DNA of 63,988 nucleotides, filler included, from an uncultured bacterium (GTDB lineage: Bacteria > CAYJOG01): assembly GCA_964371695.1 (NCBI GenBank). It is 4 parts of 4 records of this genome, joined end to end, with 100 filler letters (N's around TTAATTAATTAA, not from the genome) between each part and the next. Parts side by side here need not be neighbours in the genome. Positions count along the whole stretch, not along the records: positions 37,594 to 55,808 come from CAYJOG010000009.1; 3 more parts are not named here. The stretch is one strand, 5' to 3'. The notes beneath the pieces were generated by a model. The model had not been told where the DNA came from. It searched no databases and saw nothing but the letters and a program-made list of their open reading frames with translations. Shown here piece after piece: positions 1-63,988 of the stretch. How positions within the stretch are numbered: position 1 is the first letter of the stretch; each line of letters begins with the position of its first letter. The position numbers and the translations under genes are program-made.

Positions 1-69
1 GACAACGACAACGCCGCCGCTGAGCATGAGGAAACACCGGGCCGCACCAACGGGTAAAACAACACGCCC

Positions 70-1776
70 ATGGGCACTGCCCACGACGGTGCGCCCGGCA
101 CGCCTTCAGATTACCGGGGGGGGGATGATTTTCAGTTTGGCGGCGGCATGGACAGCCGCGAAGGCCGCGACGTTGCGCCGGACAACACCCCCGGTGCGGG
201 GTCGGGCCTGGACCGGGAAGAAGGCACGGAATCCACTGCCTTTGAAGAAAACGGCGAGCAGACGCCAACGGGCGGGGGCGGACAGGGTGACGGCCAGGGG
301 GGCGGCCAGGGACGTGGGAGCGGGGAAGGCCAAGGCTCGGTTTGCGCCGACGGCAAATGCAGCGGCGGCAATTTCACCAACCGGGCCCAGCGCGAAAGCC
401 CCCAGGCCCCCTTTGACTGGCAGGGTGTGCCCAAAACCGATGACGCCACGGTGATTTATTCCTATTTCACTCCCAAGGCCACGCGCCTGCGTACACAGAC
501 CCTGGGGTATTTCGACGGAAAACGATGGCACCCTCTGGAAAAAATGGGGGGCACCCGTTATCACCCCGTGACCGTGGGTTTGAACCGGAACGGCCCCGGG
601 GCCTCGGTGGCCGCAATGCCGGATGTGAACCAGAGTCAGGAAAAACGCACGCTGAAACTCACGCTGCACAAAAACACCTACGGCCTGATGCTGCACCCCG
701 CCGGGACTTATTACATGAAAGGCCCCGTGTTGCCCGACAGGGTCAACAGCGAAGACGTGTTTTTCACCGGGCAACCCACACGCAAGTGGGGCCAGTGGAC
801 TTACGATTTTTCGCCACGGGTTTTTCACGCGGGCAACAGCATGCCGGTGGCGGAAAGTTATTTTGCCCCTTACCTGGACGCCAGCCGGGTGTCAGACCAC
901 GCCGCCTGGGTGGCGCGGTCCGTGGCGGGTCAGGGGCCGCCCATTGCCAAGGCCATGGCCATTGAGGGGTTTCTGCACAACCGTTTTGGTTACAGCGCCA
1001 ATCTGCCGCCGGTGTTGAGCGGCAGCACGCTGGACACGCTGCTGTTTGACCGCCACGTGGGTTATTGCACCCAGTTTGCCGAGGCCATGGCCCTGATGGC
1101 GCGGGAGGTGGGGCTGCCCGCCCGTGTGGTGGTGGGGTTTGCGACGGGTGAATACGTGGGGTCCAGCACCTTCAAGGTGCGGGGTTCCGATGCCCACGCC
1201 TGGACGGAAGTGAACATTCCCGGCGCGGGCTGGCTGGAGTTCGACGCCACGCCGCCACCGCGCAATCTCAAGGAAGACCCCCTGGCCGGTCTGCCGCCCT
1301 ATCCCGGCGAAGGCAAATGGGAAAGAAAAAAACCACTGGTCGCCACGGAAACTTTGAAACAAAACCCGTGGGTGGTGGTGGCCGTGGTGGTGGTGGTGTG
1401 GATAGTCCTGGGTCTGCTGGTGTGGCTGATACGCAAAAACCGCCGAAAGGGTGAATCGTTTTGGGGTTTCGGGTCAGACGGAAAATCAGCCCGTCTTGCC
1501 GAACAACTGGCTCAGGAACTGCAAATATTGCGGCACAATCTGCAGGCTGCCGGTGCGCTGAGGGGAGATGAACAAACCCCCCGTGAACTGTTTCGCCGTT
1601 GCACCGCAGACCTCAAAACCGCCTCGGAAACCAGCGATCAGGTGGAGTGGTATCTGTATGGCGGCCAAAAGCTGGATGGGCGCAGTTATCTGGACCTGAA
1701 GGGCCGCTTGGCCACCCTGGCTAAAAAACAGAAAGACGTGCAGCAGCCTGTCTCGAATGTTCGCTGGAAGGAATAA
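70..1776 (+). CDS. Transglutaminase-like (TgpA-type) membrane protein
   Basis: Triad motifs GYCTQFA (Cys), DAHAWTEV (His) and GWLEFDATP (Asp); C-terminal TM helix; Gly/acidic low-complexity N-terminus; true 5' end uncertain at the window edge. Confidence 0.85.
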   Translation: MGTAHDGAPGTPSDYRGGDDFQFGGGMDSREGRDVAPDNTPGAGSGLDREEGTESTAFEENGEQTPTGGGGQGDGQGGGQGRGSGEGQGSVCADGKCSGGNFTNRAQRESPQAPFDWQGVPKTDDATVIYSYFTPKATRLRTQTLGYFDGKRWHPLEKMGGTRYHPVTVGLNRNGPGASVAAMPDVNQSQEKRTLKLTLHKNTYGLMLHPAGTYYMKGPVLPDRVNSEDVFFTGQPTRKWGQWTYDFSPRVFHAGNSMPVAESYFAPYLDASRVSDHAAWVARSVAGQGPPIAKAMAIEGFLHNRFGYSANLPPVLSGSTLDTLLFDRHVGYCTQFAEAMALMAREVGLPARVVVGFATGEYVGSSTFKVRGSDAHAWTEVNIPGAGWLEFDATPPPRNLKEDPLAGLPPYPGEGKWERKKPLVATETLKQNPWVVVAVVVVVWIVLGLLVWLIRKNRRKGESFWGFGSDGKSARLAEQLAQELQILRHNLQAAGALRGDEQTPRELFRRCTADLKTASETSDQVEWYLYGGQKLDGRSYLDLKGRLATLAKKQKDVQQPVSNVRWKE

Positions 1777-2068
1777 CGCATTTTCGGAATCGGTGGGTCA
1801 GACATCGCCTGAAAGCCCCGCCTTGGATGGCGTCATTCCCGCGAAAGCGGGAATCCAGTTGAAGAAAAACAGCGCACCTTTTTCTGTTTTTTTATGGTGG
1901 CGCAGGCATCTTGCCTGCGTATTTAAAGATGAAGGCAGGCGGGACGCCTGCCCCACCAGAACTGGTTTTTTTCTCATGTTTTACTGGATTCCCGCTTTCG
2001 CGGGAATGACGGCAGGTTGGCCAAGGTTTTGGTCAGGAAATCTCCGCCAAATGCGCCACCAGTTTTAA
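1774..2068. mobile_element. MITE-like composite repeat, family A (GTCATTCCCGCGAAAGCGGGAATCCAG inverted pair)
   Basis: Inverted core copies at 1832-1858 and 1984-2010; flanks match 32972-33520 (reverse) and 63792-63988. Confidence 0.85.
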
Positions 2069-2089
2069 GCCAGATGAAGCAATAACCTG

Positions 2090-2887
2090 TCACTTTGCTT
2101 TTTCAGGCCGGGTGTTCATGTCAAACAGAGCCTTCAGTCCCTTCAGCGTCAGGTCCGGGTCCACCACGTCAATGCAATGGGTTTCGCGGGCCAGCACCTG
2201 TGCAAATCCCCCCGTGGCCAGCACCCGGATTTTTCCGCCGGGAGATTCTTCTTCCATCGCTTCTTTTATCCGCGTCACCATGCCTTCCAGCTGCGCCACA
2301 AAACCAAACACCATGCCCGATTGCATGCAGGCCAGGGTGCTGCGGCCCAGCACGGTTTCGGGGCGGGCCATGTCCACGCGGGGCAGGCGGGCGGCGCGCT
2401 CAAACAACGCTTCTGTAGAAATACCGATGCCCGGCAAAATCGCACCGCCCAGATAATCTCCCGCCGCGCTCACGCCGCAAAACGTGGTGGCGGTGCCAAA
2501 ATCCACAATAATCAGCGGCCCGCCAAACAGCTTGTGCCCCGCCACGGCGTTGACGATGCGGTCCGAGCCAAGCTCCTTGGGATTCTGGTAGCGGATGCGC
2601 AGACCGGTCTTGATGCCCGGCTCCACAAAAAAAGCCGGTGACTCGAAATATTTCGCGCACAGTTCCTGAAACACATGGTTGAGCGGGGGCACTACCGAGC
2701 TGATGGCCACGCCCTTGACCTGCTGGGACCTGATTTTGTGCTGGCGCAGAAAGCTCATAAAAACCAGGCCGTATTCATCCATGGTGCGGCCCTGCAATGT
2801 GTTCAGCCGCCACTCATGCACCAGGGTTTCGTCGCGGAAAACCCCCGTGGTGATGTTCGAGTTCCCGATGTCCACACACAGCAGCAT
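2090..2887 (-). CDS. coaX: Type III pantothenate kinase
   Basis: VDIGNSN, ELGSDRIVN, VDFGTATT, GGAILPG, ATGG, PDLTLKGL motifs; start ATG 2887 lies 6 nt after TACAAT. Confidence 0.95.
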   Translation of the reverse strand: MLLCVDIGNSNITTGVFRDETLVHEWRLNTLQGRTMDEYGLVFMSFLRQHKIRSQQVKGVAISSVVPPLNHVFQELCAKYFESPAFFVEPGIKTGLRIRYQNPKELGSDRIVNAVAGHKLFGGPLIIVDFGTATTFCGVSAAGDYLGGAILPGIGISTEALFERAARLPRVDMARPETVLGRSTLACMQSGMVFGFVAQLEGMVTRIKEAMEEESPGGKIRVLATGGFAQVLARETHCIDVVDPDLTLKGLKALFDMNTRPEKAK

Positions 2888-2935
2888 CGGGGCATTGTAA
2901 AACGCCTCAATCCACAATGTTTTTATACTGGCCCT

Positions 2936-4042
2936 GTGGCGCGGCAAAACCTGCTGGGAGAACTGGAGGCCCTGCGGCCATTGTTTCAATGGCCCTTTTT
3001 GCCGATTTCGTCTGAGTCACCCCAATGGGCGACGTTGTGTTCCGCGCCCTTTCGTGAGGTGCTCATGCGACTGGGGCTGGCGGGTGTGTTTCTGAACCAG
3101 TGTGCCGCCCCGGCCCTGTTGCCCGCCGATTTGCTGGAAAGCTTGCGTCGCAGGCGGCTGATGCAGCGGGCGCGGGAAATCAGATTGCTGGGGGCCGAAG
3201 ACCACGCCATGGCCGTGCTGAAACAGGCTGGTTTGTCGGCAGTGCCCATCAAGGGGCTGGACCTGCAACGCACGTTGAAAATCCCGGATGGCGAACGCAA
3301 CACGCAGGATGTGGATCTGCTGGTGCAGCCGGGCCAGTTGCGCCCGGCGCTGAAGGCCCTTGGCGGGGCCGGTTACACGCCGGTGAACCGTTACGCCGCC
3401 ATGGCAGAGCCGGAGTATTTTCACGATGTGGCCCTGCGTGCGCCCCGAGAAAAAGTGGTGGTGGAAATACATCACCATTTTTTTGACCGTCACGCCCTGC
3501 GCCACACGGGAGAAGACCCGGCGGGGAACTTCATGGGCTGGTTTTGGCAACATGGCGTTTTGGTGGAAAATCTGACGCCGCTGGGCCGGTGGCTGATTGT
3601 GGCGCTGCGCTGGACGCGAGATGGTTACGCCCGCAATCACACGCTGCGGGATCTGATTCACCTCACCGCCCTTGCGCCGGTGGGGGAGCAGATTCTTTCC
3701 CATCAACAAGCGCTGGAGGGCTTTGGCCTTTGGTCTAATGTTGATCTGGCGCAAAAAACGGCTGATTTTTTTATTTCCCCGGACTGCCTCGCCCTGAGCA
3801 TGAATCAGGAAAAAATACTGCACCTCACCCGGCCCACAATTGAGAGGCCCATCGCACCCTTCAGCAAAAAACTGCTGTGGCTGACACGCCCGCCGGGGGC
3901 AGGGGCGGCGCTCCTTGCCCGCGCCCTGTGGCCCACCGCGCAACAACTGGCGTTTTCACTGCACCAACCTGCTCCGGTGGGTTTGGGACGTCTGGTGGCC
4001 GTGTTGCGGTGGTATCTTCGCGGATTGATGGGGAAGGGCTGA
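2936..4042 (+). CDS. Uncharacterised nucleotidyltransferase family protein (NTP_transf_5-like)
   Basis: PIKGLDL, ERNTQDVDLLV, VEIHH motifs; start re-called to GTG 2936 (6 nt after TATACT, avoids overlap with coaX). Confidence 0.75.
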   Translation: MARQNLLGELEALRPLFQWPFLPISSESPQWATLCSAPFREVLMRLGLAGVFLNQCAAPALLPADLLESLRRRRLMQRAREIRLLGAEDHAMAVLKQAGLSAVPIKGLDLQRTLKIPDGERNTQDVDLLVQPGQLRPALKALGGAGYTPVNRYAAMAEPEYFHDVALRAPREKVVVEIHHHFFDRHALRHTGEDPAGNFMGWFWQHGVLVENLTPLGRWLIVALRWTRDGYARNHTLRDLIHLTALAPVGEQILSHQQALEGFGLWSNVDLAQKTADFFISPDCLALSMNQEKILHLTRPTIERPIAPFSKKLLWLTRPPGAGAALLARALWPTAQQLAFSLHQPAPVGLGRLVAVLRWYLRGLMGKG

Positions 4043-4045
4043 GGC

Positions 4046-6037
4046 ATGAAAACAGTGCTTCTTCATGTTTCTCCCCTGCTGGCGTTGTTGCACCTGATGG
4101 CGGCAGCGGCGTTGGGGAGGCGGTTGTTTGACAGGGTGTTGATAAACACCCTGCAAAATCCAAGGATGGATTTTACCGCTTGCAGGGGTCAAAAAACCCC
4201 TGCAAATGCGCGGTTGAGCGAGGGTTTTGCCCAAGCGAAACCGGTTGAAAAAGTCCAGGAGGGACTTTCTCAACACCCTGTTAGAGGGGCTGGTTGGGCC
4301 GCCTGTCTGCTGGCCGGTTTGCTGGTGATACACCATGGTGTGTTGTTGCTGGGTTTGGCGGGGCTTCTGAAACCGCCTCTTTTAAGCGCGGTGTGGCTGC
4401 TGCTGGTGGGGCATGGCCTGCAAACCTGTTGGGAGCTTCGGGAAAAATTCCAAAACCACTTGACAGTGTTTTTGCTCCACGTGAAACAACAGGGGCCGAT
4501 TTTTGTGCTGCTGATGGTGGTTGCCCTGTTGGCCTGGCTGGCCGCCGCCACGGGCACACAGGCCCCCAGCGTTGCCTATGACGACTGGAACTATCATCTG
4601 GCCATGCCCGCCCGGTGGCTCAGGGCAGGGGCCATCACACCGGCGTGGGATCTGCACCACGGGTTTTTCCCCATGTTGCTGGAAATGAATGGTTTGCTGC
4701 TGATGGCGTTTGCGCCGGATCAGGCGGCCCGCTGGCTCAATCCCTTCCTGGCTCTGGTGGTGGCTGGGGGCATTGCATCGCATTTTTCAGAGCTGTCTGC
4801 GGCGACCCAAAAAACAGGCCCCACGCCGGGCCGTCTGATGCCCTTGCTGTGGCTGGTGTTGCCGCTGGTGGTGCTGGAAATGCAGATGCTGGCGGTGGAG
4901 ATTTTGTTGGCCTTGTGTGTGGTGGTGGCTTTTCAGGGGTTCCTCAAAACCTTGGAGGACGCGTCATCCAAACAGGGGTGGTTGTTGCTGTCGCTTGGCC
5001 TTGCCGCAGCGTTGAGCCAGAAATACACCTTTTTGCCCTGGGTGGTGCTGGCCGGTGGGTGGGCGATTTTGAAAATCAGATCAAGCCGGGGGATGGGCGT
5101 GGGAATTCTGGCCCTGGGCTTGCTGGGGGCGTCGCCGGTTTATCTCAGGAACGCGCTCTGGACGGGGAATCCTTTTTATCCGTTCATGGGGGGCGTGTTT
5201 CAGTGGCAGCGGGCGTGGAATGAACACCTTGTGCTGCACTATGAAACCGCCCTGCACAGTTATGGCGGCGTGGGAGACAGCCTGCTTGATTTTCTGTTGT
5301 TGCCGGTGAGGTGGTTGACGCAGGCAGAGGCCTTCCACGGCCCGTTCACGTTCGCTTTGGTGTTGCTGCCCCTGGCGATTTTTGCGCTTCCTAAAACAAA
5401 CAGAACCACCCGACTGGCCGGTGTGGTTTTTTTGATGGCGGTGGGGTTGTGGTTCAAGGCGTCGCAGGACATCCGGCATCTGTTGCCCTGGATGCCGGTT
5501 TTTGTGATTTTTCTGGGTGGTGCGCTGAGTGCCCTGCAAAAACCGTGGCGAATGGCCAGCGTGGCGGTGCTGGCCATTGTTCTGGTGATACACATGGCGC
5601 AGTCCCTCACCGGCGGGGATTCACCGGCTCACCGGTGGAAAGTGGTGGCGGGGCTGGAAACGCCGTCTGCCTATCTCACCCGCACCCATCATTTGTATTC
5701 GCCCTATCAAAAAACCTGCCGGATTGTGGGGCAGGGGGGCAAGGTGCTGCTCATGGACACCCTGTCGCTTTCTTATCCGCTCACCTGCCCTCACACCATT
5801 GGGCATCTTTTTTTTCAAGGATATTGGGACTGGTGGCGGCTGAAATCCACGGAGCAGTTTTTGTCGCTTACCCAAAAAAGGGGCGTCACCCACCTGCTGC
5901 TGCAAAATGCATCGCGCAAAAAACCCCGCCCGCCTTTCATGCCGCCCGCCTATTCGCGGGTGGTGGCCGATGTGCTGGCCCACCACGCCGAACTGGTTTT
6001 TGATGAAAACGGTGTGAGCCTTTACCGGCTGAAATAA
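4046..6037 (+). CDS. Polytopic membrane protein, probable GT-C/PMT-like glycosyltransferase
   Basis: Many TM helices; loop motif YDDWNYHLAMP; YLRNALWTGNPFYPF; soluble C-terminal domain. Confidence 0.65.
   Translation: MKTVLLHVSPLLALLHLMAAAALGRRLFDRVLINTLQNPRMDFTACRGQKTPANARLSEGFAQAKPVEKVQEGLSQHPVRGAGWAACLLAGLLVIHHGVLLLGLAGLLKPPLLSAVWLLLVGHGLQTCWELREKFQNHLTVFLLHVKQQGPIFVLLMVVALLAWLAAATGTQAPSVAYDDWNYHLAMPARWLRAGAITPAWDLHHGFFPMLLEMNGLLLMAFAPDQAARWLNPFLALVVAGGIASHFSELSAATQKTGPTPGRLMPLLWLVLPLVVLEMQMLAVEILLALCVVVAFQGFLKTLEDASSKQGWLLLSLGLAAALSQKYTFLPWVVLAGGWAILKIRSSRGMGVGILALGLLGASPVYLRNALWTGNPFYPFMGGVFQWQRAWNEHLVLHYETALHSYGGVGDSLLDFLLLPVRWLTQAEAFHGPFTFALVLLPLAIFALPKTNRTTRLAGVVFLMAVGLWFKASQDIRHLLPWMPVFVIFLGGALSALQKPWRMASVAVLAIVLVIHMAQSLTGGDSPAHRWKVVAGLETPSAYLTRTHHLYSPYQKTCRIVGQGGKVLLMDTLSLSYPLTCPHTIGHLFFQGYWDWWRLKSTEQFLSLTQKRGVTHLLLQNASRKKPRPPFMPPAYSRVVADVLAHHAELVFDENGVSLYRLK
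4131..4281. mobile_element. Palindromic MITE-like element inserted in frame in a CDS
   Basis: Perfect 12-bp terminal inverted repeat ACAGGGTGTTGA...TCAACACCCTGT; internal hairpins; right end similar to intergenic 22357-22396. Confidence 0.75.
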
Positions 6038-6116
6038 CGGCATTTTTCGGGATAGGCGACTTCACCGGTAAAATGGCTTTCTTGCCTCCCTTTGTTGATT
6101 ACGCCAAAACGCCTTT

Positions 6117-7448
6117 TTGCCGGGAAAAAAATTGAAACTCACCCGGCGGCTGATGTGGATGACCTTGTTGCTGTTTGCCGTGATGAGCGGGGGCGTGTTT
6201 GTGCTTCAGCGGCATTTTCTGGGTCAGGCCATCCGGTCAGACGCGTTGTTTTATCTGGATGACCTTTACGCCACGCTGCTGTTCCGGTCCCTCAGGGGCA
6301 ACATGCTGGTGGGGCGGCCCGACAAGGCCCGCGAGCTTTACACCGCCATGCGTGATTTTCTGGGTGAGCAGCACCACAAAGTGCAGCACCGGCCCAGGGT
6401 TTCGGTTTTTTCTCCCCAGGCCGCCGCGCCCCTCACGGTGGCCGAACTGGTGGTGATACGCCGCACCGGTGAAGAGGCCTTTGTGGACAACGACACCATT
6501 CTGGACGTGAACGAACGGACCTGGGAAAACTTCCCCGAACAGGAAGTTCCTCGCAAACCCAGGTGGTTCAAAACAGAGGGTTTTGCGGCCGCCCTGAAAA
6601 TGGGCAAAAGTGTCTCCCGCGAAACCGACACGCCCCAGGGGCCGCAGTTGTGGATTTACAAACCCCTGCCCAACACCAAGAAATGTTTTGGTTGTCATGG
6701 CAGCAAACACAGGTTCCGGGGGGTGGCGGCCATGCGGGTGCCGCTCAACGCCATGAACGACCGCATGCGGGCCGAGAGCCTGCGCCTGGCCTTGTTGCTG
6801 GGCATGGGAGCCATCGCCTGCTGCGCCATGTTGTTGTGGTTGTTGCGCCGCTGGGTGCTGGGGCCGCTGGAAGTCATGGGGGGCTTGGCCCAGAGGGTGG
6901 CCAGTGGCGACCTCAGCCCCGCGCCGCCGCCCCAGGGGCCAGATGAAATGGCGGTGCTTCACCAGCAGTTCGGTCAGATGCTGGAGGGGCTGCGCCACAC
7001 CTTTCAGCAACAGACGACCGAAAAAATCCCCACAGCGCCCCGGTGGTTGCTGTTGTGCCGTTCAGAAAATTCCCAGCCGGCGTTTGACATGCTCAGACAG
7101 CACAACGCAGGTTTTCAGCAGCGGGTAAACGACAACCTCTGGCTCGCCGGGTTTGAGGGGTCTCAGTCAGAGGCGCAGGCCGCTTTGTGTGCGCTGGCGC
7201 TTTTGCGACAGGGGGCTGCGGTGTGGCTGTGGGAGGCGGAAAAACACGAATTTTTGCCGCCAGTGCTTTCTCATACAAAGGGTGGGGTGTCGCTGTCAGC
7301 TTCGGTGCAAACCGTTTCCCGGCTGCAATCAATGGGTTTTGAAATCACGCCGGATGATGCGGGCGAAAATTTTCATCTGACAGGGGTGAAGCCGGGCAGC
7401 CCTGCCGACCGCTTGGCCCCAGAAATTTTTGGTGATGGCGCCGACTGA
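6117..7448 (+). CDS. Membrane sensor with periplasmic c-type heme (CXXCH) domain, HAMP domain and degenerate C-terminal domain
   Basis: Two TM helices flank a domain containing CFGCH (6684-6698); HAMP motif PL..M...AQRVASGDLS...DEMAVL. Confidence 0.7.
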   Translation: MPGKKLKLTRRLMWMTLLLFAVMSGGVFVLQRHFLGQAIRSDALFYLDDLYATLLFRSLRGNMLVGRPDKARELYTAMRDFLGEQHHKVQHRPRVSVFSPQAAAPLTVAELVVIRRTGEEAFVDNDTILDVNERTWENFPEQEVPRKPRWFKTEGFAAALKMGKSVSRETDTPQGPQLWIYKPLPNTKKCFGCHGSKHRFRGVAAMRVPLNAMNDRMRAESLRLALLLGMGAIACCAMLLWLLRRWVLGPLEVMGGLAQRVASGDLSPAPPPQGPDEMAVLHQQFGQMLEGLRHTFQQQTTEKIPTAPRWLLLCRSENSQPAFDMLRQHNAGFQQRVNDNLWLAGFEGSQSEAQAALCALALLRQGAAVWLWEAEKHEFLPPVLSHTKGGVSLSASVQTVSRLQSMGFEITPDDAGENFHLTGVKPGSPADRLAPEIFGDGAD

Positions 7449-9975
7449 AGGAAACAATCCCCGGCGGCTGGTGCTGGCGGTGACACTGCTGGGGCTTTCG
7501 CAGGCCCTTGGACGCAGTATTGGTCTGGCGCTGTTTTATGCCCAGGCCGGGCCAGCCCGTTTGCCCTGGGTGTTTATTTTGTCTGACGTGTTGCTGGGGG
7601 TGGCGGCGGTGAGTCTGCCCCGGCTGCTGAAGCGTTCCAGCGCCGGGCAGAGTCTGGAAAAAGTTTTGAAACTGTCGCTGCCTTTTTTGTGGGCGGCCAT
7701 GATCTGGTGCGGTTTGGCTCCTGGCTCCGCCAGCACGCTTGTTTTTCTCGTGGTGCATTTTGTGTCATCGCTGTTGGGCCTGATTCTGTTCAGCCAGTGG
7801 TTGCCCACGCTGTTTTCGCTCCAAACGCTTAAAAAAGAAGGGGGCTGGCTTTTTCTGGGCCTGCCCATGGGGGCGTTGTCGGGCGGGTTGCTGGTGCGGA
7901 TTTTGAGCCACTGGATAACACCCAACCAGTTGCTACTGCTGTTGGGGTTGCCCGCGTCGTTCGTGGCGGTTTGGGTTTTGTCCGGCATGACCAGAAAGAT
8001 GCTGCCCATGCAGACCACTGGCCGGGCTGCGGAGGTTTCTGCCGGTCAGCTTTTACGGCGGCCGTTTTCTCCGGGGTTGGTGCTCAGTCTTTTTATCGGG
8101 GCGGCCCTGTTTATTTTTGCGTCGCGCTTGTTGGAATTCTCTGCTGCACGGGTGTTGAAACAGGCCTATCCCCAGCAGGTGCAACTCACACGGTTTTTTG
8201 CGGGTTACGAAATCGTGGCCAATGTGGCGGCCATGGTGTTGCAGGGGCTGGTGGCTGCACGGTGGATCACCTGGCTGGGGGTGGGTGGGGCCAACGCGGT
8301 GTTTGGCCTGTTGCACATGGGGGCTGCGCTGGTGCTGGGCATGACGGTTTCTCCGGTGGGTGCGGCCCTGTTGCTGTTTGTGCAGGGCGAGGGAAAAACA
8401 GCCCTCAGAGCGCCCGTGCAGAATCTGCTCGTCAACGGTCTGCCGCCCCGCGAGTGGCGCGCCCTGCGCACGTTGCTCAACGGCGTGGTGATTCCCGCCG
8501 CCAGTCTGCTGGCCGCCGGGCTGTTGTTGTGGCAGGGCAAACACATCGACATTCAAACGCTGGCTAAGGGGGCGGTGGTGTTGCTGCTGATGTTGTTGCC
8601 CGTGTTGTGGTGGCAGGGCAGGGCTTTTGGCCAGGGAGTATTTCGTCAGGTGAGTCAGGGCGGGATTTTTGAGGAAGGGCGGATGGTGGTTCGTGAATTG
8701 CCGTTCGCGGCGGCGGTTCGATTAATTGACCGCCTTTTGCATCACCCATTAAGTGCGGTGCGGCAGCGGGGCATGGCGCTGGCGGTGGACCTGGGGCCTC
8801 AGCATTTTTTCGCCAGCCTGATGCGCTTTTTTGAGGAGGGCAGTCACGAAGACCGCACGGCGCTGATGCTGGCCCTGCGGGACTCTGACCAGCCTTTGCC
8901 CGCACCCCTGCGGCATTTTCTTTCGGCGGTGTCCATGCGTCTGGATGAATGGGCCCTGTGGCTGAACGTGCTGGGCGAAAAAAATGAAAGCGGCGCGGCG
9001 GAACTGGCCAACCGGTTTTTGGATAACCCCAGCAGCGCTCTGTCGGTGCCCGCCCGCCTGCTGGCGGGGCAGGCGCCGGGGCCGCAAGAAAACCTTGTCC
9101 CCTGGGTGATGAGCCTCAGCCGGTGGGGCAGCCTCGCAGCGGCCGAGGCTGTTTTTCAATCTGCGCAGGGACAGGAAAACCCGGTGGTTCTGGCGGCCCT
9201 GGCACTGCGGCTGGGGCGGGCAGACTTTTTTCTGAACCAGAATCTGACGGGAGAAGCGCTTTGTGCCTTGCCCCATGAACTGCAATGGCGGCTGATTCAA
9301 CTTTTGCCCACGAGTCTGGAAGTCCCTCCTCCCTTTTTTCTGGCCTGGCTCTGCGGTGCGCCGCCGTCTCTAAAGCCTGCTTTTGAACAATGGCTGAAGG
9401 CAGTTGGCCATGATTTCAGATTGGCGTTGTTTGAGCAGACTGGCTGGGATTCTGCCGCCACATGGCGCGAGCGGGAGGCGGTTTGGCCACTGTTGTGGGA
9501 TTCTGAAAAAGTGATGGAAGCTTGTCTGGAGGGGCTGGGGCAGTGCGCCGGTTTGAAAACATTTGCCGCAGACTTTTCCCCTGTCTTGCATCGATGTCTT
9601 CTGGGAGAAATAAGCCACCGACGGATATTGGCGCTGAAGGTGATTTGTCAGGCCAATCATGCGTCGGAGGCGTGGCGGGAATTGTGGGAGGCGCTTGGTC
9701 AACCGAATGGCGCATCGCGGGCCAATGCAGAAGAAGTGCTGCTGGAATGGCTCCAGGCCAAACCGCTTGTTCAAGCGCTGCTTTCTGGCGCAGATGAAAC
9801 TGGGTTGACCGCCGAAAAAATCCTGTCTTCCCTGGGGGTGCTCACGTTGGCGTTGTTGTGCCGTGAAGAAGGACTCCCGGCGAAGGTAAAGGAACAGGCT
9901 TGGGCGGCATTACACAAAAAAGCCCCAGAGCACGTTTTGACCGGCGAGATTAGCGCCTTGTCGGTGGCGGGTTGA
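7429..9975 (+). CDS. MFS/NTT-like transporter domain fused to HEAT-like helical repeats
   Basis: About 12 hydrophobic segments in the N-terminal half (GPARLPWVF, QLTRFFAGY..VAN); helical repeat-like C-terminal half. Confidence 0.6.
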   Translation: MVMAPTEGNNPRRLVLAVTLLGLSQALGRSIGLALFYAQAGPARLPWVFILSDVLLGVAAVSLPRLLKRSSAGQSLEKVLKLSLPFLWAAMIWCGLAPGSASTLVFLVVHFVSSLLGLILFSQWLPTLFSLQTLKKEGGWLFLGLPMGALSGGLLVRILSHWITPNQLLLLLGLPASFVAVWVLSGMTRKMLPMQTTGRAAEVSAGQLLRRPFSPGLVLSLFIGAALFIFASRLLEFSAARVLKQAYPQQVQLTRFFAGYEIVANVAAMVLQGLVAARWITWLGVGGANAVFGLLHMGAALVLGMTVSPVGAALLLFVQGEGKTALRAPVQNLLVNGLPPREWRALRTLLNGVVIPAASLLAAGLLLWQGKHIDIQTLAKGAVVLLLMLLPVLWWQGRAFGQGVFRQVSQGGIFEEGRMVVRELPFAAAVRLIDRLLHHPLSAVRQRGMALAVDLGPQHFFASLMRFFEEGSHEDRTALMLALRDSDQPLPAPLRHFLSAVSMRLDEWALWLNVLGEKNESGAAELANRFLDNPSSALSVPARLLAGQAPGPQENLVPWVMSLSRWGSLAAAEAVFQSAQGQENPVVLAALALRLGRADFFLNQNLTGEALCALPHELQWRLIQLLPTSLEVPPPFFLAWLCGAPPSLKPAFEQWLKAVGHDFRLALFEQTGWDSAATWREREAVWPLLWDSEKVMEACLEGLGQCAGLKTFAADFSPVLHRCLLGEISHRRILALKVICQANHASEAWRELWEALGQPNGASRANAEEVLLEWLQAKPLVQALLSGADETGLTAEKILSSLGVLTLALLCREEGLPAKVKEQAWAALHKKAPEHVLTGEISALSVAG

Positions 9976-9981
9976 TGTTTG

Positions 9982-10404
9982 TCAGGCCAGTCTGGCGGTG
10001 GTTTCGCGCAGGCGGTGGCTCAGGTCGGCCAAAAGCGAAAAGCTGATGTCGGGCCGTTCCTGAATCAGTCCCATCAGTACACGGCGCGAGAGCACCAGCA
10101 GGCGTCCGCCGGTGGCGGCGCGGGCGCTGGCGCTACGGGGGGTGTTTTCAAACAGGGCCATTTCGCCAAACGAAGCCCCCGGCCCCAGTTGGGCCAGCAC
10201 TGCGCCGTCTTTGGGGCGCAGCAGGTTGATGTCGCCTTCGGCCACCAGATACATCTCGTCACCAGCCTGGCCTTCTTCAAAGACAGACTCATCTGGCGAG
10301 ACGTGTTTTTCTTCAAGCAACTGGGCGAGTCGCAGCAGGTCTTCGGCGCTCAGGCGTTCAAACACCCTGACACGGGAAAGCGCTTCAAGACGTTCCAGCA
10401 GCAC
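9982..10404 (-). CDS. Stand-alone cyclic-nucleotide-binding domain protein
   Basis: VFEEGQAGDEMYLVAEG, LGPGASFGEMAL, PRSASARA. Confidence 0.9.
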   Translation of the reverse strand: MLLERLEALSRVRVFERLSAEDLLRLAQLLEEKHVSPDESVFEEGQAGDEMYLVAEGDINLLRPKDGAVLAQLGPGASFGEMALFENTPRSASARAATGGRLLVLSRRVLMGLIQERPDISFSLLADLSHRLRETTARLA

Positions 10405-10420
10405 GGCAGGATGTTAGCAC

Positions 10421-11266
10421 TCAACCGCCGATCAGCGGACTGTCCCAATGGGATTTGCCAATGCCGAAAATGCGGATGACCACCATGGTGCCTTCAAAAA
10501 GAACGGTGAGGGGAATCCACAACAGGAGCATGGAGAGGATGTCCGCCCCCGGCGTGAGCACCGCCCCCAGCGTGGCCAGAATGATGTAGACATAACCGCG
10601 TTTTCCGCTGATGGTTTTGGGTGAAAGAATGCCCAGCGACACCAGCCCCACCATCACGATGGGCATTTCAAACGCCGCGCCAAAAGAGAGCACAAAATTG
10701 AGCATGAAGCTCATGTAGCGCTCCAGCGTGAAGGTGATTTCAAACCCCTCGCCCTGGCCCACAAAAAACTGGAGCGCCATGGGGGCCACCAGAAAATGGC
10801 CAAAGGCGCAGCCCGACACAAACAGCACGCTGCCCACGGGAATCAACGTGAGGCCCATGCGCCGCTCTTTGCCATAAAGCCCCGGCGCGACAAACCGCCA
10901 CGCCTGATAGAGCCACACCGGGCAGGCCGCCACCAGGCCCGCCGTAAAGGCGATTTTCAGGTTGGCCAGAAACGCCTCCATGGGGGCTACCACCATGAGC
11001 TTTTTGTGGGTGAGGTTGGTGTAGGGCTGGGTGATGAACGCCTTGATGTCGTCCACGCGGGTCCAGGCTGCCACCGAGAGCAACACAATGGCCAGCAGGC
11101 TCCACATCAGGCGGATACGGAGTTCTTCCACGTGTTCCACCAGTGTGAATTCGCCGAAGTGGGCTTCGTGAGGATGTTCTTCTTCGTTGGCAGGGGGAGG
11201 CGCAGACGCCGGAGTTTCGGCGGTGCCCTTTGGTTTTTTAGCTCGTTTGAATTTGCCCCTTGCCAT
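10421..11266 (-). CDS. tatC: Twin-arginine translocase subunit TatC
   Basis: TLVEHVEELRIRL, YQAWRFVAPGLY, FEMPI, LTPGADILSM. Confidence 0.95.
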   Translation of the reverse strand: MARGKFKRAKKPKGTAETPASAPPPANEEEHPHEAHFGEFTLVEHVEELRIRLMWSLLAIVLLSVAAWTRVDDIKAFITQPYTNLTHKKLMVVAPMEAFLANLKIAFTAGLVAACPVWLYQAWRFVAPGLYGKERRMGLTLIPVGSVLFVSGCAFGHFLVAPMALQFFVGQGEGFEITFTLERYMSFMLNFVLSFGAAFEMPIVMVGLVSLGILSPKTISGKRGYVYIILATLGAVLTPGADILSMLLLWIPLTVLFEGTMVVIRIFGIGKSHWDSPLIGG

Positions 11267-11382
11267 GCGGTGTGCATATTAGCGAGGTCGCAACCAATGT
11301 GTAGGGTTGGCGCGGTGTCCCACGGTGTTTTGCCTGAACGGCGATGGAGACATCGCCGCTACGCCGGGAGACAGCCATCCAC

Positions 11383-13452
11383 TCAAAGTTTTTGGCGCAG
11401 AATTTGGGCCAGGGAATTGGGTGATACAGGTTTGGTGATGCTTTGCATGGCGGGTGACGGTGATGCACTGGCGGGCAGCGCACCAAGAATCAAAACCGGT
11501 AGCGCGGGAAACCGGCTGGTGTGATCACACAACCATCCGCACGTTTCAGGCCCCAGGGCGTCAGCGTCGGCCACGATGGCGGAGGGCATTGTTTGTGGCA
11601 GCGCGGTGGCGGCTTCTTCTGGCGACATGGGCCGGGATGAAAATCCTTCCTGCTTCAGCGGGTTTCCCAGCAGGGCGGCAAGTGTGGGAGAAAGCGCCAC
11701 CAGCCAGATTTCGCGGTTGGTGGGTGCGGGTGGTTCCGGTGGAGTGGGGGGAACCTCTGGTGTGGGTGGAGGCGGTGTTTCCTCCGGGTCTTCCATTACC
11801 GTTTTGATCCAGAGCTGGTGCAGCACGCGTTTCAGTCGGCCATCCGTTTTTTCGGGCGTTACATGGTGGGCCACCCAGCCCAGGGGCTGAAGGGTGTTGC
11901 GATAAAACAGGTCCACGGACTGGCCCGCAGCCACCGCCGCTGACAGCAGGCTCTGAATGTGGGGCCGGTCTTCGGTGTGGATTTTTTCGAGCCAGCCAGC
12001 GGGCTTGGCGCGTAGTTCGGCGGGTGCGATGCCCAGGGCCTCTTGCAGTCGCCCCTGCGTGAAGACCACGCCATTGCCGCCCGCTTCCACCACCCACAGG
12101 GCGTCCGCCGCCGACGAAATCAGCAGCGATTCAATGTCGGCGGGTTCGGGTGTGGGTGGGGGATATTCCGCATGGGGCGTTTCATGCGAAACAGTTTCCT
12201 CCCATGCCGCTTCTTCTGGGCTTTCTTGGTTGGCTGTCCATGTGCCTTCCTGGGGTTGGTCCGGCTCAAAACCCAGCGTGAAAAAAGTTTCCCGTTCATC
12301 TGATTCTGGTGAAGAAGTTTCCTGTCCGGCTTCTGGGTCAGAGATCGAAAGGGTTGGGGCTGGAACAAAAAACGGATCATGGGGCGTGACGTTTTGCAGG
12401 TCGAAGTTGCTCAAACCCGTGAAAGAGGCGACGGCGGGGGAGTCCATCACTGGAAAATCCGCCGCGCCTGCGGGGTGTTCCCAGGCGGCGGGTTCTGGAG
12501 CTGGAAAAAAATCGGTTTCATTTGCCGGGGCAGGGAAGTCTGCGGAGATAGTGTCCTCAAGTGAAAACACCTCGTGGTGAACAAAACCCGTGGAAGACGC
12601 CAGATGGGGGGCTGTGCCGCTGGCAGTGGGTTCGGGGGAAAACGTCGAAGGAAAAACGGGCTGGGGATATGGTTCTGGAAAAGGTGTTGTTTCCGCCTCT
12701 GGCAGAACCCTGGGCAGCGGTGGAGGCCTGTGTTCCTGCCACAAGGGTTCTTCTGACGAAAAGGCGGGAGGAGGCAGGTTTTCAACAGAAGACGCGCCCT
12801 GTGGGGGCATAAACCGGCTGGGTGTTGTCGGGGCAGTGGGCAACAACGATCCGAGCACCATCAGCAGCAGGCTGGCCGTGGCCGCCGCCGCCAGTGTGCC
12901 TATCCACAGGCGTTTTTGCGCCACCTGAAGATTTTCCTGCTGCTGGCGGTCCAGCGCCCGCAGGTTGTCATAAAGCTGTCCCAGACCCTTTTGGAGTTGA
13001 AGCACACGGCCTTCAAAACGGCTCTCGGCCATGGTGTTGCGCCACGAAAGATAAACCTGTGTGTCTCTGAGAATGGGCGAAACCCCCAGGCTTTGTGCCA
13101 GCGGCGTCAGGGCGTCAATCTGGGATTGCAGCGTGGCCCCCTGCGCCGACAGGGGTTTGGGCAACAGGGTGGTGAGCAGCGCCATGCGGCCCTTGAGCTG
13201 TTCGGCCTGCTGAAGCAGACCGGGGTCTTCCAGCTTGCCCAGAGCCAGATTGGTTTTCAGCACCTCGAGATAGAGCAGGGGGGTGTCGCGCTGCAGGGCG
13301 CGCACTTCTTCCATCACGGTGGCCAGTTTCTGGCGTTCCTGCTGGCGGGTTCGGGTCAGGCCCTGGGATTGTTGGCCATAACCTGAAAGCAGGCCAAAAC
13401 ACACCAGGGCGGTGGCGGCGATCATGAGCAGTGTTTGTGTGCGGGGGGTCAT
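11383..13452 (-). CDS. Membrane-anchored protein with acidic Pro-rich linker, PAS domain and degenerate receiver-like domain
   Basis: Two TM segments; PAS-like WLEKIHTEDR; C-terminal IWLVA...PSAIVAD...PVLIL...ITKPVSPNSL; start uncertain. Confidence 0.6.
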   Translation of the reverse strand: MTPRTQTLLMIAATALVCFGLLSGYGQQSQGLTRTRQQERQKLATVMEEVRALQRDTPLLYLEVLKTNLALGKLEDPGLLQQAEQLKGRMALLTTLLPKPLSAQGATLQSQIDALTPLAQSLGVSPILRDTQVYLSWRNTMAESRFEGRVLQLQKGLGQLYDNLRALDRQQQENLQVAQKRLWIGTLAAAATASLLLMVLGSLLPTAPTTPSRFMPPQGASSVENLPPPAFSSEEPLWQEHRPPPLPRVLPEAETTPFPEPYPQPVFPSTFSPEPTASGTAPHLASSTGFVHHEVFSLEDTISADFPAPANETDFFPAPEPAAWEHPAGAADFPVMDSPAVASFTGLSNFDLQNVTPHDPFFVPAPTLSISDPEAGQETSSPESDERETFFTLGFEPDQPQEGTWTANQESPEEAAWEETVSHETPHAEYPPPTPEPADIESLLISSAADALWVVEAGGNGVVFTQGRLQEALGIAPAELRAKPAGWLEKIHTEDRPHIQSLLSAAVAAGQSVDLFYRNTLQPLGWVAHHVTPEKTDGRLKRVLHQLWIKTVMEDPEETPPPPTPEVPPTPPEPPAPTNREIWLVALSPTLAALLGNPLKQEGFSSRPMSPEEAATALPQTMPSAIVADADALGPETCGWLCDHTSRFPALPVLILGALPASASPSPAMQSITKPVSPNSLAQILRQKL

Positions 13453-13567
13453 GAAAACAGGGCAAAAATACAGGCGGGATTGTATGGGCGTGGCTTGGGT
13501 CCATGGTGGTTTTTCCCTGGCATCAATTCCCACGAACTAATGTTTACTTGATTAGAATCTCTTGCTC

Positions 13568-16500
13568 ATGGGGTTTGTCCACCTGCACAACCATTCCGAA
13601 TACAGCCTGCTGGACAGCACAGTGAGGTTGAAGGATTTGATGGCCCGTTGTCAGCAGACAGGCCAGCCCGCCGTGGCGCTGACCGATCACGGCACCATGG
13701 CCGGTTATCTCAAGTTCATCACCGAAGCCCGTGCGGCGGACATCAACCCCATTGTGGGCTGCGAGTTTTACATGGCCGAGCACAGCGCCAGAGATCGCGA
13801 TGAAACCCACAAGATTTTTCACCTCGTGCTGCTGGCCAAAAACAAAAAGGGGCTTGATAACCTGGTGGCCCTCAGCAGCCGTTCTTTTATGGAGGGGTTC
13901 TATCGCAAGCCCCGCATAGACAAACAGATGATCGCCGAACACCGGGAAGGGCTGGTGTGTCTCTCGGCTTGCCTCAACGGCGAGGTGAACTTTCTGCTGC
14001 GGCAGGGTGAAACGGCACGGGCCGAGGCCTCCTTTGACTGGTACAGCAAAACCTTTGGGGACGATTTTTTTGTGGAGCTGCACAACCACGGCATGAAGGA
14101 AGAAGAACAGGCCCGCCGTCTGCTCACCGAGGCGGCCCGGTCCTTGGGCCTGCCCCTCGTGGCCACCAACGACATCCATTATCTGAACGCCCAGGACGTG
14201 CCCGCCCACGAAGCCAAGCTGGCCATCCAGACCCAATCCTTTCTCGACGACGAAAAACGCTTCCGGTTTGATTCCGCCGAGTTTTATTTCAAGACCGAAG
14301 AAGAAATGTCGCCTCTGTTCCCTGAAACCCCAGAGGCGATAGGGAACACCATGGAGGTGGCCAGCCGCATCAACCTGGAAAAATCCGGCGGCGAGCGGGT
14401 GTATTACTTTCCCCGGTTCACCAGTGATGTGCCCACCGAAACCGAAGACCAGACCTTTGACCGCCTGTGTGGGCAGGGGCTGGTGAGCCGTTATGGTGAA
14501 AATCACACAGACGCCCAGGCGCGGCTGGACATGGAATCCTCCATCATCAAGTCCATGGGTTTTGTCGGGTATTTTTTGATTTTGTGGGACGTGGTGAGGG
14601 CGGCGCGGGAGAAGGACATTTATGTCGGGCCGGGGCGCGGCAGCGCGGCGGGCAGCATTGTGGCCTATGTGCTGGGCATTACAGACGTGGATCCGTTGCG
14701 TTACAACCTGCTGTTTGAGCGCTTTTTGAACCCCGAACGCGTGAGCATGCCCGACATTGACATGGATTTTGAAGACAGCCGCCGCCGTGAGGTTTTTGAA
14801 TACACCAGCCAGAAATATGGTGAAGACAACGTGGCGCAGATTTCCACCTTCGCCACCATGAAAACCAAGGCGGTGATCAAAGACGTGGGCCGTGTGCTGC
14901 GCATTCCCTATGCCAAGATGGACGCCTTCATCAAGGCCATTCCGCAGGATGCCATTGACGAAAAAAAATCACTGGAAGAAATGCTGGCCAAGGCGCCGGA
15001 CGCCCTGCGCATGACGCAGGAAGACCCGGACCTGAAAAAGATTTTCACCCTGGCCGGGCCGCTGAAGGGTCTCAGCCGCACCCAGTCGGTTCATGCGGCG
15101 GGGGTGGTGATTGGCGACGGGCATTTGCCCCAGCTGGCCCCGTTGTGTCTGGCCAAGGGCGACACCTTCACCCGCTACACCACCCAGGTGAGCATGGAAG
15201 ACGTCGAGGCCCTGGGGCTGGTGAAGATGGATTTTCTGGGCATCCGCACGCTCACCGTGCTCAAGGATTCCCTGCGCATGGTGAGCGATAAATCAGGCAA
15301 GCCCCTCACCGTTCACGACATTCCCCTGGATGATCCCGAAACCTACAAACTCTTCCGCGAAGCGCGCACCGACGGCATCTTCCAGTTCGAGTCTGAGGGC
15401 ATGCGCAAACTGCTGCGCGAGACCCGCCCCACCAGCGTGGAGCAACTCACGGCCCTCAACGCCCTGTTTCGCCCTGGCCCCCTCGACAGCGGCATGACCG
15501 AAGACTTCGCCCAGCTCATTCAGGGCCGCAAAAAAGTTGTTTTTCTGCACCCGGACGTGGAAGACATCCTGAAAGAAACCTTTGGCGTGATCGTGTATCA
15601 GGAGCAGGTGATGCAGATCGGCAACCGCCTTGCGCAGATGTCCCTGGGGCAGGTGGACATCATGCGCCGCGCCATGGGCAAGAAGAAAAAAGAAGAGATG
15701 GACAAGGTGCGCGGCATGTTTGTGGAAGGATGCGTAAACAACCGCGAGACCAAGCACCCCATCACCGCCAAAAAAGCTGAAGAAATTTTTGACCTCCTCG
15801 AAAAATTCGCCGGTTACGGTTTCAACAAGTCCCACAGCGTGAGCTACGCCATCCTGGCCGCCCAGACCGCCTGGGTGAAGGCCCACCACCCGCAGGAATA
15901 CATGGCGGCGCTGCTGAACAGCTACATGGACAAACGCGACGACCTGAAGGCTTATGTGTCGGGTTTGGGAGAAGACAACCTGCGCCTGATGCCGCCTCAC
16001 GTCAACCATTCGGCTCTCTATTTTTACCCGGAAGAACAGGGCATCCGTTATGGCTTGGCGGGCATCAAACACGTGGGCGAAGCGGCCAGTGAGGCGCTTT
16101 TGCGGGCGCGCAGCAGCGGCGGGCCGTTCAAGGATCTGGAAGACCTGCTGCTGCGGGTGGACATGGGCACGGTGAATAAAAAGACTGTCGAAAGCCTGCT
16201 GAAGTCGGGCGCGCTGGAGGGTCTGCGGGGCCACGCCGCCCAGTGGCTGAATGCGCTGGATAACCTGTTCAATCATGTGCAGGGGGTGCGCACGGCCCGC
16301 GACCGGGCCAAGGACAGCCTGTTTGGCGACGACGACATTGCCCCACCGCCCGCGTTCAGTTTGCCAGAGGCCCCGGTCATGCCGCTGATGGAGCGCCTGG
16401 AACACGAAGAAGAACTGCTGGGTCTGTTTGTGAGCGGCCACCCGCTGGATGAATACGAAGACACCTTAAGCCGTGTGCCCCACCGCAAGATTGCCGAGTT

Positions 16501-17053
16501 GCACCGCTCCACACACGCCGACCTGCCCGCGGGCACGGTGGTGACGGTGGCGGGGCTGGTGGCGTCGGTGAATCACAAAACCACGCGCTCAGGCAAGGGC
16601 ATTGCTTTTGTGCAGCTTGAAGACGCCACCGGAAAACTGGAATGCCCGGTGTTCACCGAGGTCTATGCCCAGCACAAAGAAAAACTGGAGCGCAAAAACC
16701 TGCTGAAAATCACCGGCAAGGTGGGCTACAAACAGGCTTTTCAGGCCGATGACGACGCCCCGCCCATGCCCCAGGTGATCGCCGATAACATCGAACTGCT
16801 CAAACACGAGGACAAACCCCCCGTGGCCCTGGTGCTGGAAATCACGCCTTTTGTTTCAGAAGAAGAACTGAACGAACTGCTGGGTGAACTGGCGCGGCAC
16901 CCGGGTCAGGGGCAGGTGGTGCTTCAGGTGGTTTCTGACGGGCCGCTGCGCCGTGTGCGGTTGCCCCGCGAGCAGGTGAGCGTGGCCCTGAGTCAGGACA
17001 CCCGCAAGACGCTCCTGGCCAAACACCTGTGCAGCGCGGTGTATTTTGAATAA
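13568..17053 (+). CDS. dnaE: DNA polymerase III alpha subunit
   Basis: FVHLHNHSEYSLLD PHP motif, GPGRGSAAGS, SMPDIDMDF, FAGYGFNKSH, C-terminal OB fold. Confidence 0.98.
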   Translation: MGFVHLHNHSEYSLLDSTVRLKDLMARCQQTGQPAVALTDHGTMAGYLKFITEARAADINPIVGCEFYMAEHSARDRDETHKIFHLVLLAKNKKGLDNLVALSSRSFMEGFYRKPRIDKQMIAEHREGLVCLSACLNGEVNFLLRQGETARAEASFDWYSKTFGDDFFVELHNHGMKEEEQARRLLTEAARSLGLPLVATNDIHYLNAQDVPAHEAKLAIQTQSFLDDEKRFRFDSAEFYFKTEEEMSPLFPETPEAIGNTMEVASRINLEKSGGERVYYFPRFTSDVPTETEDQTFDRLCGQGLVSRYGENHTDAQARLDMESSIIKSMGFVGYFLILWDVVRAAREKDIYVGPGRGSAAGSIVAYVLGITDVDPLRYNLLFERFLNPERVSMPDIDMDFEDSRRREVFEYTSQKYGEDNVAQISTFATMKTKAVIKDVGRVLRIPYAKMDAFIKAIPQDAIDEKKSLEEMLAKAPDALRMTQEDPDLKKIFTLAGPLKGLSRTQSVHAAGVVIGDGHLPQLAPLCLAKGDTFTRYTTQVSMEDVEALGLVKMDFLGIRTLTVLKDSLRMVSDKSGKPLTVHDIPLDDPETYKLFREARTDGIFQFESEGMRKLLRETRPTSVEQLTALNALFRPGPLDSGMTEDFAQLIQGRKKVVFLHPDVEDILKETFGVIVYQEQVMQIGNRLAQMSLGQVDIMRRAMGKKKKEEMDKVRGMFVEGCVNNRETKHPITAKKAEEIFDLLEKFAGYGFNKSHSVSYAILAAQTAWVKAHHPQEYMAALLNSYMDKRDDLKAYVSGLGEDNLRLMPPHVNHSALYFYPEEQGIRYGLAGIKHVGEAASEALLRARSSGGPFKDLEDLLLRVDMGTVNKKTVESLLKSGALEGLRGHAAQWLNALDNLFNHVQGVRTARDRAKDSLFGDDDIAPPPAFSLPEAPVMPLMERLEHEEELLGLFVSGHPLDEYEDTLSRVPHRKIAELHRSTHADLPAGTVVTVAGLVASVNHKTTRSGKGIAFVQLEDATGKLECPVFTEVYAQHKEKLERKNLLKITGKVGYKQAFQADDDAPPMPQVIADNIELLKHEDKPPVALVLEITPFVSEEELNELLGELARHPGQGQVVLQVVSDGPLRRVRLPREQVSVALSQDTRKTLLAKHLCSAVYFE

Positions 17054-17059
17054 CCGGTT

Positions 17060-18887
17060 TTGACAACACGCGCTTCCACATCTGTCTGCGCCCACTGCGG
17101 CTTGCCCGTGCGCCAGGGCCGGGTGCAGGAGGCTGGGCCGCAGTTCTGTTGCCTGGGATGCGCGCTGGCGTTTGATGTGTCGGGCGGCGCGGCGGCGGGT
17201 GAGGTGCAGGGGCTTTCCGCCGCCAACCTGTTGCAGGCCCGGTTGTTCCTGAGCGGTTTTTTCGCCATGAACCTCATGATTTTCGCCACGGTGAATTACG
17301 CCCGGCATCTTTATCCCCAGGCCATGGCCGAGGAGGCCCGCCTGTGGGCGGCCTTTGATAACCTCATCAACTGGATCACCCTGTTGTTCACCCTGCCCAT
17401 CGTGGCGCTGCTTTTGCCGCCCATGATCCAGAACGCCCTGCGGGCCATGCGCGCCCGGCGGGCCGATGCCGACTATCTGGTGGTGCTGGCGGTGTTGAGT
17501 GCCCTGGGGTTGTCACTCGCCAGCACCCTGTTGGGGCGTGGGCCGGTGTATTTCGAAAGCGTGGGCCTGCTGCTGGTGCTGATTACGCTGGGGCGGTTGT
17601 GGGAGGCCCGTTTCAGGGTGCAGACCCTGCGCCGCCTCAAATCCCTCACCAGCGCCCACACCGAAACCCTCACGGTGGAAACAGGTGACGGCGCAGACAC
17701 CGGCCTCACCGAAAAACCCTTGACCGAAATCACCCCCGGCATGGTGGTGCATGTGGGGCAGGGGCAGACGCTTTTTGTGGATGGCGTGCTGGAACAGGGC
17801 GACCTGCTGGTGGACAAAAGCGTGTCCACCGGCGAGAGCCACCCCGTGGCCGTGGCGGTGGGTGAAGAACTGGTTGCCTTGGTGAAGGTGTTGCACGGCG
17901 CGGGACGCCTGCGGGTGACGCGGGTGGGCGAAGACAGTTTCGCCGGGCGCATGGCGTGCCTGATTTCGCAGGCCGAGCAGACCCGCACCCGTGGCCAGCG
18001 CATGTTGGAACAACTGGCCTCCTGGTTCACACCGCTGTTATTGCTGCTGGGGCTGGGGGCGTTTTTTTTCAGACTGCCGACGGGGCTGGGGCCAGCCGCC
18101 CAGGCCATGCTCAGCGTGTGGCTGGTGGGCTGCCCTTGCGCGCTCACGCTGGCCACGCCCCTGGCGCTGGCGGGTGTGCTGGGGGCGCTGGCCCAGCGGG
18201 GTGTGCTGATCAGGGACATGGAAGTGCTGGAGGATCTGAACACCATCAAGGCCGTGTTTCTGGATAAAACCCGCACCCTCACGCGTTTTGAGCCGGTGAT
18301 CAGGCAAAGCTGGTTTCATGGGATTTCTGAAGAAATGGCTGCTGTGCTGACCCGCTCGGTAGAGGCGGGCGCGAGTCACCCGCTGGCGGCGGTGTTGCGC
18401 AGCGCCCTCAAGGGAGAGGTGTTTGCCGTGACGCAGATCACCGAACACGCGGCGCGGGGGCTGGCGGCCCGTGTGTTGCTGCCCCAGGGGGAGACCCCGG
18501 TGTTGCTGGGGGCGGTGGATTTTGTGTTGCCGCCAGAGCACAACCAGGCCCGGCAGGCCGCCAGTGAAATGGCCGCTACGGGCCTGCGTGTGGTGGCGGG
18601 GCGCGCCGGTGACGGCGTCTGGTTATATGGTTTGGGCGAAACGCTGCATCCCCACGCCCAGGCGGTGGTGGACACCCTTAAACAACAGGGGTTGCCGGTG
18701 GTGATTTTGAGTGGCGACGACCCGGCGCGGGTGCAGGATTTGGCCCGTGGCCTGGGCATTGGGGCAGAGGGTGCGCTCACGGCGCAGGACAAAATGGCCC
18801 GTGTGCAGGCTGCGGGTGTGCCCGCCCTGATGGTGGGGGACGGCCTGAACGACGCCGTGGCGCTCAAGGCCGCCCGGGTGGGGGTGG
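17060..18887 (+). CDS. Heavy-metal P1B-type ATPase (CcoI/FixI-like), truncated at contig end
   Basis: CAHC...FCCLGC N-terminus, TGES, CPC, DKT(R)TLT, HP, GDGLND. Confidence 0.85.
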
Positions 18888-18987
18888 NNNNNNNNNNNNN
18901 NNNNNNNNNNNNNNNNNNNNNNNNNNNNNNNTTAATTAATTAANNNNNNNNNNNNNNNNNNNNNNNNNNNNNNNNNNNNNNNNNNNN
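18888..18987. other. Artificial contig linker
   Basis: N runs flanking TTAATTAATTAA. Confidence 0.98.
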
Positions 18988-19129
18988 CCTCCACCGTCAC
19001 CGCGCCGTTTTCCTGCCAATACACGGGGCTGTCCTCATAGGCGCGCACACCGGCGGCCCACAACACCAACACCAACGCCGCCGCTGCGGCCCGCCAGCGG
19101 CTTGAGTTCGAAGAAAGAAAAAGGAGCAT
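18988..19129 (-). CDS. Partial exported protein (5' end only)
   Basis: Signal-peptide-like AAAAALVLVLWAAGVRA; ATG 6 nt after TATACT; runs into the gap. Confidence 0.55.
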
Positions 19130-19217
19130 GGCGGAAGTATAGAACCCTCTCAAAAGTCCAGGACGGACTTTTGAGATGAATACATGCTTTTGCAAGGAGG
19201 GCTCAAGCAGGCGGATA

Positions 19218-19523
19218 ATGCGGGTTGTGGAAATCCTCAAGGAACTTCTGGCGCTGCCCTTTGTCAACTATGCCCTGATGTCGGTGGCCTGTTTCGCCCT
19301 GGGGGGCGGACTGGCCTGGGTGGCGGCGGTGTTGTTGCAGGCGGTGCGCAAACGGCTGGTGCGCTACGGCAAAAACAATCTGCAGGGGGCCATGAACCTG
19401 CCCGGCGTGGCGCCGCTGGCGGCGGGGGCAGGTGTGGCGGGGGTCTGCGCCGGGGGGCTTCTCGCCGCCACGCTGGTGTATGTGTTTTTGTTTGCCACCC
19501 ACCTCAAGTCGCCGTTTGGTTAA
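19218..19523 (+). CDS. Small two-TM membrane protein
   Basis: Two hydrophobic stretches; host-like codon usage; start uncertain. Confidence 0.55.
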   Translation: MRVVEILKELLALPFVNYALMSVACFALGGGLAWVAAVLLQAVRKRLVRYGKNNLQGAMNLPGVAPLAAGAGVAGVCAGGLLAATLVYVFLFATHLKSPFG

Positions 19524-19619
19524 ACCATTTAGATTCACCCCCCTTATAATCACGCCCCTTCGCTGCCGGGCACGGGTTTGGGCGGCGTTATAATCCCTCA
19601 CCACCGAAAGGCCAGCCTC

Positions 19620-20591
19620 ATGACACTTCGCATCGCCACGCGGCAAAGCCCGCTCGCCCTGGCCCAGTGCGCACTGGTTCAGGACGCATTGAAAAAACAT
19701 CACCCTGGCCTGACGCTGGAAGTTGTCCCCATGGACAGCGCCGCCGACGAGGCCGCCGGGGCGCGCATCGCCAGCTTTGGTCAGGAGGGTGTGTTTGTGA
19801 AGGCGCTGGAAGAAGCCCTGCTCGGCGGCAAGGCCGACATCGCCGTACACAGCCTGAAGGACGTGCCCACCACGCTGGACGCCGCCCTGATGCTGGGGGC
19901 CTATCTGGAAGGCGAAGACCCCCGCGACGCGCTGGTGGCCAAAGACCCCGCCGCCATTCTCAATAACCCCCAGGGCAAACGCATCGGCACCAGCAGCCTG
20001 CGCCGCAAGGCTTTTCTGGGCCGGGCTCTGCCAGGGCTGGTGGTGGAAGACCTGCGGGGCAACCTGAACACGCGCCTGGAAAAAGCCCTGAGCGGCGAGT
20101 TGGACGGCGTGGTGGTGGCCCTGGCAGGCCTCAAACGCCTGGGGCGCGCGGACGTGCCCCATCACGTGTTTTCAGAAACCGAACTGCCCCCGGCGGTGGG
20201 TCAGGGGGTGATTGCCGTGCAGTGCCGCACGAACGACGCCAAAACTCTGGCCCTGCTGGCGCCCCTCAATCACCTGCCCACGGCGCAGAAGTCCCGCGCC
20301 GCCCGCGAGTTTCTGCGGGACATTCAGGGGGGCTGTCTGGTGCCCGCCGGTGTGCGGGCCTCTTTTGTGGAAGACGGCCTGGACCTGCTGCTGGAAGCCT
20401 GGGTGTCCTCGCCAGAGGGCGACCTGCTGGCCCACGGCAGCCACGCCCAGCGCAAAGAAGCCCCCGAGGCCATCGGCAGCATTCTGGCGAGCCGCCTGTG
20501 GCAACACGGCGCACGGCAAATCATCAACCGCCTGCGCGGCGTGGAAGACAACCCCGACGAAGGAGACAGCGCGATTGAACCGTCGGGTTAA
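19620..20591 (+). CDS. hemC: Hydroxymethylbilane synthase
   Basis: LRIATRQSPLALAQ, AVHSLKDVP, GTSSLRR, LRGNLNTRL, GGCLVP. Confidence 0.97.
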   Translation: MTLRIATRQSPLALAQCALVQDALKKHHPGLTLEVVPMDSAADEAAGARIASFGQEGVFVKALEEALLGGKADIAVHSLKDVPTTLDAALMLGAYLEGEDPRDALVAKDPAAILNNPQGKRIGTSSLRRKAFLGRALPGLVVEDLRGNLNTRLEKALSGELDGVVVALAGLKRLGRADVPHHVFSETELPPAVGQGVIAVQCRTNDAKTLALLAPLNHLPTAQKSRAAREFLRDIQGGCLVPAGVRASFVEDGLDLLLEAWVSSPEGDLLAHGSHAQRKEAPEAIGSILASRLWQHGARQIINRLRGVEDNPDEGDSAIEPSG

Positions 20592-20806
20592 TACAAAATT
20601 TATTTCAAGACAACAACGGCTTGGGTGTGCAGCACAAGGAACGCGCTTGGCTTACATTGGGTTTGCCGGTTTCGTCCATGAAACCTTGCAAACAACGCCG
20701 CACGCTTCAGCCCAACCCATAAAAAACGGCTGGCTTGCGAGGTTTTCGGATTTAAAGCACGCTTTTTGGCAAGACCCTGCTTCGCTGAAGCGGCGGCGGG
20801 AACGGC

Positions 20807-20866
20807 CGCTATCGCCTTTGCTCGGCCAGATGCCCCAATGGGCATCTGGAAAGATTCCTCGCAAAC
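20807..20866. repeat. Palindromic repeat family D (CCAGATGCCCATTGGGGCATCTGG core)
   Basis: Near-identical ~60-bp copies at 24283-24341 and 55971-56030 in the opposite orientation. Confidence 0.85.
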
Positions 20867-20922
20867 TCCTGGCCTCTGGCGCCAGATTCTGCCAAGAGGC
20901 TCTTGGAAATGCGCCAGGGTTT

Positions 20923-22194
20923 TTGCGGCTGGCCCTGCTGGCATGGGCGTGCCTTTTCGCGCCCCGCCCCGCCCTGGCGGCCAAAACACTGCGCGCCCCC
21001 AGTGGCAAGGTGCTGGCGGACGTGCTCTTGAAGGGCATCCGCGGCAGCACGGTGGATTTCCCCGGCACACTCTGCGCCAACCGCTCCGCCAACGCCGAGG
21101 TGGCCAAGGTCAGCTTCAAGCAGGTGCGGCTCATCAAGCAGTCCAAACCCCAAAAACGCGACGGCATGACGCTGCTGCCGGTGCGGCTGAAACTGCAAGG
21201 CTCCTGCGCTGCCTGGGTGGCGGGCAGCACCCACAAAACCCAGGGGCGGTTTGAGGTGGTGGGCGATTTTGACCTGCTGCCGCAAAAAGGCGGCAAGTGG
21301 AAGGTGGAACTGCGGCGGTGGCATCCGGTGACGCTCAAGGTGAAGGCGCTGGGCAAACCGCCTGCTAAAAAACCGGCCAGAAAACCGGCGGCCAAAAACA
21401 AACCGGCGCTTTCGCCCAGCAAAAAGGCGGTGAAAAAACCGGCCCTCTCTGATGCCCAGCGTCTGGCCCGCGCCACGCAGGACGCCCTGCTGCTGGCGGC
21501 CACCCGCGGCCTGCTGCAAAAAGTGCATGACGAACAGGAAGCCCTGCTGCGGCTGGCGATCGCCACGGTGTCGGACTACACCTTTCGCCAGACCCTTTCG
21601 GCCAAAAACGAGGCCACCCTGCCCATCGCGGCGCGGGAGTTCGCCTTTCGGCTGAACACCGATCACGTGGTGATCATGGACGACCGGGCGCGGGTGCTGG
21701 CCCATGTCACCACCAACCGCAGCAAGTCGGGCGAGGAGCGCTTCGCCAAAGGCAAATACAAAAAGGGCAAGCGCCTGCCGGTGCATTACAAACTGGCCCA
21801 GCAGGCCATAGACACCCAGCAGGCTTTCAAGACCCTCAGCCTGGGGCCGGGCCGTGAAATGAAAGCCGCCGTGATTGTGGCGGTGCCGGGGCCGGTGAGT
21901 TATGGCGCGCTCATGTTGCAGAACAAGATTGGCCAAGACGTGGCCCGGTCGCTCAAGGGCGTGTTCATGGTGCATTTTGTGCTGGCCAAAGACAAAATCC
22001 TGCTCAGCAGCACCCTGGCCAAAAACGACCGCACGGCATTGCAGGCGTTGTGGAAAAAAAGCCTGCGCACAAGCATGGCGCGCGCCCAGCGCGAGGCCCA
22101 CACCCTGCGGCTGAATGGCCGCCTGTGGCGGGCGCGTTACATTGGCCTGGGCGAGGGCTTCGCCGCCCTGGCGCTGTCGCCGCTGGCGAAGTAG
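20923..22194 (+). CDS. Exported basic hypothetical protein with Lys/Pro/Ala linker and possible Cache-like C-terminal domain
   Basis: Signal-peptide-like LRLALLAWACLFAPRPALA; KKPA repeats; start uncertain (the upstream part of the 20212 ORF overlaps hemC and repeats). Confidence 0.5.
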   Translation: MRLALLAWACLFAPRPALAAKTLRAPSGKVLADVLLKGIRGSTVDFPGTLCANRSANAEVAKVSFKQVRLIKQSKPQKRDGMTLLPVRLKLQGSCAAWVAGSTHKTQGRFEVVGDFDLLPQKGGKWKVELRRWHPVTLKVKALGKPPAKKPARKPAAKNKPALSPSKKAVKKPALSDAQRLARATQDALLLAATRGLLQKVHDEQEALLRLAIATVSDYTFRQTLSAKNEATLPIAAREFAFRLNTDHVVIMDDRARVLAHVTTNRSKSGEERFAKGKYKKGKRLPVHYKLAQQAIDTQQAFKTLSLGPGREMKAAVIVAVPGPVSYGALMLQNKIGQDVARSLKGVFMVHFVLAKDKILLSSTLAKNDRTALQALWKKSLRTSMARAQREAHTLRLNGRLWRARYIGLGEGFAALALSPLAK

Positions 22195-22199
22195 AAAGC

Positions 22200-22361
22200 A
22201 TGGCGACGGCGGAAAGTTATCTGGCGCTGATGGACCGGCTGGAACGTGCGGAGTTTGTCCAGGCGGTGCGTCAGGGTCTGGAAGATGAACAGAACGGCCG
22301 CTTGCTGGATGCCCGGCAGTCCCTGGCCGCCCTTCGGGAGAAGCTTGCCGTTTCGGGTTGA
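22200..22361 (+). pseudogene. Phd/YefM-like antitoxin C-terminal remnant followed by a truncated toxin start
   Basis: AESYLALMDRLERAEFVQAVRQGLEDEQNGR resembles type II antitoxin C-termini; overlapping TTG-PFRVE at 22345 runs into a repeat. Confidence 0.55.
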
Positions 22362-22519
22362 GAAAGGCTCAGGAGGGACTTTTTCAACACCCCGTCAAAC
22401 ACCATCCCAAAAAGACCTTCGAGACGAGTTCTGGTCAGTCGCCCCGCCCACCCTGCTAATATGGTCATCCCCGATTTGGGGACCACCATCATGATCTGTT
22501 TCATCCACAGGAGCGCCCC

Positions 22520-24115
22520 ATGAACCGGCTGAAGGCAGCCGAGGGCGTGGACATGGCCGTGCTGGACAAGGCCATTGCCCAGTTGGGGCTGCTTTATCCC
22601 GACGGTGTGGACCTGCCCGCGCTGGAGCTGGTGATCTCTGAAAAACTCGCGCCCGAAGAATATCTGGCCCAGGAAAACACCCGTGGCTGGACGCTGGTGG
22701 GGGGCAGCCCTTCGGCCCTGCGTCAGGCGGTGCTGCGGGTGGCGCGGCGGTCCAAGGCGGGTTTGGAGCCTTTTCCCCTGCCCGAAGTGCCCGCCGATCA
22801 GTTGGCGGTGCGCGGCGTGGTGGAGGGGTTCTATGGCCCCCTGTGGCAAAGCGAAGACCGCCAAGCCGTGATGCGCACGGTGGCCCGTTTTGGCGGCACC
22901 CACTATCTCTATGGCCCCAAGGCAGACAAATCCCTGCGTGAGCACTGGCGCGAGCCGTTCAAACCGGCAGCGCTGGAGGCGATTCTCACCGATGCGCGCC
23001 ACGCCACCCTGCTGGGGCTGGTGTTTGGCGTGGGCATTTCGCCGGGCCTGGACGTGGTGTATGACGACCCCGCAGAGCAGGAACGGCTGGTGGAGAAACT
23101 CCTGCCCCTGTTGCAGGCGGGTTACACCACCGTGGGGGTTTTTCTGGACGATCTGGACCCCAGCCGCAACGGAGCCTATGACCGCAACCAGTTCGAGAAT
23201 CTTTCCCACGCCCAGGCGTTTTTTCTGGGTGGTGTGTTGCGGCACCTGAGGGGGCGCAACTGGCACGGTCAACTGGTGGTGTGTCCCACCCGTTATCACG
23301 GCAACCCCCGGCACAATCAATACACCACCGGTTTTGGGGCACATGTGCCCGCCGAGGTGGTGCGGTTGTGGACGGGGCCGAAAATCTGTTCCAGCCACAT
23401 CGGCATCCGCCACACCCAGGCCGCCGCGCAGGCCATGAACGGCCCCCTGCTGTATTGGGACAACTACCCCGTGAACGACGCCAGCATGGTGGACGACCCC
23501 CACCTTGGCCCCCTGCAAAACCGCTCGCCCTATCTGGGGCGTTATTGCCTGGGGGCGTTGTATAACCCGGCGGTGCAGGCCCACAGCGGCCGCATTGCGC
23601 TCGGAACCTGCATGAACTACGCCCATGGCCCGCACCTTTACACACCCGAAGAAAGCTGGGAGTGGGCCGTGTGCCTGGAGGCGGGGCCGGAGTGGCTGGA
23701 GCCGTTGCGCCTGCTGCGGGCCTATTCGGGCCGTTCGCCGTGGCAAAAAGAAATCAGCCCCGACATGGCCCGCCACGCCGACATTGTGGGGCGTTATGGC
23801 GTGCAGGCCGAAAGCGCCACGTTGTGGCACCTGGAATCGTTCCGTCAGGACGCTCACACGGTGCTGCGGTTTTTCGACCACCACAAGGCCCACCCCATTG
23901 CCAAAGACCTGGCCCCGTGGGTCAAGCGTCTGGGTCTGTTCGAGCGCGCCGCCCACGAATTGTTGGACGCCCTGGCGGGCCACCGACTGGCTCGGAACAT
24001 GGAGGTGGTGATGGCGCACCTGATGCAGGCGAATCGCGCCCCCGCCAACACCTGCTCCAACCACCTGCTCACCGCCACACAAAACCTGCTGCGCCAGATG
24101 ACCGAATTGCCGTAG
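22520..24115 (+). CDS. GH84 O-GlcNAcase / beta-N-acetylglucosaminidase
   Basis: RGVVEGFYG, YLYGPK, FLDD (catalytic DD), LWTGP, WDNYPVND; SD AGGAG. Confidence 0.9.
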   Translation: MNRLKAAEGVDMAVLDKAIAQLGLLYPDGVDLPALELVISEKLAPEEYLAQENTRGWTLVGGSPSALRQAVLRVARRSKAGLEPFPLPEVPADQLAVRGVVEGFYGPLWQSEDRQAVMRTVARFGGTHYLYGPKADKSLREHWREPFKPAALEAILTDARHATLLGLVFGVGISPGLDVVYDDPAEQERLVEKLLPLLQAGYTTVGVFLDDLDPSRNGAYDRNQFENLSHAQAFFLGGVLRHLRGRNWHGQLVVCPTRYHGNPRHNQYTTGFGAHVPAEVVRLWTGPKICSSHIGIRHTQAAAQAMNGPLLYWDNYPVNDASMVDDPHLGPLQNRSPYLGRYCLGALYNPAVQAHSGRIALGTCMNYAHGPHLYTPEESWEWAVCLEAGPEWLEPLRLLRAYSGRSPWQKEISPDMARHADIVGRYGVQAESATLWHLESFRQDAHTVLRFFDHHKAHPIAKDLAPWVKRLGLFERAAHELLDALAGHRLARNMEVVMAHLMQANRAPANTCSNHLLTATQNLLRQMTELP

Positions 24116-24171
24116 CCGCACAGAAAAAATGGGCGTGTTTCTGGGTGTGCGAGCATTCCTGCCTGTTTTTT

Positions 24172-24357
24172 GGAGTAGGCGCGACGCCCTCGTCGCGCCA
24201 CAATCACCTTGGAGTAGGCGCGGTGTCCCCACCGCGCACAGACCAAAAGAAAATCAGGGGTGTTTGCCATTTGCGGCGGTAGTTTGCGAGGAGTCTTTCC
24301 AGATGCCCATTGGGGCATCTGGCCGAGCAAAGGCGATAGCGACACCGCGCCTACTCC
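24172..24357. repeat. GTAG-type REP cluster, family C (GGAGTAGGCGCGGTGTCCCCACCGCGC)
   Basis: GTAG followed by a palindrome, in inverted doublets; further copies at 31921-31980, 35771-35859, 44582-44670, 49345-49374, 52789-52860 and 55923-56046. Confidence 0.9.
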
Positions 24358-24379
24358 TTTTGGTCGGGAAGGCGGGCCC

Positions 24380-25840
24380 TCAGTTGTTCGATATCGTCAG
24401 CGTTTGCGTGGCGCCATTGGCGTAGTTGATGGTGAGCGAGGTGCCCACAATCGTGAAGGTGGCCAGTGTGGCCCCCGTGCTGGCGAACTTCAGGGTGCCG
24501 CTGCTGTTGCCGTCGCTGCTCACGGTGTAGGTGCCCGTGAGCGCCGGTGTGCTGCTGGTGGCGCTGATTTCAAAGTTCACCGTACCCGCATAGGCGATGG
24601 TGGTCTGTTGGTTGGCCGTCACCGCCGTGCCCGAAAGCGACGAGGGGTTGCGGAAGGTAAGTGTGCCGCTGTTTGTCGAACTGTGGGCCGAGCCATCTGC
24701 AATGGTGAGCGTGCCCAGGGCCTCTCCCTGGCCGCTGGCATAAAAATAAGCGCCGCTCGCGCCGTTGAGCGTGAAGGGACCGGAAAAGGGAGACGTGTCG
24801 CCGGGCGGCGTGCCCGCCAGCGTAACGGTGAACCGCCCCTGCGAGGTCATGACAAACTGGTTGGTGGCCAGCGTGAGCGCGCCGTTGAACAGGCCCGTCA
24901 CCACAAAATCACCTGAGGTGAAAACCACCGACATGCTGATGGCGGGGCTGGTGAGTCCGCCGGTGGTGGTCATGGTTCCCTGATAGGTGATCGTGCCCGA
25001 ACCCATCTGGCATTCGTTGCCCGTGGGGGTGGAAACCGTCACCGAGCCGGACACCGTGTGGTTGCCCGGTGAATCACCATGAAAGACGATGCTGCCGGTG
25101 TATTGGCAGCCGCCCTGCTGTGTGTTGTTGACGGTCACGGTGCGGTCCTGGCCGGTGAGGGGCAGGGCGGCGGCGGCCCGCGAGGTGTTGGCCGTGCTGG
25201 CGGCGGTGGAATACAGCCCCAGCACCTCGCCATAAATCGAGGCCACATCGCTGGCGGTGCGGGTGTTCTCCCGCGCCATTTCCACAGGATTCCTGGCCGA
25301 GGACACGTTGAAAACCAGGATGTTGGACGTGATGCTGCCGCTGGTGGCGGTGACGTTGGGGCTGGGGCTGGATTCCTGCACCCCCGTGGCCAGGCCGGTG
25401 GCGCTGATGGAGACGTTGGACACCGGTGTCCACGACACTGTGCTGGTGCAGTCCTGCGTGCTCTGGTTGCTGAAGGTGCAGGTGGCGGTGAGCTGCTGGG
25501 TCTGGCCGATGTAAAGGTTGGCGCTGGTGGGGGACACGGCGATGCTGCTGAGCGTGGGGCCGCACTGCGCGCCGGAAAACTGTCCCTGGGCAATGGCCAG
25601 CAGTTTCCACACGTCCCCCACATTGGGAGACCCCCCCGATCCGTCAAAATCACACAGGCCGCCCGCGCAGATTCCGTCTTGTCCCGACACCACGATGTCC
25701 GCCAGGGCGCGCACGTCGTCTTCGGTGGACTCGGTGCTGCTGCCCGCGCCATCCAGGTTACAGGTGAGGGCCTGCGCCCCCTGCACTGTCACCAGAAAAG
25801 AAACCAGCATTGCCCAAAGAACCATCCGTGACTTCGACAT
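24380..25840 (-). CDS. Secreted Ser/Thr-rich protein with dockerin-like and Ig-like (Big_2) domains
   Basis: Signal peptide; paired CNLDGAG / CDFDGSG...NVGDV; LSSIAVSPTSANLYIGQTQQLTAT; beta-rich C-terminus. Confidence 0.7.
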   Translation of the reverse strand: MSKSRMVLWAMLVSFLVTVQGAQALTCNLDGAGSSTESTEDDVRALADIVVSGQDGICAGGLCDFDGSGGSPNVGDVWKLLAIAQGQFSGAQCGPTLSSIAVSPTSANLYIGQTQQLTATCTFSNQSTQDCTSTVSWTPVSNVSISATGLATGVQESSPSPNVTATSGSITSNILVFNVSSARNPVEMARENTRTASDVASIYGEVLGLYSTAASTANTSRAAAALPLTGQDRTVTVNNTQQGGCQYTGSIVFHGDSPGNHTVSGSVTVSTPTGNECQMGSGTITYQGTMTTTGGLTSPAISMSVVFTSGDFVVTGLFNGALTLATNQFVMTSQGRFTVTLAGTPPGDTSPFSGPFTLNGASGAYFYASGQGEALGTLTIADGSAHSSTNSGTLTFRNPSSLSGTAVTANQQTTIAYAGTVNFEISATSSTPALTGTYTVSSDGNSSGTLKFASTGATLATFTIVGTSLTINYANGATQTLTISNN

Positions 25841-25892
25841 AACCGTTCACCTCGTGGCGGAAGTATAAGCGCCTGCTTCAGAATTTTGTTGC

Positions 25893-26099
25893 AGAGCCTG
25901 TTTTAAACACAGCGACATAAAAAATGCCGCATCCTTGAGAAACAGGCCGATGGGGAGGGAGGGCTTTTCCAATACCCTCTCCCATCTGACGACGGGAGAG
26001 GGTAAAGAGCGGCGAGAAACCTCTACCGTATTCGGCATGATTTACGTCGCCATGTATAAAAGTGGTTGTGCGAAACATAGGCCGCTTCAAGCAGGCTCT
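25893..26099. mobile_element. MITE-like element with AGAGCCTG(T/C)TT termini containing a family B hairpin
   Basis: AGAGCCTGTTT...AAGCAGGCTCT; same termini at 46086-46141; internal 25975-26002 repeated at 37607-37634. Confidence 0.65.
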
Positions 26100-26216
26100 T
26101 GCCGTCATGGTTTTAACTGGGCATTTCCACCATAAACCGGTTTCATTCGGCTGAAAACAGGTTTACGCTTGTCGTTCTTATCCAAAAAAACCACCCGGTT
26201 CAAAAAGGAGATTCCC

Positions 26217-26759
26217 ATGCACGGTGTTGTGTTTTCCATGTTGCGGAAATATGTGACCGACAGTGGCGGCAGCGCCGCCTGGGACGGGTTGCTGCAAGAG
26301 GCCGGATTGTCGGGCAAGACCTTTCTGGCGGTGTCGCTTTATCCCGATGAAGACATTCTGGCTCTGGTGGGGGCCGCCAGCCGCCTCAACGCCGTGAGCG
26401 CCGACACGGTGCTGGAGGGTTTCGGCAAATTTCTCGCGCCGGAACTGATGGGTGTGTACAGCAGTCTGGTGAAATCCGAATGGGGACCGCTGGATTTTCT
26501 GGAAAACGTGGAAGGGACCATTCACAAGGTGGTGCGCCTGAAAAACCCCGGCGCGGAACCGGCCCGGCTGAAATGCGAGCGTAAGGGGCCCCAAGAAATC
26601 GTCATCACCTACACCTCCCCCCGCCATTTGTGCTCGTTGGCCACGGGCATGATGCATGGCGTGGGAGACCGTTATGGCAAAACCCTCGCCGTCACCGAAA
26701 CCTCCTGCATGAAAAAAGGCGACGCCGCCTGTGTGCTGAACTGCACTGAAAAAGCCTGA
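26217..26759 (+). CDS. H-NOX/V4R family heme-NO-binding protein
   Basis: MHGVVF start, Y-P-D motif, proximal His (TIHKVV), YxSxR (YTSPR), C-terminal CMKKGDAAC; SD AAGGAG. Confidence 0.85.
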   Translation: MHGVVFSMLRKYVTDSGGSAAWDGLLQEAGLSGKTFLAVSLYPDEDILALVGAASRLNAVSADTVLEGFGKFLAPELMGVYSSLVKSEWGPLDFLENVEGTIHKVVRLKNPGAEPARLKCERKGPQEIVITYTSPRHLCSLATGMMHGVGDRYGKTLAVTETSCMKKGDAACVLNCTEKA

Positions 26760-26797
26760 ACCTTTCTCATCAGCCCGCCAAGCACTATCCTGCCGCC

Positions 26798-28378
26798 ATG
26801 GCGGCCACCGGCTCTGGCAAAAAGAAACCCTCTCCCCGCAAAACTCCTGAGAAAAAAGCCGGTTTTGTGTGGTTGGTGGGGGCGGGGCCAGGAGACCCCG
26901 GCCTGCTCACGCTCAAGGCGAAACAGGTGCTGGAAGAAGCCGACGTGGTGTTTTATGACCGCTTGGTAAACCCCGCCATCCTTGGCCACGCCCACCCGGC
27001 GGCTCGCCTGATCGACGTGGGCAAGGCCCCCAAAAAACACAAAGCCACGCAAGAGGACATCAACGCCCTTTTGGTGCGCGAAGGCCAGCGGGGCAAAAAA
27101 GTGGTGCGCCTGAAGGGCGGCGATCCCTACATTTTTGGCCGGGGGGGCGAAGAGGCGTTGGCGCTGATTGCCGCCGGTGTGCCGTTCGCCGAAGTGCCGG
27201 GCATCACCAGCGCCGTGGCGGCGCCGGCCTATGGCGGCGTGCCGGTGACACACCGCAACGTGGCCACCAGCCTCACCATCGTCACCGCCCACGAAATGCC
27301 CGGCAAAGAGACCACCCAGCTCAACTGGAGGGCACTGGCCAGCCTGTGCGCCACCGGCGGCACACTGGTTTTTCTGATGGGTGTGGAGCGCCTGGAGCAG
27401 GTGTGCGCCATGTTGCAGAAACACGGCCTGAAGGCTGCCACGCCCGCCGCGCTGGTTTATCGCGGCACCTGGCCAGAACAGCGATCGTTGCGGGCCACGG
27501 TGGATACGCTGGCCAAGCGGGCGCGGGAAGAAAACTTCAGGCCCCCCAGCGTCACGGTCATCGGCCCCGTGGCGGGCCTGCCCGAAAGCCTCAACTGGTT
27601 CGAGCACCGGCCCCTGTTTGGCAAAACCGTGGTCATCACCCGCGCCCGCGAGCAGGCCAGCGTGCTGGGTCAAAAGCTGGCGGCACTGGGGGCCACGGTG
27701 GTGGAACTGCCCAGCATCCAGATACGGTTTCGGGAGGACGATCTGTTCAGGTCGCTGAAACCGGCGGCCTTTGATCACCTGCTGTTCACCAGCGCCAACG
27801 GCGTGAAGGCGGTGGTGGAAAACCTGCGCCGCCACGGGCGGGACATCCGCACACTGGCCGGGCCAGACATCGGCGCCATCGGCCCCGCCACGGCGGCGGC
27901 CTGTCAGGCCGTGGGCCTGCGGGTGAATGAAATGCCCGACACCTTTGTGGCCGAGTCCCTGCTGGCGCTGTATCCGCCCAAAAAAGCCAAAGGCAAATCA
28001 TTCCTGCTGTTGCGGGCGCAAGAGGCCCGCGACGTGCTGGTCACGGGTCTGCGCAGTCGGGGCGCGACGGTGAAGGAAGTGGCGGTGTATGACACGCTGC
28101 CCGCCGCGCCCGACAAAACCGCCCTGGCCACCCTGCGCGAACACGGGGCAGACGCGGTGACCTTCACCGCCAGCAGCACGGTGCGGCACTTTCACGACAT
28201 GGCCCGGCGGCTGAAACTGATGGGCGTGCTGAAAACCGCCGCCTTCATCAGCATCGGCCCCATCACCTCGGCCACCATGCAGGAACTGGGCCTGCCCCTC
28301 AGCGGCGAAGCCACAGAAAGCACCATGGAGGGTGTGGTGCAGGCGGTGGTGGCAGCACTGGGAGGAAAAAGGAAATAA
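26798..28378 (+). CDS. cobA-hemD: Uroporphyrinogen-III C-methyltransferase / uroporphyrinogen-III synthase fusion
   Basis: LVGAGPGDPGLLT, RLKGGDPYIFGRGGEE, then VITRAREQ, FTSANGV, FTASSTV. Confidence 0.95.
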   Translation: MAATGSGKKKPSPRKTPEKKAGFVWLVGAGPGDPGLLTLKAKQVLEEADVVFYDRLVNPAILGHAHPAARLIDVGKAPKKHKATQEDINALLVREGQRGKKVVRLKGGDPYIFGRGGEEALALIAAGVPFAEVPGITSAVAAPAYGGVPVTHRNVATSLTIVTAHEMPGKETTQLNWRALASLCATGGTLVFLMGVERLEQVCAMLQKHGLKAATPAALVYRGTWPEQRSLRATVDTLAKRAREENFRPPSVTVIGPVAGLPESLNWFEHRPLFGKTVVITRAREQASVLGQKLAALGATVVELPSIQIRFREDDLFRSLKPAAFDHLLFTSANGVKAVVENLRRHGRDIRTLAGPDIGAIGPATAAACQAVGLRVNEMPDTFVAESLLALYPPKKAKGKSFLLLRAQEARDVLVTGLRSRGATVKEVAVYDTLPAAPDKTALATLREHGADAVTFTASSTVRHFHDMARRLKLMGVLKTAAFISIGPITSATMQELGLPLSGEATESTMEGVVQAVVAALGGKRK

Positions 28379-28454
28379 CCCGCTTTTCCTGCAAATTTCT
28401 TATAGGGTGTGGTCTCTATAATTTTGCCGGATAGATGCACAATGTTGGAATATT

Positions 28455-29132
28455 CTATCTTTTTCTTAAATCCTCGGCAAGAACGCGTATCCCTTCCGCA
28501 ACATTTTTTAACGCAGTGTCTAAACTACTGGCCGATTTCACTGCCAAAGCGCCGTCGGGTAAAGCCTGAAATTTCCCAATAGGCGTGTGCTTCCAAAGAC
28601 AGTCCCGGAGAATGATAGGAACTATGGTGGCTCCACCTTCTTCATTTAGTTCAATTGCCCTCTCAAATTCTTTTTCGTAACAGAATTCAGAATTTAAAAA
28701 ATCAACACTAACCAATAGAAGTATTAATTTTGAACCTTCCAATTTTTCAGCTATCTTTGTATCCCATTTGTCTCCCGCTTTGATTTCTCCATCATGCCAA
28801 CATTTTATCAAGTTTAACCGTTCAAGGGGCTTTAAGTGTGCCAAGAGCATCTTTTTTAGTTCCATATCGATATGAGAGTAAGAAACAAACGCCGCAAAGG
28901 GCTTGTCTTCTGTATTTGAGGCCAAACAAACACTTCCGCCTTTGCCAGTGCCTTTCTTAATCTGATTCTCTTCCAGCAACTGATACCTTATTCGTTCGTA
29001 CTTGCGATCATCCCAGCTAAGGCTCGTCTTCAGTCTCAGGTTTGAAACATGTGGCGCGTCTGCGTTTGGGGTAAGGTCTTTTAGCTTATCTAAAAAAATC
29101 TGTTTTTCTGTTCTTCTTGTTCTTTTTGACAT
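28455..29132 (-). CDS. TIR-domain protein with N-terminal winged-helix-like region (AT-rich)
   Basis: FVSYSHID, WHD, LLLVSVDFLNSEFCYEKE, IVPIILRDC; AT-rich relative to flanks. Confidence 0.88.
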   Translation of the reverse strand: MSKRTRRTEKQIFLDKLKDLTPNADAPHVSNLRLKTSLSWDDRKYERIRYQLLEENQIKKGTGKGGSVCLASNTEDKPFAAFVSYSHIDMELKKMLLAHLKPLERLNLIKCWHDGEIKAGDKWDTKIAEKLEGSKLILLLVSVDFLNSEFCYEKEFERAIELNEEGGATIVPIILRDCLWKHTPIGKFQALPDGALAVKSASSLDTALKNVAEGIRVLAEDLRKR

Positions 29133-29329
29133 CACATGCCCTTTCAATGCGATATGCAGCAACTCTTAAGTCGGAGTAATTTCGAATGGCCGGAAAACGT
29201 AAAATAAATTGAGACTGCATGGAATTCTTTTATGCCCAACAATTGGTTTAGCTTAAGCAAAACTATGTTTAGTTTGGCACAAAAGGGGGGAGGCTGTCAA
29301 CTACACCATTTCCGATCACAAAGCACACC

Positions 29330-30316
29330 CTACATCCCCACACCCTTCCACCATGGGCTGATCCGCAGGGGTTTCAGGGCCGGGTCGGTGAGGGCCTGGG
29401 TGCGGAAGGTTTTGTCCAGCGTCACCGCCCGTTTCAGCGGCGCAGCGGCCTCTTTGAATTTGCCCAGGCGCGTGAGCGCCACCGCCGACTGATAGTGGTA
29501 ATAGGCGTTGCGCGGGTCAGCCTGTGCGGCCCGCTGGGCAAAACGCGCCATGGCGGCGGTGTCGTTCTGCTCCTGCGCCGCGGCGAACAGATAGGCCCAG
29601 CCCTCCAGCACCGAGGGTTTCCGTTCCACCACCGGCAGCAGGGCGTTTTTCACACAGGGGTTATCCCCCGTGAGCGAGCACAACACCCCCAGCGCCAGCC
29701 CCACGCCATAACTCTTGGGGCGGCCCGTGCGCAGGCGTTCCAGCAGGGCGCGGGCGGTGGCAAAGTCCGGGTTCTGGTTTTGCAGGGCCAGAGCCAGTTC
29801 CAGTTGGGCGGCCTCAGAGGCCCCCCGCTGCACTGCCTGGGAAAGCGCCAGACGGGCCTCCAGCGGGCGAGTCTGGCCGGTGAGGCCCAGTGTGGTCCAT
29901 GCGGCGATTTCTTCTTCGGTGGGCGCGGCCACGCCCGATTTGTCCAGACCAAACCACACCCGGCTCTGGGCATACCAGTCGCCCAGGCCCCGGCCCCGCA
30001 GGTTGAGCCGCCGCGCCGCGCCACCACTCAGCGCACCGCCAAACCGCCAGTTCTGCACCGTGCCGCCAAAGCCGCCGGTGAGCGCCGCCACGGCGCAGCG
30101 GCCGTCGGGCAGTGATGGCCCGGCTTCTGTTCCCGCCACCACCAGGGCGGCGTTGAGCCAGCGCCGCCAGCCCGCCATGGCCCCCGGCGATCCCATGCCC
30201 CCGGCGGCCTTCACGCTCACCCGCCCCAGGCAGGCGGCCTGGGCGGCGGGGGCGGCCCACAGACTCAGCAGGCCAAGACACAGCACACCCAGAATCAAAC
30301 GGCGTGGTCCGGCCAT
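29330..30316 (-). CDS. Exported TPR-repeat protein
   Basis: Signal peptide; C-terminal TPR motifs (DPRNAYYHYQSAVALTRLGKFKEA...ALTDPAL). Confidence 0.7.
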   Translation of the reverse strand: MAGPRRLILGVLCLGLLSLWAAPAAQAACLGRVSVKAAGGMGSPGAMAGWRRWLNAALVVAGTEAGPSLPDGRCAVAALTGGFGGTVQNWRFGGALSGGAARRLNLRGRGLGDWYAQSRVWFGLDKSGVAAPTEEEIAAWTTLGLTGQTRPLEARLALSQAVQRGASEAAQLELALALQNQNPDFATARALLERLRTGRPKSYGVGLALGVLCSLTGDNPCVKNALLPVVERKPSVLEGWAYLFAAAQEQNDTAAMARFAQRAAQADPRNAYYHYQSAVALTRLGKFKEAAAPLKRAVTLDKTFRTQALTDPALKPLRISPWWKGVGM

Positions 30317-30362
30317 TCAGTTGTCCCACGGCCACGGCGCGCCTGCCGCGACAAAATGATGA

Positions 30363-31874
<1,512 letters not shown>

Positions 31875-32001
31875 GGCGGGTTCTCAAACCCCGCCCTGGT
31901 GGCTCTTCGCTTTAAATTGAGGAGTAGGTGCGGTGTCCCCACCGCACTATTACGGCAGCGATGGGGACATCGTTGCTACTCATCTTGGGTCGAATGAATC
32001 A

Positions 32002-32910
32002 CTAAATCCCAAGCTCCCCGCGCCACCAGTCGATGGTTTCTGACAGACCATCTTCGAGCGAAAAACGGGGGGTGAAACCCACTTCATGTTTCAGGCGGGT
32101 CACGTCGGCCAGAATCTGTGGGGGTTCTTCTTCGCGGGCGGCGATGGCGCCGGGCAAGAGCAGGTCTTCGCGCCCCAGCAGCCGGGCGATGGTACGGGTG
32201 ACTTTTTTGAGCGACACCGCTTCACCGCTGGCGATGTTCACCGCGCCTTCCACCTCGCTGGCCAAAAGCGCCACCAGGCCCCCCGCCACGTCCTCAACAT
32301 GCAGCAGATCGCGCAACTGGCCGCCGTGGGTGGTGCGGGCTTCTTCGCCCCGCAGCAGGTGGGTGATCACCGAGGCCACCAGACGGGTGGGGTTTTCGTG
32401 GGGGCCGTAGAGAAAAAACACCCGCCCCCAGGCGTGGCTCAGGCCCGTCTGGCGTGAGAACGCCCCCAGCACCTGGCGCAGGCTGTTTTTGCACACGCCA
32501 TAAAGCGTGGCCGGGCGCAGGGGTGTGTGGGCCTCGTGGCACATTTCGCCGCCCCAGTCATATTCCGCGCAACTGCCCGCCACCACCACCCGCCTGCCCC
32601 CCGCGCTCTGAAAACGCCGTATCAGGTGCAGGCTCGCGGCCACCCAGTCCAGGTTTTCGGGGCTTGTCCAGTACTCACCGGGCGAGGTGGTCCAGGCCAA
32701 GTGCAGCAGATGGGTGGGCCGGTGGCGGTTGAGCACGTCTTCCACGGCGCGGGCGTTCATCAGGTCCACGGTTTCATAGGCCGCGTCCAGTTCCGGCGGC
32801 GGATCGTCCACCCCCACGCCCACCACGTCAAAACCCCGCGCCAAAAGCGTCGGGGCCGTTTGCCTGCCGATGAAACCACTCAAACCAGTCACCAGAACCT
32901 TGCCGGACAT
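32002..32910 (-). CDS. NAD-dependent epimerase/dehydratase (CDP-sugar type)
   Basis: VLVTGLSGFIG, HLAW, GSCAEY, YGVCK, RDLLHVEDVA. Confidence 0.9.
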   Translation of the reverse strand: MSGKVLVTGLSGFIGRQTAPTLLARGFDVVGVGVDDPPPELDAAYETVDLMNARAVEDVLNRHRPTHLLHLAWTTSPGEYWTSPENLDWVAASLHLIRRFQSAGGRRVVVAGSCAEYDWGGEMCHEAHTPLRPATLYGVCKNSLRQVLGAFSRQTGLSHAWGRVFFLYGPHENPTRLVASVITHLLRGEEARTTHGGQLRDLLHVEDVAGGLVALLASEVEGAVNIASGEAVSLKKVTRTIARLLGREDLLLPGAIAAREEEPPQILADVTRLKHEVGFTPRFSLEDGLSETIDWWRGELGI

Positions 32911-32971
32911 GTGGTTATTGTCGCACGAACCAGCGCCGAAATGCGCCATTCCGGCGCCACCGCCAGTTTAT

Positions 32972-33520
32972 TAGAGCGTTTTCGGAAATGGCAGAGCATT
33001 GACTGAGGCTTCCTGTCCAAACCTTGGCCAACCCGCCGTCATTCCCGCGAAAGCGGGAATCCAGTTGAAATAAAAACGCAAAAAAACCTTTGTCTTTTTT
33101 CATTTGGTGGGGCAGGCATCCTGCCTGCCTTTTATATGAACGCAGGCAAGACCACAGGCGGGGACGCCCATTGCTGTCAGGTTTATGAAGAAAGCAAAGG
33201 AATTGCAAGGGTTTTTTAACGTAGCCCCGGCGTCCCGCCGGGAGGATCAACCGCGCCGAAGGCGCGTACCAATTTGTCTTTTTTCTTATTTCCCTGAAAA
33301 ACTTCTGTTTTGTGCCGCCTGCGGCGGTTTTTTTCTCCCGGCGGGACGCCGGGGCTACCAGTAACCTTACGGCAATGGGCGGGGACGCCTGTGGCTACTC
33401 GCGCCACCAGAACTGGTTTTTGCTTTTTGTCCTGACTGGATTCCCGCTTTCGCGGGAATGACGCCATCCAGGGCGGGGCTTTCAGACGATGCATGACACA
33501 CCCATTCCGAAAATGCTCTA
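32972..33520. mobile_element. Complete family A MITE with a nested GTAG REP doublet
   Basis: Terminal IR TAGAGCGTTTTCGGAAATGG / CCATTCCGAAAATGCTCTA; inner family A pair at 33038-33064 and 33436-33462; nested inverted doublet 33221-33358. Confidence 0.85.
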
Positions 33521-33532
33521 AACTCAGGCCCC

Positions 33533-33943
33533 GTGGCCTCCAAACGAGTCTATGTCCCTCGGCAGCGAAACAGGCCCCCCGGCCTGTTTCAGGTGCATGG
33601 GCGCACGTTTGGCGTCATTCAACCCAAGGACATTCCCTCGGTGGAAGAACTGCGGGAGGCCTATCTGTCGTTCCGCCCGGCGCTGGACGACCTGACCCTG
33701 CCCCCCAATCCCAATCCGCCCCCCATGACTTCCACCGGCGAGGAACTCATCATGGGTGAACTGCCCGAAGTGCTGATGCCGGAGTTTGACGACATGCGCG
33801 AACCCAACGAACTGCTGGAGGCCCGCGAGCAGCCCGAAACCTTCTTCAAGTGGGAGGGCGGCATGTTGCAGCTCAAGGGCAAAACATTTTCTGCCGAGCA
33901 GGTGGCCGACATCATGAAGGTGTGGATCGCCCAGGACGAATAA
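33533..33943 (+). CDS. Hypothetical acidic protein
   Basis: Host-like codon usage; fills the gap between the MITE and a convergent gene. Confidence 0.65.
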   Translation: MASKRVYVPRQRNRPPGLFQVHGRTFGVIQPKDIPSVEELREAYLSFRPALDDLTLPPNPNPPPMTSTGEELIMGELPEVLMPEFDDMREPNELLEAREQPETFFKWEGGMLQLKGKTFSAEQVADIMKVWIAQDE

Positions 33944-33965
33944 CCGGGGCCGTTCGCCACAGCGC

Positions 33966-34871
33966 CTACGGTTTCAGCGCCAACTTGAAGGCTTCAAACT
34001 CCTTGAGCCAGCCCTGGGCCTGTTTGGCCTGGATGTATTTCACGAAATCGTCGTAATCCTTGGCGCTGGTGGGGATGACTTCTCCCTTGATGCGATTGAG
34101 AAGCGGCAGAATGGGGCGGATGGCCGGGTGGTTGCGGGCCGCCGCCAGCCCCTGTTTGACATCGTTCATCACCTTGACGGGAATGTCCTTGCGAATGCTG
34201 ATAGGGGGCGAGGCAAAGGCATCTTTGCACACCAGGGGGCGCACCTCGTCCATCCAGGGGGGGCGGGCCGTTTGCAGCAGGTGATAGGTGATGCTGCCCG
34301 CCATCACCGCGTCGGTCTGGCCCGCCGCCAGACTGGTAAACGCCGCGCCGCTGGCCTGCAGGGACTTCATCTGCGAGAAAAACCCCATGGGCGCGCGGCC
34401 CAGGATTTCGCGCAGCTTGAGGTAGGTGAGCAGTTCCGGCGCCGAGGTGAGCCGCTTGCCCTTGAGATCTGCCGGGCTGGTGATGAGCGCCCTTTTCTGC
34501 ACAAACAGGCAATATCGCACCATGTCGTCGCCCATCACCGAAAAACGCATGGAGGGCACGTAACCCGATTTGATGGCCTGCATGGATTCGTGGTAATCGG
34601 TGCTGAAAAAAAAGTCGGGTCGCTCTTTGGTCAGCACCGGCTGAAGGGGGCCATCCAGATAACGCATGGACATGTCATAACCCGTCAGGCTTTGCAGGGC
34701 CTTGAAATAGGCGTCCATCACTGCCTGCAACTGGGCGCGTTCGTTGCGGTTGGCGTCCATCATGCGCACCACGCCACGCAGAGGCTTGCCCGCCGCCTGA
34801 GCCGCCGGGCTGGCCACAAGGGCAAGCAGCAGCAGCAGGGCAAAAAAAGTCTTATGGCGGGTCAGGCGCAC
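33966..34871 (-). CDS. PhnD/SsuA-like periplasmic substrate-binding protein
   Basis: Signal peptide; ITSPADLKGKRL; LAAGQTDAV; GTG 6 nt after TACAAT. Confidence 0.7.
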   Translation of the reverse strand: MRLTRHKTFFALLLLLALVASPAAQAAGKPLRGVVRMMDANRNERAQLQAVMDAYFKALQSLTGYDMSMRYLDGPLQPVLTKERPDFFFSTDYHESMQAIKSGYVPSMRFSVMGDDMVRYCLFVQKRALITSPADLKGKRLTSAPELLTYLKLREILGRAPMGFFSQMKSLQASGAAFTSLAAGQTDAVMAGSITYHLLQTARPPWMDEVRPLVCKDAFASPPISIRKDIPVKVMNDVKQGLAAARNHPAIRPILPLLNRIKGEVIPTSAKDYDDFVKYIQAKQAQGWLKEFEAFKLALKP

Positions 34872-34982
34872 CGGGGCATTGTACCCCGCTGCAAGAATTT
34901 GCCTCAAAAGTCTGTCGTGGACTTTTGAACTCCCCGCCCCCGGCGGCGTAAAAACTCCTGCCGGGTTGGCTACACTGCGCCC

Positions 34983-35729
34983 ATGCGGCCGGACTGGTGG
35001 TTTTATGGCGTGGTGTTCTGCGCCAATCTGGTAGAGGCCGTGGCCGGGTTTGGCAGCACGGTGATTGCGCTGACCATCGGGGCCAACGCCTATGCCATCA
35101 CCGACATGGTGCCCGTGCTGGCCCCCATGAACATTGTGCTGAGCGGCCTTTTGGTGGCCCGCCACACCCAACACGTCAACCGGCGGGTGCTGTTTGGGGC
35201 GATTCTGCCCCTGGTGGGTCTGGGGGCAGTGGTGGGGGCGGCGGTGGCCTCTCGCGCCGAGGGCAAGGCCCTGAAGCTGGCCTATGGCCTGCTGGTGATG
35301 GGCCTGGCTGCCAGCTCGTTGTGGCGGCTTTTGCGCCCTGCGCCTGCGGCCCTGCGGCCTCCGCCCCCGGCTTGGCGTGGCTGGTTGTGGCTGCTGGCGG
35401 GCGGCGTGGTGCAGGGTATCTATCTGTCGGGCGGGCCTTTGGTGGTGATTTTCGCCAGCCAGCAACTCAAGGACAAAACCGAGTTTCGCAGCACGTTGTC
35501 GTCGTTGTGGCTGCTGGTGAACATCGTGATGACCGGCTGGTATTTCTCGCAGGGGGCGGTCACGGCTCACACGCTCAAAACCAGCGCGCTGTTGCTCGTG
35601 CCCGTGCTGCTGGGGCTGATGGTGGGCGAGCGCGTACACCACCGCATTCACGAGGCCACGTTCCGCAAAGGGGTGTTCGGCCTGCTGTTTTTTTCGGGCA
35701 GCGCACTGGTGGCGGGGGCGCTACGGTAG
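34983..35729 (+). CDS. TauE/SafE family sulfite exporter
   Basis: VEAVAGFGS, SGGPLVV, FRSTL; about 8 TM helices. Confidence 0.85.
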   Translation: MRPDWWFYGVVFCANLVEAVAGFGSTVIALTIGANAYAITDMVPVLAPMNIVLSGLLVARHTQHVNRRVLFGAILPLVGLGAVVGAAVASRAEGKALKLAYGLLVMGLAASSLWRLLRPAPAALRPPPPAWRGWLWLLAGGVVQGIYLSGGPLVVIFASQQLKDKTEFRSTLSSLWLLVNIVMTGWYFSQGAVTAHTLKTSALLLVPVLLGLMVGERVHHRIHEATFRKGVFGLLFFSGSALVAGALR

Positions 35730-35937
35730 GCGGTTGAGGGCGTCCATTCCCGTGATTGTTCGCCTTGCCTGAGTAGCGGCGGTGTCCCCACCGCCGTCAG
35801 TAAAAAACTCAAGCCTATTAAAATCGTTTGTGCGCGGTGTGGACACCGCGCCTACTCCCAAAAAGCCTCAAATCCTTGATTCTGTTTCAACCCTGACGGC
35901 ACTGGCCGCCTGCGGTGCGGCGTGTTATAACCCCCCC

Positions 35938-37356
35938 ATGGACAAGACAGACGAAACGGGTTTTGTGCTGGTGCGTCAGGGTGGGGCCCAGGCGCTCACG
36001 CCGGGCCAGATTGTGGCGCACCTGGACCAGCACATCGTGGGTCAGGCCGCCGCCAAGCGGGCCGTGGCGGTGGCGCTGCGCAACCGCCTGCGCCGCCAGC
36101 GGCTGGATGACGACCTGCAAAAAGAAGTCATGCCCAAGAACATCCTCATGATCGGCCCCACCGGCGTGGGCAAGACCGAAATCGCCCGGCGGCTGGCGGC
36201 GTTGTGCCACGCGCCGTTCATCAAAGTCGAGGTCACACGTTTTACCGAGGTGGGTTATGTGGGCCGCGACGTGGAGAGTCTGGTGCGGGATCTGGTGCAG
36301 GCGTCGCTGGCGATGGTGAGCACCGAAAAAGAGGAAACCCACCGCGAGGCCGCCGAAAAAGCCGCCACAGAAGACCTGCTGGACCTCCTGCATCCCCTGC
36401 CCCAGGGGCCGCCCCCCACCACGGCGGGGGACGAAAGCGAAAACCAGCATTTCCGTCAGGCCGAGCGCATCCGCAAACGCCTCATGGCCCAGTTGCAGGC
36501 TGGCGAAATTGAGCACTGGACAGTGGACCTGGACACCGAAGAGGCCCAGGGCAGTGCGCGGGTGGTGGACGTGTTCACCGGCCAGGGCATGGAGGACATG
36601 GGCAATCAGGTGCAGGAAATGCTGGCGAACTTTTTGCCCAAACGCACGCGGCGGCGCACGGTGACGGTGAAGGAAGCCCGGCGGATTCTGACCCAGCAGC
36701 AGTTCCAGCGGCTGCTGAACCAGGAGGACCTCACCGCCGAGGCCATCACCCGCGCCGAGCAGACGGGCATCGTGTTTCTGGATGAGTTCGACAAAATCGC
36801 CGTGCCCAAGGGGGGGCCGGGGGGCAGCGGGCCGGACATCAGCCGCGAAGGCGTGCAGCGCGACCTGTTGCCCATCATCGAAGGGGCCACGGTGAACACG
36901 CGACACGGCGCGGTGCGCACCGATCACGTTCTGTTCATCGCCGCCGGTGCGTTTCACTACGCCAAACCCAGCGATCTGATTCCCGAACTCCAGGGCCGCA
37001 TGCCCATCCGCGTGGAGCTGGACTCACTCACCGAAAAGGACTTCGTGCGCATCCTCACCGAACCCAAGGCCAGCCTGCTGGCGCAATACTGCGCGCTCTT
37101 GGCCACCGACGGCGTGGCGCTGCGTTTCACCGAAGACGGCGTGGCGGAAATCGCCCGGCTGGCCTTTGAGGTGAACCGCAAAACCGAAGACATCGGCGCA
37201 CGGCGGCTGCACGCCCTGCTGGAGCGCACGCTGGAAGACGTGTTGTTCAGCGCGCCCGACGAAACCACCGGCGAGGTGGTGGTGGACAAAGCCTTTGTGG
37301 CGTGGCGTCTGAAAGACCTGGCGGGCAACACCGACAGGTCGCGGTTTGTGCTTTAG
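35938..37356 (+). CDS. hslU: ATP-dependent protease ATPase subunit HslU
   Basis: PKNILMIGPTGVGKTEIARRLA, FTEVGYVGRDVES, SREGVQRDLLP, IGARRLH, C-terminal SRFVL. Confidence 0.97.
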   Translation: MDKTDETGFVLVRQGGAQALTPGQIVAHLDQHIVGQAAAKRAVAVALRNRLRRQRLDDDLQKEVMPKNILMIGPTGVGKTEIARRLAALCHAPFIKVEVTRFTEVGYVGRDVESLVRDLVQASLAMVSTEKEETHREAAEKAATEDLLDLLHPLPQGPPPTTAGDESENQHFRQAERIRKRLMAQLQAGEIEHWTVDLDTEEAQGSARVVDVFTGQGMEDMGNQVQEMLANFLPKRTRRRTVTVKEARRILTQQQFQRLLNQEDLTAEAITRAEQTGIVFLDEFDKIAVPKGGPGGSGPDISREGVQRDLLPIIEGATVNTRHGAVRTDHVLFIAAGAFHYAKPSDLIPELQGRMPIRVELDSLTEKDFVRILTEPKASLLAQYCALLATDGVALRFTEDGVAEIARLAFEVNRKTEDIGARRLHALLERTLEDVLFSAPDETTGEVVVDKAFVAWRLKDLAGNTDRSRFVL

Positions 37357-37493
37357 AGTATTTTCGGAAATGGTAGAACAAAAGCGGGGCGATCCTTCAC
37401 CTCTCCCCTTGAGGGAGAGGTCGGATGGCTTGGCCCCATATGGCCAACGCAACCGGGGAATTGGGGCGGGGGGGGTTTTTGGGGTGCGGCAGC
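37354..37493. repeat. Family A terminal repeat plus family B hairpin at contig end
   Basis: TAGAGTATTTTCGGAAATGG overlaps the hslU stop; CCTCTCCCCTTGAGGGAGAGG follows. Confidence 0.75.
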
Positions 37494-37593
37494 NNNNNNN
37501 NNNNNNNNNNNNNNNNNNNNNNNNNNNNNNNNNNNNNTTAATTAATTAANNNNNNNNNNNNNNNNNNNNNNNNNNNNNNNNNNNNNNNNNNNN
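37494..37593. other. Artificial contig linker
   Basis: N runs flanking TTAATTAATTAA. Confidence 0.98.
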
Positions 37594-37663
37594 TTGGTCA
37601 ATACCACCCTCTCCCATCTGACGACGGGAGAGGGTAAAGAGCGGCGGCGTTCCTTCGCCGGCA

Positions 37664-38962
37664 TTAACCCGCCACTGTCACGCCGCCCAGGCGCAAATAG
37701 GCCGGGCCGTGATAAAACTCGCGCTGCACTGTTTCGCGGCTTAAGCGCAGGTGACGGAACGCCTGGGGCAGCAGGCCGGTGATGCTGCCGCCTTTCACCG
37801 GAATCCGTTTGCCGTTTTTCAGGTAATGGCCAAAACGGATTTCGGCGCTGAAAGCCCCGGTGACCTCGTTGGGCTGGATGGTGGAAAAATCGGTGAGCAC
37901 CAGCAGGCCGTCTTCTTTGAGCCAGTCTTTGGCGCGGCCCGTGCCGGGGGCCACCACCAGATTGCTGGCTTCGCCCGTGACGGGCACACCGGCGTAATCG
38001 GCCCAGGGCTTGGGGGCCAGATGCTGCACAAACCGGTTGTTGTCGATCAGCGCAAAGGGCTTGAGCAGACATCCCATGCTGTCAAAACGCCGCGAGCCCA
38101 TGGCCCCCGGCAGCCGGGGGTCCACGGTGATATAAAGCGGGTCGCCTTCCATTTTTTTGAACACTGGCTCGCCGGTTGCAAAACCGCTCCAACCCTCAAA
38201 CCTGGCCTGGGCACCGCCCTGGCCGGTGAAAAAATCAAACAATGTGTCCAGCGCAACGCCGCCCAGCACCACATCGCGCCTGCCGCTGGGGGGCAGGGCG
38301 GCCCGGCGCAGTTCACGGGCCACGTGGGCGGTTTCCGCCACCCAGTTTTCCAGTTCCAGCGCCCGGCCCAGACGCCTGCGGGTGGCGAAAAAGCATTCGG
38401 TTTCTTCGCGGGGGCAGCGGGCGTCGCCGGCCACCACCGTGAACTCCACCATCCACTCCTCACGGGGTTCGTGCAGCACCACCCCCCGGCTGTTGAGCAC
38501 ACTCACCAGGGCTTTTTGCTGCCACAGTTCGCTCTGGGCCATGCGCACGCCTTTTTGCGCCTGGGCGGCGCGGCTGAGCCTGCGCCAGTGGTTGAGCACG
38601 TTCTGGGGGCTGGGGGGCGTGACGGTTTTTTCTTGGGCCAGCGCGGCGCTGGTTTTGTCGGGCAGGGCAAAAGCGGGGTTGTCCACCAGCGCCGCCCACT
38701 GCAGGGCGCGGACAAGCCGGGGTTTGAAATCAGAAAAATCTGCGCCGAACGAAAAACCGGACTGGCCGGTGCGGCCGTTTCCCCGGTCCACATAAACCGT
38801 GAGCTGATGATTGACCTGACCCTGGCAGCGCAGGGTTTCCACCGTGTTTTCCACGGCATAGACCTGGGCGTCGTGGGCCAGCGTGCGGCGCAGGGTGAAG
38901 TCTCGCCAGCCCTGGGTCTGATGCAGTTGTTTGAGAATGGGAGAAAGGGAGCCGTGTGTCAT
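37664..38962 (-). CDS. TldE/PmbA-like protein
   Basis: Directly downstream of tldD; SRRFDSMG, SNLVVAPG, TGAFSAEIRFG, IPVKGGSITG; no HExxxH. Confidence 0.8.
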   Translation of the reverse strand: MTHGSLSPILKQLHQTQGWRDFTLRRTLAHDAQVYAVENTVETLRCQGQVNHQLTVYVDRGNGRTGQSGFSFGADFSDFKPRLVRALQWAALVDNPAFALPDKTSAALAQEKTVTPPSPQNVLNHWRRLSRAAQAQKGVRMAQSELWQQKALVSVLNSRGVVLHEPREEWMVEFTVVAGDARCPREETECFFATRRRLGRALELENWVAETAHVARELRRAALPPSGRRDVVLGGVALDTLFDFFTGQGGAQARFEGWSGFATGEPVFKKMEGDPLYITVDPRLPGAMGSRRFDSMGCLLKPFALIDNNRFVQHLAPKPWADYAGVPVTGEASNLVVAPGTGRAKDWLKEDGLLVLTDFSTIQPNEVTGAFSAEIRFGHYLKNGKRIPVKGGSITGLLPQAFRHLRLSRETVQREFYHGPAYLRLGGVTVAG

Positions 38963-38999
38963 TTTTTTCCTCTGGTTTTTATTCACCCTGGCGGCGCGC

Positions 39000-40388
39000 T
39001 CACGCCACACGCGCCGTGCAGAGCAGGTGGGGGCCGCCGTCGGTCACCTTCACCCACTCCTTGTGGCCCTTGCCGCAAAAACCCAGGCCGCCGATTTCCA
39101 GTTTGTCGCCCACCATCTCAATGCTTTGCAGGATGTCTGGCACATAACCCGTGATGATGACGGGGCTGAACACCTTGCCGGTGAAACGCCCGTTTTTCAC
39201 CTCGCGGGCCATCAGCGCCTCCACCTGTATGCCCCAGCCCTTGGGGTCTTCCATGCCGTTGGTGGGATAGTCAATATAAAGTCCGTCGCCCAGGGATTTC
39301 ATCATGGCCGCGAGGCTGTGGGGCCCCGGCTCGAAATAGGTGTTGGTCATGCGGGTATAGGCCTTGTGAAACACGTTTTCGCGCCTGCCGTTGCTGCTGG
39401 GGGTGATGCCCAGTTTGAGCGCGCTCAGGCGGTCGCTGATGGGGCCGTTGAGCACGCCGTGCTGCACGATGTGGGTGTGGGTGGCGGGCGTGCCCTCGTG
39501 ATCGAAAAAGAAACTGGCGGCCTCGCCGGGCAGCGCCGGGCTGTCCACCATGCCCACCAGCGGCCCGGCCATCACCTCGCCCAGATAATGGGCGCCGCTG
39601 CCCCGACCCCGCACAAACATGTCCGCCTCCATGCCGTGACCAAACGCCTCGTGGGCCAGCATGCCCGCCACGCCGGGCGAGAGAATGCAGCGCCGGGCCC
39701 CGCCCCGCAGGCGCTCTGCCCCCAGCAGGGCCAGGCCGTCTTTCACCAGCCGCTTGCCAAGCGCGTCAGGAATACTCAGCGCGTCCAGCCCCGCCACCGA
39801 GCCGCCGCCATAAATCTCGCTGTTGTTTTCGCCTTCGCGGAAAATGAGAAACACCACGTGCTCGCTGCGCAGCAGGTGTTGGGTTTTGATTTCGCGGGTG
39901 CTCACAAAAACCTCGCGGGTTTCATGCACCCCCAGGCGCACCACCCGCTCCACAATGCGTTTGTCCAGACGGCCAATGCGCTCGCCCTGAGCCGTGGCCC
40001 GCTGCAAAAGCGCGGCGGGGTCCACCTCGCTGAACTTTCCGGGTTGAGCAAAATCTTCGCGCAGGGGGGTTTTGGCTGGGGCCTGTTTTTGACCTTTGGC
40101 GCGAAAAGGCCCGGCGATTTTCTGGGTGTGGTGAATCAGCTCCTGCACGGTGCGGGTGAGGCCGTTTTCGTCCAGCCGGGCCGTGGCCCCTTCAAAAAGC
40201 CTGTCCCCCCGCCGGAGCGAAAACACCACCCCCTGCACCGAAGGGGGCGCGTCCAGCCCCTGCGTGCGAGACCGGGCGGTGGCGATGACGCCCTCCTTGG
40301 CCTGAAACAGCGCCCAAGACTCATCGCCGTGCTGGTCCAGCTCCCGGCAAAGGACGTGCAGATGTTTGAGGGTGCGCTCGGAAAACAT
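39000..40388 (-). CDS. tldD: TldD family metalloprotease
   Basis: HEAFGHGMEAD, FDHEG, RMTNTY, CGKGHKEWVKVTDGGP. Confidence 0.9.
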   Translation of the reverse strand: MFSERTLKHLHVLCRELDQHGDESWALFQAKEGVIATARSRTQGLDAPPSVQGVVFSLRRGDRLFEGATARLDENGLTRTVQELIHHTQKIAGPFRAKGQKQAPAKTPLREDFAQPGKFSEVDPAALLQRATAQGERIGRLDKRIVERVVRLGVHETREVFVSTREIKTQHLLRSEHVVFLIFREGENNSEIYGGGSVAGLDALSIPDALGKRLVKDGLALLGAERLRGGARRCILSPGVAGMLAHEAFGHGMEADMFVRGRGSGAHYLGEVMAGPLVGMVDSPALPGEAASFFFDHEGTPATHTHIVQHGVLNGPISDRLSALKLGITPSSNGRRENVFHKAYTRMTNTYFEPGPHSLAAMMKSLGDGLYIDYPTNGMEDPKGWGIQVEALMAREVKNGRFTGKVFSPVIITGYVPDILQSIEMVGDKLEIGGLGFCGKGHKEWVKVTDGGPHLLCTARVA

Positions 40389-40456
40389 GTGGGGATTTTA
40401 CGTCAATTTTTCCATCCGGCACCCATTAGTGTCGCATTGCGTGAGAAAGCATGAAA

Positions 40457-41101
40457 TCAAGAAGCAGACCGAAGAAATTCAACAAATTCTGTTGCCGATT
40501 TCCCTGTCCATTGAAAAACGTCTTTGTCAGCGGCAGCACCAAGATTTTTGGTTATGTCGTTTTTTGAAAGCACCCCTAAAAGCCATATCCTTATCTTTAT
40601 TTTTGAAAACATGAGGACAGCTCTTTCGTCATTTAAAATATGCCTGTATAGGAATATGGCTCCGACAAATCTCTCGGCCATGCTCAAAAAAATATTCGGA
40701 GAAATTGAGTCCAAAACAAGATCTTCTAAAGACCCTACACTTTTTCCTTCTGCATGAATTACTCTTACCCCGACAGTAATCCTCTCATTTGAGACGTGTG
40801 AACCGTTAGAAGAGGGAACAGGAAGAGAGAATTTTCCAAGCACAGCACAAACGCTCTGGAAAGCGGAATTAACAGATTCATCCGCGTCTCTCGTTATGAC
40901 AAGATTCGTCACCTTATGAAAATCAGAAAGATTTAATATTGTTTTTATCCCCTTCTCCAAACTATCTTTTCCTCCATACTCCATGACTTGCCAGTCATTT
41001 AAGTGAAATTTTCGCGCAATTGATTCAAAAACAGCCTTGTCGTCTTTCCCCTCACAGAAGATAAGCTTTTCTTTTTCTATTTCAATTTGATCGGCTTGCA
41101 T
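40457..41101 (-). CDS. DUF3226-like (TOPRIM-type) protein, partner of the AAA ATPase
   Basis: LIFCEGKDD, ITRDAD, GSLEDLVL; AT-rich; starts 1 nt after the ATPase stop. Confidence 0.75.
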   Translation of the reverse strand: MQADQIEIEKEKLIFCEGKDDKAVFESIARKFHLNDWQVMEYGGKDSLEKGIKTILNLSDFHKVTNLVITRDADESVNSAFQSVCAVLGKFSLPVPSSNGSHVSNERITVGVRVIHAEGKSVGSLEDLVLDSISPNIFLSMAERFVGAIFLYRHILNDERAVLMFSKIKIRIWLLGVLSKNDITKNLGAAADKDVFQWTGKSATEFVEFLRSAS

Positions 41102-41102
41102 A

Positions 41103-42227
41103 TCAGCGGACTTCCCATTTTCTCTCCATGGCAAACCCAAGCTCTTCTTTATCCAAAACACTCACGTCTACGCCATCGGCGCTTTGTCTGAAACTGTGAT
41201 TAAAGAGAAAGCCATCTGGAGCCACATTGTGAGCAGCCACAAGACACTCTCTGCTATGGGTTGTCGCAAATATTTGTGTGTTTGTTTTTTTTGCCAGCTC
41301 AAATATGACTTTCCAAACAGGTTCAAGTCCCTTGTAGTAAATTCCATTTTCAATTTCATCTATTAATAGAACTCCTCCGGGCACCAATAACAACCTCAGC
41401 AAAATTGCCAACAGACGACCAACACCTTCTCCCATAAAATCCATCGGAATCATTTTTTCCGTTCCAAGATCCGCTCTCAAATACGGAGTCGCTTCATCTT
41501 GGAGGCCCAGGGAAATTCGCCTCAATTTGGGTTCAAGAATTCGCATGGCCTCGATTAATGGATCGGCTTTCGACTCTCCCTCCAGTTTGCTGAAAATAGT
41601 AGCATTGTCTTTTGTCTGTATTCCTTTACTTGGAATTATTTGGACAGAACTCCTGTCCAAAATGTTGCTTTCTCCGCGTGTTCGTATTAGCCCATTTGGG
41701 AGAATGGATATTTTAATGTCGCCCGAAGAGCCAGGATGCCCGATTGAATAATAAATATTAAACTCTTTCTCGCGGGGCAGAATGGTTTCGATATCATCTA
41801 TTTCCTGAAAAAGAGACTCCGTGTCAATAAAATCTCTGTCCACATCTTCTCTGGTGGCGGCTGCTCTTTCGATAGAAATAGACACGGCTCTGGTGTCGTT
41901 GTTGCTTGTTTCAGATGTAATGCGTGAGGTTCCTGGGCATGATTCGTTAATGTACCAAGCTAATGTATTTTCAACGACGCTGCCTCTATCGCCAGATATT
42001 CGTGGAGTCGGTTGAAAAAGCCGTCGTTTTCGTTCGTGCCGGAAATCCCTCATTTTTGCAAGATCGAACAAAGCAAGTGAATCGGATGGGCTTAAAAGAA
42101 GATATATTGCCTCCAGAAACGCCGTTTTGCCGACGTTGTTTGGGCCTACAATCAAATTTACTTGTCCACAATTCAACGACAACTTTTTGATAGACCTGAA
42201 ATTTTCAATGTGAATGTTTTTAAGCAT
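41103..42227 (-). CDS. AAA_15/AAA_21 ABC-type ATPase (AT-rich)
   Basis: IENFRSI, Walker A GPNNVGKT, MGEG signature, Walker B LLIDEIENGI, ATTHS. Confidence 0.9.
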   Translation of the reverse strand: MLKNIHIENFRSIKKLSLNCGQVNLIVGPNNVGKTAFLEAIYLLLSPSDSLALFDLAKMRDFRHERKRRLFQPTPRISGDRGSVVENTLAWYINESCPGTSRITSETSNNDTRAVSISIERAAATREDVDRDFIDTESLFQEIDDIETILPREKEFNIYYSIGHPGSSGDIKISILPNGLIRTRGESNILDRSSVQIIPSKGIQTKDNATIFSKLEGESKADPLIEAMRILEPKLRRISLGLQDEATPYLRADLGTEKMIPMDFMGEGVGRLLAILLRLLLVPGGVLLIDEIENGIYYKGLEPVWKVIFELAKKTNTQIFATTHSRECLVAAHNVAPDGFLFNHSFRQSADGVDVSVLDKEELGFAMERKWEVR

Positions 42228-42230
42228 CTC

Positions 42231-43553
42231 TTAGCCTCGCCTGCCCCTCACGCCCACCTGCTGTTTTTCGCGCTGGAGCTTGAAGATGTATTTCATGATG
42301 CGCTCCTTGGTGAATTCCGGCATGTTGCTGAACACCACGCCATAGCTGTACTTCCACTTGCGGTCGTGGCGCAGCTCCTGCACCCGCACCACCATGGCGG
42401 GCTGGGCCGGAAAAGCCAAGCCCTCCTCCAGCGTGAAATTGACCATGACCTCGTGGTTTTTCTCCAGTTTTTCGCGGGACTTAAAGCCCATGCCGCCACT
42501 GGAAATGTCGGTGGAAAGCGCCTCGATCTCTACCTTTTCTTCGCCGGCCTTGGGCGGCAGCCAATAGGTGTGGGCAAAGGAGACTTCTTCGCGCACCGCG
42601 CCACGCAACTGTTTTTTGAAAAGTTTGGCGGGGTGTTTGAGATAGAGCGTGCTGCCGGTGGCTTTTTCCACCGTGGCCGCAAACCGGTAACCCGCGCCCC
42701 GGCTTTGCCAGTTCACGTTCACATGGCCACCAGTCTGAAACCGCCCGCCCACGCGCTCGCTGGGCGGAAACCCCACCACGAGATGGCCGGGCGAAACATC
42801 GTCCAGGTTGCCCAGCAGCTTGTGGCCGTGTTCGTCGCTGATGTCCAGCATCTGGCCCACGGGCAAAAGCTCGGTGCCCACCCGGTAAGGTTCCTGATCC
42901 CACAACTCTTCCTTTTTCTGGGGAATGGCGATGGCGTGCGCGCCTTTTTTGGCCTTGAGTTTTTCGTAATCGGCCCGCATGGCCGTGATGGTTTCCACGC
43001 CCCAGCGGCTCAGGCGGTCCACGTGGGCCTGCGTAACCTGAGTGCCCTGGTGCAGCATGACCGCGCCGCGCACCTCCACCGGCTGCGCCAGCACCAGACC
43101 ATCCAGAATCTGGTTGATGGGCACCTGCACATAGGGGCTGCCCTCTTCGCCGCGCACCTCGGCGGGGGGGCCTTCTGCGCCCTCTGGCGGCGCAGGGGGC
43201 ACGATTTTTTCAATGCGCGGCACGATTTTTTCGGCGTCCACCGGCGCGAGCCAGAAATCGTTGACGCCATATTTCTTGGCCTTGAGCAGGTTTTCCTTTT
43301 GGGCGACATTGCTGAGAATGGCCACCTGAGCGTCGGGGTTGAACTCACGCATGAGCATGAGCGCGGGGGTCTGGTCTTCTTCGGGCAGGCGTTGCAGCAA
43401 AATCACCAGGGCCGGGTCTTCGGTGATCACCTCGGCCACCTCCACCTGCTCGCCGGGGCCGGGTTTCACGCCATAACCCTTTTTTTCAAGGGCGCTGCGC
43501 AGGGGCGCGAACTCTTCTTCGGGCCATGTGCCGATGAGCCAAATGTCGGGCAT
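42231..43553 (-). CDS. Receiver-like plus YcgR/PilZ domain protein
   Basis: Degenerate REC N-terminus; PilZ motifs QLRGAVR and DISSGG; ends IMKYIFKLQR. Confidence 0.85.
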   Translation of the reverse strand: MPDIWLIGTWPEEEFAPLRSALEKKGYGVKPGPGEQVEVAEVITEDPALVILLQRLPEEDQTPALMLMREFNPDAQVAILSNVAQKENLLKAKKYGVNDFWLAPVDAEKIVPRIEKIVPPAPPEGAEGPPAEVRGEEGSPYVQVPINQILDGLVLAQPVEVRGAVMLHQGTQVTQAHVDRLSRWGVETITAMRADYEKLKAKKGAHAIAIPQKKEELWDQEPYRVGTELLPVGQMLDISDEHGHKLLGNLDDVSPGHLVVGFPPSERVGGRFQTGGHVNVNWQSRGAGYRFAATVEKATGSTLYLKHPAKLFKKQLRGAVREEVSFAHTYWLPPKAGEEKVEIEALSTDISSGGMGFKSREKLEKNHEVMVNFTLEEGLAFPAQPAMVVRVQELRHDRKWKYSYGVVFSNMPEFTKERIMKYIFKLQREKQQVGVRGRRG

Positions 43554-43758
43554 GGAGGGGATTATAGAACTCATCGCGCACGTGCCATGAGATGTGAAGC
43601 AGAGATTGCGGCGGGGTGAGCCCAACCCCATGGAACCAAAAAACCAGTTGATTAAACCCGCGAGAAATTTTTTTTGAAACTCCTTTGCGGTGTCAGAGGG
43701 AAACGTTTAATTGGGTTCAGGCAAGGGAACACAACGGCAAACCCCACAAGGAGACAGC

Positions 43759-44307
43759 ATGACCCAACCCGACTCCAACCCCACCCCGGCAATGGTTTCT
43801 TCCCCCGATGAAACCACTCAGGCCGACGGTGAGGGACATGATCCTTCCACCCCCGCGCCCCAGGCCCGGCTGGCCCGGCTGGTGCGTGAGAACAAACGGC
43901 TCAAAAAAGCCCTGAAGGATCACCGCGCCCTGGGCGCAGCAGACGGATTGGCGGTTTCAGATGACGAAACCGGGCGGCTGAAGGGAGAAATCGAATCTCT
44001 TCAGCAGGCGCTGAACCTTGAGAAACAAAGTTCCCTGCTTCGTCTGGCAGCCTTTCGGTTGGGCGCGGCAGACCCTGAAGACGTGGTGAGCGCGCTCGCG
44101 GGCGAACTGGTTGAACAGTCCGCCGAAGACGCCGTGGCCGCGCTCAGGGCCCGCAAGCCCCACTGGTTCACGGGGCATGGCCCCAGCGGCATGCCAGGCC
44201 ATCCGGCGGCGGCCCCCGGCGCGGGGCCGCTTGCTGCGGCGGCGGCGCTTTTGCGCGAGCGCGGCGACACCCTGGGCCTGCTGCGCCTGGCGCAGGACGT
44301 GTTGTAA
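43759..44307 (+). CDS. Putative phage capsid scaffolding protein
   Basis: Disordered N-terminus, coiled coil (RLVRENKRLK), AVAALRARKPHWF followed by a G/P-rich tail; precedes the capsid gene; SD AAGGAG. Confidence 0.7.
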   Translation: MTQPDSNPTPAMVSSPDETTQADGEGHDPSTPAPQARLARLVRENKRLKKALKDHRALGAADGLAVSDDETGRLKGEIESLQQALNLEKQSSLLRLAAFRLGAADPEDVVSALAGELVEQSAEDAVAALRARKPHWFTGHGPSGMPGHPAAAPGAGPLAAAAALLRERGDTLGLLRLAQDVL

Positions 44308-44570
44308 TACCAATTTCCAACCAAAATAACATTAACTCTGAGCGATGAACCGGTTTGGAAACGGGTGCTGCGAAGTCAGACGGTTCGGTGAAAATTGGTA
44401 TGAATTCATGGATGAATTCAACTCGAACACCGAGGCCCAGACAGGGCCGGAGGTGTTCGCGGCGCAAGCGGGCTTTGCCTGCGCCGCGCCGGGCCGTAGC
44501 CATTCACGACGAATGGCAAGGCCAATAAAACCAATGAACATTCCTGCTATTTTGAATGTTCATTGGTATA
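44305..44570. mobile_element. MITE-like palindromic element with (T)ATACCAAT termini
   Basis: ATACCAATTT/AAATTGGTAT and ACCAATGAACATTC/GAATGTTCATTGGT inverted repeats; starts at the scaffold stop codon. Confidence 0.6.
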
Positions 44571-44789
44571 AAGACCCCGAAGGAGTGGGTGCGGTGTCCC
44601 CACCGCACACAAACCAAAAGAAAAGCAAGGGTTTTGCCATTCGCGGCGGTGTGGACACCGCCGCTACTCCGAAAAAGTCAGCACTGATGGGCAAAACGCC
44701 CTGATCACTGCGGACTTGTTGTCCGCGCCTTTTCCGCCGCTTTTTTCCGTCAAACCCAACCCCCACCCACCATTTTTGAGGAGGACTTC

Positions 44790-45920
44790 ATGGCTTATCC
44801 CACCGGTTATCAGGAACTGGGCAACACCCCGGTTGTGACCTACGACGAAATTTTCCGCCGCATCATTCAAGAGGCGGGCGGCATCAAGGCCCGCATTCAG
44901 GATGACCCCATTCAGGCCGACACCGACGGCGAATCGCTGGTGTATTACGACCGCGTCATCCGCCCCACCTACACCTCTCTCAGCGCCGCCGCCACGGTGG
45001 GGGCCACCACCCTTTCGGTGACGAGCGAGGCGGGCTTTTTTGTGAACGACCTCATCCAGGCCGAGAACAGCGCCGAGGTGATTCGTGTGACCGCCGTGGC
45101 CGCAGGCAGCCTCACGGTGAGCCGCGGCTTTGGCGGCAGCACCGCCGAGGCCATCGCAAACAGCACACGCCTCAACCGCATCGAACGCGCCAATCTGGAG
45201 GGCGACGCCGGTTATGACACCGCCGCCAACCCCGCCACACCGCGCACCAACGAATTCTGGCGCGCCCATGTGGTGTATGGCGTGACCGGCGACAACGAAG
45301 CCACCGCCCACCACGGCGGCCTGCCTGCAGGCACGAAACTGGCTTTTGAGCAGCGCGAGGCGCTCATCCGCGTGATGTACGGTTTTGAGCGGATGCTGCT
45401 TTATGGTGTGCAGCAGCGCGCCACCAAGGCCCAAGGGGGCAGTTTTCAGGGCCTTTTGCAAAGCATTGGCCTGCACAGCGCGGGCGCGGCGGTGCAAAAC
45501 ACCGTGGGGGCCATCACCAGCGACAAACTCACCCAGAGCGTGGAGCGCATCGCCACCCGTGGCGGCAACCCCAACGCCATTTACCTGCACCCCACGTTGA
45601 TTGGCCCACTGGTGGATGAACTTTCCGCCAACCTCACGGTGGACTCATCCAACGACACCCTGGGCCTGGTGGTGCGGCGGTTTGTGGCCGAAACAGGCCA
45701 CGTGCTGGCGCTGGTGCCCGACCGCAGCATCAACCCCCAGCACGTGGTGGTGCTGGACGAAACCATGCCCACGCTGGTGTGGAAACGCCGCATTGGCGTC
45801 ACCGATCTGGCGCAGGACGCCAACGACCAGCGCCGCCAGAAACTCAACTTTCAGGTGTCGCTGCAATATCCCAACGCCGGCGAAACCGCCGAGTGGCTCA
45901 AGGGCGTGACACCCGCTTAA
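44790..45920 (+). CDS. Putative major capsid protein (DUF5309/SU10-like, HK97 fold) with inserted beta domain
   Basis: ANLEGDA, RTN, FERMLLYG, GLLQSI, GGNPNAIY, LVPDRSI, DLAQD, KGVT end; 376 aa; SD GAGGAGG. Confidence 0.8.
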   Translation: MAYPTGYQELGNTPVVTYDEIFRRIIQEAGGIKARIQDDPIQADTDGESLVYYDRVIRPTYTSLSAAATVGATTLSVTSEAGFFVNDLIQAENSAEVIRVTAVAAGSLTVSRGFGGSTAEAIANSTRLNRIERANLEGDAGYDTAANPATPRTNEFWRAHVVYGVTGDNEATAHHGGLPAGTKLAFEQREALIRVMYGFERMLLYGVQQRATKAQGGSFQGLLQSIGLHSAGAAVQNTVGAITSDKLTQSVERIATRGGNPNAIYLHPTLIGPLVDELSANLTVDSSNDTLGLVVRRFVAETGHVLALVPDRSINPQHVVVLDETMPTLVWKRRIGVTDLAQDANDQRRQKLNFQVSLQYPNAGETAEWLKGVTPA

Positions 45921-45954
45921 CCCGCTCTTTTCTGCAACCAGGGTTTTCCTCTCT

Positions 45955-46141
45955 TTAAACCTGTTTATAAAGTCCGTCGTGGACTTTATAAACCCAACGC
46001 CTTCAGGGGCAAAGCCCCCTCGGCGTGGCGAAAACCTCCGCTTTTTCGAAGCTCCGGTTTTCGAGGGCGGTCATCCATGACCGCAAGAGCCTGTTTGATA
46101 TGCGCCATGTTGTTACACAGTGCATTTTATAAACAGGCTCT
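45955..46141. repeat. Hairpin repeat (AAAGTCC...GGACTTT family) plus AGAGCCTGTTT mini-element
   Basis: GTTTATAAAGTCCGTCGTGGACTTTATAAAC; related hairpins at about 19148-19175, 34904-34929, 4243-4274 and 22357-22389. Confidence 0.7.
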
Positions 46142-46397
46142 TTGTTCCGCCAACCGTGAAATGGCTTTGCAAGACGCCACCCCACCTGAGCCGGTTTATC
46201 CGTCATCAGAAAAAGAAAAGCAGCGTTCTTCGGCCACCGCACCAAAACCACACGGCGCAGAACTTTCCCCTCACCTCACGAGAACCCTGGCATATCCGAA
46301 TAACGGGGGCGGAACCCCGCCCCCTTTTCTTTCTCCCAAAGCGCATCACCAGACACGGGCGGCGGGAACAACTGTTCATGGCCTCTGACGCTGGATT

Positions 46398-46549
46398 CCC
46401 CCTCTCCCCTTTAATGGGGAGAGGGTTGGGGTGAGGGGTTTATTCAAAGAACAAAAACCAATCAGATGTTTTTTTTGTTTGAACCCCTCACCCGGATGAA
46501 CTGGCCAAAAAGAAGCCAGTCAATCCGACCTCTCCCTCAAGGGGAGAGG
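46398..46549. repeat. Family B REP doublet (CCCTCTCCC...GGGAGAGGG.TGGGGTGAGGG)
   Basis: Closely similar composite at 51883-52023; related copies at 53693-53712, 59235-59443 and 37399-37420. Confidence 0.85.
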
Positions 46550-46625
46550 TGACGATGGGAGCCTCTCCCCGCCAGGGAGCCACAGCAAACCCGCCCTCTT
46601 TTTTCTTCCACGAAAGGACACGGCA

Positions 46626-46868
46626 TTGAACCTCCTTTTCATGCTCACGCTTTCTGAAAACGGCCTGCCCCCCGCCACTGTTGCGGCGGCCCTGTCAGAC
46701 CCCACCGTGGAGTTTCGCCTGTTACGTCACCACACACAGCCCCAGGCCATTTTGCGCACTGATCTGGAACTGGCCCCGGCTGAAGGCGTAGAGGTTCTTT
46801 CTGCCCAGCAGGCCCAGGGGTTTTATGACGCCGGGGGTTATGAAGAAATCGCCGGGGGGGTGGTGTGA
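46626..46868 (+). CDS. Small hypothetical protein of the phage-like cluster
   Basis: SD AAGGA before TTG; stop overlaps the next start (TGATG). Confidence 0.65.
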   Translation: MNLLFMLTLSENGLPPATVAAALSDPTVEFRLLRHHTQPQAILRTDLELAPAEGVEVLSAQQAQGFYDAGGYEEIAGGVV

Positions 46869-48019
46869 TGCCCGGCCCCAACATCCTTTTGAGCGACACC
46901 CTGCGCGCCGCCGATCCCCTCAAGTGGCAGGCCGTGTTCACCGGCGCACAGCACGCCTACGCCCCTGACGGTCTTTTGACCTATGGTGCAGCGGCTTACC
47001 CCAACTACGGCCTCGTCAGCCTGGGAACCTTCAGCCGCACCAACCTGGTGCTGGTGTTCACCCAGGCGGCTTATCTGAACACCATCGGCAATTTTTTCGG
47101 CTACGCCAACGATTTGCCCGGCACACTGCGGGCCATACAAAACGGCACCTTCGCTGCCCTGAACAACGACCGGATTTTTGGTTACGGTTATTCCGGCGGC
47201 GTGCTGGTGGAATCGGTGAACGGCGGCACGGTGTTGCAAAGCACCGCCCCCGTGCAGCGATTCTGGGGCGCCATGAAACTGCTGGGCACCGGCGCGTTGA
47301 TCAAATGGCGCAAGGGCGACGCCGGCCCCTGGACCGCCGCCACCAACAACCCCGCCACCGGCAGCGCCACCAACCTGAACGTGGTGGTGGGCGTGCCTTA
47401 TTCCGCCGGTGTGGGCGTGGTGTGGGGCGTGGCGGCAGAGCAGAGCGATGGGGATTTCAGCGACGCACGCCTCGACGCCATCGTCACCGCCGCCAACCTC
47501 CGGCCCGGTTACGCCGCCGCCAACCCGCGCCACACCCTGGCGGCCCGCGCCCTGCAAATCGGCCGCAGCAACGTGGTGACGGTGGAGTTGCAGGACGGCG
47601 ACCGACCCCTCACCGGCGTCGCCCCCGCCGAAGTGGCCTGCACACTGGTGAAAAACGGCGTGGCCGGCGCAAAAACTTTGACCGCGCTCAACTTCACCGA
47701 AGTGGACGCCGTGAACGCGCCGGGGCTTTATCGCCTCGTCCTCGACAAAACCGACGTGAACGCCCTGGGTGAACTGGTGGTGATGGTGACGCCCCCCGCC
47801 GGTTCGTGGCGGTTTGCGCCCTTCAAGGCCCGCTGCGAAGTGACCGCGCTGGAGGCCATGACGCTGAACGCCAAAACCGCCGGCCTGAGCGGCCTTGTCA
47901 CGGTGAAAGACGCCGACGGCCTGCCGCTTTTCAGCACGCAATACAAACGGGTGGACACACAGGACATGACCCTGCCCGCCACGCATTTTGGCGGCCACGG
48001 CGGATGGAGCCAGACATGA
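46868..48019 (+). CDS. Putative virion accessory or decoration protein (beta-rich, two domains)
   Basis: G/A/T/N-rich; C-terminal FTEVDAVNAPGLYRL motif reminiscent of virion Ig-like domains; coupled to its neighbours. Confidence 0.6.
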   Translation: MPGPNILLSDTLRAADPLKWQAVFTGAQHAYAPDGLLTYGAAAYPNYGLVSLGTFSRTNLVLVFTQAAYLNTIGNFFGYANDLPGTLRAIQNGTFAALNNDRIFGYGYSGGVLVESVNGGTVLQSTAPVQRFWGAMKLLGTGALIKWRKGDAGPWTAATNNPATGSATNLNVVVGVPYSAGVGVVWGVAAEQSDGDFSDARLDAIVTAANLRPGYAAANPRHTLAARALQIGRSNVVTVELQDGDRPLTGVAPAEVACTLVKNGVAGAKTLTALNFTEVDAVNAPGLYRLVLDKTDVNALGELVVMVTPPAGSWRFAPFKARCEVTALEAMTLNAKTAGLSGLVTVKDADGLPLFSTQYKRVDTQDMTLPATHFGGHGGWSQT

Positions 48020-48144
48020 CCCCCGACCTCTTTGCCCTGGGCCAGAGCCCCGACGGCTCGGACATCATCGTGTCCAACACACTGGCGGAACTGACCCTGG
48101 AACTCAAAAACAACGACATCGCCTTGGAGGTGGAAGAAACATGA
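48016..48144 (+). CDS. 42-aa hypothetical peptide
   Basis: ATGA overlaps at both ends; SD GGAG. Confidence 0.6.
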   Translation: MTPDLFALGQSPDGSDIIVSNTLAELTLELKNNDIALEVEET

Positions 48145-48488
48145 GCACCGCCGTGAAACAGGTGTTTTACAACGAAGGCCCCACCACGGTGACCGTGCGC
48201 CTTTTGAGCGACGGCGCGGCGCTGGACCTGACGGCCTATGACACCGTGGCCCTTGAGCTGCGCGACAGGCCCATCACGCTGGGCACCGACACGCCCCAGC
48301 TCAGCGTCACCGGCTGGTTTGTGGATCAGGCCGGGGGGCGCGTGTCTTTTGATGTGGCTGCGGCCCACACCGTGTCGCTGGGGCTGGGGCGGTTTTCAGC
48401 CCAGGTGGTCTGCTCCAACGCCGGTGGCGACAGGATCAAAAGCCCGCTGTTCACGCTGGTGATCAAGGGAGGAACCTCTGGTGTCTGA
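48141..48488 (+). CDS. Small beta-sandwich virion protein (BppU N-terminal-like)
   Basis: TVRLLSDGAALDLT...VDQAGGRVSF...GRFSAQV pattern; SD GGAGG. Confidence 0.55.
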   Translation: MSTAVKQVFYNEGPTTVTVRLLSDGAALDLTAYDTVALELRDRPITLGTDTPQLSVTGWFVDQAGGRVSFDVAAAHTVSLGLGRFSAQVVCSNAGGDRIKSPLFTLVIKGGTSGV

Positions 48489-48900
48489 ACCCTTTTCCTT
48501 CATCCTCACCGCCACCGACGTGCTGTTGGAAGAACCCCAGGCCCTCACCCTCAGCCCGCACCCCGACGACCAGAATCTGGCCACGCTCATTCAGCGTCAG
48601 GGCGACGTGTTGCTGCGCAAACTGCGCCAGCGGGGCGTGGACCCGGCCGCCCTCACCAGCGCCGCCGACACGCTGGTGCGCGAGATGCATCTCTATCAGG
48701 TGTTGTGCGCGCTTTATGCCCGCGCCATGCGCTCGGCGGGCGACCGTTATCACCTGCTGCTGCAACACTATGAGCGCGAGCTGGACAACGCCCTGGAGCG
48801 CGAGGCCTTGGGCCTGGACACCGACGCCGATGGCGCAACCGACACCGAAGGCAGCGCACGCCTGCGGGCCACGCGGCTGAAAACAGAGGTGAGCGAATGA
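48481..48900 (+). CDS. Putative head-tail adaptor/connector
   Basis: 139 aa, helical, ends in LDTDADGATD; position after the capsid; SD GGAGG. Confidence 0.55.
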   Translation: MSEPFSFILTATDVLLEEPQALTLSPHPDDQNLATLIQRQGDVLLRKLRQRGVDPAALTSAADTLVREMHLYQVLCALYARAMRSAGDRYHLLLQHYERELDNALEREALGLDTDADGATDTEGSARLRATRLKTEVSE

Positions 48901-49325
48901 CCACCTGGACCACCATTCACAACGCCTTCTGCAAAAAACTCGTGGACCTGGGTTATCGCCCCCTCGGCTCCCTGGACATTGGCGAGGCCACCTTTGGTGA
49001 ACTGGACGGCGGCTTTGGCGTGAGCGCCCTGGACGTGACCTTGGCCGAGCAGAACGTGAACGGCACCATGGACCGGGAATATCACGTGCGCGTCACCCTC
49101 ACCAGGCTGCTGGATCAATCCCGCCGCGCCGCCTCGGTGCAGGACCTGGTGGGACAGGAAGAAACCGTGGTGGCGGCGTTGTGTTCTTTTCCGTGGTATC
49201 GGGGCGAAGGCCTGCGCCGGGTGTTGTTCGAGCACACCGTTTTTCAGCACCAGTCCCGTGGCGTGGCCGGTTCCGTGGCCGTGGCCGAAGCCGATTTTCT
49301 TGTTCTTGTCCGCATGGGGGTTTAG
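48897..49325 (+). CDS. Putative tail terminator / head-tail completion protein
   Basis: 142 aa alpha/beta protein immediately before the tail tube; assigned mainly by synteny. Confidence 0.45.
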   Translation: MTTWTTIHNAFCKKLVDLGYRPLGSLDIGEATFGELDGGFGVSALDVTLAEQNVNGTMDREYHVRVTLTRLLDQSRRAASVQDLVGQEETVVAALCSFPWYRGEGLRRVLFEHTVFQHQSRGVAGSVAVAEADFLVLVRMGV

Positions 49326-49776
49326 GCGGCCTGAAACAATTGAGGGAGCAGGCGCAGTGTCCCCACCGTGCACAGACCACAAAAAAACCGGGCGTTTTTT
49401 TATTGTGACCTCACCCGGTTTTTCTTTTGGCCGTGGGGGGGGGGGGGGGGGCGCCGCGGCCGCATAAAAAATAAAAAAAAAAAAGATNNNNNNNNNNCCC
49501 CCCGTTTTTTTTTTTTGGGCGGGGGGGGGGGCCCCCCCCCCCCTAAAAAAAAAAACCAAAATTTTTTTTTTTTTGGGGGGGGGGGGGCCCCCCCCCGCCC
49601 CACTGAAAGAAAACAGAAAAAGAAAACAAAAAAGGTGTGGTGTTTTTGTTTCAACTGGCTTCCCGCTTTCGCGGGAATGACGACGGGGGAGACGAGAGCC
49701 TTTTTCTTTTCCAACCTCCGACTTCCAACTTCCATCCCCCTGTTTTCAACCACCAACTTCCACCCAAGGAGCTTCC

Positions 49777-51153
49777 ATGACCAGTCCCTATCCCGTTCGT
49801 CTCACACAGGCCCTGATGGCGGTGGAAAACAGCCCCGGCACAGACGCCGTGGCCCGCACCGTGACGCTGGAAGGAACCGTGAACGGCGTCAACACTGCCT
49901 TTGACATTCCAGAAAGCCACTTGGCCTACCAGCAGGTGGTGGGCAATGACTTCACCGCCTACAAAGACGGCGTGGCCGACAACGCCGCCACCTTTGCTGA
50001 AGGCACGGGCGCGGGCGGGCGGGACAGGCTCAACTTCAGCGTCGCCCCCGCCACCAGCGCCGCCGCCCGCGTGCTGCAGGGCGCGCCGCTCAACCTGGGG
50101 GCCTTTGCGCTGGAAACGGACATCACCCCCGTGGCCCGCGTGGCCTACACCCAGGGGCTGGACACTCCCGCGCCCAGGCCGGGACAGGTCAAGTCTGCCG
50201 CCCAGTTTGAAATGCCCCTGATGGCCGGTGTGAACGCCACACGCCCGCCCCCCATCGCGCCGGTGCTGAAAGCGGCGGGTTTTGACGAAACACAAAACGG
50301 CGCGGTGTGGACCTATGCCCTGAGCGCCGCACCCGCACCCGCCACGTTTTATGCCTGGCTGGGGGCCACCGTGCGCCGCCTGACGGGCGCGCTGGCGGAT
50401 GTGGATTTTGTATTCGAGGCAGGCCAGGCGGCCGTGGCGCGGGTGCTGCTGAACGGGGGGTTTCTTTCACCCGTGGATGCGGATTATCCCACTGGTCTTT
50501 CGCTGCCCGCCGGCCTGGAGCCGCTGTGCGAAAACATGGACCTCACCCTGGGCGACGACGCCCTCAGCGTCACCATCAACAACGCTGGGGGCTACACGGC
50601 GGCGGACACCACGCTGGTGCTGGTGTCCACCACGGGACTTGCAGCGGGGGATCTGCTGCGGGTGGAAACCACAGGTGAAATCCTGAAGGTCTCTGCCGTG
50701 GATTCCGCCACAACCGTTACGGTTTCGCGGGCAGAGCGCGCCACGGCGGCGGCGGCCGTGGCCAATGGCGCGGCACTGCGGCGGCTTTACCGGGTGGTGT
50801 GCCCGCGACTTTCACTCTCGCTCGGCAACGAACACGCCGACCGGCAGGACATGAACAGCGCCTTTGGCCTGAAGGGCCGCCTGATGACAGGCCGCACCGC
50901 CACCCTGAGCGTGGACATCGAGCCGATGACCGAAAACGAAAGGGCCTTCTGGCAGGACTTCGCCAGTCAACAGGCCGTAGCCATCGGTTTTTCGCTGGGC
51001 TTTGCCGCCGGAGAAAAAGTGGCCATCACGCTGCCCGCCGCCCGGCTCATCAAACCCCAGGACAAAAACGACAAGGAGAACTGGCTCTATTCGCTGGACT
51101 TCGCACTGGAAAAAACCGCCAGCGCCGCCGCCCTGACGCTTACGTTTTATTGA
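49777..51153 (+). CDS. Putative major tail tube protein with two inserted domains
   Basis: AVENSPGTD start, PPIAPVLKAAGF, ATFY, LTGA, LSLGNE, TGRT, TLTFY end; SD AAGGAG. Confidence 0.75.
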   Translation: MTSPYPVRLTQALMAVENSPGTDAVARTVTLEGTVNGVNTAFDIPESHLAYQQVVGNDFTAYKDGVADNAATFAEGTGAGGRDRLNFSVAPATSAAARVLQGAPLNLGAFALETDITPVARVAYTQGLDTPAPRPGQVKSAAQFEMPLMAGVNATRPPPIAPVLKAAGFDETQNGAVWTYALSAAPAPATFYAWLGATVRRLTGALADVDFVFEAGQAAVARVLLNGGFLSPVDADYPTGLSLPAGLEPLCENMDLTLGDDALSVTINNAGGYTAADTTLVLVSTTGLAAGDLLRVETTGEILKVSAVDSATTVTVSRAERATAAAAVANGAALRRLYRVVCPRLSLSLGNEHADRQDMNSAFGLKGRLMTGRTATLSVDIEPMTENERAFWQDFASQQAVAIGFSLGFAAGEKVAITLPAARLIKPQDKNDKENWLYSLDFALEKTASAAALTLTFY

Positions 51154-51193
51154 ACCTGAAGCGCTACACAATCCCCCCATCAAAGGAGCCGCC

Positions 51194-51586
51194 ATGGCCA
51201 TCAAACTGCTTCACCCCAACAAGCTGCTGCCCTTCTCGCTGGCGGGCGACACCGCCGAGCCGCGCACACGTTTCATGCTGCGGATGCTTTCTTCAGCCCG
51301 CCGCGACCTGTGGCTGGAGGAACTTTCCGGCCCCATGTCCCTCACCGAAAAAGACCCCCTGCGGCTTTTGGCGGCAGACCGATGGCGGGCGCTTTTTGGC
51401 GAGGTGGTGGCCGAGGTGCGCCACGTGGATCTGGACGACGGCCATGGCTGCCGCACGGTGAAGGGCGGCACAGCCGATTTTGACCAGATCAACCAGCGCC
51501 TGCCCGCCGAGGTGGTGGTGGAGGTCGCGAGCGCAGGACTGCTGGCCAACACGCTGAGCACACAGGAAAAAAAAGACTGCGCCTGA
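51194..51586 (+). CDS. Tail assembly chaperone (gpG-like)
   Basis: Between tube and tape measure; ends NTLSTQEKKDCA across an A8 run; SD AAGGAG. Confidence 0.75.
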   Translation: MAIKLLHPNKLLPFSLAGDTAEPRTRFMLRMLSSARRDLWLEELSGPMSLTEKDPLRLLAADRWRALFGEVVAEVRHVDLDDGHGCRTVKGGTADFDQINQRLPAEVVVEVASAGLLANTLSTQEKKDCA

Positions 51587-51876
51587 CGTGGCGGTTTTTG
51601 CGCCACGCGGATTCCTGGCGCTGTCAGGATGCCCCCTGCCAGACCCCCGCTGGCCGCGCCCACCACGGCTGCACCGGCCCGGCACAGAGAGCCATCTGGA
51701 AAGACCTGGGCGAAACGCTCACCCAGTGCCCCCTGAGCGAGGGCTGGATGGATGGTCTGGCCCCTGTTCTTAAGTCCGTTTTGTCTTTTCACCTCACGGG
51801 CCTGGCCCCCGCCGGAGCCAGCCAGTGGCGCAACCCCGCCGTGTTCATGGACGCACTGGAGACCCTGGTTTTTTGA
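51567..51876 (+). CDS. -1 frameshift extension (gpGT-like, Cys-containing)
   Basis: Slippery A_AAA_AAA at 51568-51574; the -1 frame is open to TGA 51876 and has no SD of its own. Confidence 0.7.
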
Positions 51877-52080
51877 GGCAATCCCCTCTCCCCTTCAATG
51901 GGGAGAGGGCTGGGGTGAGGGGTTGATTCAAAAACAAAAAACCAAACAGATGTTTTTGCTTTTTGTTTTAACCCCTCACCCGCCTCGAAATGCCCAATGG
52001 GCGTTTCTCGCCGACCTCTCCCTCAAAAGAAGCGGTGAAAAACCCTTCCCCATCAACCCCTTTTGAAAGGACACCGGCCC

Positions 52081-52731
52081 ATGGCCAATGAGAATTTTCC
52101 TTCACCGGCTGAACTGGAACAAAGCCTGCAACGCGTGGCCAGTCTGCGCCAGGCGCTGGTGCAGGCCAGTGAACCCCTGCGGGCGCTTTCGGCGCAACAA
52201 CAGCAAACCTTTCAGAACATCTCCACCGGCCTGCAGGGCGTGCTGGGCAGCCACCGCGAAGTCGTGCAAGAAAGCGCTTCGCTCTGGAAAAAAGGTCTGT
52301 TTGATTTGCTGGAGGGCCGCCTGCGGTCTTTTGAAGACCTGAGCCGTCAGGTGCTGCGGTCTTTTGCCAACGAGGCCGTGAGCGCCCTGGCTGGCCTGGC
52401 GCTGAAAAAGGGCGGCGACGCGGGCGGCGTGCTCTCAGACCTGCTCACCGACGGGGGCGACGGCGGCAGCGAGGCTGGTCTGCTGAGCGCCCTGGTGGGC
52501 AAACGACAAAGCAGCCGTTCCACCGGCGACACACCCACCCGCCAGCGTATTGAAGTGGGGGGACACATCACCGTGAGCAGCCCCGACGGCACCGTGCAAC
52601 AGATGCCCCCCGAACTGGTGCAGGCCATTGCCGCACGGGCCGCACAGGGCGAAATCGAAAATCAGGTCTCAAGCGGGCGCGGCCCCCTGGGCGCACAACT
52701 GGCCGAGTTCAAACGGGCCGCACGGCATTGA
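52081..52731 (+). CDS. Very short tape-measure-like protein (216 aa)
   Basis: Helical A/L/Q/S-rich; FDLLEGRLRSFEDLSRQVLRSF, Gly-rich stretch, then a beta/alpha C-terminus; canonical position after the chaperone. Confidence 0.65.
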   Translation: MANENFPSPAELEQSLQRVASLRQALVQASEPLRALSAQQQQTFQNISTGLQGVLGSHREVVQESASLWKKGLFDLLEGRLRSFEDLSRQVLRSFANEAVSALAGLALKKGGDAGGVLSDLLTDGGDGGSEAGLLSALVGKRQSSRSTGDTPTRQRIEVGGHITVSSPDGTVQQMPPELVQAIAARAAQGEIENQVSSGRGPLGAQLAEFKRAARH

Positions 52732-52920
52732 AAAGATGGCTTCAGGCTTCAGGAAAGAAAAGGGACCATCGTCCCCTCTTCCCCACCAGGAGTAGGCGCG
52801 GTGTCCACACCGCGCACAGATTTTTGATCTTCTCGGCGACGGGGATGTCACCGCTACTCCAATAAAAACACACACCACCAGCCCTGCATCCTCCAGCCTC
52901 ACCACTGAAAGGAAATAAAA

Positions 52921-53673
52921 ATGAGCAACCCCATCACCATCCTGCCCATGGGCAGTTTTCAGGCCACCGACCAGGGCGGCCTGTATCAGTTTGGCGGACA
53001 GATTGACGCCACCGGCTGGAAGCTGTTTGGCGGCAACGTGCCCCTTTTGCTGGGCGCGCCCCTGGGCAGCACCACCAAGTTTCTGCTGGGCAATAATGAA
53101 GTCGCACAGTTCAACACCAGCGGCCTGCAACTGCCCACGGCCAAGGGGGTGGGCATTGGCGAAAGCCCGGCGGGCAAGTCGCTGGTCATCGGCAGCGCCG
53201 AGCCGGTGGCGGAACTCAAAAGCGGCCTCAAACTGGGGGCCTCGCCGGGCGCCACGCTGGACCACTACACCGAGGGCACCTTCACACCCGCCCTGGTGTG
53301 GGGCAGCGGCGGGGGCAGCTTCACCTATGCCTCACAAATCGGGCGTTACGTGCGCATTGGCAAACAGGTGAGCGTGTGGTGCCGGGTGGTGCTCTCGGCC
53401 ATCACCGAGGGCACAGGCATTTTGCAGATGACCGGCCTGCCCTTTGTGAGCAACGGCGCTTATACCCTGGCGCGCCTGGGCAACCTGCTGCACCACAACG
53501 TGGCCCAGCCCGCCGGCAGCCACTACGCCGTGTGCGAGGCCACCTATGGCGGCAACTATGTGCAGTTTTTTTCCATCCTGGAAAACGCCACCGCCCAGGT
53601 GTGGACCGCCGCCAACACGGCCCTGGCCAATAACGCCTCGCTGTATGTCACTGCGGTGTACGACACCATCTGA
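52921..53673 (+). CDS. Putative tail or head fibre, receptor-binding protein
   Basis: LDHYTEGTFTP, GRYVRIGKQV and TGLPF motifs typical of phage fibre C-terminal domains; SD AAGGA. Confidence 0.7.
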   Translation: MSNPITILPMGSFQATDQGGLYQFGGQIDATGWKLFGGNVPLLLGAPLGSTTKFLLGNNEVAQFNTSGLQLPTAKGVGIGESPAGKSLVIGSAEPVAELKSGLKLGASPGATLDHYTEGTFTPALVWGSGGGSFTYASQIGRYVRIGKQVSVWCRVVLSAITEGTGILQMTGLPFVSNGAYTLARLGNLLHHNVAQPAGSHYAVCEATYGGNYVQFFSILENATAQVWTAANTALANNASLYVTAVYDTI

Positions 53674-53782
53674 CCCGAAGTGCTGTTTTTTGCCCTCTCC
53701 CTGAGGGAGAGGGCAAGTGACAACACCACCTTGAACCCAACGCCATAGCAAAAACAGACCCTCACAAAAAAAGGAGAAACCC

Positions 53783-54049
53783 ATGGAAACAAAAATCACA
53801 CTGCTGGAACTGGTGGTGGGTGCGGGCGGGCAGGACTTCGCCCTGTTCGCAGAAAAAATCGGCTTCACCGACATGCCGGGTTTTGGCACGGTGCAAAGCC
53901 CGCCCCACCGCACACAGGTGGCCCTGCCGCCGGAACTCGTCACCCAGGTGAACGCCGTGATTGATCACGTCATCACCGCCCTGGGAGCCACCATGACACG
54001 CGAGCAGGTGAAGGCCCAGATGGCCGCCCTGCTGCCGCCGGCGGAGTAA
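53783..54049 (+). CDS. Small hypothetical protein (possible fibre chaperone)
   Basis: SD AAGGAG; follows the fibre gene. Confidence 0.6.
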   Translation: METKITLLELVVGAGGQDFALFAEKIGFTDMPGFGTVQSPPHRTQVALPPELVTQVNAVIDHVITALGATMTREQVKAQMAALLPPAE

Positions 54050-54052
54050 CCC

Positions 54053-54835
54053 ATGGGCGACATCACAATCGGCACAGCGGGCGGCGCGGGCATCGAGGTC
54101 ATCGCCACCGGCGAACTCACCGGCGCACTGCGCCTGAGCGCGGCGGCGGGCACAAATGCCGTGTGGGTGGACAGCGAACTTTTGCCCGTGGGCATTTGCA
54201 CCGGCGCGCTGGGTTTCACCGAAGTGCTGCATCAGCAGGACGCGGGCGCGGAGGTGCGTTATCTGTTCAGCACTGACCAGCGCCACACGTGGCAGCGCCA
54301 CAACGGCAGCGCCTGGGTGGCCGTGGCTGATCCGCTTTTGGGGTCATGGGCAGAGGCCAACACCGCGAGCGCCCTGACCGCTCTCGCCATGACACAACTC
54401 AAGGTGAGCACCGGCACACTGCACGTGCGCATCTGGATGAAAACCGGCACACCCGGCAACACCGTGGTGCTCAGAAACCTGAAGCTGTCGGTGGGGCCAT
54501 TCCTGCCCATCTTGGGCCTGGTGCGGCCCGACGAAAACCCACTGGACCTGCAACACGTCACCGTCATCAGCACCGGCGAAACAGGCGAGGAGGAACGCTG
54601 GCTGAAACGCAGCGCCCACCGGCGCGAGTGGGACCTGAAATGGAGCGGCCTGACACAGGAGGAGCGAGACGGTTTTGTGGCCTTTGTGGCCAGCAAGCTG
54701 AACTACACCGCCTTTGCCTGGACCAACCCGGATGACGGTGTGGAATACAACGTGCGGCTGGACGGCTGGAGCGTCTCCCCGGCGCTGGGGGCGCGGCCAT
54801 TTTTCAACGCCCAGGTCAGGCTGGTGCAGACATGA
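54053..54835 (+). CDS. Distal tail protein (DUF2460-like C-terminus) with an extra N-terminal beta domain
   Basis: TVISTGETGEEERW...RREWDLKW...AFAWTNP...YNVRL; ATGA-coupled to the hub gene. Confidence 0.65.
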   Translation: MGDITIGTAGGAGIEVIATGELTGALRLSAAAGTNAVWVDSELLPVGICTGALGFTEVLHQQDAGAEVRYLFSTDQRHTWQRHNGSAWVAVADPLLGSWAEANTASALTALAMTQLKVSTGTLHVRIWMKTGTPGNTVVLRNLKLSVGPFLPILGLVRPDENPLDLQHVTVISTGETGEEERWLKRSAHRREWDLKWSGLTQEERDGFVAFVASKLNYTAFAWTNPDDGVEYNVRLDGWSVSPALGARPFFNAQVRLVQT

Positions 54836-55650
54836 GCCGCACCCTTTCACCGGCCCTGCAAACCCTGCTGGCGGGGGGCGAATATCAGGCCGCCTATCTG
54901 CTGCGCCTGAGCGTGGGCGGCAGCGTCCTTTATCTCACCACGTGGGATGACCCCATCACGCACAACGCCAACACCTATTCGCCCAAGGGCTTCCGGTTCA
55001 AGGCCGAGGCCTATGACCGTGCGCTGAAAGAGGCCGACGGCGACATTGAAATCAGCAACGTGGGACTGGGCATTTCGGCGCTGGTGGCCAATGCGGCGCT
55101 GGGTTCGGCCACGGTGGAGATCGATCTGTTCTTCCCGGACGTGTCCGAGGCGGTGTCCATTCTGAAAGGCCGCCCGGCGCTGAAGCAGGCCAACGAAGAC
55201 ATGGCCACCTTCACGGTGATACCGGCCACGCGGCGCATGGAAGAAGACTATCCGCCCCACGCCATCAGCGCCCTGTGCCGTTGGCGTTTTGCGGATGCCG
55301 TGACGTGTCAGGCAGCCCACGGTGAACTGACCGGCCAGACGGCGGACGCGGGTTGCACCAACGCCCTGCTGGTGGACGCCGCACGCACCGAAGACACGGG
55401 TTACACCGGCCCCGGCAGTTATTGGGCCGACGGTTACGTCACCTTCACCAGCGGCGCGCTCACCGGCCACACGCGGGCCATTCAGGTGAGCGCCACGGGC
55501 AGCCTCACGCTGGAAGTGCCTTTTGATTCCGCCCCCGCCACGGGGGATCAATACACCCTGCGGCGGGGCTGCAACCGCACGTTTGAAGTGTGCGACGGGC
55601 GTTTCAACAACGTCACCCGCTTCGGCGGATTTGTGGATTTGCCGACATAA
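54832..55650 (+). CDS. Baseplate hub protein (DUF2163 / BR0599-like)
   Basis: LYLTTWD..IT....YSP, CRWRF....C, G.VTFTSGALTG, GDQYTLRRGCNRTFEVCDGRFNN..RFGGF. Confidence 0.85.
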   Translation: MSRTLSPALQTLLAGGEYQAAYLLRLSVGGSVLYLTTWDDPITHNANTYSPKGFRFKAEAYDRALKEADGDIEISNVGLGISALVANAALGSATVEIDLFFPDVSEAVSILKGRPALKQANEDMATFTVIPATRRMEEDYPPHAISALCRWRFADAVTCQAAHGELTGQTADAGCTNALLVDAARTEDTGYTGPGSYWADGYVTFTSGALTGHTRAIQVSATGSLTLEVPFDSAPATGDQYTLRRGCNRTFEVCDGRFNNVTRFGGFVDLPT

Positions 55651-55714
55651 AAACGGAATTCGGCGGCTGGAAGTCAGAGGCCAGAAAAAGCAAAAGACCA
55701 AGTCCTCCTCTGGC

Positions 55715-55741
55715 GTCATTCCCGCGAAAGCGGGAATCCAG
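55715..55741. repeat. Family A repeat at contig end
   Basis: GTCATTCCCGCGAAAGCGGGAATCCAG; another copy at 49655-49681. Confidence 0.9.
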
Positions 55742-55808
55742 TTCAAAACAAAAAATATTTTTGCCCTTTTTTACGGCGGGCGGGGACGCCCGCCCCACTG
55801 AGCAAGAG

Positions 55809-55908
55809 NNNNNNNNNNNNNNNNNNNNNNNNNNNNNNNNNNNNNNNNNNNNTTAATTAATTAANNNNNNNNNNNNNNNNNNNNNNNNNNNNNNNNNNNN
55901 NNNNNNNN
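55809..55908. other. Artificial contig linker
   Basis: N runs flanking TTAATTAATTAA. Confidence 0.98.
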
Positions 55909-56096
55909 TTGAAATTGTTGTTGCGCGGTGGGGACACCGCGCCTACTCCAAGGTTGTTGTGGCAAGACGGTTTGCGAGGAATCTTTCCAGATGCCTATTG
56001 AGGCATCTGGCCGAGCAAAGGCGATAGCGGCGTCGCGCCTACTCCAAAAAATGGACAGAAATCAGGCGTTTTTCCTTAACCTGACGGCAATGGGCT

Positions 56097-56900
56097 TTAC
56101 CCCTCCAGCATCTCCCGCAGTGCAGCGGCGGGGTCGGCCTGCTGCATCAGCGCCTGACCCACCAGCACGCCGCCATATCCCCGCTGGCGCGCCCGCACCA
56201 CGTCCTGGGGGGTTTTCAGGCCGCTCTCTGCAATGGCGTGGCCGTGGGGCGGCAGGTGGTCATACAGTTCCAGGCAGCGTTCCAGGTCAATGTCCAGCGT
56301 GTCCAGATTCCGGTTGTTCACGCCCAGCAGGGGAATGTGCCCCAGGGCGGCAAAGGCGGTGTCCAGCTCTTTTTGATCGTGGGTTTCGATGAGGCTTTCC
56401 AGCCCCAGTTCACCGGCTTCTTCAAACAGCGCCTTGAGCTGGGGAGGCGGCAGCATCCGCACAATCAGCAGAATCACGTCGGCCCCCGCCAGCGCCGCTT
56501 CATAGAGCTGCCTGCGGTCAATCATGAAATCCTTGCGCAAAAGCGGCAGCGCCACCGCCGCCCGCACGTCCCGCAGGTCCTCAAGCGAGCCGCCGAAATA
56601 TTTTTTGTCGGTGAGCACGCTGATGCCCACGGCCCCCGCCAGCTCATATCCCCGCGCCACGGCGGGCGGGTCTGCCGACTGGTTCAGCACACCGGCGCTG
56701 GGGCTTTGGCGCTTGATTTCCGCGATCACGCCAAACCCCTGCGACAGGCGCTCGCAGAGCGTGAGTCGTTTGCCGGTTTCTTGTAGCGCGAAACCCTGCC
56801 CGGCCCGCCGGGCCTCACGCAGACGGTTTTGCAGCACCGCCAGGTCCAGGCCCTGCACCTCGCGCTGTTTTTCGGCGGCGATTTCTTCAAGCAGCGCCAT
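56097..56900 (-). CDS. trpC: Indole-3-glycerol phosphate synthase
   Basis: IAEIKRQSPSAG, SVLTD.KYFGGS, LRKDF, GVNNRNL, AESG. Confidence 0.96.
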   Translation of the reverse strand: MALLEEIAAEKQREVQGLDLAVLQNRLREARRAGQGFALQETGKRLTLCERLSQGFGVIAEIKRQSPSAGVLNQSADPPAVARGYELAGAVGISVLTDKKYFGGSLEDLRDVRAAVALPLLRKDFMIDRRQLYEAALAGADVILLIVRMLPPPQLKALFEEAGELGLESLIETHDQKELDTAFAALGHIPLLGVNNRNLDTLDIDLERCLELYDHLPPHGHAIAESGLKTPQDVVRARQRGYGGVLVGQALMQQADPAAALREMLEG

Positions 56901-57900
56901 GGACCGCCCCCCGCAGTTTTTCCAGCAGGGTGTGTACCTTGCCGCTGTGCAGGGTTTCACGGGCCAGGGCCACGCCGTCTCCGGGGCTGGGGGCGAGGTC
57001 TGCCAGCCACAGGGCCACGCCGGTGTTGAGCAAGACAAACTCCGTGGGCGGCCCCGCCTCGCCTGCCAGCACACGCCGGGAAAGTTCCAGGCTGTGGGCC
57101 ACGTCCTGCACGGCCACGGCGGCAAGCGGCGCGGGCGTCACACCCAATTCTTCGGGTGTGAACGTGAGAGGTGTGGATTTTTCGCCCTCAATCAACAGAC
57201 CGGAAGTGGGGCCGCTCAGGTCAATTTCGTCCAGACCGCTTTGGGCGTGAAATACGAAGGCCCTGTCCACACCCAGAGCCTGCAACGCCTCTGCCATGGG
57301 TTGAAGCCGCCGGGCCTGACCCACCCCCAGCAGGTGACGCCGCGCCCCCAGGGGATTGGTGAGCGGCCCCAGCAGGTTGAACACCGTGGGCACACCCAGC
57401 GCCCGGCGCACGGGCATGGCGTGTTTCATGGCGGGGTGACAGGCGGGGGCAAACAGAAACACGAAGCCCGTTTCGGCGTATTGCTGCTTCAGCGCCGCCT
57501 CCTCCAGGGCCAGGGGCACGCCCAGGGCTTCCAGCAGGTCGGCGCTGCCGCACTTGCCGCTCACGGCTCGGTTGCCGTGTTTGGCCACCTTGCCGCCCGC
57601 CGCCGCCACCAGCAGACCCGCCAGCGTGCCGGTGTTCATCACGCTTTTGCCGCTGCCGCCGGTGCCGCAGGTGTCCAGGGCTTCAGGGGCCATGAAACCA
57701 AAATCCGCCGCGTTTTCGCGCATGGCGCGGGCAAAGCCGGTGAGTTCGGCGGCGGTTTCGCCCTTGAGGCTGAGGGCCGTGAGCACACCCCCCAGCAGGC
57801 CCTCGGCCACCTCGCCGCGAAAAAGCGCCTGGGCAAAGGCGTGGGCCTCGGCGGGTGTCAGGGACTGGCCCGCAAGCAGGCCCGGCAGGGGGTTTTGCAT
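56887..57900 (-). CDS. trpD: Anthranilate phosphoribosyltransferase
   Basis: DTCGTGG, KHGNRAVSGKCGSAD, FNLLGPLTNP, GLDE. Confidence 0.96.
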   Translation of the reverse strand: MQNPLPGLLAGQSLTPAEAHAFAQALFRGEVAEGLLGGVLTALSLKGETAAELTGFARAMRENAADFGFMAPEALDTCGTGGSGKSVMNTGTLAGLLVAAAGGKVAKHGNRAVSGKCGSADLLEALGVPLALEEAALKQQYAETGFVFLFAPACHPAMKHAMPVRRALGVPTVFNLLGPLTNPLGARRHLLGVGQARRLQPMAEALQALGVDRAFVFHAQSGLDEIDLSGPTSGLLIEGEKSTPLTFTPEELGVTPAPLAAVAVQDVAHSLELSRRVLAGEAGPPTEFVLLNTGVALWLADLAPSPGDGVALARETLHSGKVHTLLEKLRGAVHGAA

Positions 57901-58002
57901 GGCCCCATGATTGACAAAGACCAGCCCCGCCGCAAGCCGGGCCCATCACCGTTATAATCCCCCCTCTTTACTTTCACGGCCCGATGGCCCCAGGAGTCTC
58001 CC

Positions 58003-59190
58003 ATGGCAGCGAAACGTCTTTTCACCAGTGAATCAGTCAGCGAAGGCCACCCCGACAAGGTTTGTGACCAGATCAGCGACACCATTCTGGACGCCTGTCT
58101 GGCCCAGGACCCCACCAGCCGCGTGGCCTGTGAAACCGCCGTCACCACCGGTCTGGTGCTGGTGTGCGGCGAAATCACCACCAAGGCCCTGTTTGACGTG
58201 CCCACCCTGGTGCGGGCGCGCATCGCCCACATCGGTTATGTCGAAGACAACATGAAGTTCGACGCCGAAGGCTGCGGCGTGATCGTGGCCATCGGCAAAC
58301 AAAGCCCCGACATCAGCCAAGGCGTGAGCAAGGCCCTGGAGCACCGCGAGGCCGAAGACGAAGCCCACGAGTTCGACGCCCAGGGCGCGGGCGACCAGGG
58401 CCTGATGTTCGGCTTTGCCTGCGACGAAACGCCGGAACTGATGCCCCTGCCCATCGCGCTGGCGCACCGCCTGATGCTGGAGCAGTCGAGCCTGCGCAAG
58501 TCGGGCACCTTGCCGTGGCTGCGCCCCGACGCCAAAAGTCAGGTGACGGTGGTGTATGAAAACGGCCGCCCGGTGTCGCTGGACACGGTGCTCATCAGCA
58601 CCCAGCACCACCCCGACGTAGACCAGCAGACCATTCACCACGAACTGAAAAAACACCTGGTGGACAAAGTGCTGCCCCAGGACCTCATCCACAACGAAAC
58701 CCGTTTTCTGGTGAACCCCACGGGCCGGTTTGTCATCGGCGGCCCCCACGGCGACGCGGGCCTCACGGGCCGCAAGATCATCGTGGACACCTATGGCGGC
58801 TACGCCCGCCACGGCGGCGGCGCCTTCAGCGGTAAAGACCCCAGCAAGGTGGACCGCTCCGCCGCCTATGCCGCCCGCTGGGTGGCCAAACATCTGGTGG
58901 CCGCAGGGGCGGCCAGCAAGGTGGAGATTCAGGTGAGCTACGCCATTGGCGTGGCCCGGCCCACCAGCGTGCTGGTGGAAACCTTCGGCACCGAAAAAGT
59001 CGCCCCCGAAAAAATCCAGAACACCGTGGACAACGTGTTTGACCTGCGCCCGGCGGCGATTCTCAAACACCTCAACCTGCGCCGCCCCATCTACACCCCC
59101 ACCGCCGCCTATGGCCACTTTGGCCGCGACGAGTTCCCCTGGGAACAACTCACCCGCCTGGACGACGTGAAGCGCGCACTGGGGAATTAG
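58003..59190 (+). CDS. metK: S-adenosylmethionine synthetase
   Basis: [42 protein letters not shown]. Confidence 0.98.
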
Positions 59191-59576
59191 ACGGGGAAGC
59201 TGAAAGTCGGGAAAAGAGAAAAGCCCCATTATTTCCCTCTCCCCTTTATGGGGAGAGGAAGCCCCGAAGGGGCAGGTAATGGGCGGGGGGGGTCTTTTGG
59301 GGTTGCGGCAGCATATTGATGCTGCCGGGCGCGCCCAGCGGCGCGACAGCGCCGGGGTTCAAACAAGAAAACAAAATCCTTTTTTGGTTTTTTTTCTTTT
59401 TCTCACCCCTCACCCCAACCCTCTCCCCAGTGGGGGAGAGGGGGTAGATAGCATTTTGTTGTTCGACTAACTGGCGCGAAAAGGCGGAAAGTCATACAAA
59501 AACTTCATGGGAATTTTATAACTCACGGACAACACCCGCTACGCAAAACGGTTCTTGTCTGGTATAAGGTGCAGCC

Positions 59577-60611
59577 GTGGCGGAACAGACCCCTTCCCTT
59601 TCGGTGTTGAACGAGCAGGCCCAGGCCCTGCTGCCCGCGCTGGCGGCCATGGACGCCAAAAATCTGAACGACGCGCGGGTGGCCTGGCTGGGGCGAAACG
59701 GCCAGCTCACGCAGGCGGCCAAGGCCGTGGGCAAACTGACCAAAGAAGACCGCCCCGCCGCCGGTCAGGCCCTGAACGCGCTTAAAAACCAGCTCGAAGA
59801 AGCCTTTGACGCCCGGCAGAAAACCCTGGCGCACGACACCCTGCTGGCCCGCACGCTGGGGCCGCCCGCCGACGTGTCCGAGCCGGGGTTTTTTCGCCGC
59901 ACCGGCAGCCGCCACCCCCTGCGCCAGTTGTGGGAGGAAATCGAGGACATCTTCACCAACCTGGGTTTTGCCGTGGAAGACGGCCCGGAGGTGGAGTCGG
60001 ATTATTACAACTTCGAGGCCCTGAACATTCCGGCGGACCACCCCGCCCGCGACGACCACGACACACTTTTTGTGGGGCCGGGCCGCCTGCTGCGCACCCA
60101 CACCAGCAACGTGCAGATTCACGTGATGAAACGCCAGCGGCCCCCCATTCAGGTCATCTCGCTGGGCCGCACCTATCGGCGCGACGAGGTCACCCCCCGC
60201 CACAGCCCCATGTTTCACCAACTCGAAGTGCTGCACATCGACCAGCACCTGCACATGGGCCACCTCAAAGGCATGTTGCAGGCGTTCATCGACGCCCTCT
60301 TTGGCCCGGGGCTGAAAATCCGCCTGCGGCCCAGCTTTTTTCCGTTTACCGAGCCGAGCGCCGAGGTGGACGTGAGCTGCCTGTTCTGTCACGGCCAGGG
60401 TTGCCGGGTGTGTTCGGGCACGGGGTGGATGGAGATTTTGGGCAGCGGTTTGGTGGACCCCCGCGTGTTGCGCGAGGCGGGCATCAACCCCGATGAATAC
60501 AGCGGTTATGCCTTTGGCGCGGGGCTGGAGCGCATCGCCATGCTGCGGCACCACATCCACGACATCCGCCTGTTCACCGAAAACGACTTGGCGTTCCTGA
60601 GGCAGTTCTGA
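59577..60611 (+). CDS. pheS: Phenylalanine-tRNA ligase alpha subunit
   Basis: HPARD, LLRTHTS, FPFTEPS, GAGLERIAM, FLRQF. Confidence 0.98.
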   Translation: MAEQTPSLSVLNEQAQALLPALAAMDAKNLNDARVAWLGRNGQLTQAAKAVGKLTKEDRPAAGQALNALKNQLEEAFDARQKTLAHDTLLARTLGPPADVSEPGFFRRTGSRHPLRQLWEEIEDIFTNLGFAVEDGPEVESDYYNFEALNIPADHPARDDHDTLFVGPGRLLRTHTSNVQIHVMKRQRPPIQVISLGRTYRRDEVTPRHSPMFHQLEVLHIDQHLHMGHLKGMLQAFIDALFGPGLKIRLRPSFFPFTEPSAEVDVSCLFCHGQGCRVCSGTGWMEILGSGLVDPRVLREAGINPDEYSGYAFGAGLERIAMLRHHIHDIRLFTENDLAFLRQF

Positions 60612-62647
60612 TGCACGCACCCTGGGAATGGATCAAGGAATATCTGGACACGTCGGTGGACGCCGAAGAGGCCGCACGGCGTTTCAACCTAGGGGGCCTG
60701 GAGGTGGAAGGTGTGGAAGACGGTGTGCTGCTCACCGCCCCCACCACCAACCGCGGCGACTTGCTGAGCATACGGGGTCTGGCACGGGACCTGGCCGCGC
60801 TGGGGCTGGGCACGTTCAAGGACAACACCCCCGGACTGACCAACCTGCCCCTGTCAGCGGATGACGCGGGCCTGAAAATCGTGCTGGAAGACACCGCCGC
60901 CTGTCCGCTTTATCTAGGTTGCGTGGTGACCGGCGTGCGCGTGACCGAAAGCCCTGACTGGCTGAAAACAAAACTGGAGCAGGCGGGCCAGCGGTCCATC
61001 AACACGCTGGTGGACCTCACCAATTGGGTGTGTCTGGCCCTGGGTCAACCCATGCACGCTTTTGACCTGCAAAAACTGGGCGAAAAAACCATCGTCGTGC
61101 GCCGGGCCAGAGCAGGCGAAACACTGGAAACCATCGATCACCAGCAACGTGCTCTCACTGGCGAGGATTTGGTCATCGCCACAACCGCTGGCCCCGTGGC
61201 GCTGGCGGGTGTGATGGGCGGGGCCAGCACCGAGGTGGACGAAACCACGACTTCCGTGGTGCTGGAAAGCGCCTGGTTTGCCCCCGCCGCCGTGCGGGCC
61301 ACCGCCAAGGCACACGGCCAGCGCACCGAGGCCAGTGTGCGGTTCGAGAAATCCGCCGACCCCGCCGCCGCCACGCAGGCCATGGCCCTGTGCCTGTCAC
61401 TCATCCGTCAACTCAACCCCGACGCCGTTTTGCACCGCGTGGTGCAGCAAGGCGCGCCGCCACAACGGGCAGGCGCCGTGAGTCTGCGTCTGGCAACACT
61501 GCCCCGCCTGCTGGGTGTTTCGCCCGCGCCCGAAAAAGTGCGCGCCCATCTGGCCAACCTGGGTTTTGAACTGGAGAAGAAATCGGACGGCTTCAACGCC
61601 ACGCCCCCCAGTTGGCGGCACGACATCTCGCTGGAAGCAGACCTTGTCGAAGAAATCGCCCGGCTGGAGGGTTTCGACACCATCCCCGCCCAGGCCCCCG
61701 TGTTGCCTCTGGTGAAGGGCCAGTTGGGGGCGGCGCGCCAGTTGCAACGCAAGCTGGCGGGGCTGTTGTGGGGCATGGGGTTTCAGGAGGCGCTCACCTT
61801 CAGCATGGTGGACGCCCCCCAGGCCGCCGTGAGCTTCAGCCCCGGCCCGGCCATCGCCATCGCCAATCCCCTCACCGCCGAGGTCACCCACCTGCGCCGG
61901 TCGCTGTTGCCGTCGCTGCTGAGAGTGGCCCGACACAACCTGCACCACCGCCGGGGTGAAGTGGCGATATTCGAAATCGGCAAGGTGTTTCACGGCACGG
62001 CGGCGGACACACAGGAAAATCTGGTGCTGGGTCTGCTGCTGTGCGGCGCACGGCCCAAACACCTGCGGCCCTGCGCCGCCCCGCCGGGCGATTTTTATGC
62101 CCTCAAGGGCGAGGTGGAGGCCCTGCTGGCCCGCCTGGGACTGGGCCACGTCACCTTTACCCCCACCGAAACACCGGCGCTCAACCGCCTGCGCAGCGCC
62201 CGTCTGCTGGCGGGGGAGCGCCAACTGGGTTATCTGGGTGAGGTGCATCCCGTGCTGCTGCACGAACTGGACGTGCCCGAAGAAACCGTGGCCTATTGCG
62301 AGCTGGACCTGAATACGCTGCACCTGTCACTGCCCACACCACCAGTGCGCTACCGGCCCGTGAACACACAGCCCGCCGTGGTGCGAGACCTTGCCGTGAT
62401 GGTGGAGGAAAACGTGCCCGTGGGGGCGCTGCTGGCCGAGACCCGTCACGCCGGGGGCCAGCACCTGACAGAAGCCTGGGTGTTTGACCTCTACCGGGGC
62501 GCGGGTGTGGCAGAGGGCCACAAGTCCGTCGCCCTGAGCCTGCGGCTGGAAGACCCCGCAGGCGCGCTCACCGAGCAAGCCGCCGCCGCCGTGGTTCAAA
62601 CCGTGGCCGCCGCACTCGCCACACGTTTTGGCGCGGTGAGGCGGTAA
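60611..62647 (+). CDS. pheT: Phenylalanine-tRNA ligase beta subunit (short form)
   Basis: NRGDLLS, GQPMHAFD, LAGVMGG, RFEK, DLVEEIAR, FDLYRG; 678 aa. Confidence 0.95.
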   Translation: MHAPWEWIKEYLDTSVDAEEAARRFNLGGLEVEGVEDGVLLTAPTTNRGDLLSIRGLARDLAALGLGTFKDNTPGLTNLPLSADDAGLKIVLEDTAACPLYLGCVVTGVRVTESPDWLKTKLEQAGQRSINTLVDLTNWVCLALGQPMHAFDLQKLGEKTIVVRRARAGETLETIDHQQRALTGEDLVIATTAGPVALAGVMGGASTEVDETTTSVVLESAWFAPAAVRATAKAHGQRTEASVRFEKSADPAAATQAMALCLSLIRQLNPDAVLHRVVQQGAPPQRAGAVSLRLATLPRLLGVSPAPEKVRAHLANLGFELEKKSDGFNATPPSWRHDISLEADLVEEIARLEGFDTIPAQAPVLPLVKGQLGAARQLQRKLAGLLWGMGFQEALTFSMVDAPQAAVSFSPGPAIAIANPLTAEVTHLRRSLLPSLLRVARHNLHHRRGEVAIFEIGKVFHGTAADTQENLVLGLLLCGARPKHLRPCAAPPGDFYALKGEVEALLARLGLGHVTFTPTETPALNRLRSARLLAGERQLGYLGEVHPVLLHELDVPEETVAYCELDLNTLHLSLPTPPVRYRPVNTQPAVVRDLAVMVEENVPVGALLAETRHAGGQHLTEAWVFDLYRGAGVAEGHKSVALSLRLEDPAGALTEQAAAAVVQTVAAALATRFGAVRR

Positions 62648-62692
62648 ATCAAAGCCTGCTCAAGCAGCGATTCAGGCCCCTATAATGCCCCC

Positions 62693-63355
62693 ATGCGCAA
62701 AATCGTGGTCCATTTTCTGGACGGGGAGATACTCAAGGGGTTCAGCGAGCCTTTCAGCGGCAAGGACGGCGGGTTTTTTCTCGTGCCCCGCGACGCCAAC
62801 AGCAACAACGAAAAGGTGTGGGTGAACCTGAACAGCACCAAGGGCGTGTTTCTGGTGAAGGACTGGAACGACCCGGTGCCCGACATCCACAGCTACAGCA
62901 CCCCCCTGGCTGCGCCGGTGGAAGTGAACGAAGAGGGCGGCACCCGCGAGGGCGGCCAGCCCATCGACCCAGGCAAATACCGCATTCTGGTGGTGGACGA
63001 CGAGCCGAACATCGTGAAGCTGGTGCAGGTGAATCTGGAGGAATCGGGTTTTGTGGTGGCCACGGCCCACAACGGCGTGGAAGCCCTGAAGGTGCTGGAG
63101 GAACTGCCGGTGCACGTGGTGGTGTGCGACATCATGATGCCCGAAATGGACGGCTACGAACTGCTCACCCGCATGCGGGCCGACAAAAAATACGCCGACA
63201 TTCCGTTTCTGGCGCTCACCGCCAAAACCCAGTATCAAGACATTTTTGAAGGCTGGCAGCGGGGCGTGGACAGCTACATCACCAAACCCTTTCAGCCCGA
63301 ACAACTGCTGGGAGAAATCGAGGGCATCCTGCAATTCAAGTCGGCGGACGCATGA
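62693..63355 (+). CDS. Response regulator receiver with an N-terminal small beta domain
   Basis: N-terminal KIVVHFLDGEILKG...FFLVP...SNNEKVWV; REC motifs ILVVDDE, DIMMPEMDG, KPF. Confidence 0.88.
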   Translation: MRKIVVHFLDGEILKGFSEPFSGKDGGFFLVPRDANSNNEKVWVNLNSTKGVFLVKDWNDPVPDIHSYSTPLAAPVEVNEEGGTREGGQPIDPGKYRILVVDDEPNIVKLVQVNLEESGFVVATAHNGVEALKVLEELPVHVVVCDIMMPEMDGYELLTRMRADKKYADIPFLALTAKTQYQDIFEGWQRGVDSYITKPFQPEQLLGEIEGILQFKSADA

Positions 63356-63410
63356 AACCAGCGTGGCACTGTGCGCCCACCCTGGCCGCCCAGCCCGGTG
63401 AAAAATCGCC

Positions 63411-63794
63411 ATGAGTCCCCGGCTGCCCAAGATTCTGGTGGTGGACGACGAAGAGCACATTCTTCAACTGCTGGAACTCACGCTGGGGGATCACTTTGAG
63501 GTTTATTCCGCCGTCACGGGGCGTCAGGCCCTGGAGCGCGCCATGGCGCTGAAGCCGGAGATATTACTGCTGGATGTGATGCTGCCGGGCCTGAGCGGCG
63601 TGGAAGTGGCCCGCCGCCTGCGGGAGCTGCCGGAGTTCGCCAACACACCGGTGGTGTTTCTCACGGCGCGCACCGACATGCGCGAAAGTCTGGCAGGTGT
63701 GCTGGCGGGCGCCAGCGAGGTCATCACCAAACCCTTTGATCTCGATGAACTGGCCAAACGCCTGAAGGAACTCGTGGGCCAGGGCGGGGAATAG
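63411..63794 (+). CDS. Single-domain response regulator
   Basis: ILVVDDE, DVMLPGLSG, FLTA, KPF. Confidence 0.92.
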   Translation: MSPRLPKILVVDDEEHILQLLELTLGDHFEVYSAVTGRQALERAMALKPEILLLDVMLPGLSGVEVARRLRELPEFANTPVVFLTARTDMRESLAGVLAGASEVITKPFDLDELAKRLKELVGQGGE

Positions 63795-63988
63795 AGCATT
63801 TTCGGAATGGGTGTGCCAGACATCGCCTGAAAGCCCCACCCTGGATGACGTCATTCCCGCGAAAGCGGCAGTCCAGTCAAACATAAAGAAAAACCCAGTT
63901 CTGGTGGCGCCGGCAAGATGCCTGTGCCACCAAAGAAAAAAAAGAAGAAGGTTTTTTTGTTGTTGGCTCACTGGATTCCCGCTTTGGG
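63792..63988. mobile_element. Family A MITE, truncated by the window end
   Basis: TAGAGCATTTTCGGAATGG overlaps the stop codon; core copies at 63850-63876 and 63971-63988. Confidence 0.85.

Follow-up and report, generated by a model that had tools for sequence, protein, structure and literature searches.

The genes for DNA packaging lie apart from the head, tail and lysis genes of a phage-derived element in this uncultured bacterium: an intact large terminase (TerL) gene and the assembly's only portal gene stand among host genes on one contig (C11), and the remaining structural genes stand at another locus that spans contigs C9 and C1. The best explanation, to which we give about even odds (roughly 0.5), is a split, maintained and domesticated particle system resembling a gene transfer agent (GTA). 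On this reading of the sequence, a single ancestral morphogenesis module has come apart precisely at the portal–scaffold boundary; each half has a host-like composition and carries the host's intergenic repeats. In the working model, joint expression of the two loci would let TerL and portal load the capsids, the cargo probably being host DNA; tails would then be added, and the endolysin would set the particles free. Gene content, split, intactness, composition and conservation are observed; co-expression, particle production and the packaged cargo are inferred, and the element may work as a gene transfer agent.

A head, tail and lysis locus bordered by host genes

The window (the whole stretch of 63,988 nucleotides that was analysed) comprises contigs C7, C8, C9 (37594-55808) and C107 (55909-63988), with N spacers between them. 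It holds the left part of a ~20-kb phage-derived cluster, in the order scaffold, SU10-type capsid, connector candidates, tube, tail assembly chaperones (G/GT), short tape measure, distal tail, hub, J-like fibre and M15 endolysin. The features on C9 are:

40457..42227, minus strand: AAA_15 ATPase and DUF3226/OLD-TOPRIM-like protein, a two-gene island with GC 40-43% (Pfam)
42231..43553, minus strand: PilZ and receiver-domain host gene (PF07238 2.2e-09, PF00072 3.1e-05)
43554..43758: PilZ–scaffold spacer of 205 bp, left edge of the cluster
43759..44307, plus strand: scaffold-like protein, 182 aa, first gene of the cluster, ATG at 43759 behind GGAGA
44299..44700: REP/MITE-like genome-wide repeat patch, up to 58 copies
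44790..45920, plus strand: SU10-type major capsid protein, 376 aa (PF17236 1e-20)
45940..46552: two repeat patches (45940-46144 and 46396-46552) flanking a variable stretch
46626..49325, plus strand: five ORFs of 80, 384, 166, 139 and 142 aa, head-decoration or head-tail connector candidates by position
49345..49760: repeat patch containing a 10-N scaffold gap (49488-49497)
49777..51153, plus strand: probable major tail tube protein, 458 aa (atlas feature search and weak phrog_4406)
51194..51876, plus strand: tail assembly chaperone pair G/GT, with G at 51194-51586 (ORF frames)
52063..52731, plus strand: helix-rich, Ala/Gly/Gln-rich short protein, 222 aa, candidate tape measure
52921..54049, plus strand: beta-rich 250-aa tail protein and 88-aa ORF (phrog_17970 6.4e-08)
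54053..54835, plus strand: distal tail/minor tail protein, 260 aa (PF05939 4.7e-04, under the cut-off; phrog_14 5.3e-05)
54832..55650, plus strand: baseplate hub, 272 aa, BR0599/phiJL001 gp84 type (PF09356 6.3e-18, PF09931 1.8e-08, phrog_778 1.1e-25)
55654..55908: repeat patch, up to 184 copies, ending C9 at 55808, then N spacer

An earlier reading of this DNA, made from the sequence alone, had noted that only about 205 bp separate the divergent PilZ gene from the scaffold ATG and that neither terminase nor portal precedes the scaffold. Both observations held: the spacer measures 205 bp (43554-43758) and lies wholly on C9, and C9 upstream of the cluster carries host and defence genes only. With the alternative PilZ/receiver start at 43631 given by public gene calls (a 466-aa form, on a 34,186-bp contig) instead of 43553, the spacer shrinks to 127 bp. 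The PilZ/receiver gene, which is divergent from the phage-like cluster, is host-like in composition (GC 0.61, GC3 0.78). Because the 205-bp spacer has one copy only in the assembly and an independently assembled 1335-bp contig (public run X1) bridges 43048-44382 with 0 differences, the PilZ/scaffold junction was not made by repeat-mediated joining. The 6 kb upstream of the scaffold on C9 hold TldD/PmbA-like genes, the two-gene island and PilZ, with no terminase or portal among the ORFs scanned. The island is a candidate defence system, PDC-M38 (PADLOC: PDC-M38A 3.6e-57, PDC-M38B 3.8e-07); depth is zero across 40634-41849 in runs X5 and X6, and the island is strain-specific and lies outside the phage-like element. 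A promoter scan of the region returned three promoter-like matches, each of them on the minus strand; upstream of the scaffold gene the plus strand gave none. A 9-mer found upstream of both scaffold and TerL was dropped as a shared control element, having 115 genome copies.

Position, size and coiled-coil-like sequence make 43759..44307 a plausible scaffold gene; it lies directly upstream of the SU10-type major capsid gene, its best family score stays below the cut-off (PF06810 6.7e-06, 26.6 bits vs 35) and a homologue at 92% identity sits on a 2182-bp contig. The capsid passes the curated PF17236 cut-off (74.9 bits vs 24.1) as the single match in its own assembly, from which the PF05065 capsid is absent by profile search. 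Capsid relatives were found at 96% and 73% identity; searches of genome, metagenome and viral collections with a capsid alignment confirmed no related locus, and a wider capsid alignment had no usable conserved stretch. None of the five ORFs at 46626..49325 has a Pfam or PHROG match or is portal-like, and a portal-family profile found nothing on C9. For the 384-aa protein among them, an atlas feature search gave weak Ig-like leads only (scores ≤0.82) and a PDB sequence search no meaningful match.

The probable tail tube protein scored 0.90-0.91 in the atlas search against viral clusters, some with Phage_tube_2 in 13-28% of members, a match that we count as a lead only. In the chaperone pair, a slippery run (A AAA AAA at 51568-51574) gives access to a -1 frame that is free of stops as far as 51876 (the GT form); by analogy with the known G/GT arrangement of siphovirus tails, a -1 frameshift probably occurs here. 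The 222-aa protein has no family match in Pfam or PHROG, and its composition and its position between chaperones and baseplate suggest a tape measure.

The hub is single-copy in the assembly and is the final gene before C9 terminates in a genome-wide repeat 158 bp further on; metK, pheS and pheT, which are on another contig, are therefore not the cluster's right-hand neighbours. As a practical rule for such scans, any stretch under study should be checked for being a chain of contigs before gene neighbourhoods are read from it. The cluster runs on into contig C1, outside the window, which opens with a 1516-aa J-like fibre gene; hub and fibre share the 34,186-bp public contig. After the fibre comes an M15 endolysin (phrog_894 1.7e-41), with a candidate defence pair (PDC-M19) between fibre and lysis genes, and then host genes (ankyrin, FG-GAP and tRNA-synthetase-like). 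A simple rearrangement with terminase and portal directly downstream of the hub, which the sequence-only reading had named as one finding that would overturn its proposal, is thus not what follows the hub: since hub, fibre, endolysin and host genes share the public contig, nothing is missing there. Host genes flank the cluster on either side, and its surroundings showed neither an integrase nor a replication gene.

Eight repeat patches lie in the C9 part of the cluster and never overlap assigned structural genes beyond a few bases. A 119-aa ORF within 44299..44700 was rejected as a gene, the region being a repeat patch. The stretch 45940..46552 probably holds no gene, and parts of it are skipped by a relative's contigs (joints 45947>46185 and 46076>46399); relative-contig joints with short sides (21-36 letters) were taken as repeat matches.

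Terminase and portal genes on contig C11

Across the whole genome we counted one SU10-type capsid, one BR0599 hub, one portal and two large terminases. One TerL and the portal were located away from the head-tail locus, on C11, as a pair of host-like GC. The packaging genes thus stand at a separate locus among host genes, the split, GTA-like organisation that had been proposed first among three possibilities; a deletion of the left arm, the third of these, finds no support given that the packaging genes exist elsewhere.

On C11 the order is host GDPD, YfhO, PhnD-like, TerL, an IS200/RAYT-like gene, portal, and a repeat with a gap, so that the left neighbour of TerL is a host gene; beyond the gap are a 636-aa ORF and a type II MTase/REase pair, then an ABC ATPase, mdh and sucCD. 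The IS200/RAYT-like gene between TerL and portal and the PDC-M19 pair were counted against the GTA-like reading; decay or tolerance would fit them equally.

The TerL protein is intact (448 aa) and matches PF03237 (Terminase_6N) at 44 bits vs a cut-off of 22 and phrog_2 at 2e-29 (residues 36-465); its sequence contains what we take to be the P-loop, Walker B and nuclease Asp motifs. Contig C299 carries another TerL (39% identity) beside a methylase and a resolvase, so that either TerL is a possible motor for the capsid. No small terminase (TerS) was recognised at either locus.

Direct searches of the assembly with the portal models PF04860 and PF05133 returned nothing; the portal (457 aa) was detected through its homology to a protein of G011, a genome from another phylum, and through a profile built for the purpose. 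By BLASTP it matches the G011 protein at 2.6e-23, and that protein itself matches PF05133 at 3.6e-15. For 26 of 61 aligned sequences (the query and 60 profile matches) PF05133 is the one family matched; the query, which has no Pfam match, is not among them. An earlier model from a 6-sequence alignment was unusable (pLDDT 34); the structure model used here has a pLDDT of 91.5, and the PDB matches listed for it by Foldseek are phage portals or portal-containing assemblies at E 1.5e-12 to 1e-6, including SPP1 gp6, Bxb1, 80alpha and T7. Sequence homology and predicted structure thus place the protein in the SPP1 gp6-like portal family (PF05133) and fold. It is the sole portal in the assembly by family-profile search, with no paralogue by tblastn. 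PDB sequence searches with the portal profile and with the 636-aa protein gave nothing meaningful.

Could the separation be an artefact of assembly or binning, with loci that are truly adjacent or come from different organisms? The genome is metagenome-assembled, fragmented and repeat-rich (83% complete, 672 contigs), and one 10-N scaffold gap is present on each of C9 and C11. Nevertheless, the same partition recurs on longer public contigs. Exact-sequence look-up found PmbA, PilZ, scaffold, capsid, tube, hub, fibre, endolysin and the downstream host genes on a 34,186-bp contig, which is the longest for 13/13 C9/C1 proteins found in this way, and 87,272 bp is the longest for the 5/5 C11 proteins found (TerL, portal and neighbours); co-location was read from these identical contig sizes (34,186 and 87,272 bp). 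The interval from PmbA to the tRNA-synthetase-like gene takes up ~31.0 kb of the 34.2 kb, and the remainder is too short for the 3.5-kb TerL-portal pair. Encoding both loci takes roughly 24 kb. Moreover, both junction spacers are unique sequence, PilZ and scaffold are bridged without difference by the separately assembled public contig, and C9 and C11 are alike in genome-wide repeat families and GC. We therefore regard an artefact as scarcely credible. At 83% completeness, an additional portal, capsid or integrase could lie in unassembled sequence.

A live temperate phage or helper-dependent satellite of unusual layout, with packaging genes supplied by another element or by the distant end of a large prophage, would account for the endolysin, for the second TerL with its resolvase on C299 and for the defence cargo in the cluster, which is typical of prophages. 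We consider it improbable: TerL has a host gene on its left and the portal is followed by the 636-aa ORF, the restriction-modification pair, mdh and sucCD; the head-tail locus has PilZ/PmbA as neighbours to its left and ankyrin, FG-GAP and tRNA-synthetase-like genes to its right; and the two loci occupy separate 34-kb and 87-kb contigs, with no integrase or replication gene found in the 34 kb or on C11. A scan of ORFs on C9, on C11 and on C1 up to 18.7 kb matched no integrase, repressor or replication family. With packaging on another contig and flanks free of integrase and replication genes, the cluster does not have the make-up of an intact temperate prophage.

Composition and conservation of the two loci

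The phage-like genes have GC 0.61-0.67 and GC3 0.65-0.85, as in mdh and PmbA, against GC 0.40-0.54 for the inserted islands. Host-like GC can also be attained by an ordinary old prophage in a long-term host. In a related groundwater population (runs X5 and X6), divergence is 5.4-15.5% over the cluster and 7.7-12.1% over the host flanks; codon position 3 accounts for 24 of the 33 cluster-gene differences listed, the comparison having 1582 further differences outside that listing. This relative is without some of the repeat insertions and without the PDC-M38 island, and its PilZ and scaffold genes still seem to be neighbours, judging by the 2182-bp contig size common to both genes' contigs. A different PilZ neighbour in X5/X6, suggested by matches that end at 43567, was dropped because the equal 2182-bp size favours colinearity. 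Near full-length copies at at least 90% identity were found for TerL (5/5), portal (5/5), capsid (3/3), hub (3/3) and fibre (4/4). Conservation is known only from two populations and one relative at 63-73%, seen as genes outside their genomic context; the phylum is represented by this genome alone (G000) in the collection searched, and the 40 genomes offered as relatives by a genome search share no more than the domain. The reading that we favour, at even odds, has both halves kept intact by purifying selection in two or more diverged populations.

The same data bear on whether we are looking at scattered remnants of a dead prophage, in which a rearrangement, possibly repeat- or RAYT-mediated, split TerL and portal from the rest, leaving decaying or partly used genes and no particle. 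The transposase-like gene inserted between TerL and portal, the repeats and defence pair inserted in the cluster, the five ORFs without a family match and the failure to recognise TerS, an integrase or a regulator would all fit. All recognisable structural genes are intact, however, both here and at at least 90% identity elsewhere; the differences listed against the relative favour codon position 3 (24/33), insertions avoid coding sequence, the chaperone slippery site is kept, and the PilZ/scaffold junction appears to predate the split of two populations that differ by ~10%. Decay of this kind is a serious possibility that we nonetheless judge unlikely.

Comparison with known GTAs and phages

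GTAs "tend to be encoded by multiple loci", as PMC11841831 puts it, and VSH-1 of Brachyspira hyodysenteriae is described in PMC5026251 as having two encoding loci. The element resembles the multi-locus GTAs RcGTA (of Rhodobacter capsulatus) and VSH-1 in its chromosomal genes for head, tail and lysis, among which neither integrase nor replication genes were seen, in its presence at more than one locus (C9/C1 and C11) and in its host-like composition. With RcGTA-like tails it shares a hub of the BR0599 type. The main cluster of RcGTA, like that of the Caulobacter GTA, keeps terminase, portal and capsid together (PMC5026251, PMC9632790), whereas here TerL and portal are split off. The capsid, too, is of the SU10 type with a scaffold (PF17236), against an HK97-type capsid (PF05065) with prohead protease in the RcGTA-like family, with which the element has only the hub family in common.

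Close parallels to the head and packaging genes are an element on contig C16 of G011 and phages of the Vibrio phage 1.289.A type, whose TerL, portal and SU10-type capsid belong to the families found here, at 24-26% identity. In the G011 element, TerL, portal, a 164-aa ORF and the SU10 capsid are contiguous, and the only matches to this module among the C9, C11 and C299 ORFs compared are the C11 TerL, the C11 portal, the C9 capsid and the C299 TerL. The G011 element, only ~9.4 kb in size, is host-flanked; instead of the long siphovirus-type tail module it has BppU_N and SLT genes. Vibrio phage 1.289.A likewise has terminase, portal, coiled-coil protein and capsid in one contiguous run, unlike the split seen here. 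We presume that TerL-portal-scaffold-capsid is the ancestral order; its contiguity in distant relatives points to a single ancestral module that has since split.

This shared module also bears on the second possibility raised from the sequence, a particle that packages no DNA, for example one for protein delivery or a bacteriocin-like one, to which the TerL-portal pair would be unrelated. Packaging genes unlinked to the cluster and the failure to find TerS are in line with it. Nevertheless, a scaffolded capsid needs a portal for tail joining and the only one in the assembly is that on C11; TerL, portal and capsid all match the one contiguous G011 module; the TerL motifs appear intact; and both packaging genes are intact and kept at at least 90% identity in other metagenomes. 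We think such a particle very improbable.

In phiJL001 and Roseobacter phage RDJL, siphophages whose baseplates resemble those of GTAs, the hub (BR0599/gp84 N-domain) is followed by a large J-like host-specificity protein, as here, and the hub is ~25% identical to siphophage hubs over its full length, among them RDJL phage proteins whose records read 'gene transfer agent'. In contrast to the present element, phiJL001 and RDJL are complete phages of 42-64 kb, and no NlpC/P60 gene was seen between hub and fibre here.

Independent GTA lineages are, to our knowledge, few, and from sequence they are hard to tell from dead prophages. We tentatively suggest that this single-genome phylum harbours an independently domesticated GTA, derived from a siphovirus-like ancestor with an SU10 capsid, whose motor (TerL and portal) is encoded apart from a head-tail-lysis operon. 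The element offers a clean case, its packaging genes being physically removed from a head, tail and lysis operon that is complete in other respects. Should it prove active, GTA-like gene exchange would reach into an uncultured, deep-branching lineage of sediment and groundwater, and it would mean that the terminase-portal pair, too, can be unlinked from the capsid genes. As part of the same tentative suggestion, particle production may be coupled to c-di-GMP signalling through the conserved, divergently transcribed PilZ/receiver protein; a title in the reference list of PMC11841831 ties cyclic di-GMP to gene transfer in Rhodobacter.

Extent and boundaries of the head, tail and lysis cluster

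Aligned by BLAST to the assembly it comes from, the window resolved into four contigs chained with N spacers, not one piece of DNA; gene neighbourhoods spanning the spacers are not real. The phage-derived cluster under study sits on contig C9, and metK, pheS and pheT (58003–62647) are not its neighbours because they lie on C107. The assembly (G000; 672 contigs, 3.43 Mb, 83% complete), the sole genome of its phylum in a collection of 199,900 species, carries several families of short, often palindromic repeats (tens to ~180 copies), which lie at contig ends and therefore cause fragmentation. These are probably REP/REPIN- or MITE-like and may be mobilised by three paralogous IS200/RAYT-like Y1 transposases (C11 6235–6771, plus copies on C29 and C53).

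Contigs, N stretches and repeat patches in the window
1–18887: C7
18888–18987: N spacer
18988–37493: C8
37494–37593: N spacer
37594–55808: C9
49488–49497: 10-N gap in C9
55809–55908: N spacer
55909–63988: C107
33168–33384, 44299–44700, 45940–46144, 46396–46552, 49345–49760, 51879–52045, 52787–52821, 53678–53727, 55654–55808: repeat patches

Genes from the left boundary on C9 to the continuation on C1
42231–43553, −: receiver and PilZ gene (PF07238, 2.2e-09)
43759 (ATG)–44307, +: scaffold-like ORF, 182 aa, ATG preceded by GGAGA
44790–45920, +: SU10-type major capsid gene (PF17236, 1e-20), scaffold-like ORF directly 5′
then, +: five ORFs (80, 384, 166, 139, 142 aa), no family match
then, +: 458-aa protein; atlas neighbours are viral clusters, some with Phage_tube_2 (lead at 0.90–0.91)
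then, +: 130-aa ORF; its stop lies ten bases past an A AAA AAA run, from which the −1 frame is open to 51876
then, +: 222-aa helix-rich protein, candidate tape measure
then, +: 250-aa and 88-aa proteins
then, +: 260-aa protein, minor-tail-like
then, +: hub, BR0599/gp84-N (PF09356, 6.3e-18; phrog_778, 1.1e-25)
C1 start: repeat, then 1516-aa J-like fibre (phrog_31, 5.5e-61)
C1 4718–5981: PDC-M19 candidate defence pair, DUF488 protein and divergent 279-aa protein (A 1.6e-35, B 7.6e-59), low GC
C1, then: 113-aa ORF; M15 endolysin (phrog_894, 1.7e-41); 73-aa and 305-aa ORFs; ankyrin protein
C1, beyond ankyrin: host genes (FG-GAP, tRNA-synthetase-like, OGG-like)

The PilZ–scaffold spacer measures 205 bp (127 bp with the PilZ start at 43631, as in public gene calls) and is single-copy in the assembly, and a 1335-bp contig from a separate assembly of a public sediment run spans 43048–44382 with 0 differences. 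The junction is real, and the sequence-only reading was right that the cluster starts at the scaffold: upstream, C9 carries TldD/PmbA-like genes, the low-GC candidate defence pair PDC-M38 and PilZ, and no terminase or portal was found there. The Phage_scaffold match of the 182-aa product is sub-threshold (26.6 bits vs 35). Within 51560–51590, a run of eight A (51567–51574) precedes a −1 frame open for ~100 further codons; the 130-aa ORF and this extension look like G/GT tail assembly chaperones with a putative programmed frameshift.

C9 ends after the hub inside a repeat of up to 184 genome copies, and the single Phage-tail_3 match in the assembly lies at the extreme start of C1. By exact-sequence look-up, 13 C9 and C1 proteins (including PmbA, AAA_15, PilZ, scaffold, capsid, tube, hub, fibre, DUF488, endolysin, ankyrin and tRNA-synthetase-like) share one longest public contig of 34,186 bp, so C9 and C1 appear to be joined in a better assembly. 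The element comprises ~20 kb of head, tail and lysis genes with host genes on both sides, the C9–C1 placement being drawn from these equal sizes; the PDC-M19 pair is inserted within it, between fibre and lysis genes. Directly downstream of the hub, where terminase and portal would have argued against a split, come instead the J-like fibre, the endolysin and then host genes.

Packaging genes and their placement

Terminase_6N had three matches in the assembly (C202, C299 and C11), of which that on C202 is a helicase. C299 (4.3 kb, 1–4337) encodes a 483-aa TerL, 39% identical to that of C11. The gene has an N6/N4 methylase fragment on one side and a resolvase (serine recombinase) on the other, with no portal after it on that contig.

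Genes on C11
before TerL, −: host genes (GDPD, YfhO, PhnD-like binding protein)
from ATG 4705: TerL, 448 aa (PF03237, 44 bits; phrog_2, 2e-29)
6235–6771, −: IS200/RAYT-like gene between 40-bp direct repeats, separating TerL from the 457-aa protein
then: 457-aa protein, followed by repeats and a 10-N gap
then: 636-aa protein, host-like GC, no family match
11006–13104: type II methyltransferase (PADLOC MTase_II, 1.7e-56) and restriction-enzyme-like gene; both ~50% GC
then: host genes (ABC ATPase, malate dehydrogenase, succinyl-CoA ligase)

Standard portal models did not match the 457-aa protein, which is identified as a portal by four lines of evidence. A 450-residue alignment (E 2.6e-23) links it to a protein encoded by G011, a genome of another phylum; the G011 protein matches SPP1_portal (3.6e-15). 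A profile search retrieved 1798 relatives, and PF05133 was the sole family matched in 26 of 61 aligned sequences, the query itself having no direct match. The model predicted with the 61-sequence alignment reached pLDDT 91.5, and the Foldseek PDB matches listed were phage portals or portal-containing assemblies (Douge, SPP1 gp6, Bxb1, 80alpha/SaPI1, T7, SU10; E 1.5e-12 to ~1e-6). A purpose-built profile search found it to be the only portal in the assembly.

C11 carries exactly the genes missing from C9 and C1, the sole duplicated function being the extra TerL on C299. TerL, portal, PhnD-like protein, methyltransferase and mdh each have a longest public contig of 87,272 bp, never so for capsid-side proteins, the placement on 87,272- versus 34,186-bp contigs being drawn from matching sizes. 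PmbA through the tRNA-synthetase-like gene take ~31.0 kb of the 34-kb contig, leaving no space for a 3.5-kb TerL–portal pair. That the packaging genes are split from the head, tail and lysis cluster is well supported (probability about 0.85), in line with the separate locus proposed from sequence alone. The simplest history would be a single morphogenesis module that broke between portal and scaffold; both break regions adjoin mobile cargo and repeats. Neither locus showed a recognisable small terminase, and genes for integration or replication were not seen beside either.

Residence and conservation

In a genome of 61.2% GC, the phage-like genes (GC 0.61–0.67, GC3 0.65–0.85) resemble mdh (0.63/0.83) and PmbA (0.65/0.80). 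Evident imports (PDC-M38, PDC-M19, the MTase/REase pair and the RAYT-like gene) lie at GC 0.40–0.54. On the C9 side of the cluster, eight genome-wide repeat patches overlap assigned structural genes by at most a few bases; 119-aa and 103-aa 'ORFs' there proved to be repeat sequence.

Sediment metagenome runs contain DNA near-identical to G000, and groundwater runs from a separate study contain a relative of ~90% identity. In two such groundwater runs, contigs differ from C9 by 5.4–15.5% in the cluster and 7.7–12.1% in the TldD-like and PilZ genes. Codon position 3 holds 24 of the 33 listed differences in cluster genes (hub 9/12, 250-aa gene 11/16, others 4/5), counted by hand over listed differences only, with 1582 further differences outside the listing. 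The relative skips several repeat patches (joints 45947>46185, 51867>52078, 53675>53782) yet keeps the genes. A scaffold homologue (92% identity) was placed on a contig of 2182 bp, the same size as the contig from groundwater run X5 carrying PilZ and 861 further bases, so the PilZ–scaffold junction appears, from length only, to be conserved in the relative. Clusters of TerL, portal, capsid, hub and fibre at ≥90% identity have members all near full length; in a remoter relative, capsid identity is 73% and TerL identity 63%. Overall, the element looks as if it is being maintained, not left to decay.

The PDC-M38 pair (40457–42227, −; GC 40–43%) comprises an AAA_15 ATPase and a DUF3226/OLD-TOPRIM-like protein (A 3.6e-57, B 3.8e-07), and also matches AbiLi/AriA-like models. 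The groundwater population lacks it, with depth 0 over 40634–41849.

Comparison with GTAs and phages

PMC11841831 describes a GTA pattern of packaging and structural genes only, over several loci; PMC5026251 has RcGTA encoded at five loci and VSH-1 at two. The maintained look, with no integration or replication genes adjoining either locus, therefore fits this pattern. In RcGTA (PMC5026251) and Caulobacter GTA (PMC9632790), terminase, portal and capsid are all in the main cluster, whereas here TerL and portal are unlinked. Three features place the element outside the RcGTA family: another capsid type, a scaffold in place of the protease, and unlinked TerL and portal.

On genomic evidence, the element makes a good candidate new lineage of GTAs. 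We put a functional GTA-like system, for which we infer particle production and particle cargo, at roughly even odds. Weak points of this GTA reading are the second TerL on C299, the RAYT-like gene between TerL and portal, the lack of a recognised small terminase, the incomplete assembly and the single genome, with no second member of the phylum for clade comparison. That the loci are inert remnants seems less likely.

In the nearest named phages by capsid (~25% identity), terminase, portal, coiled-coil protein and capsid stand in order; in G000 this series is split. G011 is also contiguous, with TerL, SPP1-type portal, a 164-aa ORF and SU10-type capsid, then 127-, 580-, 253- (BppU_N), 80- and 200-aa (SLT) proteins, in a block of ~9.4 kb (G011:C16 59452–68840; L013 9453–18841). 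The only matches of C9, C11 and C299 ORFs to this region were the C11 TerL and portal, the C9 capsid and the C299 TerL. The G011 block has GC above its surroundings, host genes on either side and no integrase seen, and may be another miniature domesticated element.

Follow-up and report, generated by a model that had tools for sequence, protein, structure and literature searches.

A phage-type head-to-tail gene cluster with intact genes and host-like codon usage in an uncultured bacterium

The gene transfer agent (GTA) RcGTA builds its head from a capsid protein of the HK97-gp5 type and encodes a prohead protease, and its terminase and portal sit within the main cluster; to our knowledge, every GTA requires these two packaging genes. 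In the one phage with an SU10-type capsid that we examined, the scaffold and capsid genes follow those of the two terminase subunits (small, then large) and the portal. At the tail tip, the baseplate core of RcGTA requires hub and megatron, according to the passages of PMC7296036 that deal with it. We analysed a window of 63,988 nt (the whole stretch of DNA studied here), whose separate contigs (in descending size, 18,887, 18,506 and 18,215 bp) are joined by linkers of the form N44-TTAATTAATTAA-N44 at 18888–18987, 37494–37593 and 55809–55908. The first of these contigs, at 18,887 bp, is exactly as long as the longest recorded contig for its first protein. Co-oriented phage head-to-tail genes are present at 43759–55650 on the plus strand, as the original prediction held. 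Our preferred but tentative reading, with a probability of roughly 45%, is that the locus represents what survives of a defective (cryptic) prophage, namely its right-hand part, in which the remaining genes are intact. A very divergent siphovirus-type phage lineage would have left its head-to-tail-tip assembly module in the chromosome of a sediment bacterium, and the left-hand part, with terminase and portal, would have been lost.

Boundaries of the locus and the missing packaging genes

The cluster lies on a contig spanning 37594–55808, and the 6 kb upstream of it hold host genes and a defence pair. The contig starts with a pmbA/tldD-type metallopeptidase pair of host-like GC3 (37664–39010 and 39000–40388, minus strand; PF19289, E = 4.1e-19 and 2.7e-42), followed by an anti-phage defence candidate (40457–42227, minus strand) that comprises an AbiL/PDC-M38-type ATPase and a DUF3226/TOPRIM partner (PDC-M38A, 3.6e-57; AbiLi, 1.1e-44; PDC-M38B, 3.8e-7; PF13175 and PF11536) and has a low GC content (about 42%; GC3 0.39). 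A response-regulator/PilZ gene of the host (42231–43631, minus strand; PF07238, 2.6e-9), divergent from the cluster, is its real 5′ neighbour. No integrase or tRNA was found among the host genes directly upstream. The 5′ host–cluster junction is real, because an independent Logan contig spanning 43048–44382 crosses it with 0 mismatches, and a repeat comparison found no repeat at this host–scaffold junction.

The 3′ boundary is a contig end, 158 bp past the hub gene and inside a high-copy repeat: the segment 55651–55908 consists of a MITE-like repeat (55668–55754), the contig end (55808) and a synthetic linker, and contig depth in the last bin of the contig is 211–346, compared with about 4–7 for unique sequence. 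Neighbourhood to trpC, trpD and metK was rejected, as the linker intervenes. No integrase, lysis or replication gene had been seen originally; none is visible, but on the 3′ side this is uninformative because the contig stops so soon after the hub. The GTA inference was built on genes missing around the cluster, an absence that on this side is a contig-end artefact.

Profile searches detected neither terminase nor portal in the cluster, where host genes abut the scaffold gene on the 5′ side and occupy the usual place of these two, nor a terminase or portal family in 20 large ORFs on the other contigs of the window. The visible locus is incomplete at both ends, its tail tip cut by the contig end and its packaging genes absent upstream. 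The packaging genes may be encoded elsewhere in the genome, which weighs against the term 'defective'. They could also lie past the contig end together with the lysis, replication and integration modules, if the cluster belonged to an inducible temperate prophage that is intact but unusual in gene order. The cluster does run off the contig, every visible gene is intact with good translation signals, and for each of the nine proteins of this contig that were looked up, from tldD to the hub, the longest contig known from other assemblies measures 34,186 bp; with identical proteins on it, that contig implies about 16 kb more adjoining sequence. Portal and terminase would, however, have to be downstream of the tail genes, unlike in the SU10-type-capsid phage, and we regard an intact prophage as improbable.

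Head and tail genes

Frame-specific GC3 supports 13 genes in 43759–55650, fewer than the approximately 16 ORFs first counted; all 13 are open, and most have strong ribosome-binding sites. Three ORFs in repeat-filled gaps (44345–44704, 46077–46434 and 51752–52066) were rejected for lack of coding signal and three others (49368–49904, 49901–50221 and 50307–50678) as out-of-frame shadows of the 458-aa gene at 49777–51153; ORF 46626–46868 (80 aa) is doubtful, with no frame-specific GC3 signal. Eight of the 13 proteins have no family match in Pfam, PHROGs or NCBIfam. The roles originally given to the scaffold-like protein, capsid and hub hold, and those of adaptor, terminator, tube, chaperone, tape measure and fibre reflect size and position only.

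The encoded head would be an SU10-type capsid with the HK97 fold, assembled with the help of a scaffold and without a protease; profile searches matched no prohead protease family in the cluster, as anticipated. The scaffolding-like protein (43759–44307, plus strand; ATG at 43759, alternative TTG at 43711; AAGGAG ribosome-binding site) aligns with PF06810 over profile positions 21–167 of 170 (E = 8.3e-6), with a score of 26.3 bits that is below the cut-off of 35. The major capsid protein (44790–45920, plus strand) is of the SU10/DUF5309 type with an HK97 fold: it matches PF17236 (SU10_MCP) at 74.9 bits (cut-off 24.1), and the structural check proposed for it agrees, as its AF2 model (pLDDT 76.6, from a 12-row alignment) has its best Foldseek matches in the capsids of Vibrio phage VP1 (E = 1.2e-22) and SU10 (E = 2.9e-14). 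The divergent capsid lineage numbers 292 representatives at E ≤ 1e-3 and looks like a phage family, which, together with the phage capsids among the structural matches, speaks for an intact prophage. The 383-aa protein that follows (46868–48019, plus strand; GC3 0.83) has no family match, no phage tblastn match and Atlas scores that do not exceed 0.82, where the only leads are Ig-like; going by its position, our guess is that it decorates the head or is otherwise accessory to it. Next come three small genes (48141–49325, plus strand) that overlap one another and encode proteins about the size of connectors (115, 139 and 142 aa). Recognized by frame-specific GC3 and GGAGG-type ribosome-binding sites, they have no family matches, and their size and position suggest a connector-like function.

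A non-contractile tail would combine a large tube protein with a short candidate tape measure, and a −1 frameshift would yield its G/GT chaperone. The candidate major tail (tube) protein (458 aa; 49777–51153, plus strand; GC3 0.78, AAGGAG site) has no match in Pfam, PHROG, NCBIfam or PDB, and its single-sequence AF2 model (pLDDT 36.5) is useless; its nearest Atlas clusters (0.90–0.91) are viral, with PF18906 (Phage_tube_2) on 13–28% of members, which is a lead only. In the candidate tail assembly chaperone G (51194–51586, plus strand), a slippery A AAA AAA at 51568–51574 is in phase and precedes the stop by 12 nt, and the −1 frame is open to 51876 with a GC3 of 0.70–0.77. The predicted GT product would be about 227 aa; 51194–51876 has no family match. 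The tape-measure candidate (52081–52731, plus strand; 216 aa, or 222 aa from TTG 52063), named from its position, likewise has no family match. Two tail-associated proteins of 250 aa (52921–53673; GC3 0.84) and 88 aa (53783–54049; GC3 0.79), both on the plus strand, match phrog_17970 (6.4e-8) and phrog_29288 (2.7e-5), PHROGs without assigned function.

The tip would be of the lambda/RcGTA type, with a distal tail protein and an iron–sulfur-type hub. The candidate distal tail protein (260 aa; 54053–54835, plus strand) shows weak matches to PF05939 (E = 4.7e-4, short of the cut-off) and phrog_14 (minor tail, 5.3e-5) and has no phage tblastn match; the DUF2460 domain (PF09343) predicted for the tail tip was not matched. 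The hub (54832–55650, plus strand) is of the RcGTA g13/lambda-gpL type and carries attachment and BR0599 domains (PF09356, 6.3e-18, 65.4 bits; PF09931, 1.8e-8, 35.1 bits; phrog_778, 1.1e-25). Its translation contains five cysteines, including two just beyond mid-protein and two near the C terminus.

Intergenic repeats, codon usage and conserved copies

Non-coding gaps make up about 21–23% of 43759–55808, giving a coding density of about 77–79%. Repeats of at least three families were found at seven sites in the cluster, all seven intergenic and none interrupting a gene, and are also present on the other three contigs of the window. The gap at 44308–44789 holds high-copy repeats (depth 73–128, compared with about 4–7 in flanking unique sequence), among them one at 44579–44677 that recurs at 24211, 35771, 49342, 52788 and 55922. 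Repeats in the gap at 45921–46867 (depth 25–109 in bin 45498–46105) accompany a terminator-like hairpin (46305–46324) and the doubtful ORF; the repeat at 46398–46552 matches 51883–52038, 59354–59444 and 37397–37434, and the MITE-like copy at 51883–52039 is 79% identical over 159 nt to 46399–46552 and 82% identical to 59354–59443 on another contig. The gap at 49326–49776 combines a REP-like repeat, a MITE-like repeat, an N10 scaffold gap (49488–49497) and homopolymer junk (49425–49620); reads seem cut at 49498–49604, and a small gene could be missing here.

The apparent gene order, or the lack of genes such as the portal or a terminator, might be a product of repeat-mediated misjoins or collapses. 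Five internal gaps contain repeats at 20–60× unique depth, including the one with the N10 gap and homopolymer junk, and repeat-to-repeat joints are numerous among contigs of the sequencing runs. Random misjoining would not, however, be expected to yield pieces in canonical phage order, the host–scaffold junction is repeat-free and cleanly bridged, and the nine looked-up proteins share their 34,186-bp contig; we hold such an artefact to be very improbable.

Codon usage in the cluster is fully ameliorated to that of the host, bearing out the predicted host-like base composition: GC3 is 0.793 compared with 0.786 for the host, and RSCU correlates between host and cluster (r = 0.989) as it does between two halves of the host genes (0.988), with −0.27 for the defence pair. 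Full-length copies in other assemblies are 96.0% and 95.2% identical for the capsid, 93.6% for the 250-aa protein and 90.4% for the hub, no more diverged than host proteins from the same kind of source (TldD, 93.7%; PheS, 92.7%; NAGidase, 94.0%), and may differ in organism or locus. Copies that are 90–96% identical, with a divergence like that of host proteins, suggest purifying selection, which both an active phage and a domesticated system would show. Together with the amelioration and with repeats that spare intact ORFs, ribosome-binding sites and the slippery site, the copies provide some evidence for long residence under selection.

Such features might reflect, as originally inferred, a domesticated, host-maintained, phage-derived and GTA-like particle system that uses a scaffold and an SU10-type capsid, with packaging genes and the rest of the tail tip elsewhere or past the contig end. 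Codon usage indistinguishable from that of the host, host repeats confined to intergenic sites, a coding density that suggests absence of packaging-size pressure, host genes directly upstream without integrase or tRNA, the short tape-measure candidate and the conserved copies all fit this interpretation, as does the distance from known phages: none of 50,697 phage records matches at the DNA level, and the best phage protein matches reach about 34% identity at most, over part of the query. Against it, the cluster lacks terminase and portal, and its 'structural-only' look downstream is an artefact of the contig end. Repeats of this kind may home in on intergenic hairpins of their own accord, in which case selection is not needed to explain where they sit, and copies in relatives may derive from a circulating phage. 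A domesticated system is thus possible but in our view unlikely. For an intact prophage, host repeats over about one-fifth of the region would be unusual in a packaged genome, and 2.9 million viral contigs yielded no relative in five scans. If the locus is a cryptic prophage, as we prefer, a long chromosomal stay would have given it host codon usage and let the host's own repeat elements colonize its gaps; open ORFs, strong ribosome-binding sites, an in-phase heptamer, repeats only between genes and conserved copies argue against simple decay.

Comparison with gene transfer agents, phages and cryptic prophages

The cluster is outside the RcGTA family. Both have co-oriented head-to-tail structural genes, a short tape measure (a candidate here), a chaperone with a frameshift site (predicted here) and a distal-tail gene directly before the hub, and the hub shares two Pfam domains with g13, its cysteines being placed as in the g13 iron–sulfur domain as far as PMC7296036 describes it. 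In contrast to RcGTA, the capsid is of the SU10/DUF5309 type with a scaffold, a difference in the head that had been foreseen; terminase and portal are not in the cluster; two additional genes separate the tape-measure candidate from the distal tail protein; and the hub alone of the 13 proteins shows detectable homology to an RcGTA-family domain. A g14/g15 homologue is not visible because the contig ends.

Among phages, Vibrio phage 1.289.A (MG592658.1; PF17236 capsid) shares the capsid family and a scaffold-like gene directly 5′ of the capsid, and Vibrio phage VP1 and Escherichia phage SU10 share the capsid fold, by structure. Capsid identity to 1.289.A is only about 26%, no hub match was found in its first 30 kb, and its upstream region carries both terminase genes (small and large), the portal and a head-morphogenesis gene in place of the host genes found here. 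Roseobacter phage RDJL Phi 1 (NC_015466.1) and Acinetobacter phage Effie (MW176033.1) have homologous hubs (25% and 21% identity; E = 7e-9 and 5e-11), that of RDJL Phi 1 being gp82, annotated 'gene transfer agent orf13-like', and a small gene in the distal-tail position before it; besides the hub, no cluster protein matched either phage. Gene order in both is tape measure, small protein, hub, peptidase/minor tail protein and large tail protein. Their tape measures of 3090 and 3369 nt (about 1030 and 1120 aa) contrast with the 216–222 aa here, and their post-hub tail proteins (about 1360 aa in RDJL Phi 1 and 830 aa in Effie) would, if they have counterparts here, fall beyond the contig end.

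With cryptic prophages, the locus shares structural genes that abut host genes, a flank on that side without integrase or packaging genes, and a nearby defence pair. Typical prophage remnants carry broken genes, whereas at this locus none of the 13 ORFs or their signals is broken, and they seem conserved in other assemblies.

Gene content of the head–tail cluster

Frame-specific GC3 and open reading frame (ORF) analysis supported 13 + strand genes at positions 43759–55650 of contig C (37594–55808), the joined record that bears the cluster; the head–tail cluster of the original prediction therefore stood, whereas its count of about 16 co-oriented ORFs did not. The genes encode, in order, a scaffold-like protein (43759–44307), the capsid (44790–45920), proteins of 383 (46868–48019), 115 (48141–48488), 139 (48481–48900) and 142 amino acids (48897–49325), a tube candidate of 458 amino acids (49777–51153), a candidate chaperone of 130 amino acids (51194–51586), a candidate tape measure of 216 amino acids (52081–52731), proteins of 250 (52921–53673), 88 (53783–54049) and 260 amino acids (54053–54835), and a hub of 272 amino acids (54832–55650). 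None of the 13 ORFs is interrupted, and an AGGAG-type ribosome-binding site precedes most of them. Three further ORFs (49368–49904, 49901–50221 and 50307–50678) were rejected as out-of-frame shadows of the 458-amino-acid gene, three others (44345–44704, 46077–46434 and 51752–52066) as lying in repeat-filled gaps devoid of coding signal, and ORF 46626–46868 is doubtful as a gene. Eight of the 13 proteins had no match in Pfam, PHROGs or NCBIfam, the last of which matched none of ten cluster proteins. Rfam gave no matches on contig C, and scans for promoters and terminators showed no enrichment over shuffled sequence (3 versus 1.4 and 17 versus 17.2, respectively).

The capsid can be assigned firmly, by both profile and fold, to the SU10_MCP/DUF5309 family with an HK97 fold (PF17236; 74.9 bits, cut-off 24.1). 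Its AlphaFold model, built from a 12-row alignment (pLDDT 76.6), matched the capsids of Vibrio phage VP1 (E = 1.2e-22) and SU10 (E = 2.9e-14) in a Foldseek search of solved structures, with a probability of 1.00 and TM-scores of 0.46–0.51 for these two. Encapsulins are also among the fold matches, but tail genes come after the capsid gene and an encapsulin reading was dropped. The scaffold-like gene stands immediately before the capsid gene, and its product scored 26.3 bits against PF06810 (Phage_scaffold), under the cut-off of 35, with near full-length coverage of the profile. Profile searches of the cluster proteins matched no prohead protease, portal or terminase family, in agreement with the proposal of a scaffold and a DUF5309/SU10-like capsid without a prohead protease, unlike the head of the Rhodobacter capsulatus gene transfer agent (RcGTA). 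The 383-amino-acid protein was considered as a displaced portal and rejected, given the lack of a portal family match and Ig-like leads in a language-model atlas; tblastn against phages found nothing for this protein, and a word-based search returned only the window's own copy.

Among the tail proteins, the atlas sets the 458-amino-acid protein beside viral clusters (scores 0.90–0.91) in which 13–28% of members carry Phage_tube_2, a lead towards a tube function. A PDB sequence search gave no matches for this protein, a word-based search recovered only the window's own protein, tblastn against phages gave only matches at E = 0.03 in three records, and its single-sequence AF2 model was unusable (pLDDT 36.5). 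In Roseobacter phage RDJL Phi 1, gp78 (506 amino acids; positions 876–2396 of the excerpt) is annotated as 'major capsid protein' and lies between the tail terminator and the chaperone and tape-measure genes, the position of a major tail protein; this capsid label may be wrong, and the protein is close in size to the 458-amino-acid tube candidate. The 130-amino-acid gene contains an in-phase A AAA AAA ending 12 nt before its stop codon, after which a further 101 codons, with coding-like GC3, can be read in the −1 frame. Long-tailed phages classically encode their G/GT chaperones with such an in-phase slippery site and open −1 frame, and the likeness supports a putative G/GT tail chaperone here. 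The 216-amino-acid ORF is a candidate tape measure by position alone, and the 250-amino-acid protein matches two PHROGs of unknown function. The hub is firmly predicted to be a BR0599/Gp84-type baseplate hub, with both domains above cut-off (PF09356, 65.4 bits, cut-off 22.9; PF09931, 35.1 bits, cut-off 26) and a match to phrog_778 (1.1e-25). The 260-amino-acid protein gave weak minor-tail matches (PF05939, 4.7e-4; phrog_14, 5.3e-5), did not match DUF2460 and found nothing in tblastn against phages; of the DUF2460–DUF2163 tail tip that the original prediction named for gene transfer agents such as RcGTA, the hub part was recovered here (PF09356/PF09931) and the DUF2460 part was not.

Linkers, repeats and the downstream contig end

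The window contains 274 N, distributed over three 44 N-TTAATTAATTAA-44 N blocks (18888–18987, 37494–37593 and 55809–55908) and one 10-N run (49488–49497). Because TTAATTAATTAA carries a stop codon in each of the six frames, the blocks are synthetic contig linkers; the pieces follow in descending size (18,887, 18,506 and 18,215 bp, then a fourth piece, contig D, cut by the window end). For the first protein of the window, the longest contig recorded likewise measures exactly 18,887 bp. Adjacency across the linkers is therefore biologically meaningless: apparent neighbours across them are not neighbours, and gene-neighbourhood findings in this genome that cross these points are unsafe. The genes trpC (56097–57125), trpD (56887–57900) and metK (58003–59190) come after the linker, on a different contig from the cluster; the longest contig recorded for these three is 10,647 bp, whereas the nine proteins of contig C that were looked up have one of 34,186 bp. 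At the window end, contig D also carries two neighbouring response-regulator receiver genes (62693–63794), one with a DUF6982 N-terminal part.

Intergenic gaps take up an unusually large share of 43759–55808 (~21–23%). Short repeats of palindromic or MITE-like type, belonging to three or more families and standing at 20–60 times the depth of unique sequence in the source runs, occupy seven sites in the cluster, all of them intergenic (44360–44680, 45988–46552, 49338–49399, 49620–49727, 51883–52039, 52778–52824 and 55668–55754). The same repeats lie between genes on the other three contigs (1828–2015, 24211–24280, 31915–31947, 33032–33466, 35771–35865, 37396–37434, 55922–55949, 59235–59444 and 63846–63887), and they probably cause the fragmentation of the assembly because contig ends coincide with them. 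Homopolymer runs at 49425–49620 (G17, T12, G11C12, A11 and others) surround the N10 scaffold gap, and the run contigs are apparently cut there; the homopolymers have the look of a sequencing or assembly artefact and not of a biological feature. That the cluster as a whole was put together by misassembly is nevertheless very improbable, considering that its pieces stand in canonical order and that nine contig-C proteins share the 34,186-bp contig.

The contig breaks off at 55808, 158 bp past the hub stop codon (55650), within a repeat (depth of 211–346 versus ~4–7 in unique sequence of the source-run contigs), and the downstream lack of lysis, integrase and replication genes is therefore uninformative. 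Two phages with a homologous hub were examined, Acinetobacter phage Effie and RDJL Phi 1, and in both a gene for a small peptidase or minor tail protein comes next after the hub gene, with a large tail protein gene behind it (~830 amino acids in Effie and ~1360 in RDJL Phi 1); the RcGTA baseplate core is described as hub plus megatron (PMC7296036). Since these systems have further tail-tip genes after the hub, the tail module of the cluster was, by analogy, almost certainly truncated by the assembly. An intact prophage with its remainder past the contig end is improbable: it would need a gene order that the one related phage examined does not show, and many host repeats would have to be packaged with its genome.

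Upstream boundary and residence in the chromosome

The upstream boundary between host and cluster is real. A response-regulator/PilZ gene (42231–43631, − strand) lies 128 bp from the scaffold start; the junction is repeat-free, and an independently assembled contig of the same runs covers 43048–44382 with 0 mismatches. Further upstream lie an AbiL/PDC-M38-type defence pair and then pmbA/tldD, so that the cluster does share a contig with the PilZ gene and tldD, as had been suggested, the PilZ gene directly beside it and tldD beyond the defence pair. The pair (40457–42227, − strand; ~42% GC, GC3 0.39), between tldD and the PilZ gene, comprises an ATPase of the AbiL/PDC-M38A type with AAA_15 (3.6e-57) and, as its partner, a DUF3226/TOPRIM protein (PDC-M38B, 3.8e-7); the two genes are probably foreign and serve in defence against phages.

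In the single related-capsid phage examined, genes for the small terminase, large terminase, portal and head morphogenesis lie upstream of scaffold and capsid; none of these was found on contig C, nor in a scan of 20 large ORFs from the remaining contigs of the window. Genes for integration, replication and lysogeny are absent 5′ of the cluster, where host genes stand instead; the 18.2-kb contig C carries no integrase, att repeats or lysis, replication or packaging modules, and the window no tRNA. Much of the 'structural-only' look of the cluster is due to the contig end on its 3′ side. With a probability of about 45%, the cluster would be the remnant of a defective prophage whose left part, with the packaging genes, has been lost. 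Such a loss would account for the sharp boundary with host genes, the lack of portal and terminase and the adjoining defence island, and less well for 13 intact genes and conserved copies.

Base composition is host-like, as originally noted: GC3 is 0.793 in the cluster and 0.786 in the host (defence island, 0.390), and the relative synonymous codon usage of the 13 cluster genes correlates with that of 16 host genes at r = 0.989 (host half versus host half, 0.988; defence island, −0.27). Full-length copies of at least 90% identity occur in other assemblies for the capsid (two, 96.0% and 95.2%), the 250-amino-acid protein (one, 93.6%) and the hub (two, 90.4%), on contigs of 1–3 kb; for host proteins recovered from sources of that kind, identities are 93.7% (TldD), 92.7% (PheS) and 94.0% (NAGidase). 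If the copies come from one related organism, divergence of the cluster proteins has not outpaced that of housekeeping proteins, a point against neutral decay. A capsid in an NCBI record is 73.5% identical. Four DNA runs of one sediment-metagenome study carry the sequence (~4–7x contig depth) and are probably its source samples; contig depth in these runs cannot rank phage against host regions, no variants were seen in coding parts among their contigs, and no RNA or virome runs carrying the sequence were listed.

Searches beyond close relatives point to isolation. HMMER with the capsid against 1.84 billion representatives returned 292 matches at E ≤ 1e-3, of which 17 reached E ≤ 1e-10 and 5 reached E ≤ 1e-30. 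The best capsid matches in phage records are ~23–27% identical (14 records), those of the hub are 21–34% identical among the matches listed (15 of 45 records), and none of the 14 capsid-match records is among those 15 of 45. Megablast of the whole cluster against 50,697 phage records gave no match, and the near identity to a free phage that would have indicated an ordinary or decaying prophage was not found there. Searches for related loci were negative in genome contigs (capsid alone; 5-row alignment), viral contigs (with alignment A2, the hub, the tube candidate, P0004 and P0005 as queries) and metagenome contigs (alignment A2). The cluster proteins represent a very isolated phage lineage; the cluster itself is real, phage-derived and very divergent, and the data fit a phage assembly module with long residence in this chromosome.

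Possible domestication and comparison with RcGTA

A domesticated system resembling a gene transfer agent (GTA) would account for the intactness, amelioration and repeat tolerance of the cluster, but its packaging genes would have to lie somewhere else, and we regard it as possible but unlikely. Slightly less likely is an independent, vertically inherited domestication, in an uncultured sediment bacterium, of a phage particle that combines a scaffold and SU10-type capsid with an RcGTA-like tail tip. Its packaging genes would occupy a separate locus, and selection acting on the host would preserve the cluster genes while host repeats build up between them; if true, this would be a new GTA lineage with a head unrelated to all described ones. 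Were the cluster host-maintained, it would add a GTA lineage of different head type, outside the cultured groups known for GTAs, and would indicate that repeat colonization alongside intact ORFs can mark domestication in metagenome-assembled genomes. In the collection of papers searched, none contained both DUF5309 and gene transfer agent. The main present value is cautionary, in that contig ends in concatenated drafts can mimic 'structural-only' phage clusters.

An RcGTA-like (type I) head was rejected, given a PF17236 capsid with a scaffold-like gene and no protease, portal or terminase match. From the RcGTA g12–g15 set (DUF2460, DUF2163+BR0599, peptidase and megatron), the cluster matches the g13-type hub only, and the g14 and g15 positions would fall past the contig end. 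A four-cysteine iron-sulfur domain is described for the RcGTA hub g13 (PMC7296036), with which the cysteine pattern of the cluster hub agrees: its translation contains five cysteines, two of them slightly beyond mid-protein and two by the C terminus. The sequence comparison places the cluster outside the RcGTA family, with the hub as the sole apparent homologue and a head of another type.
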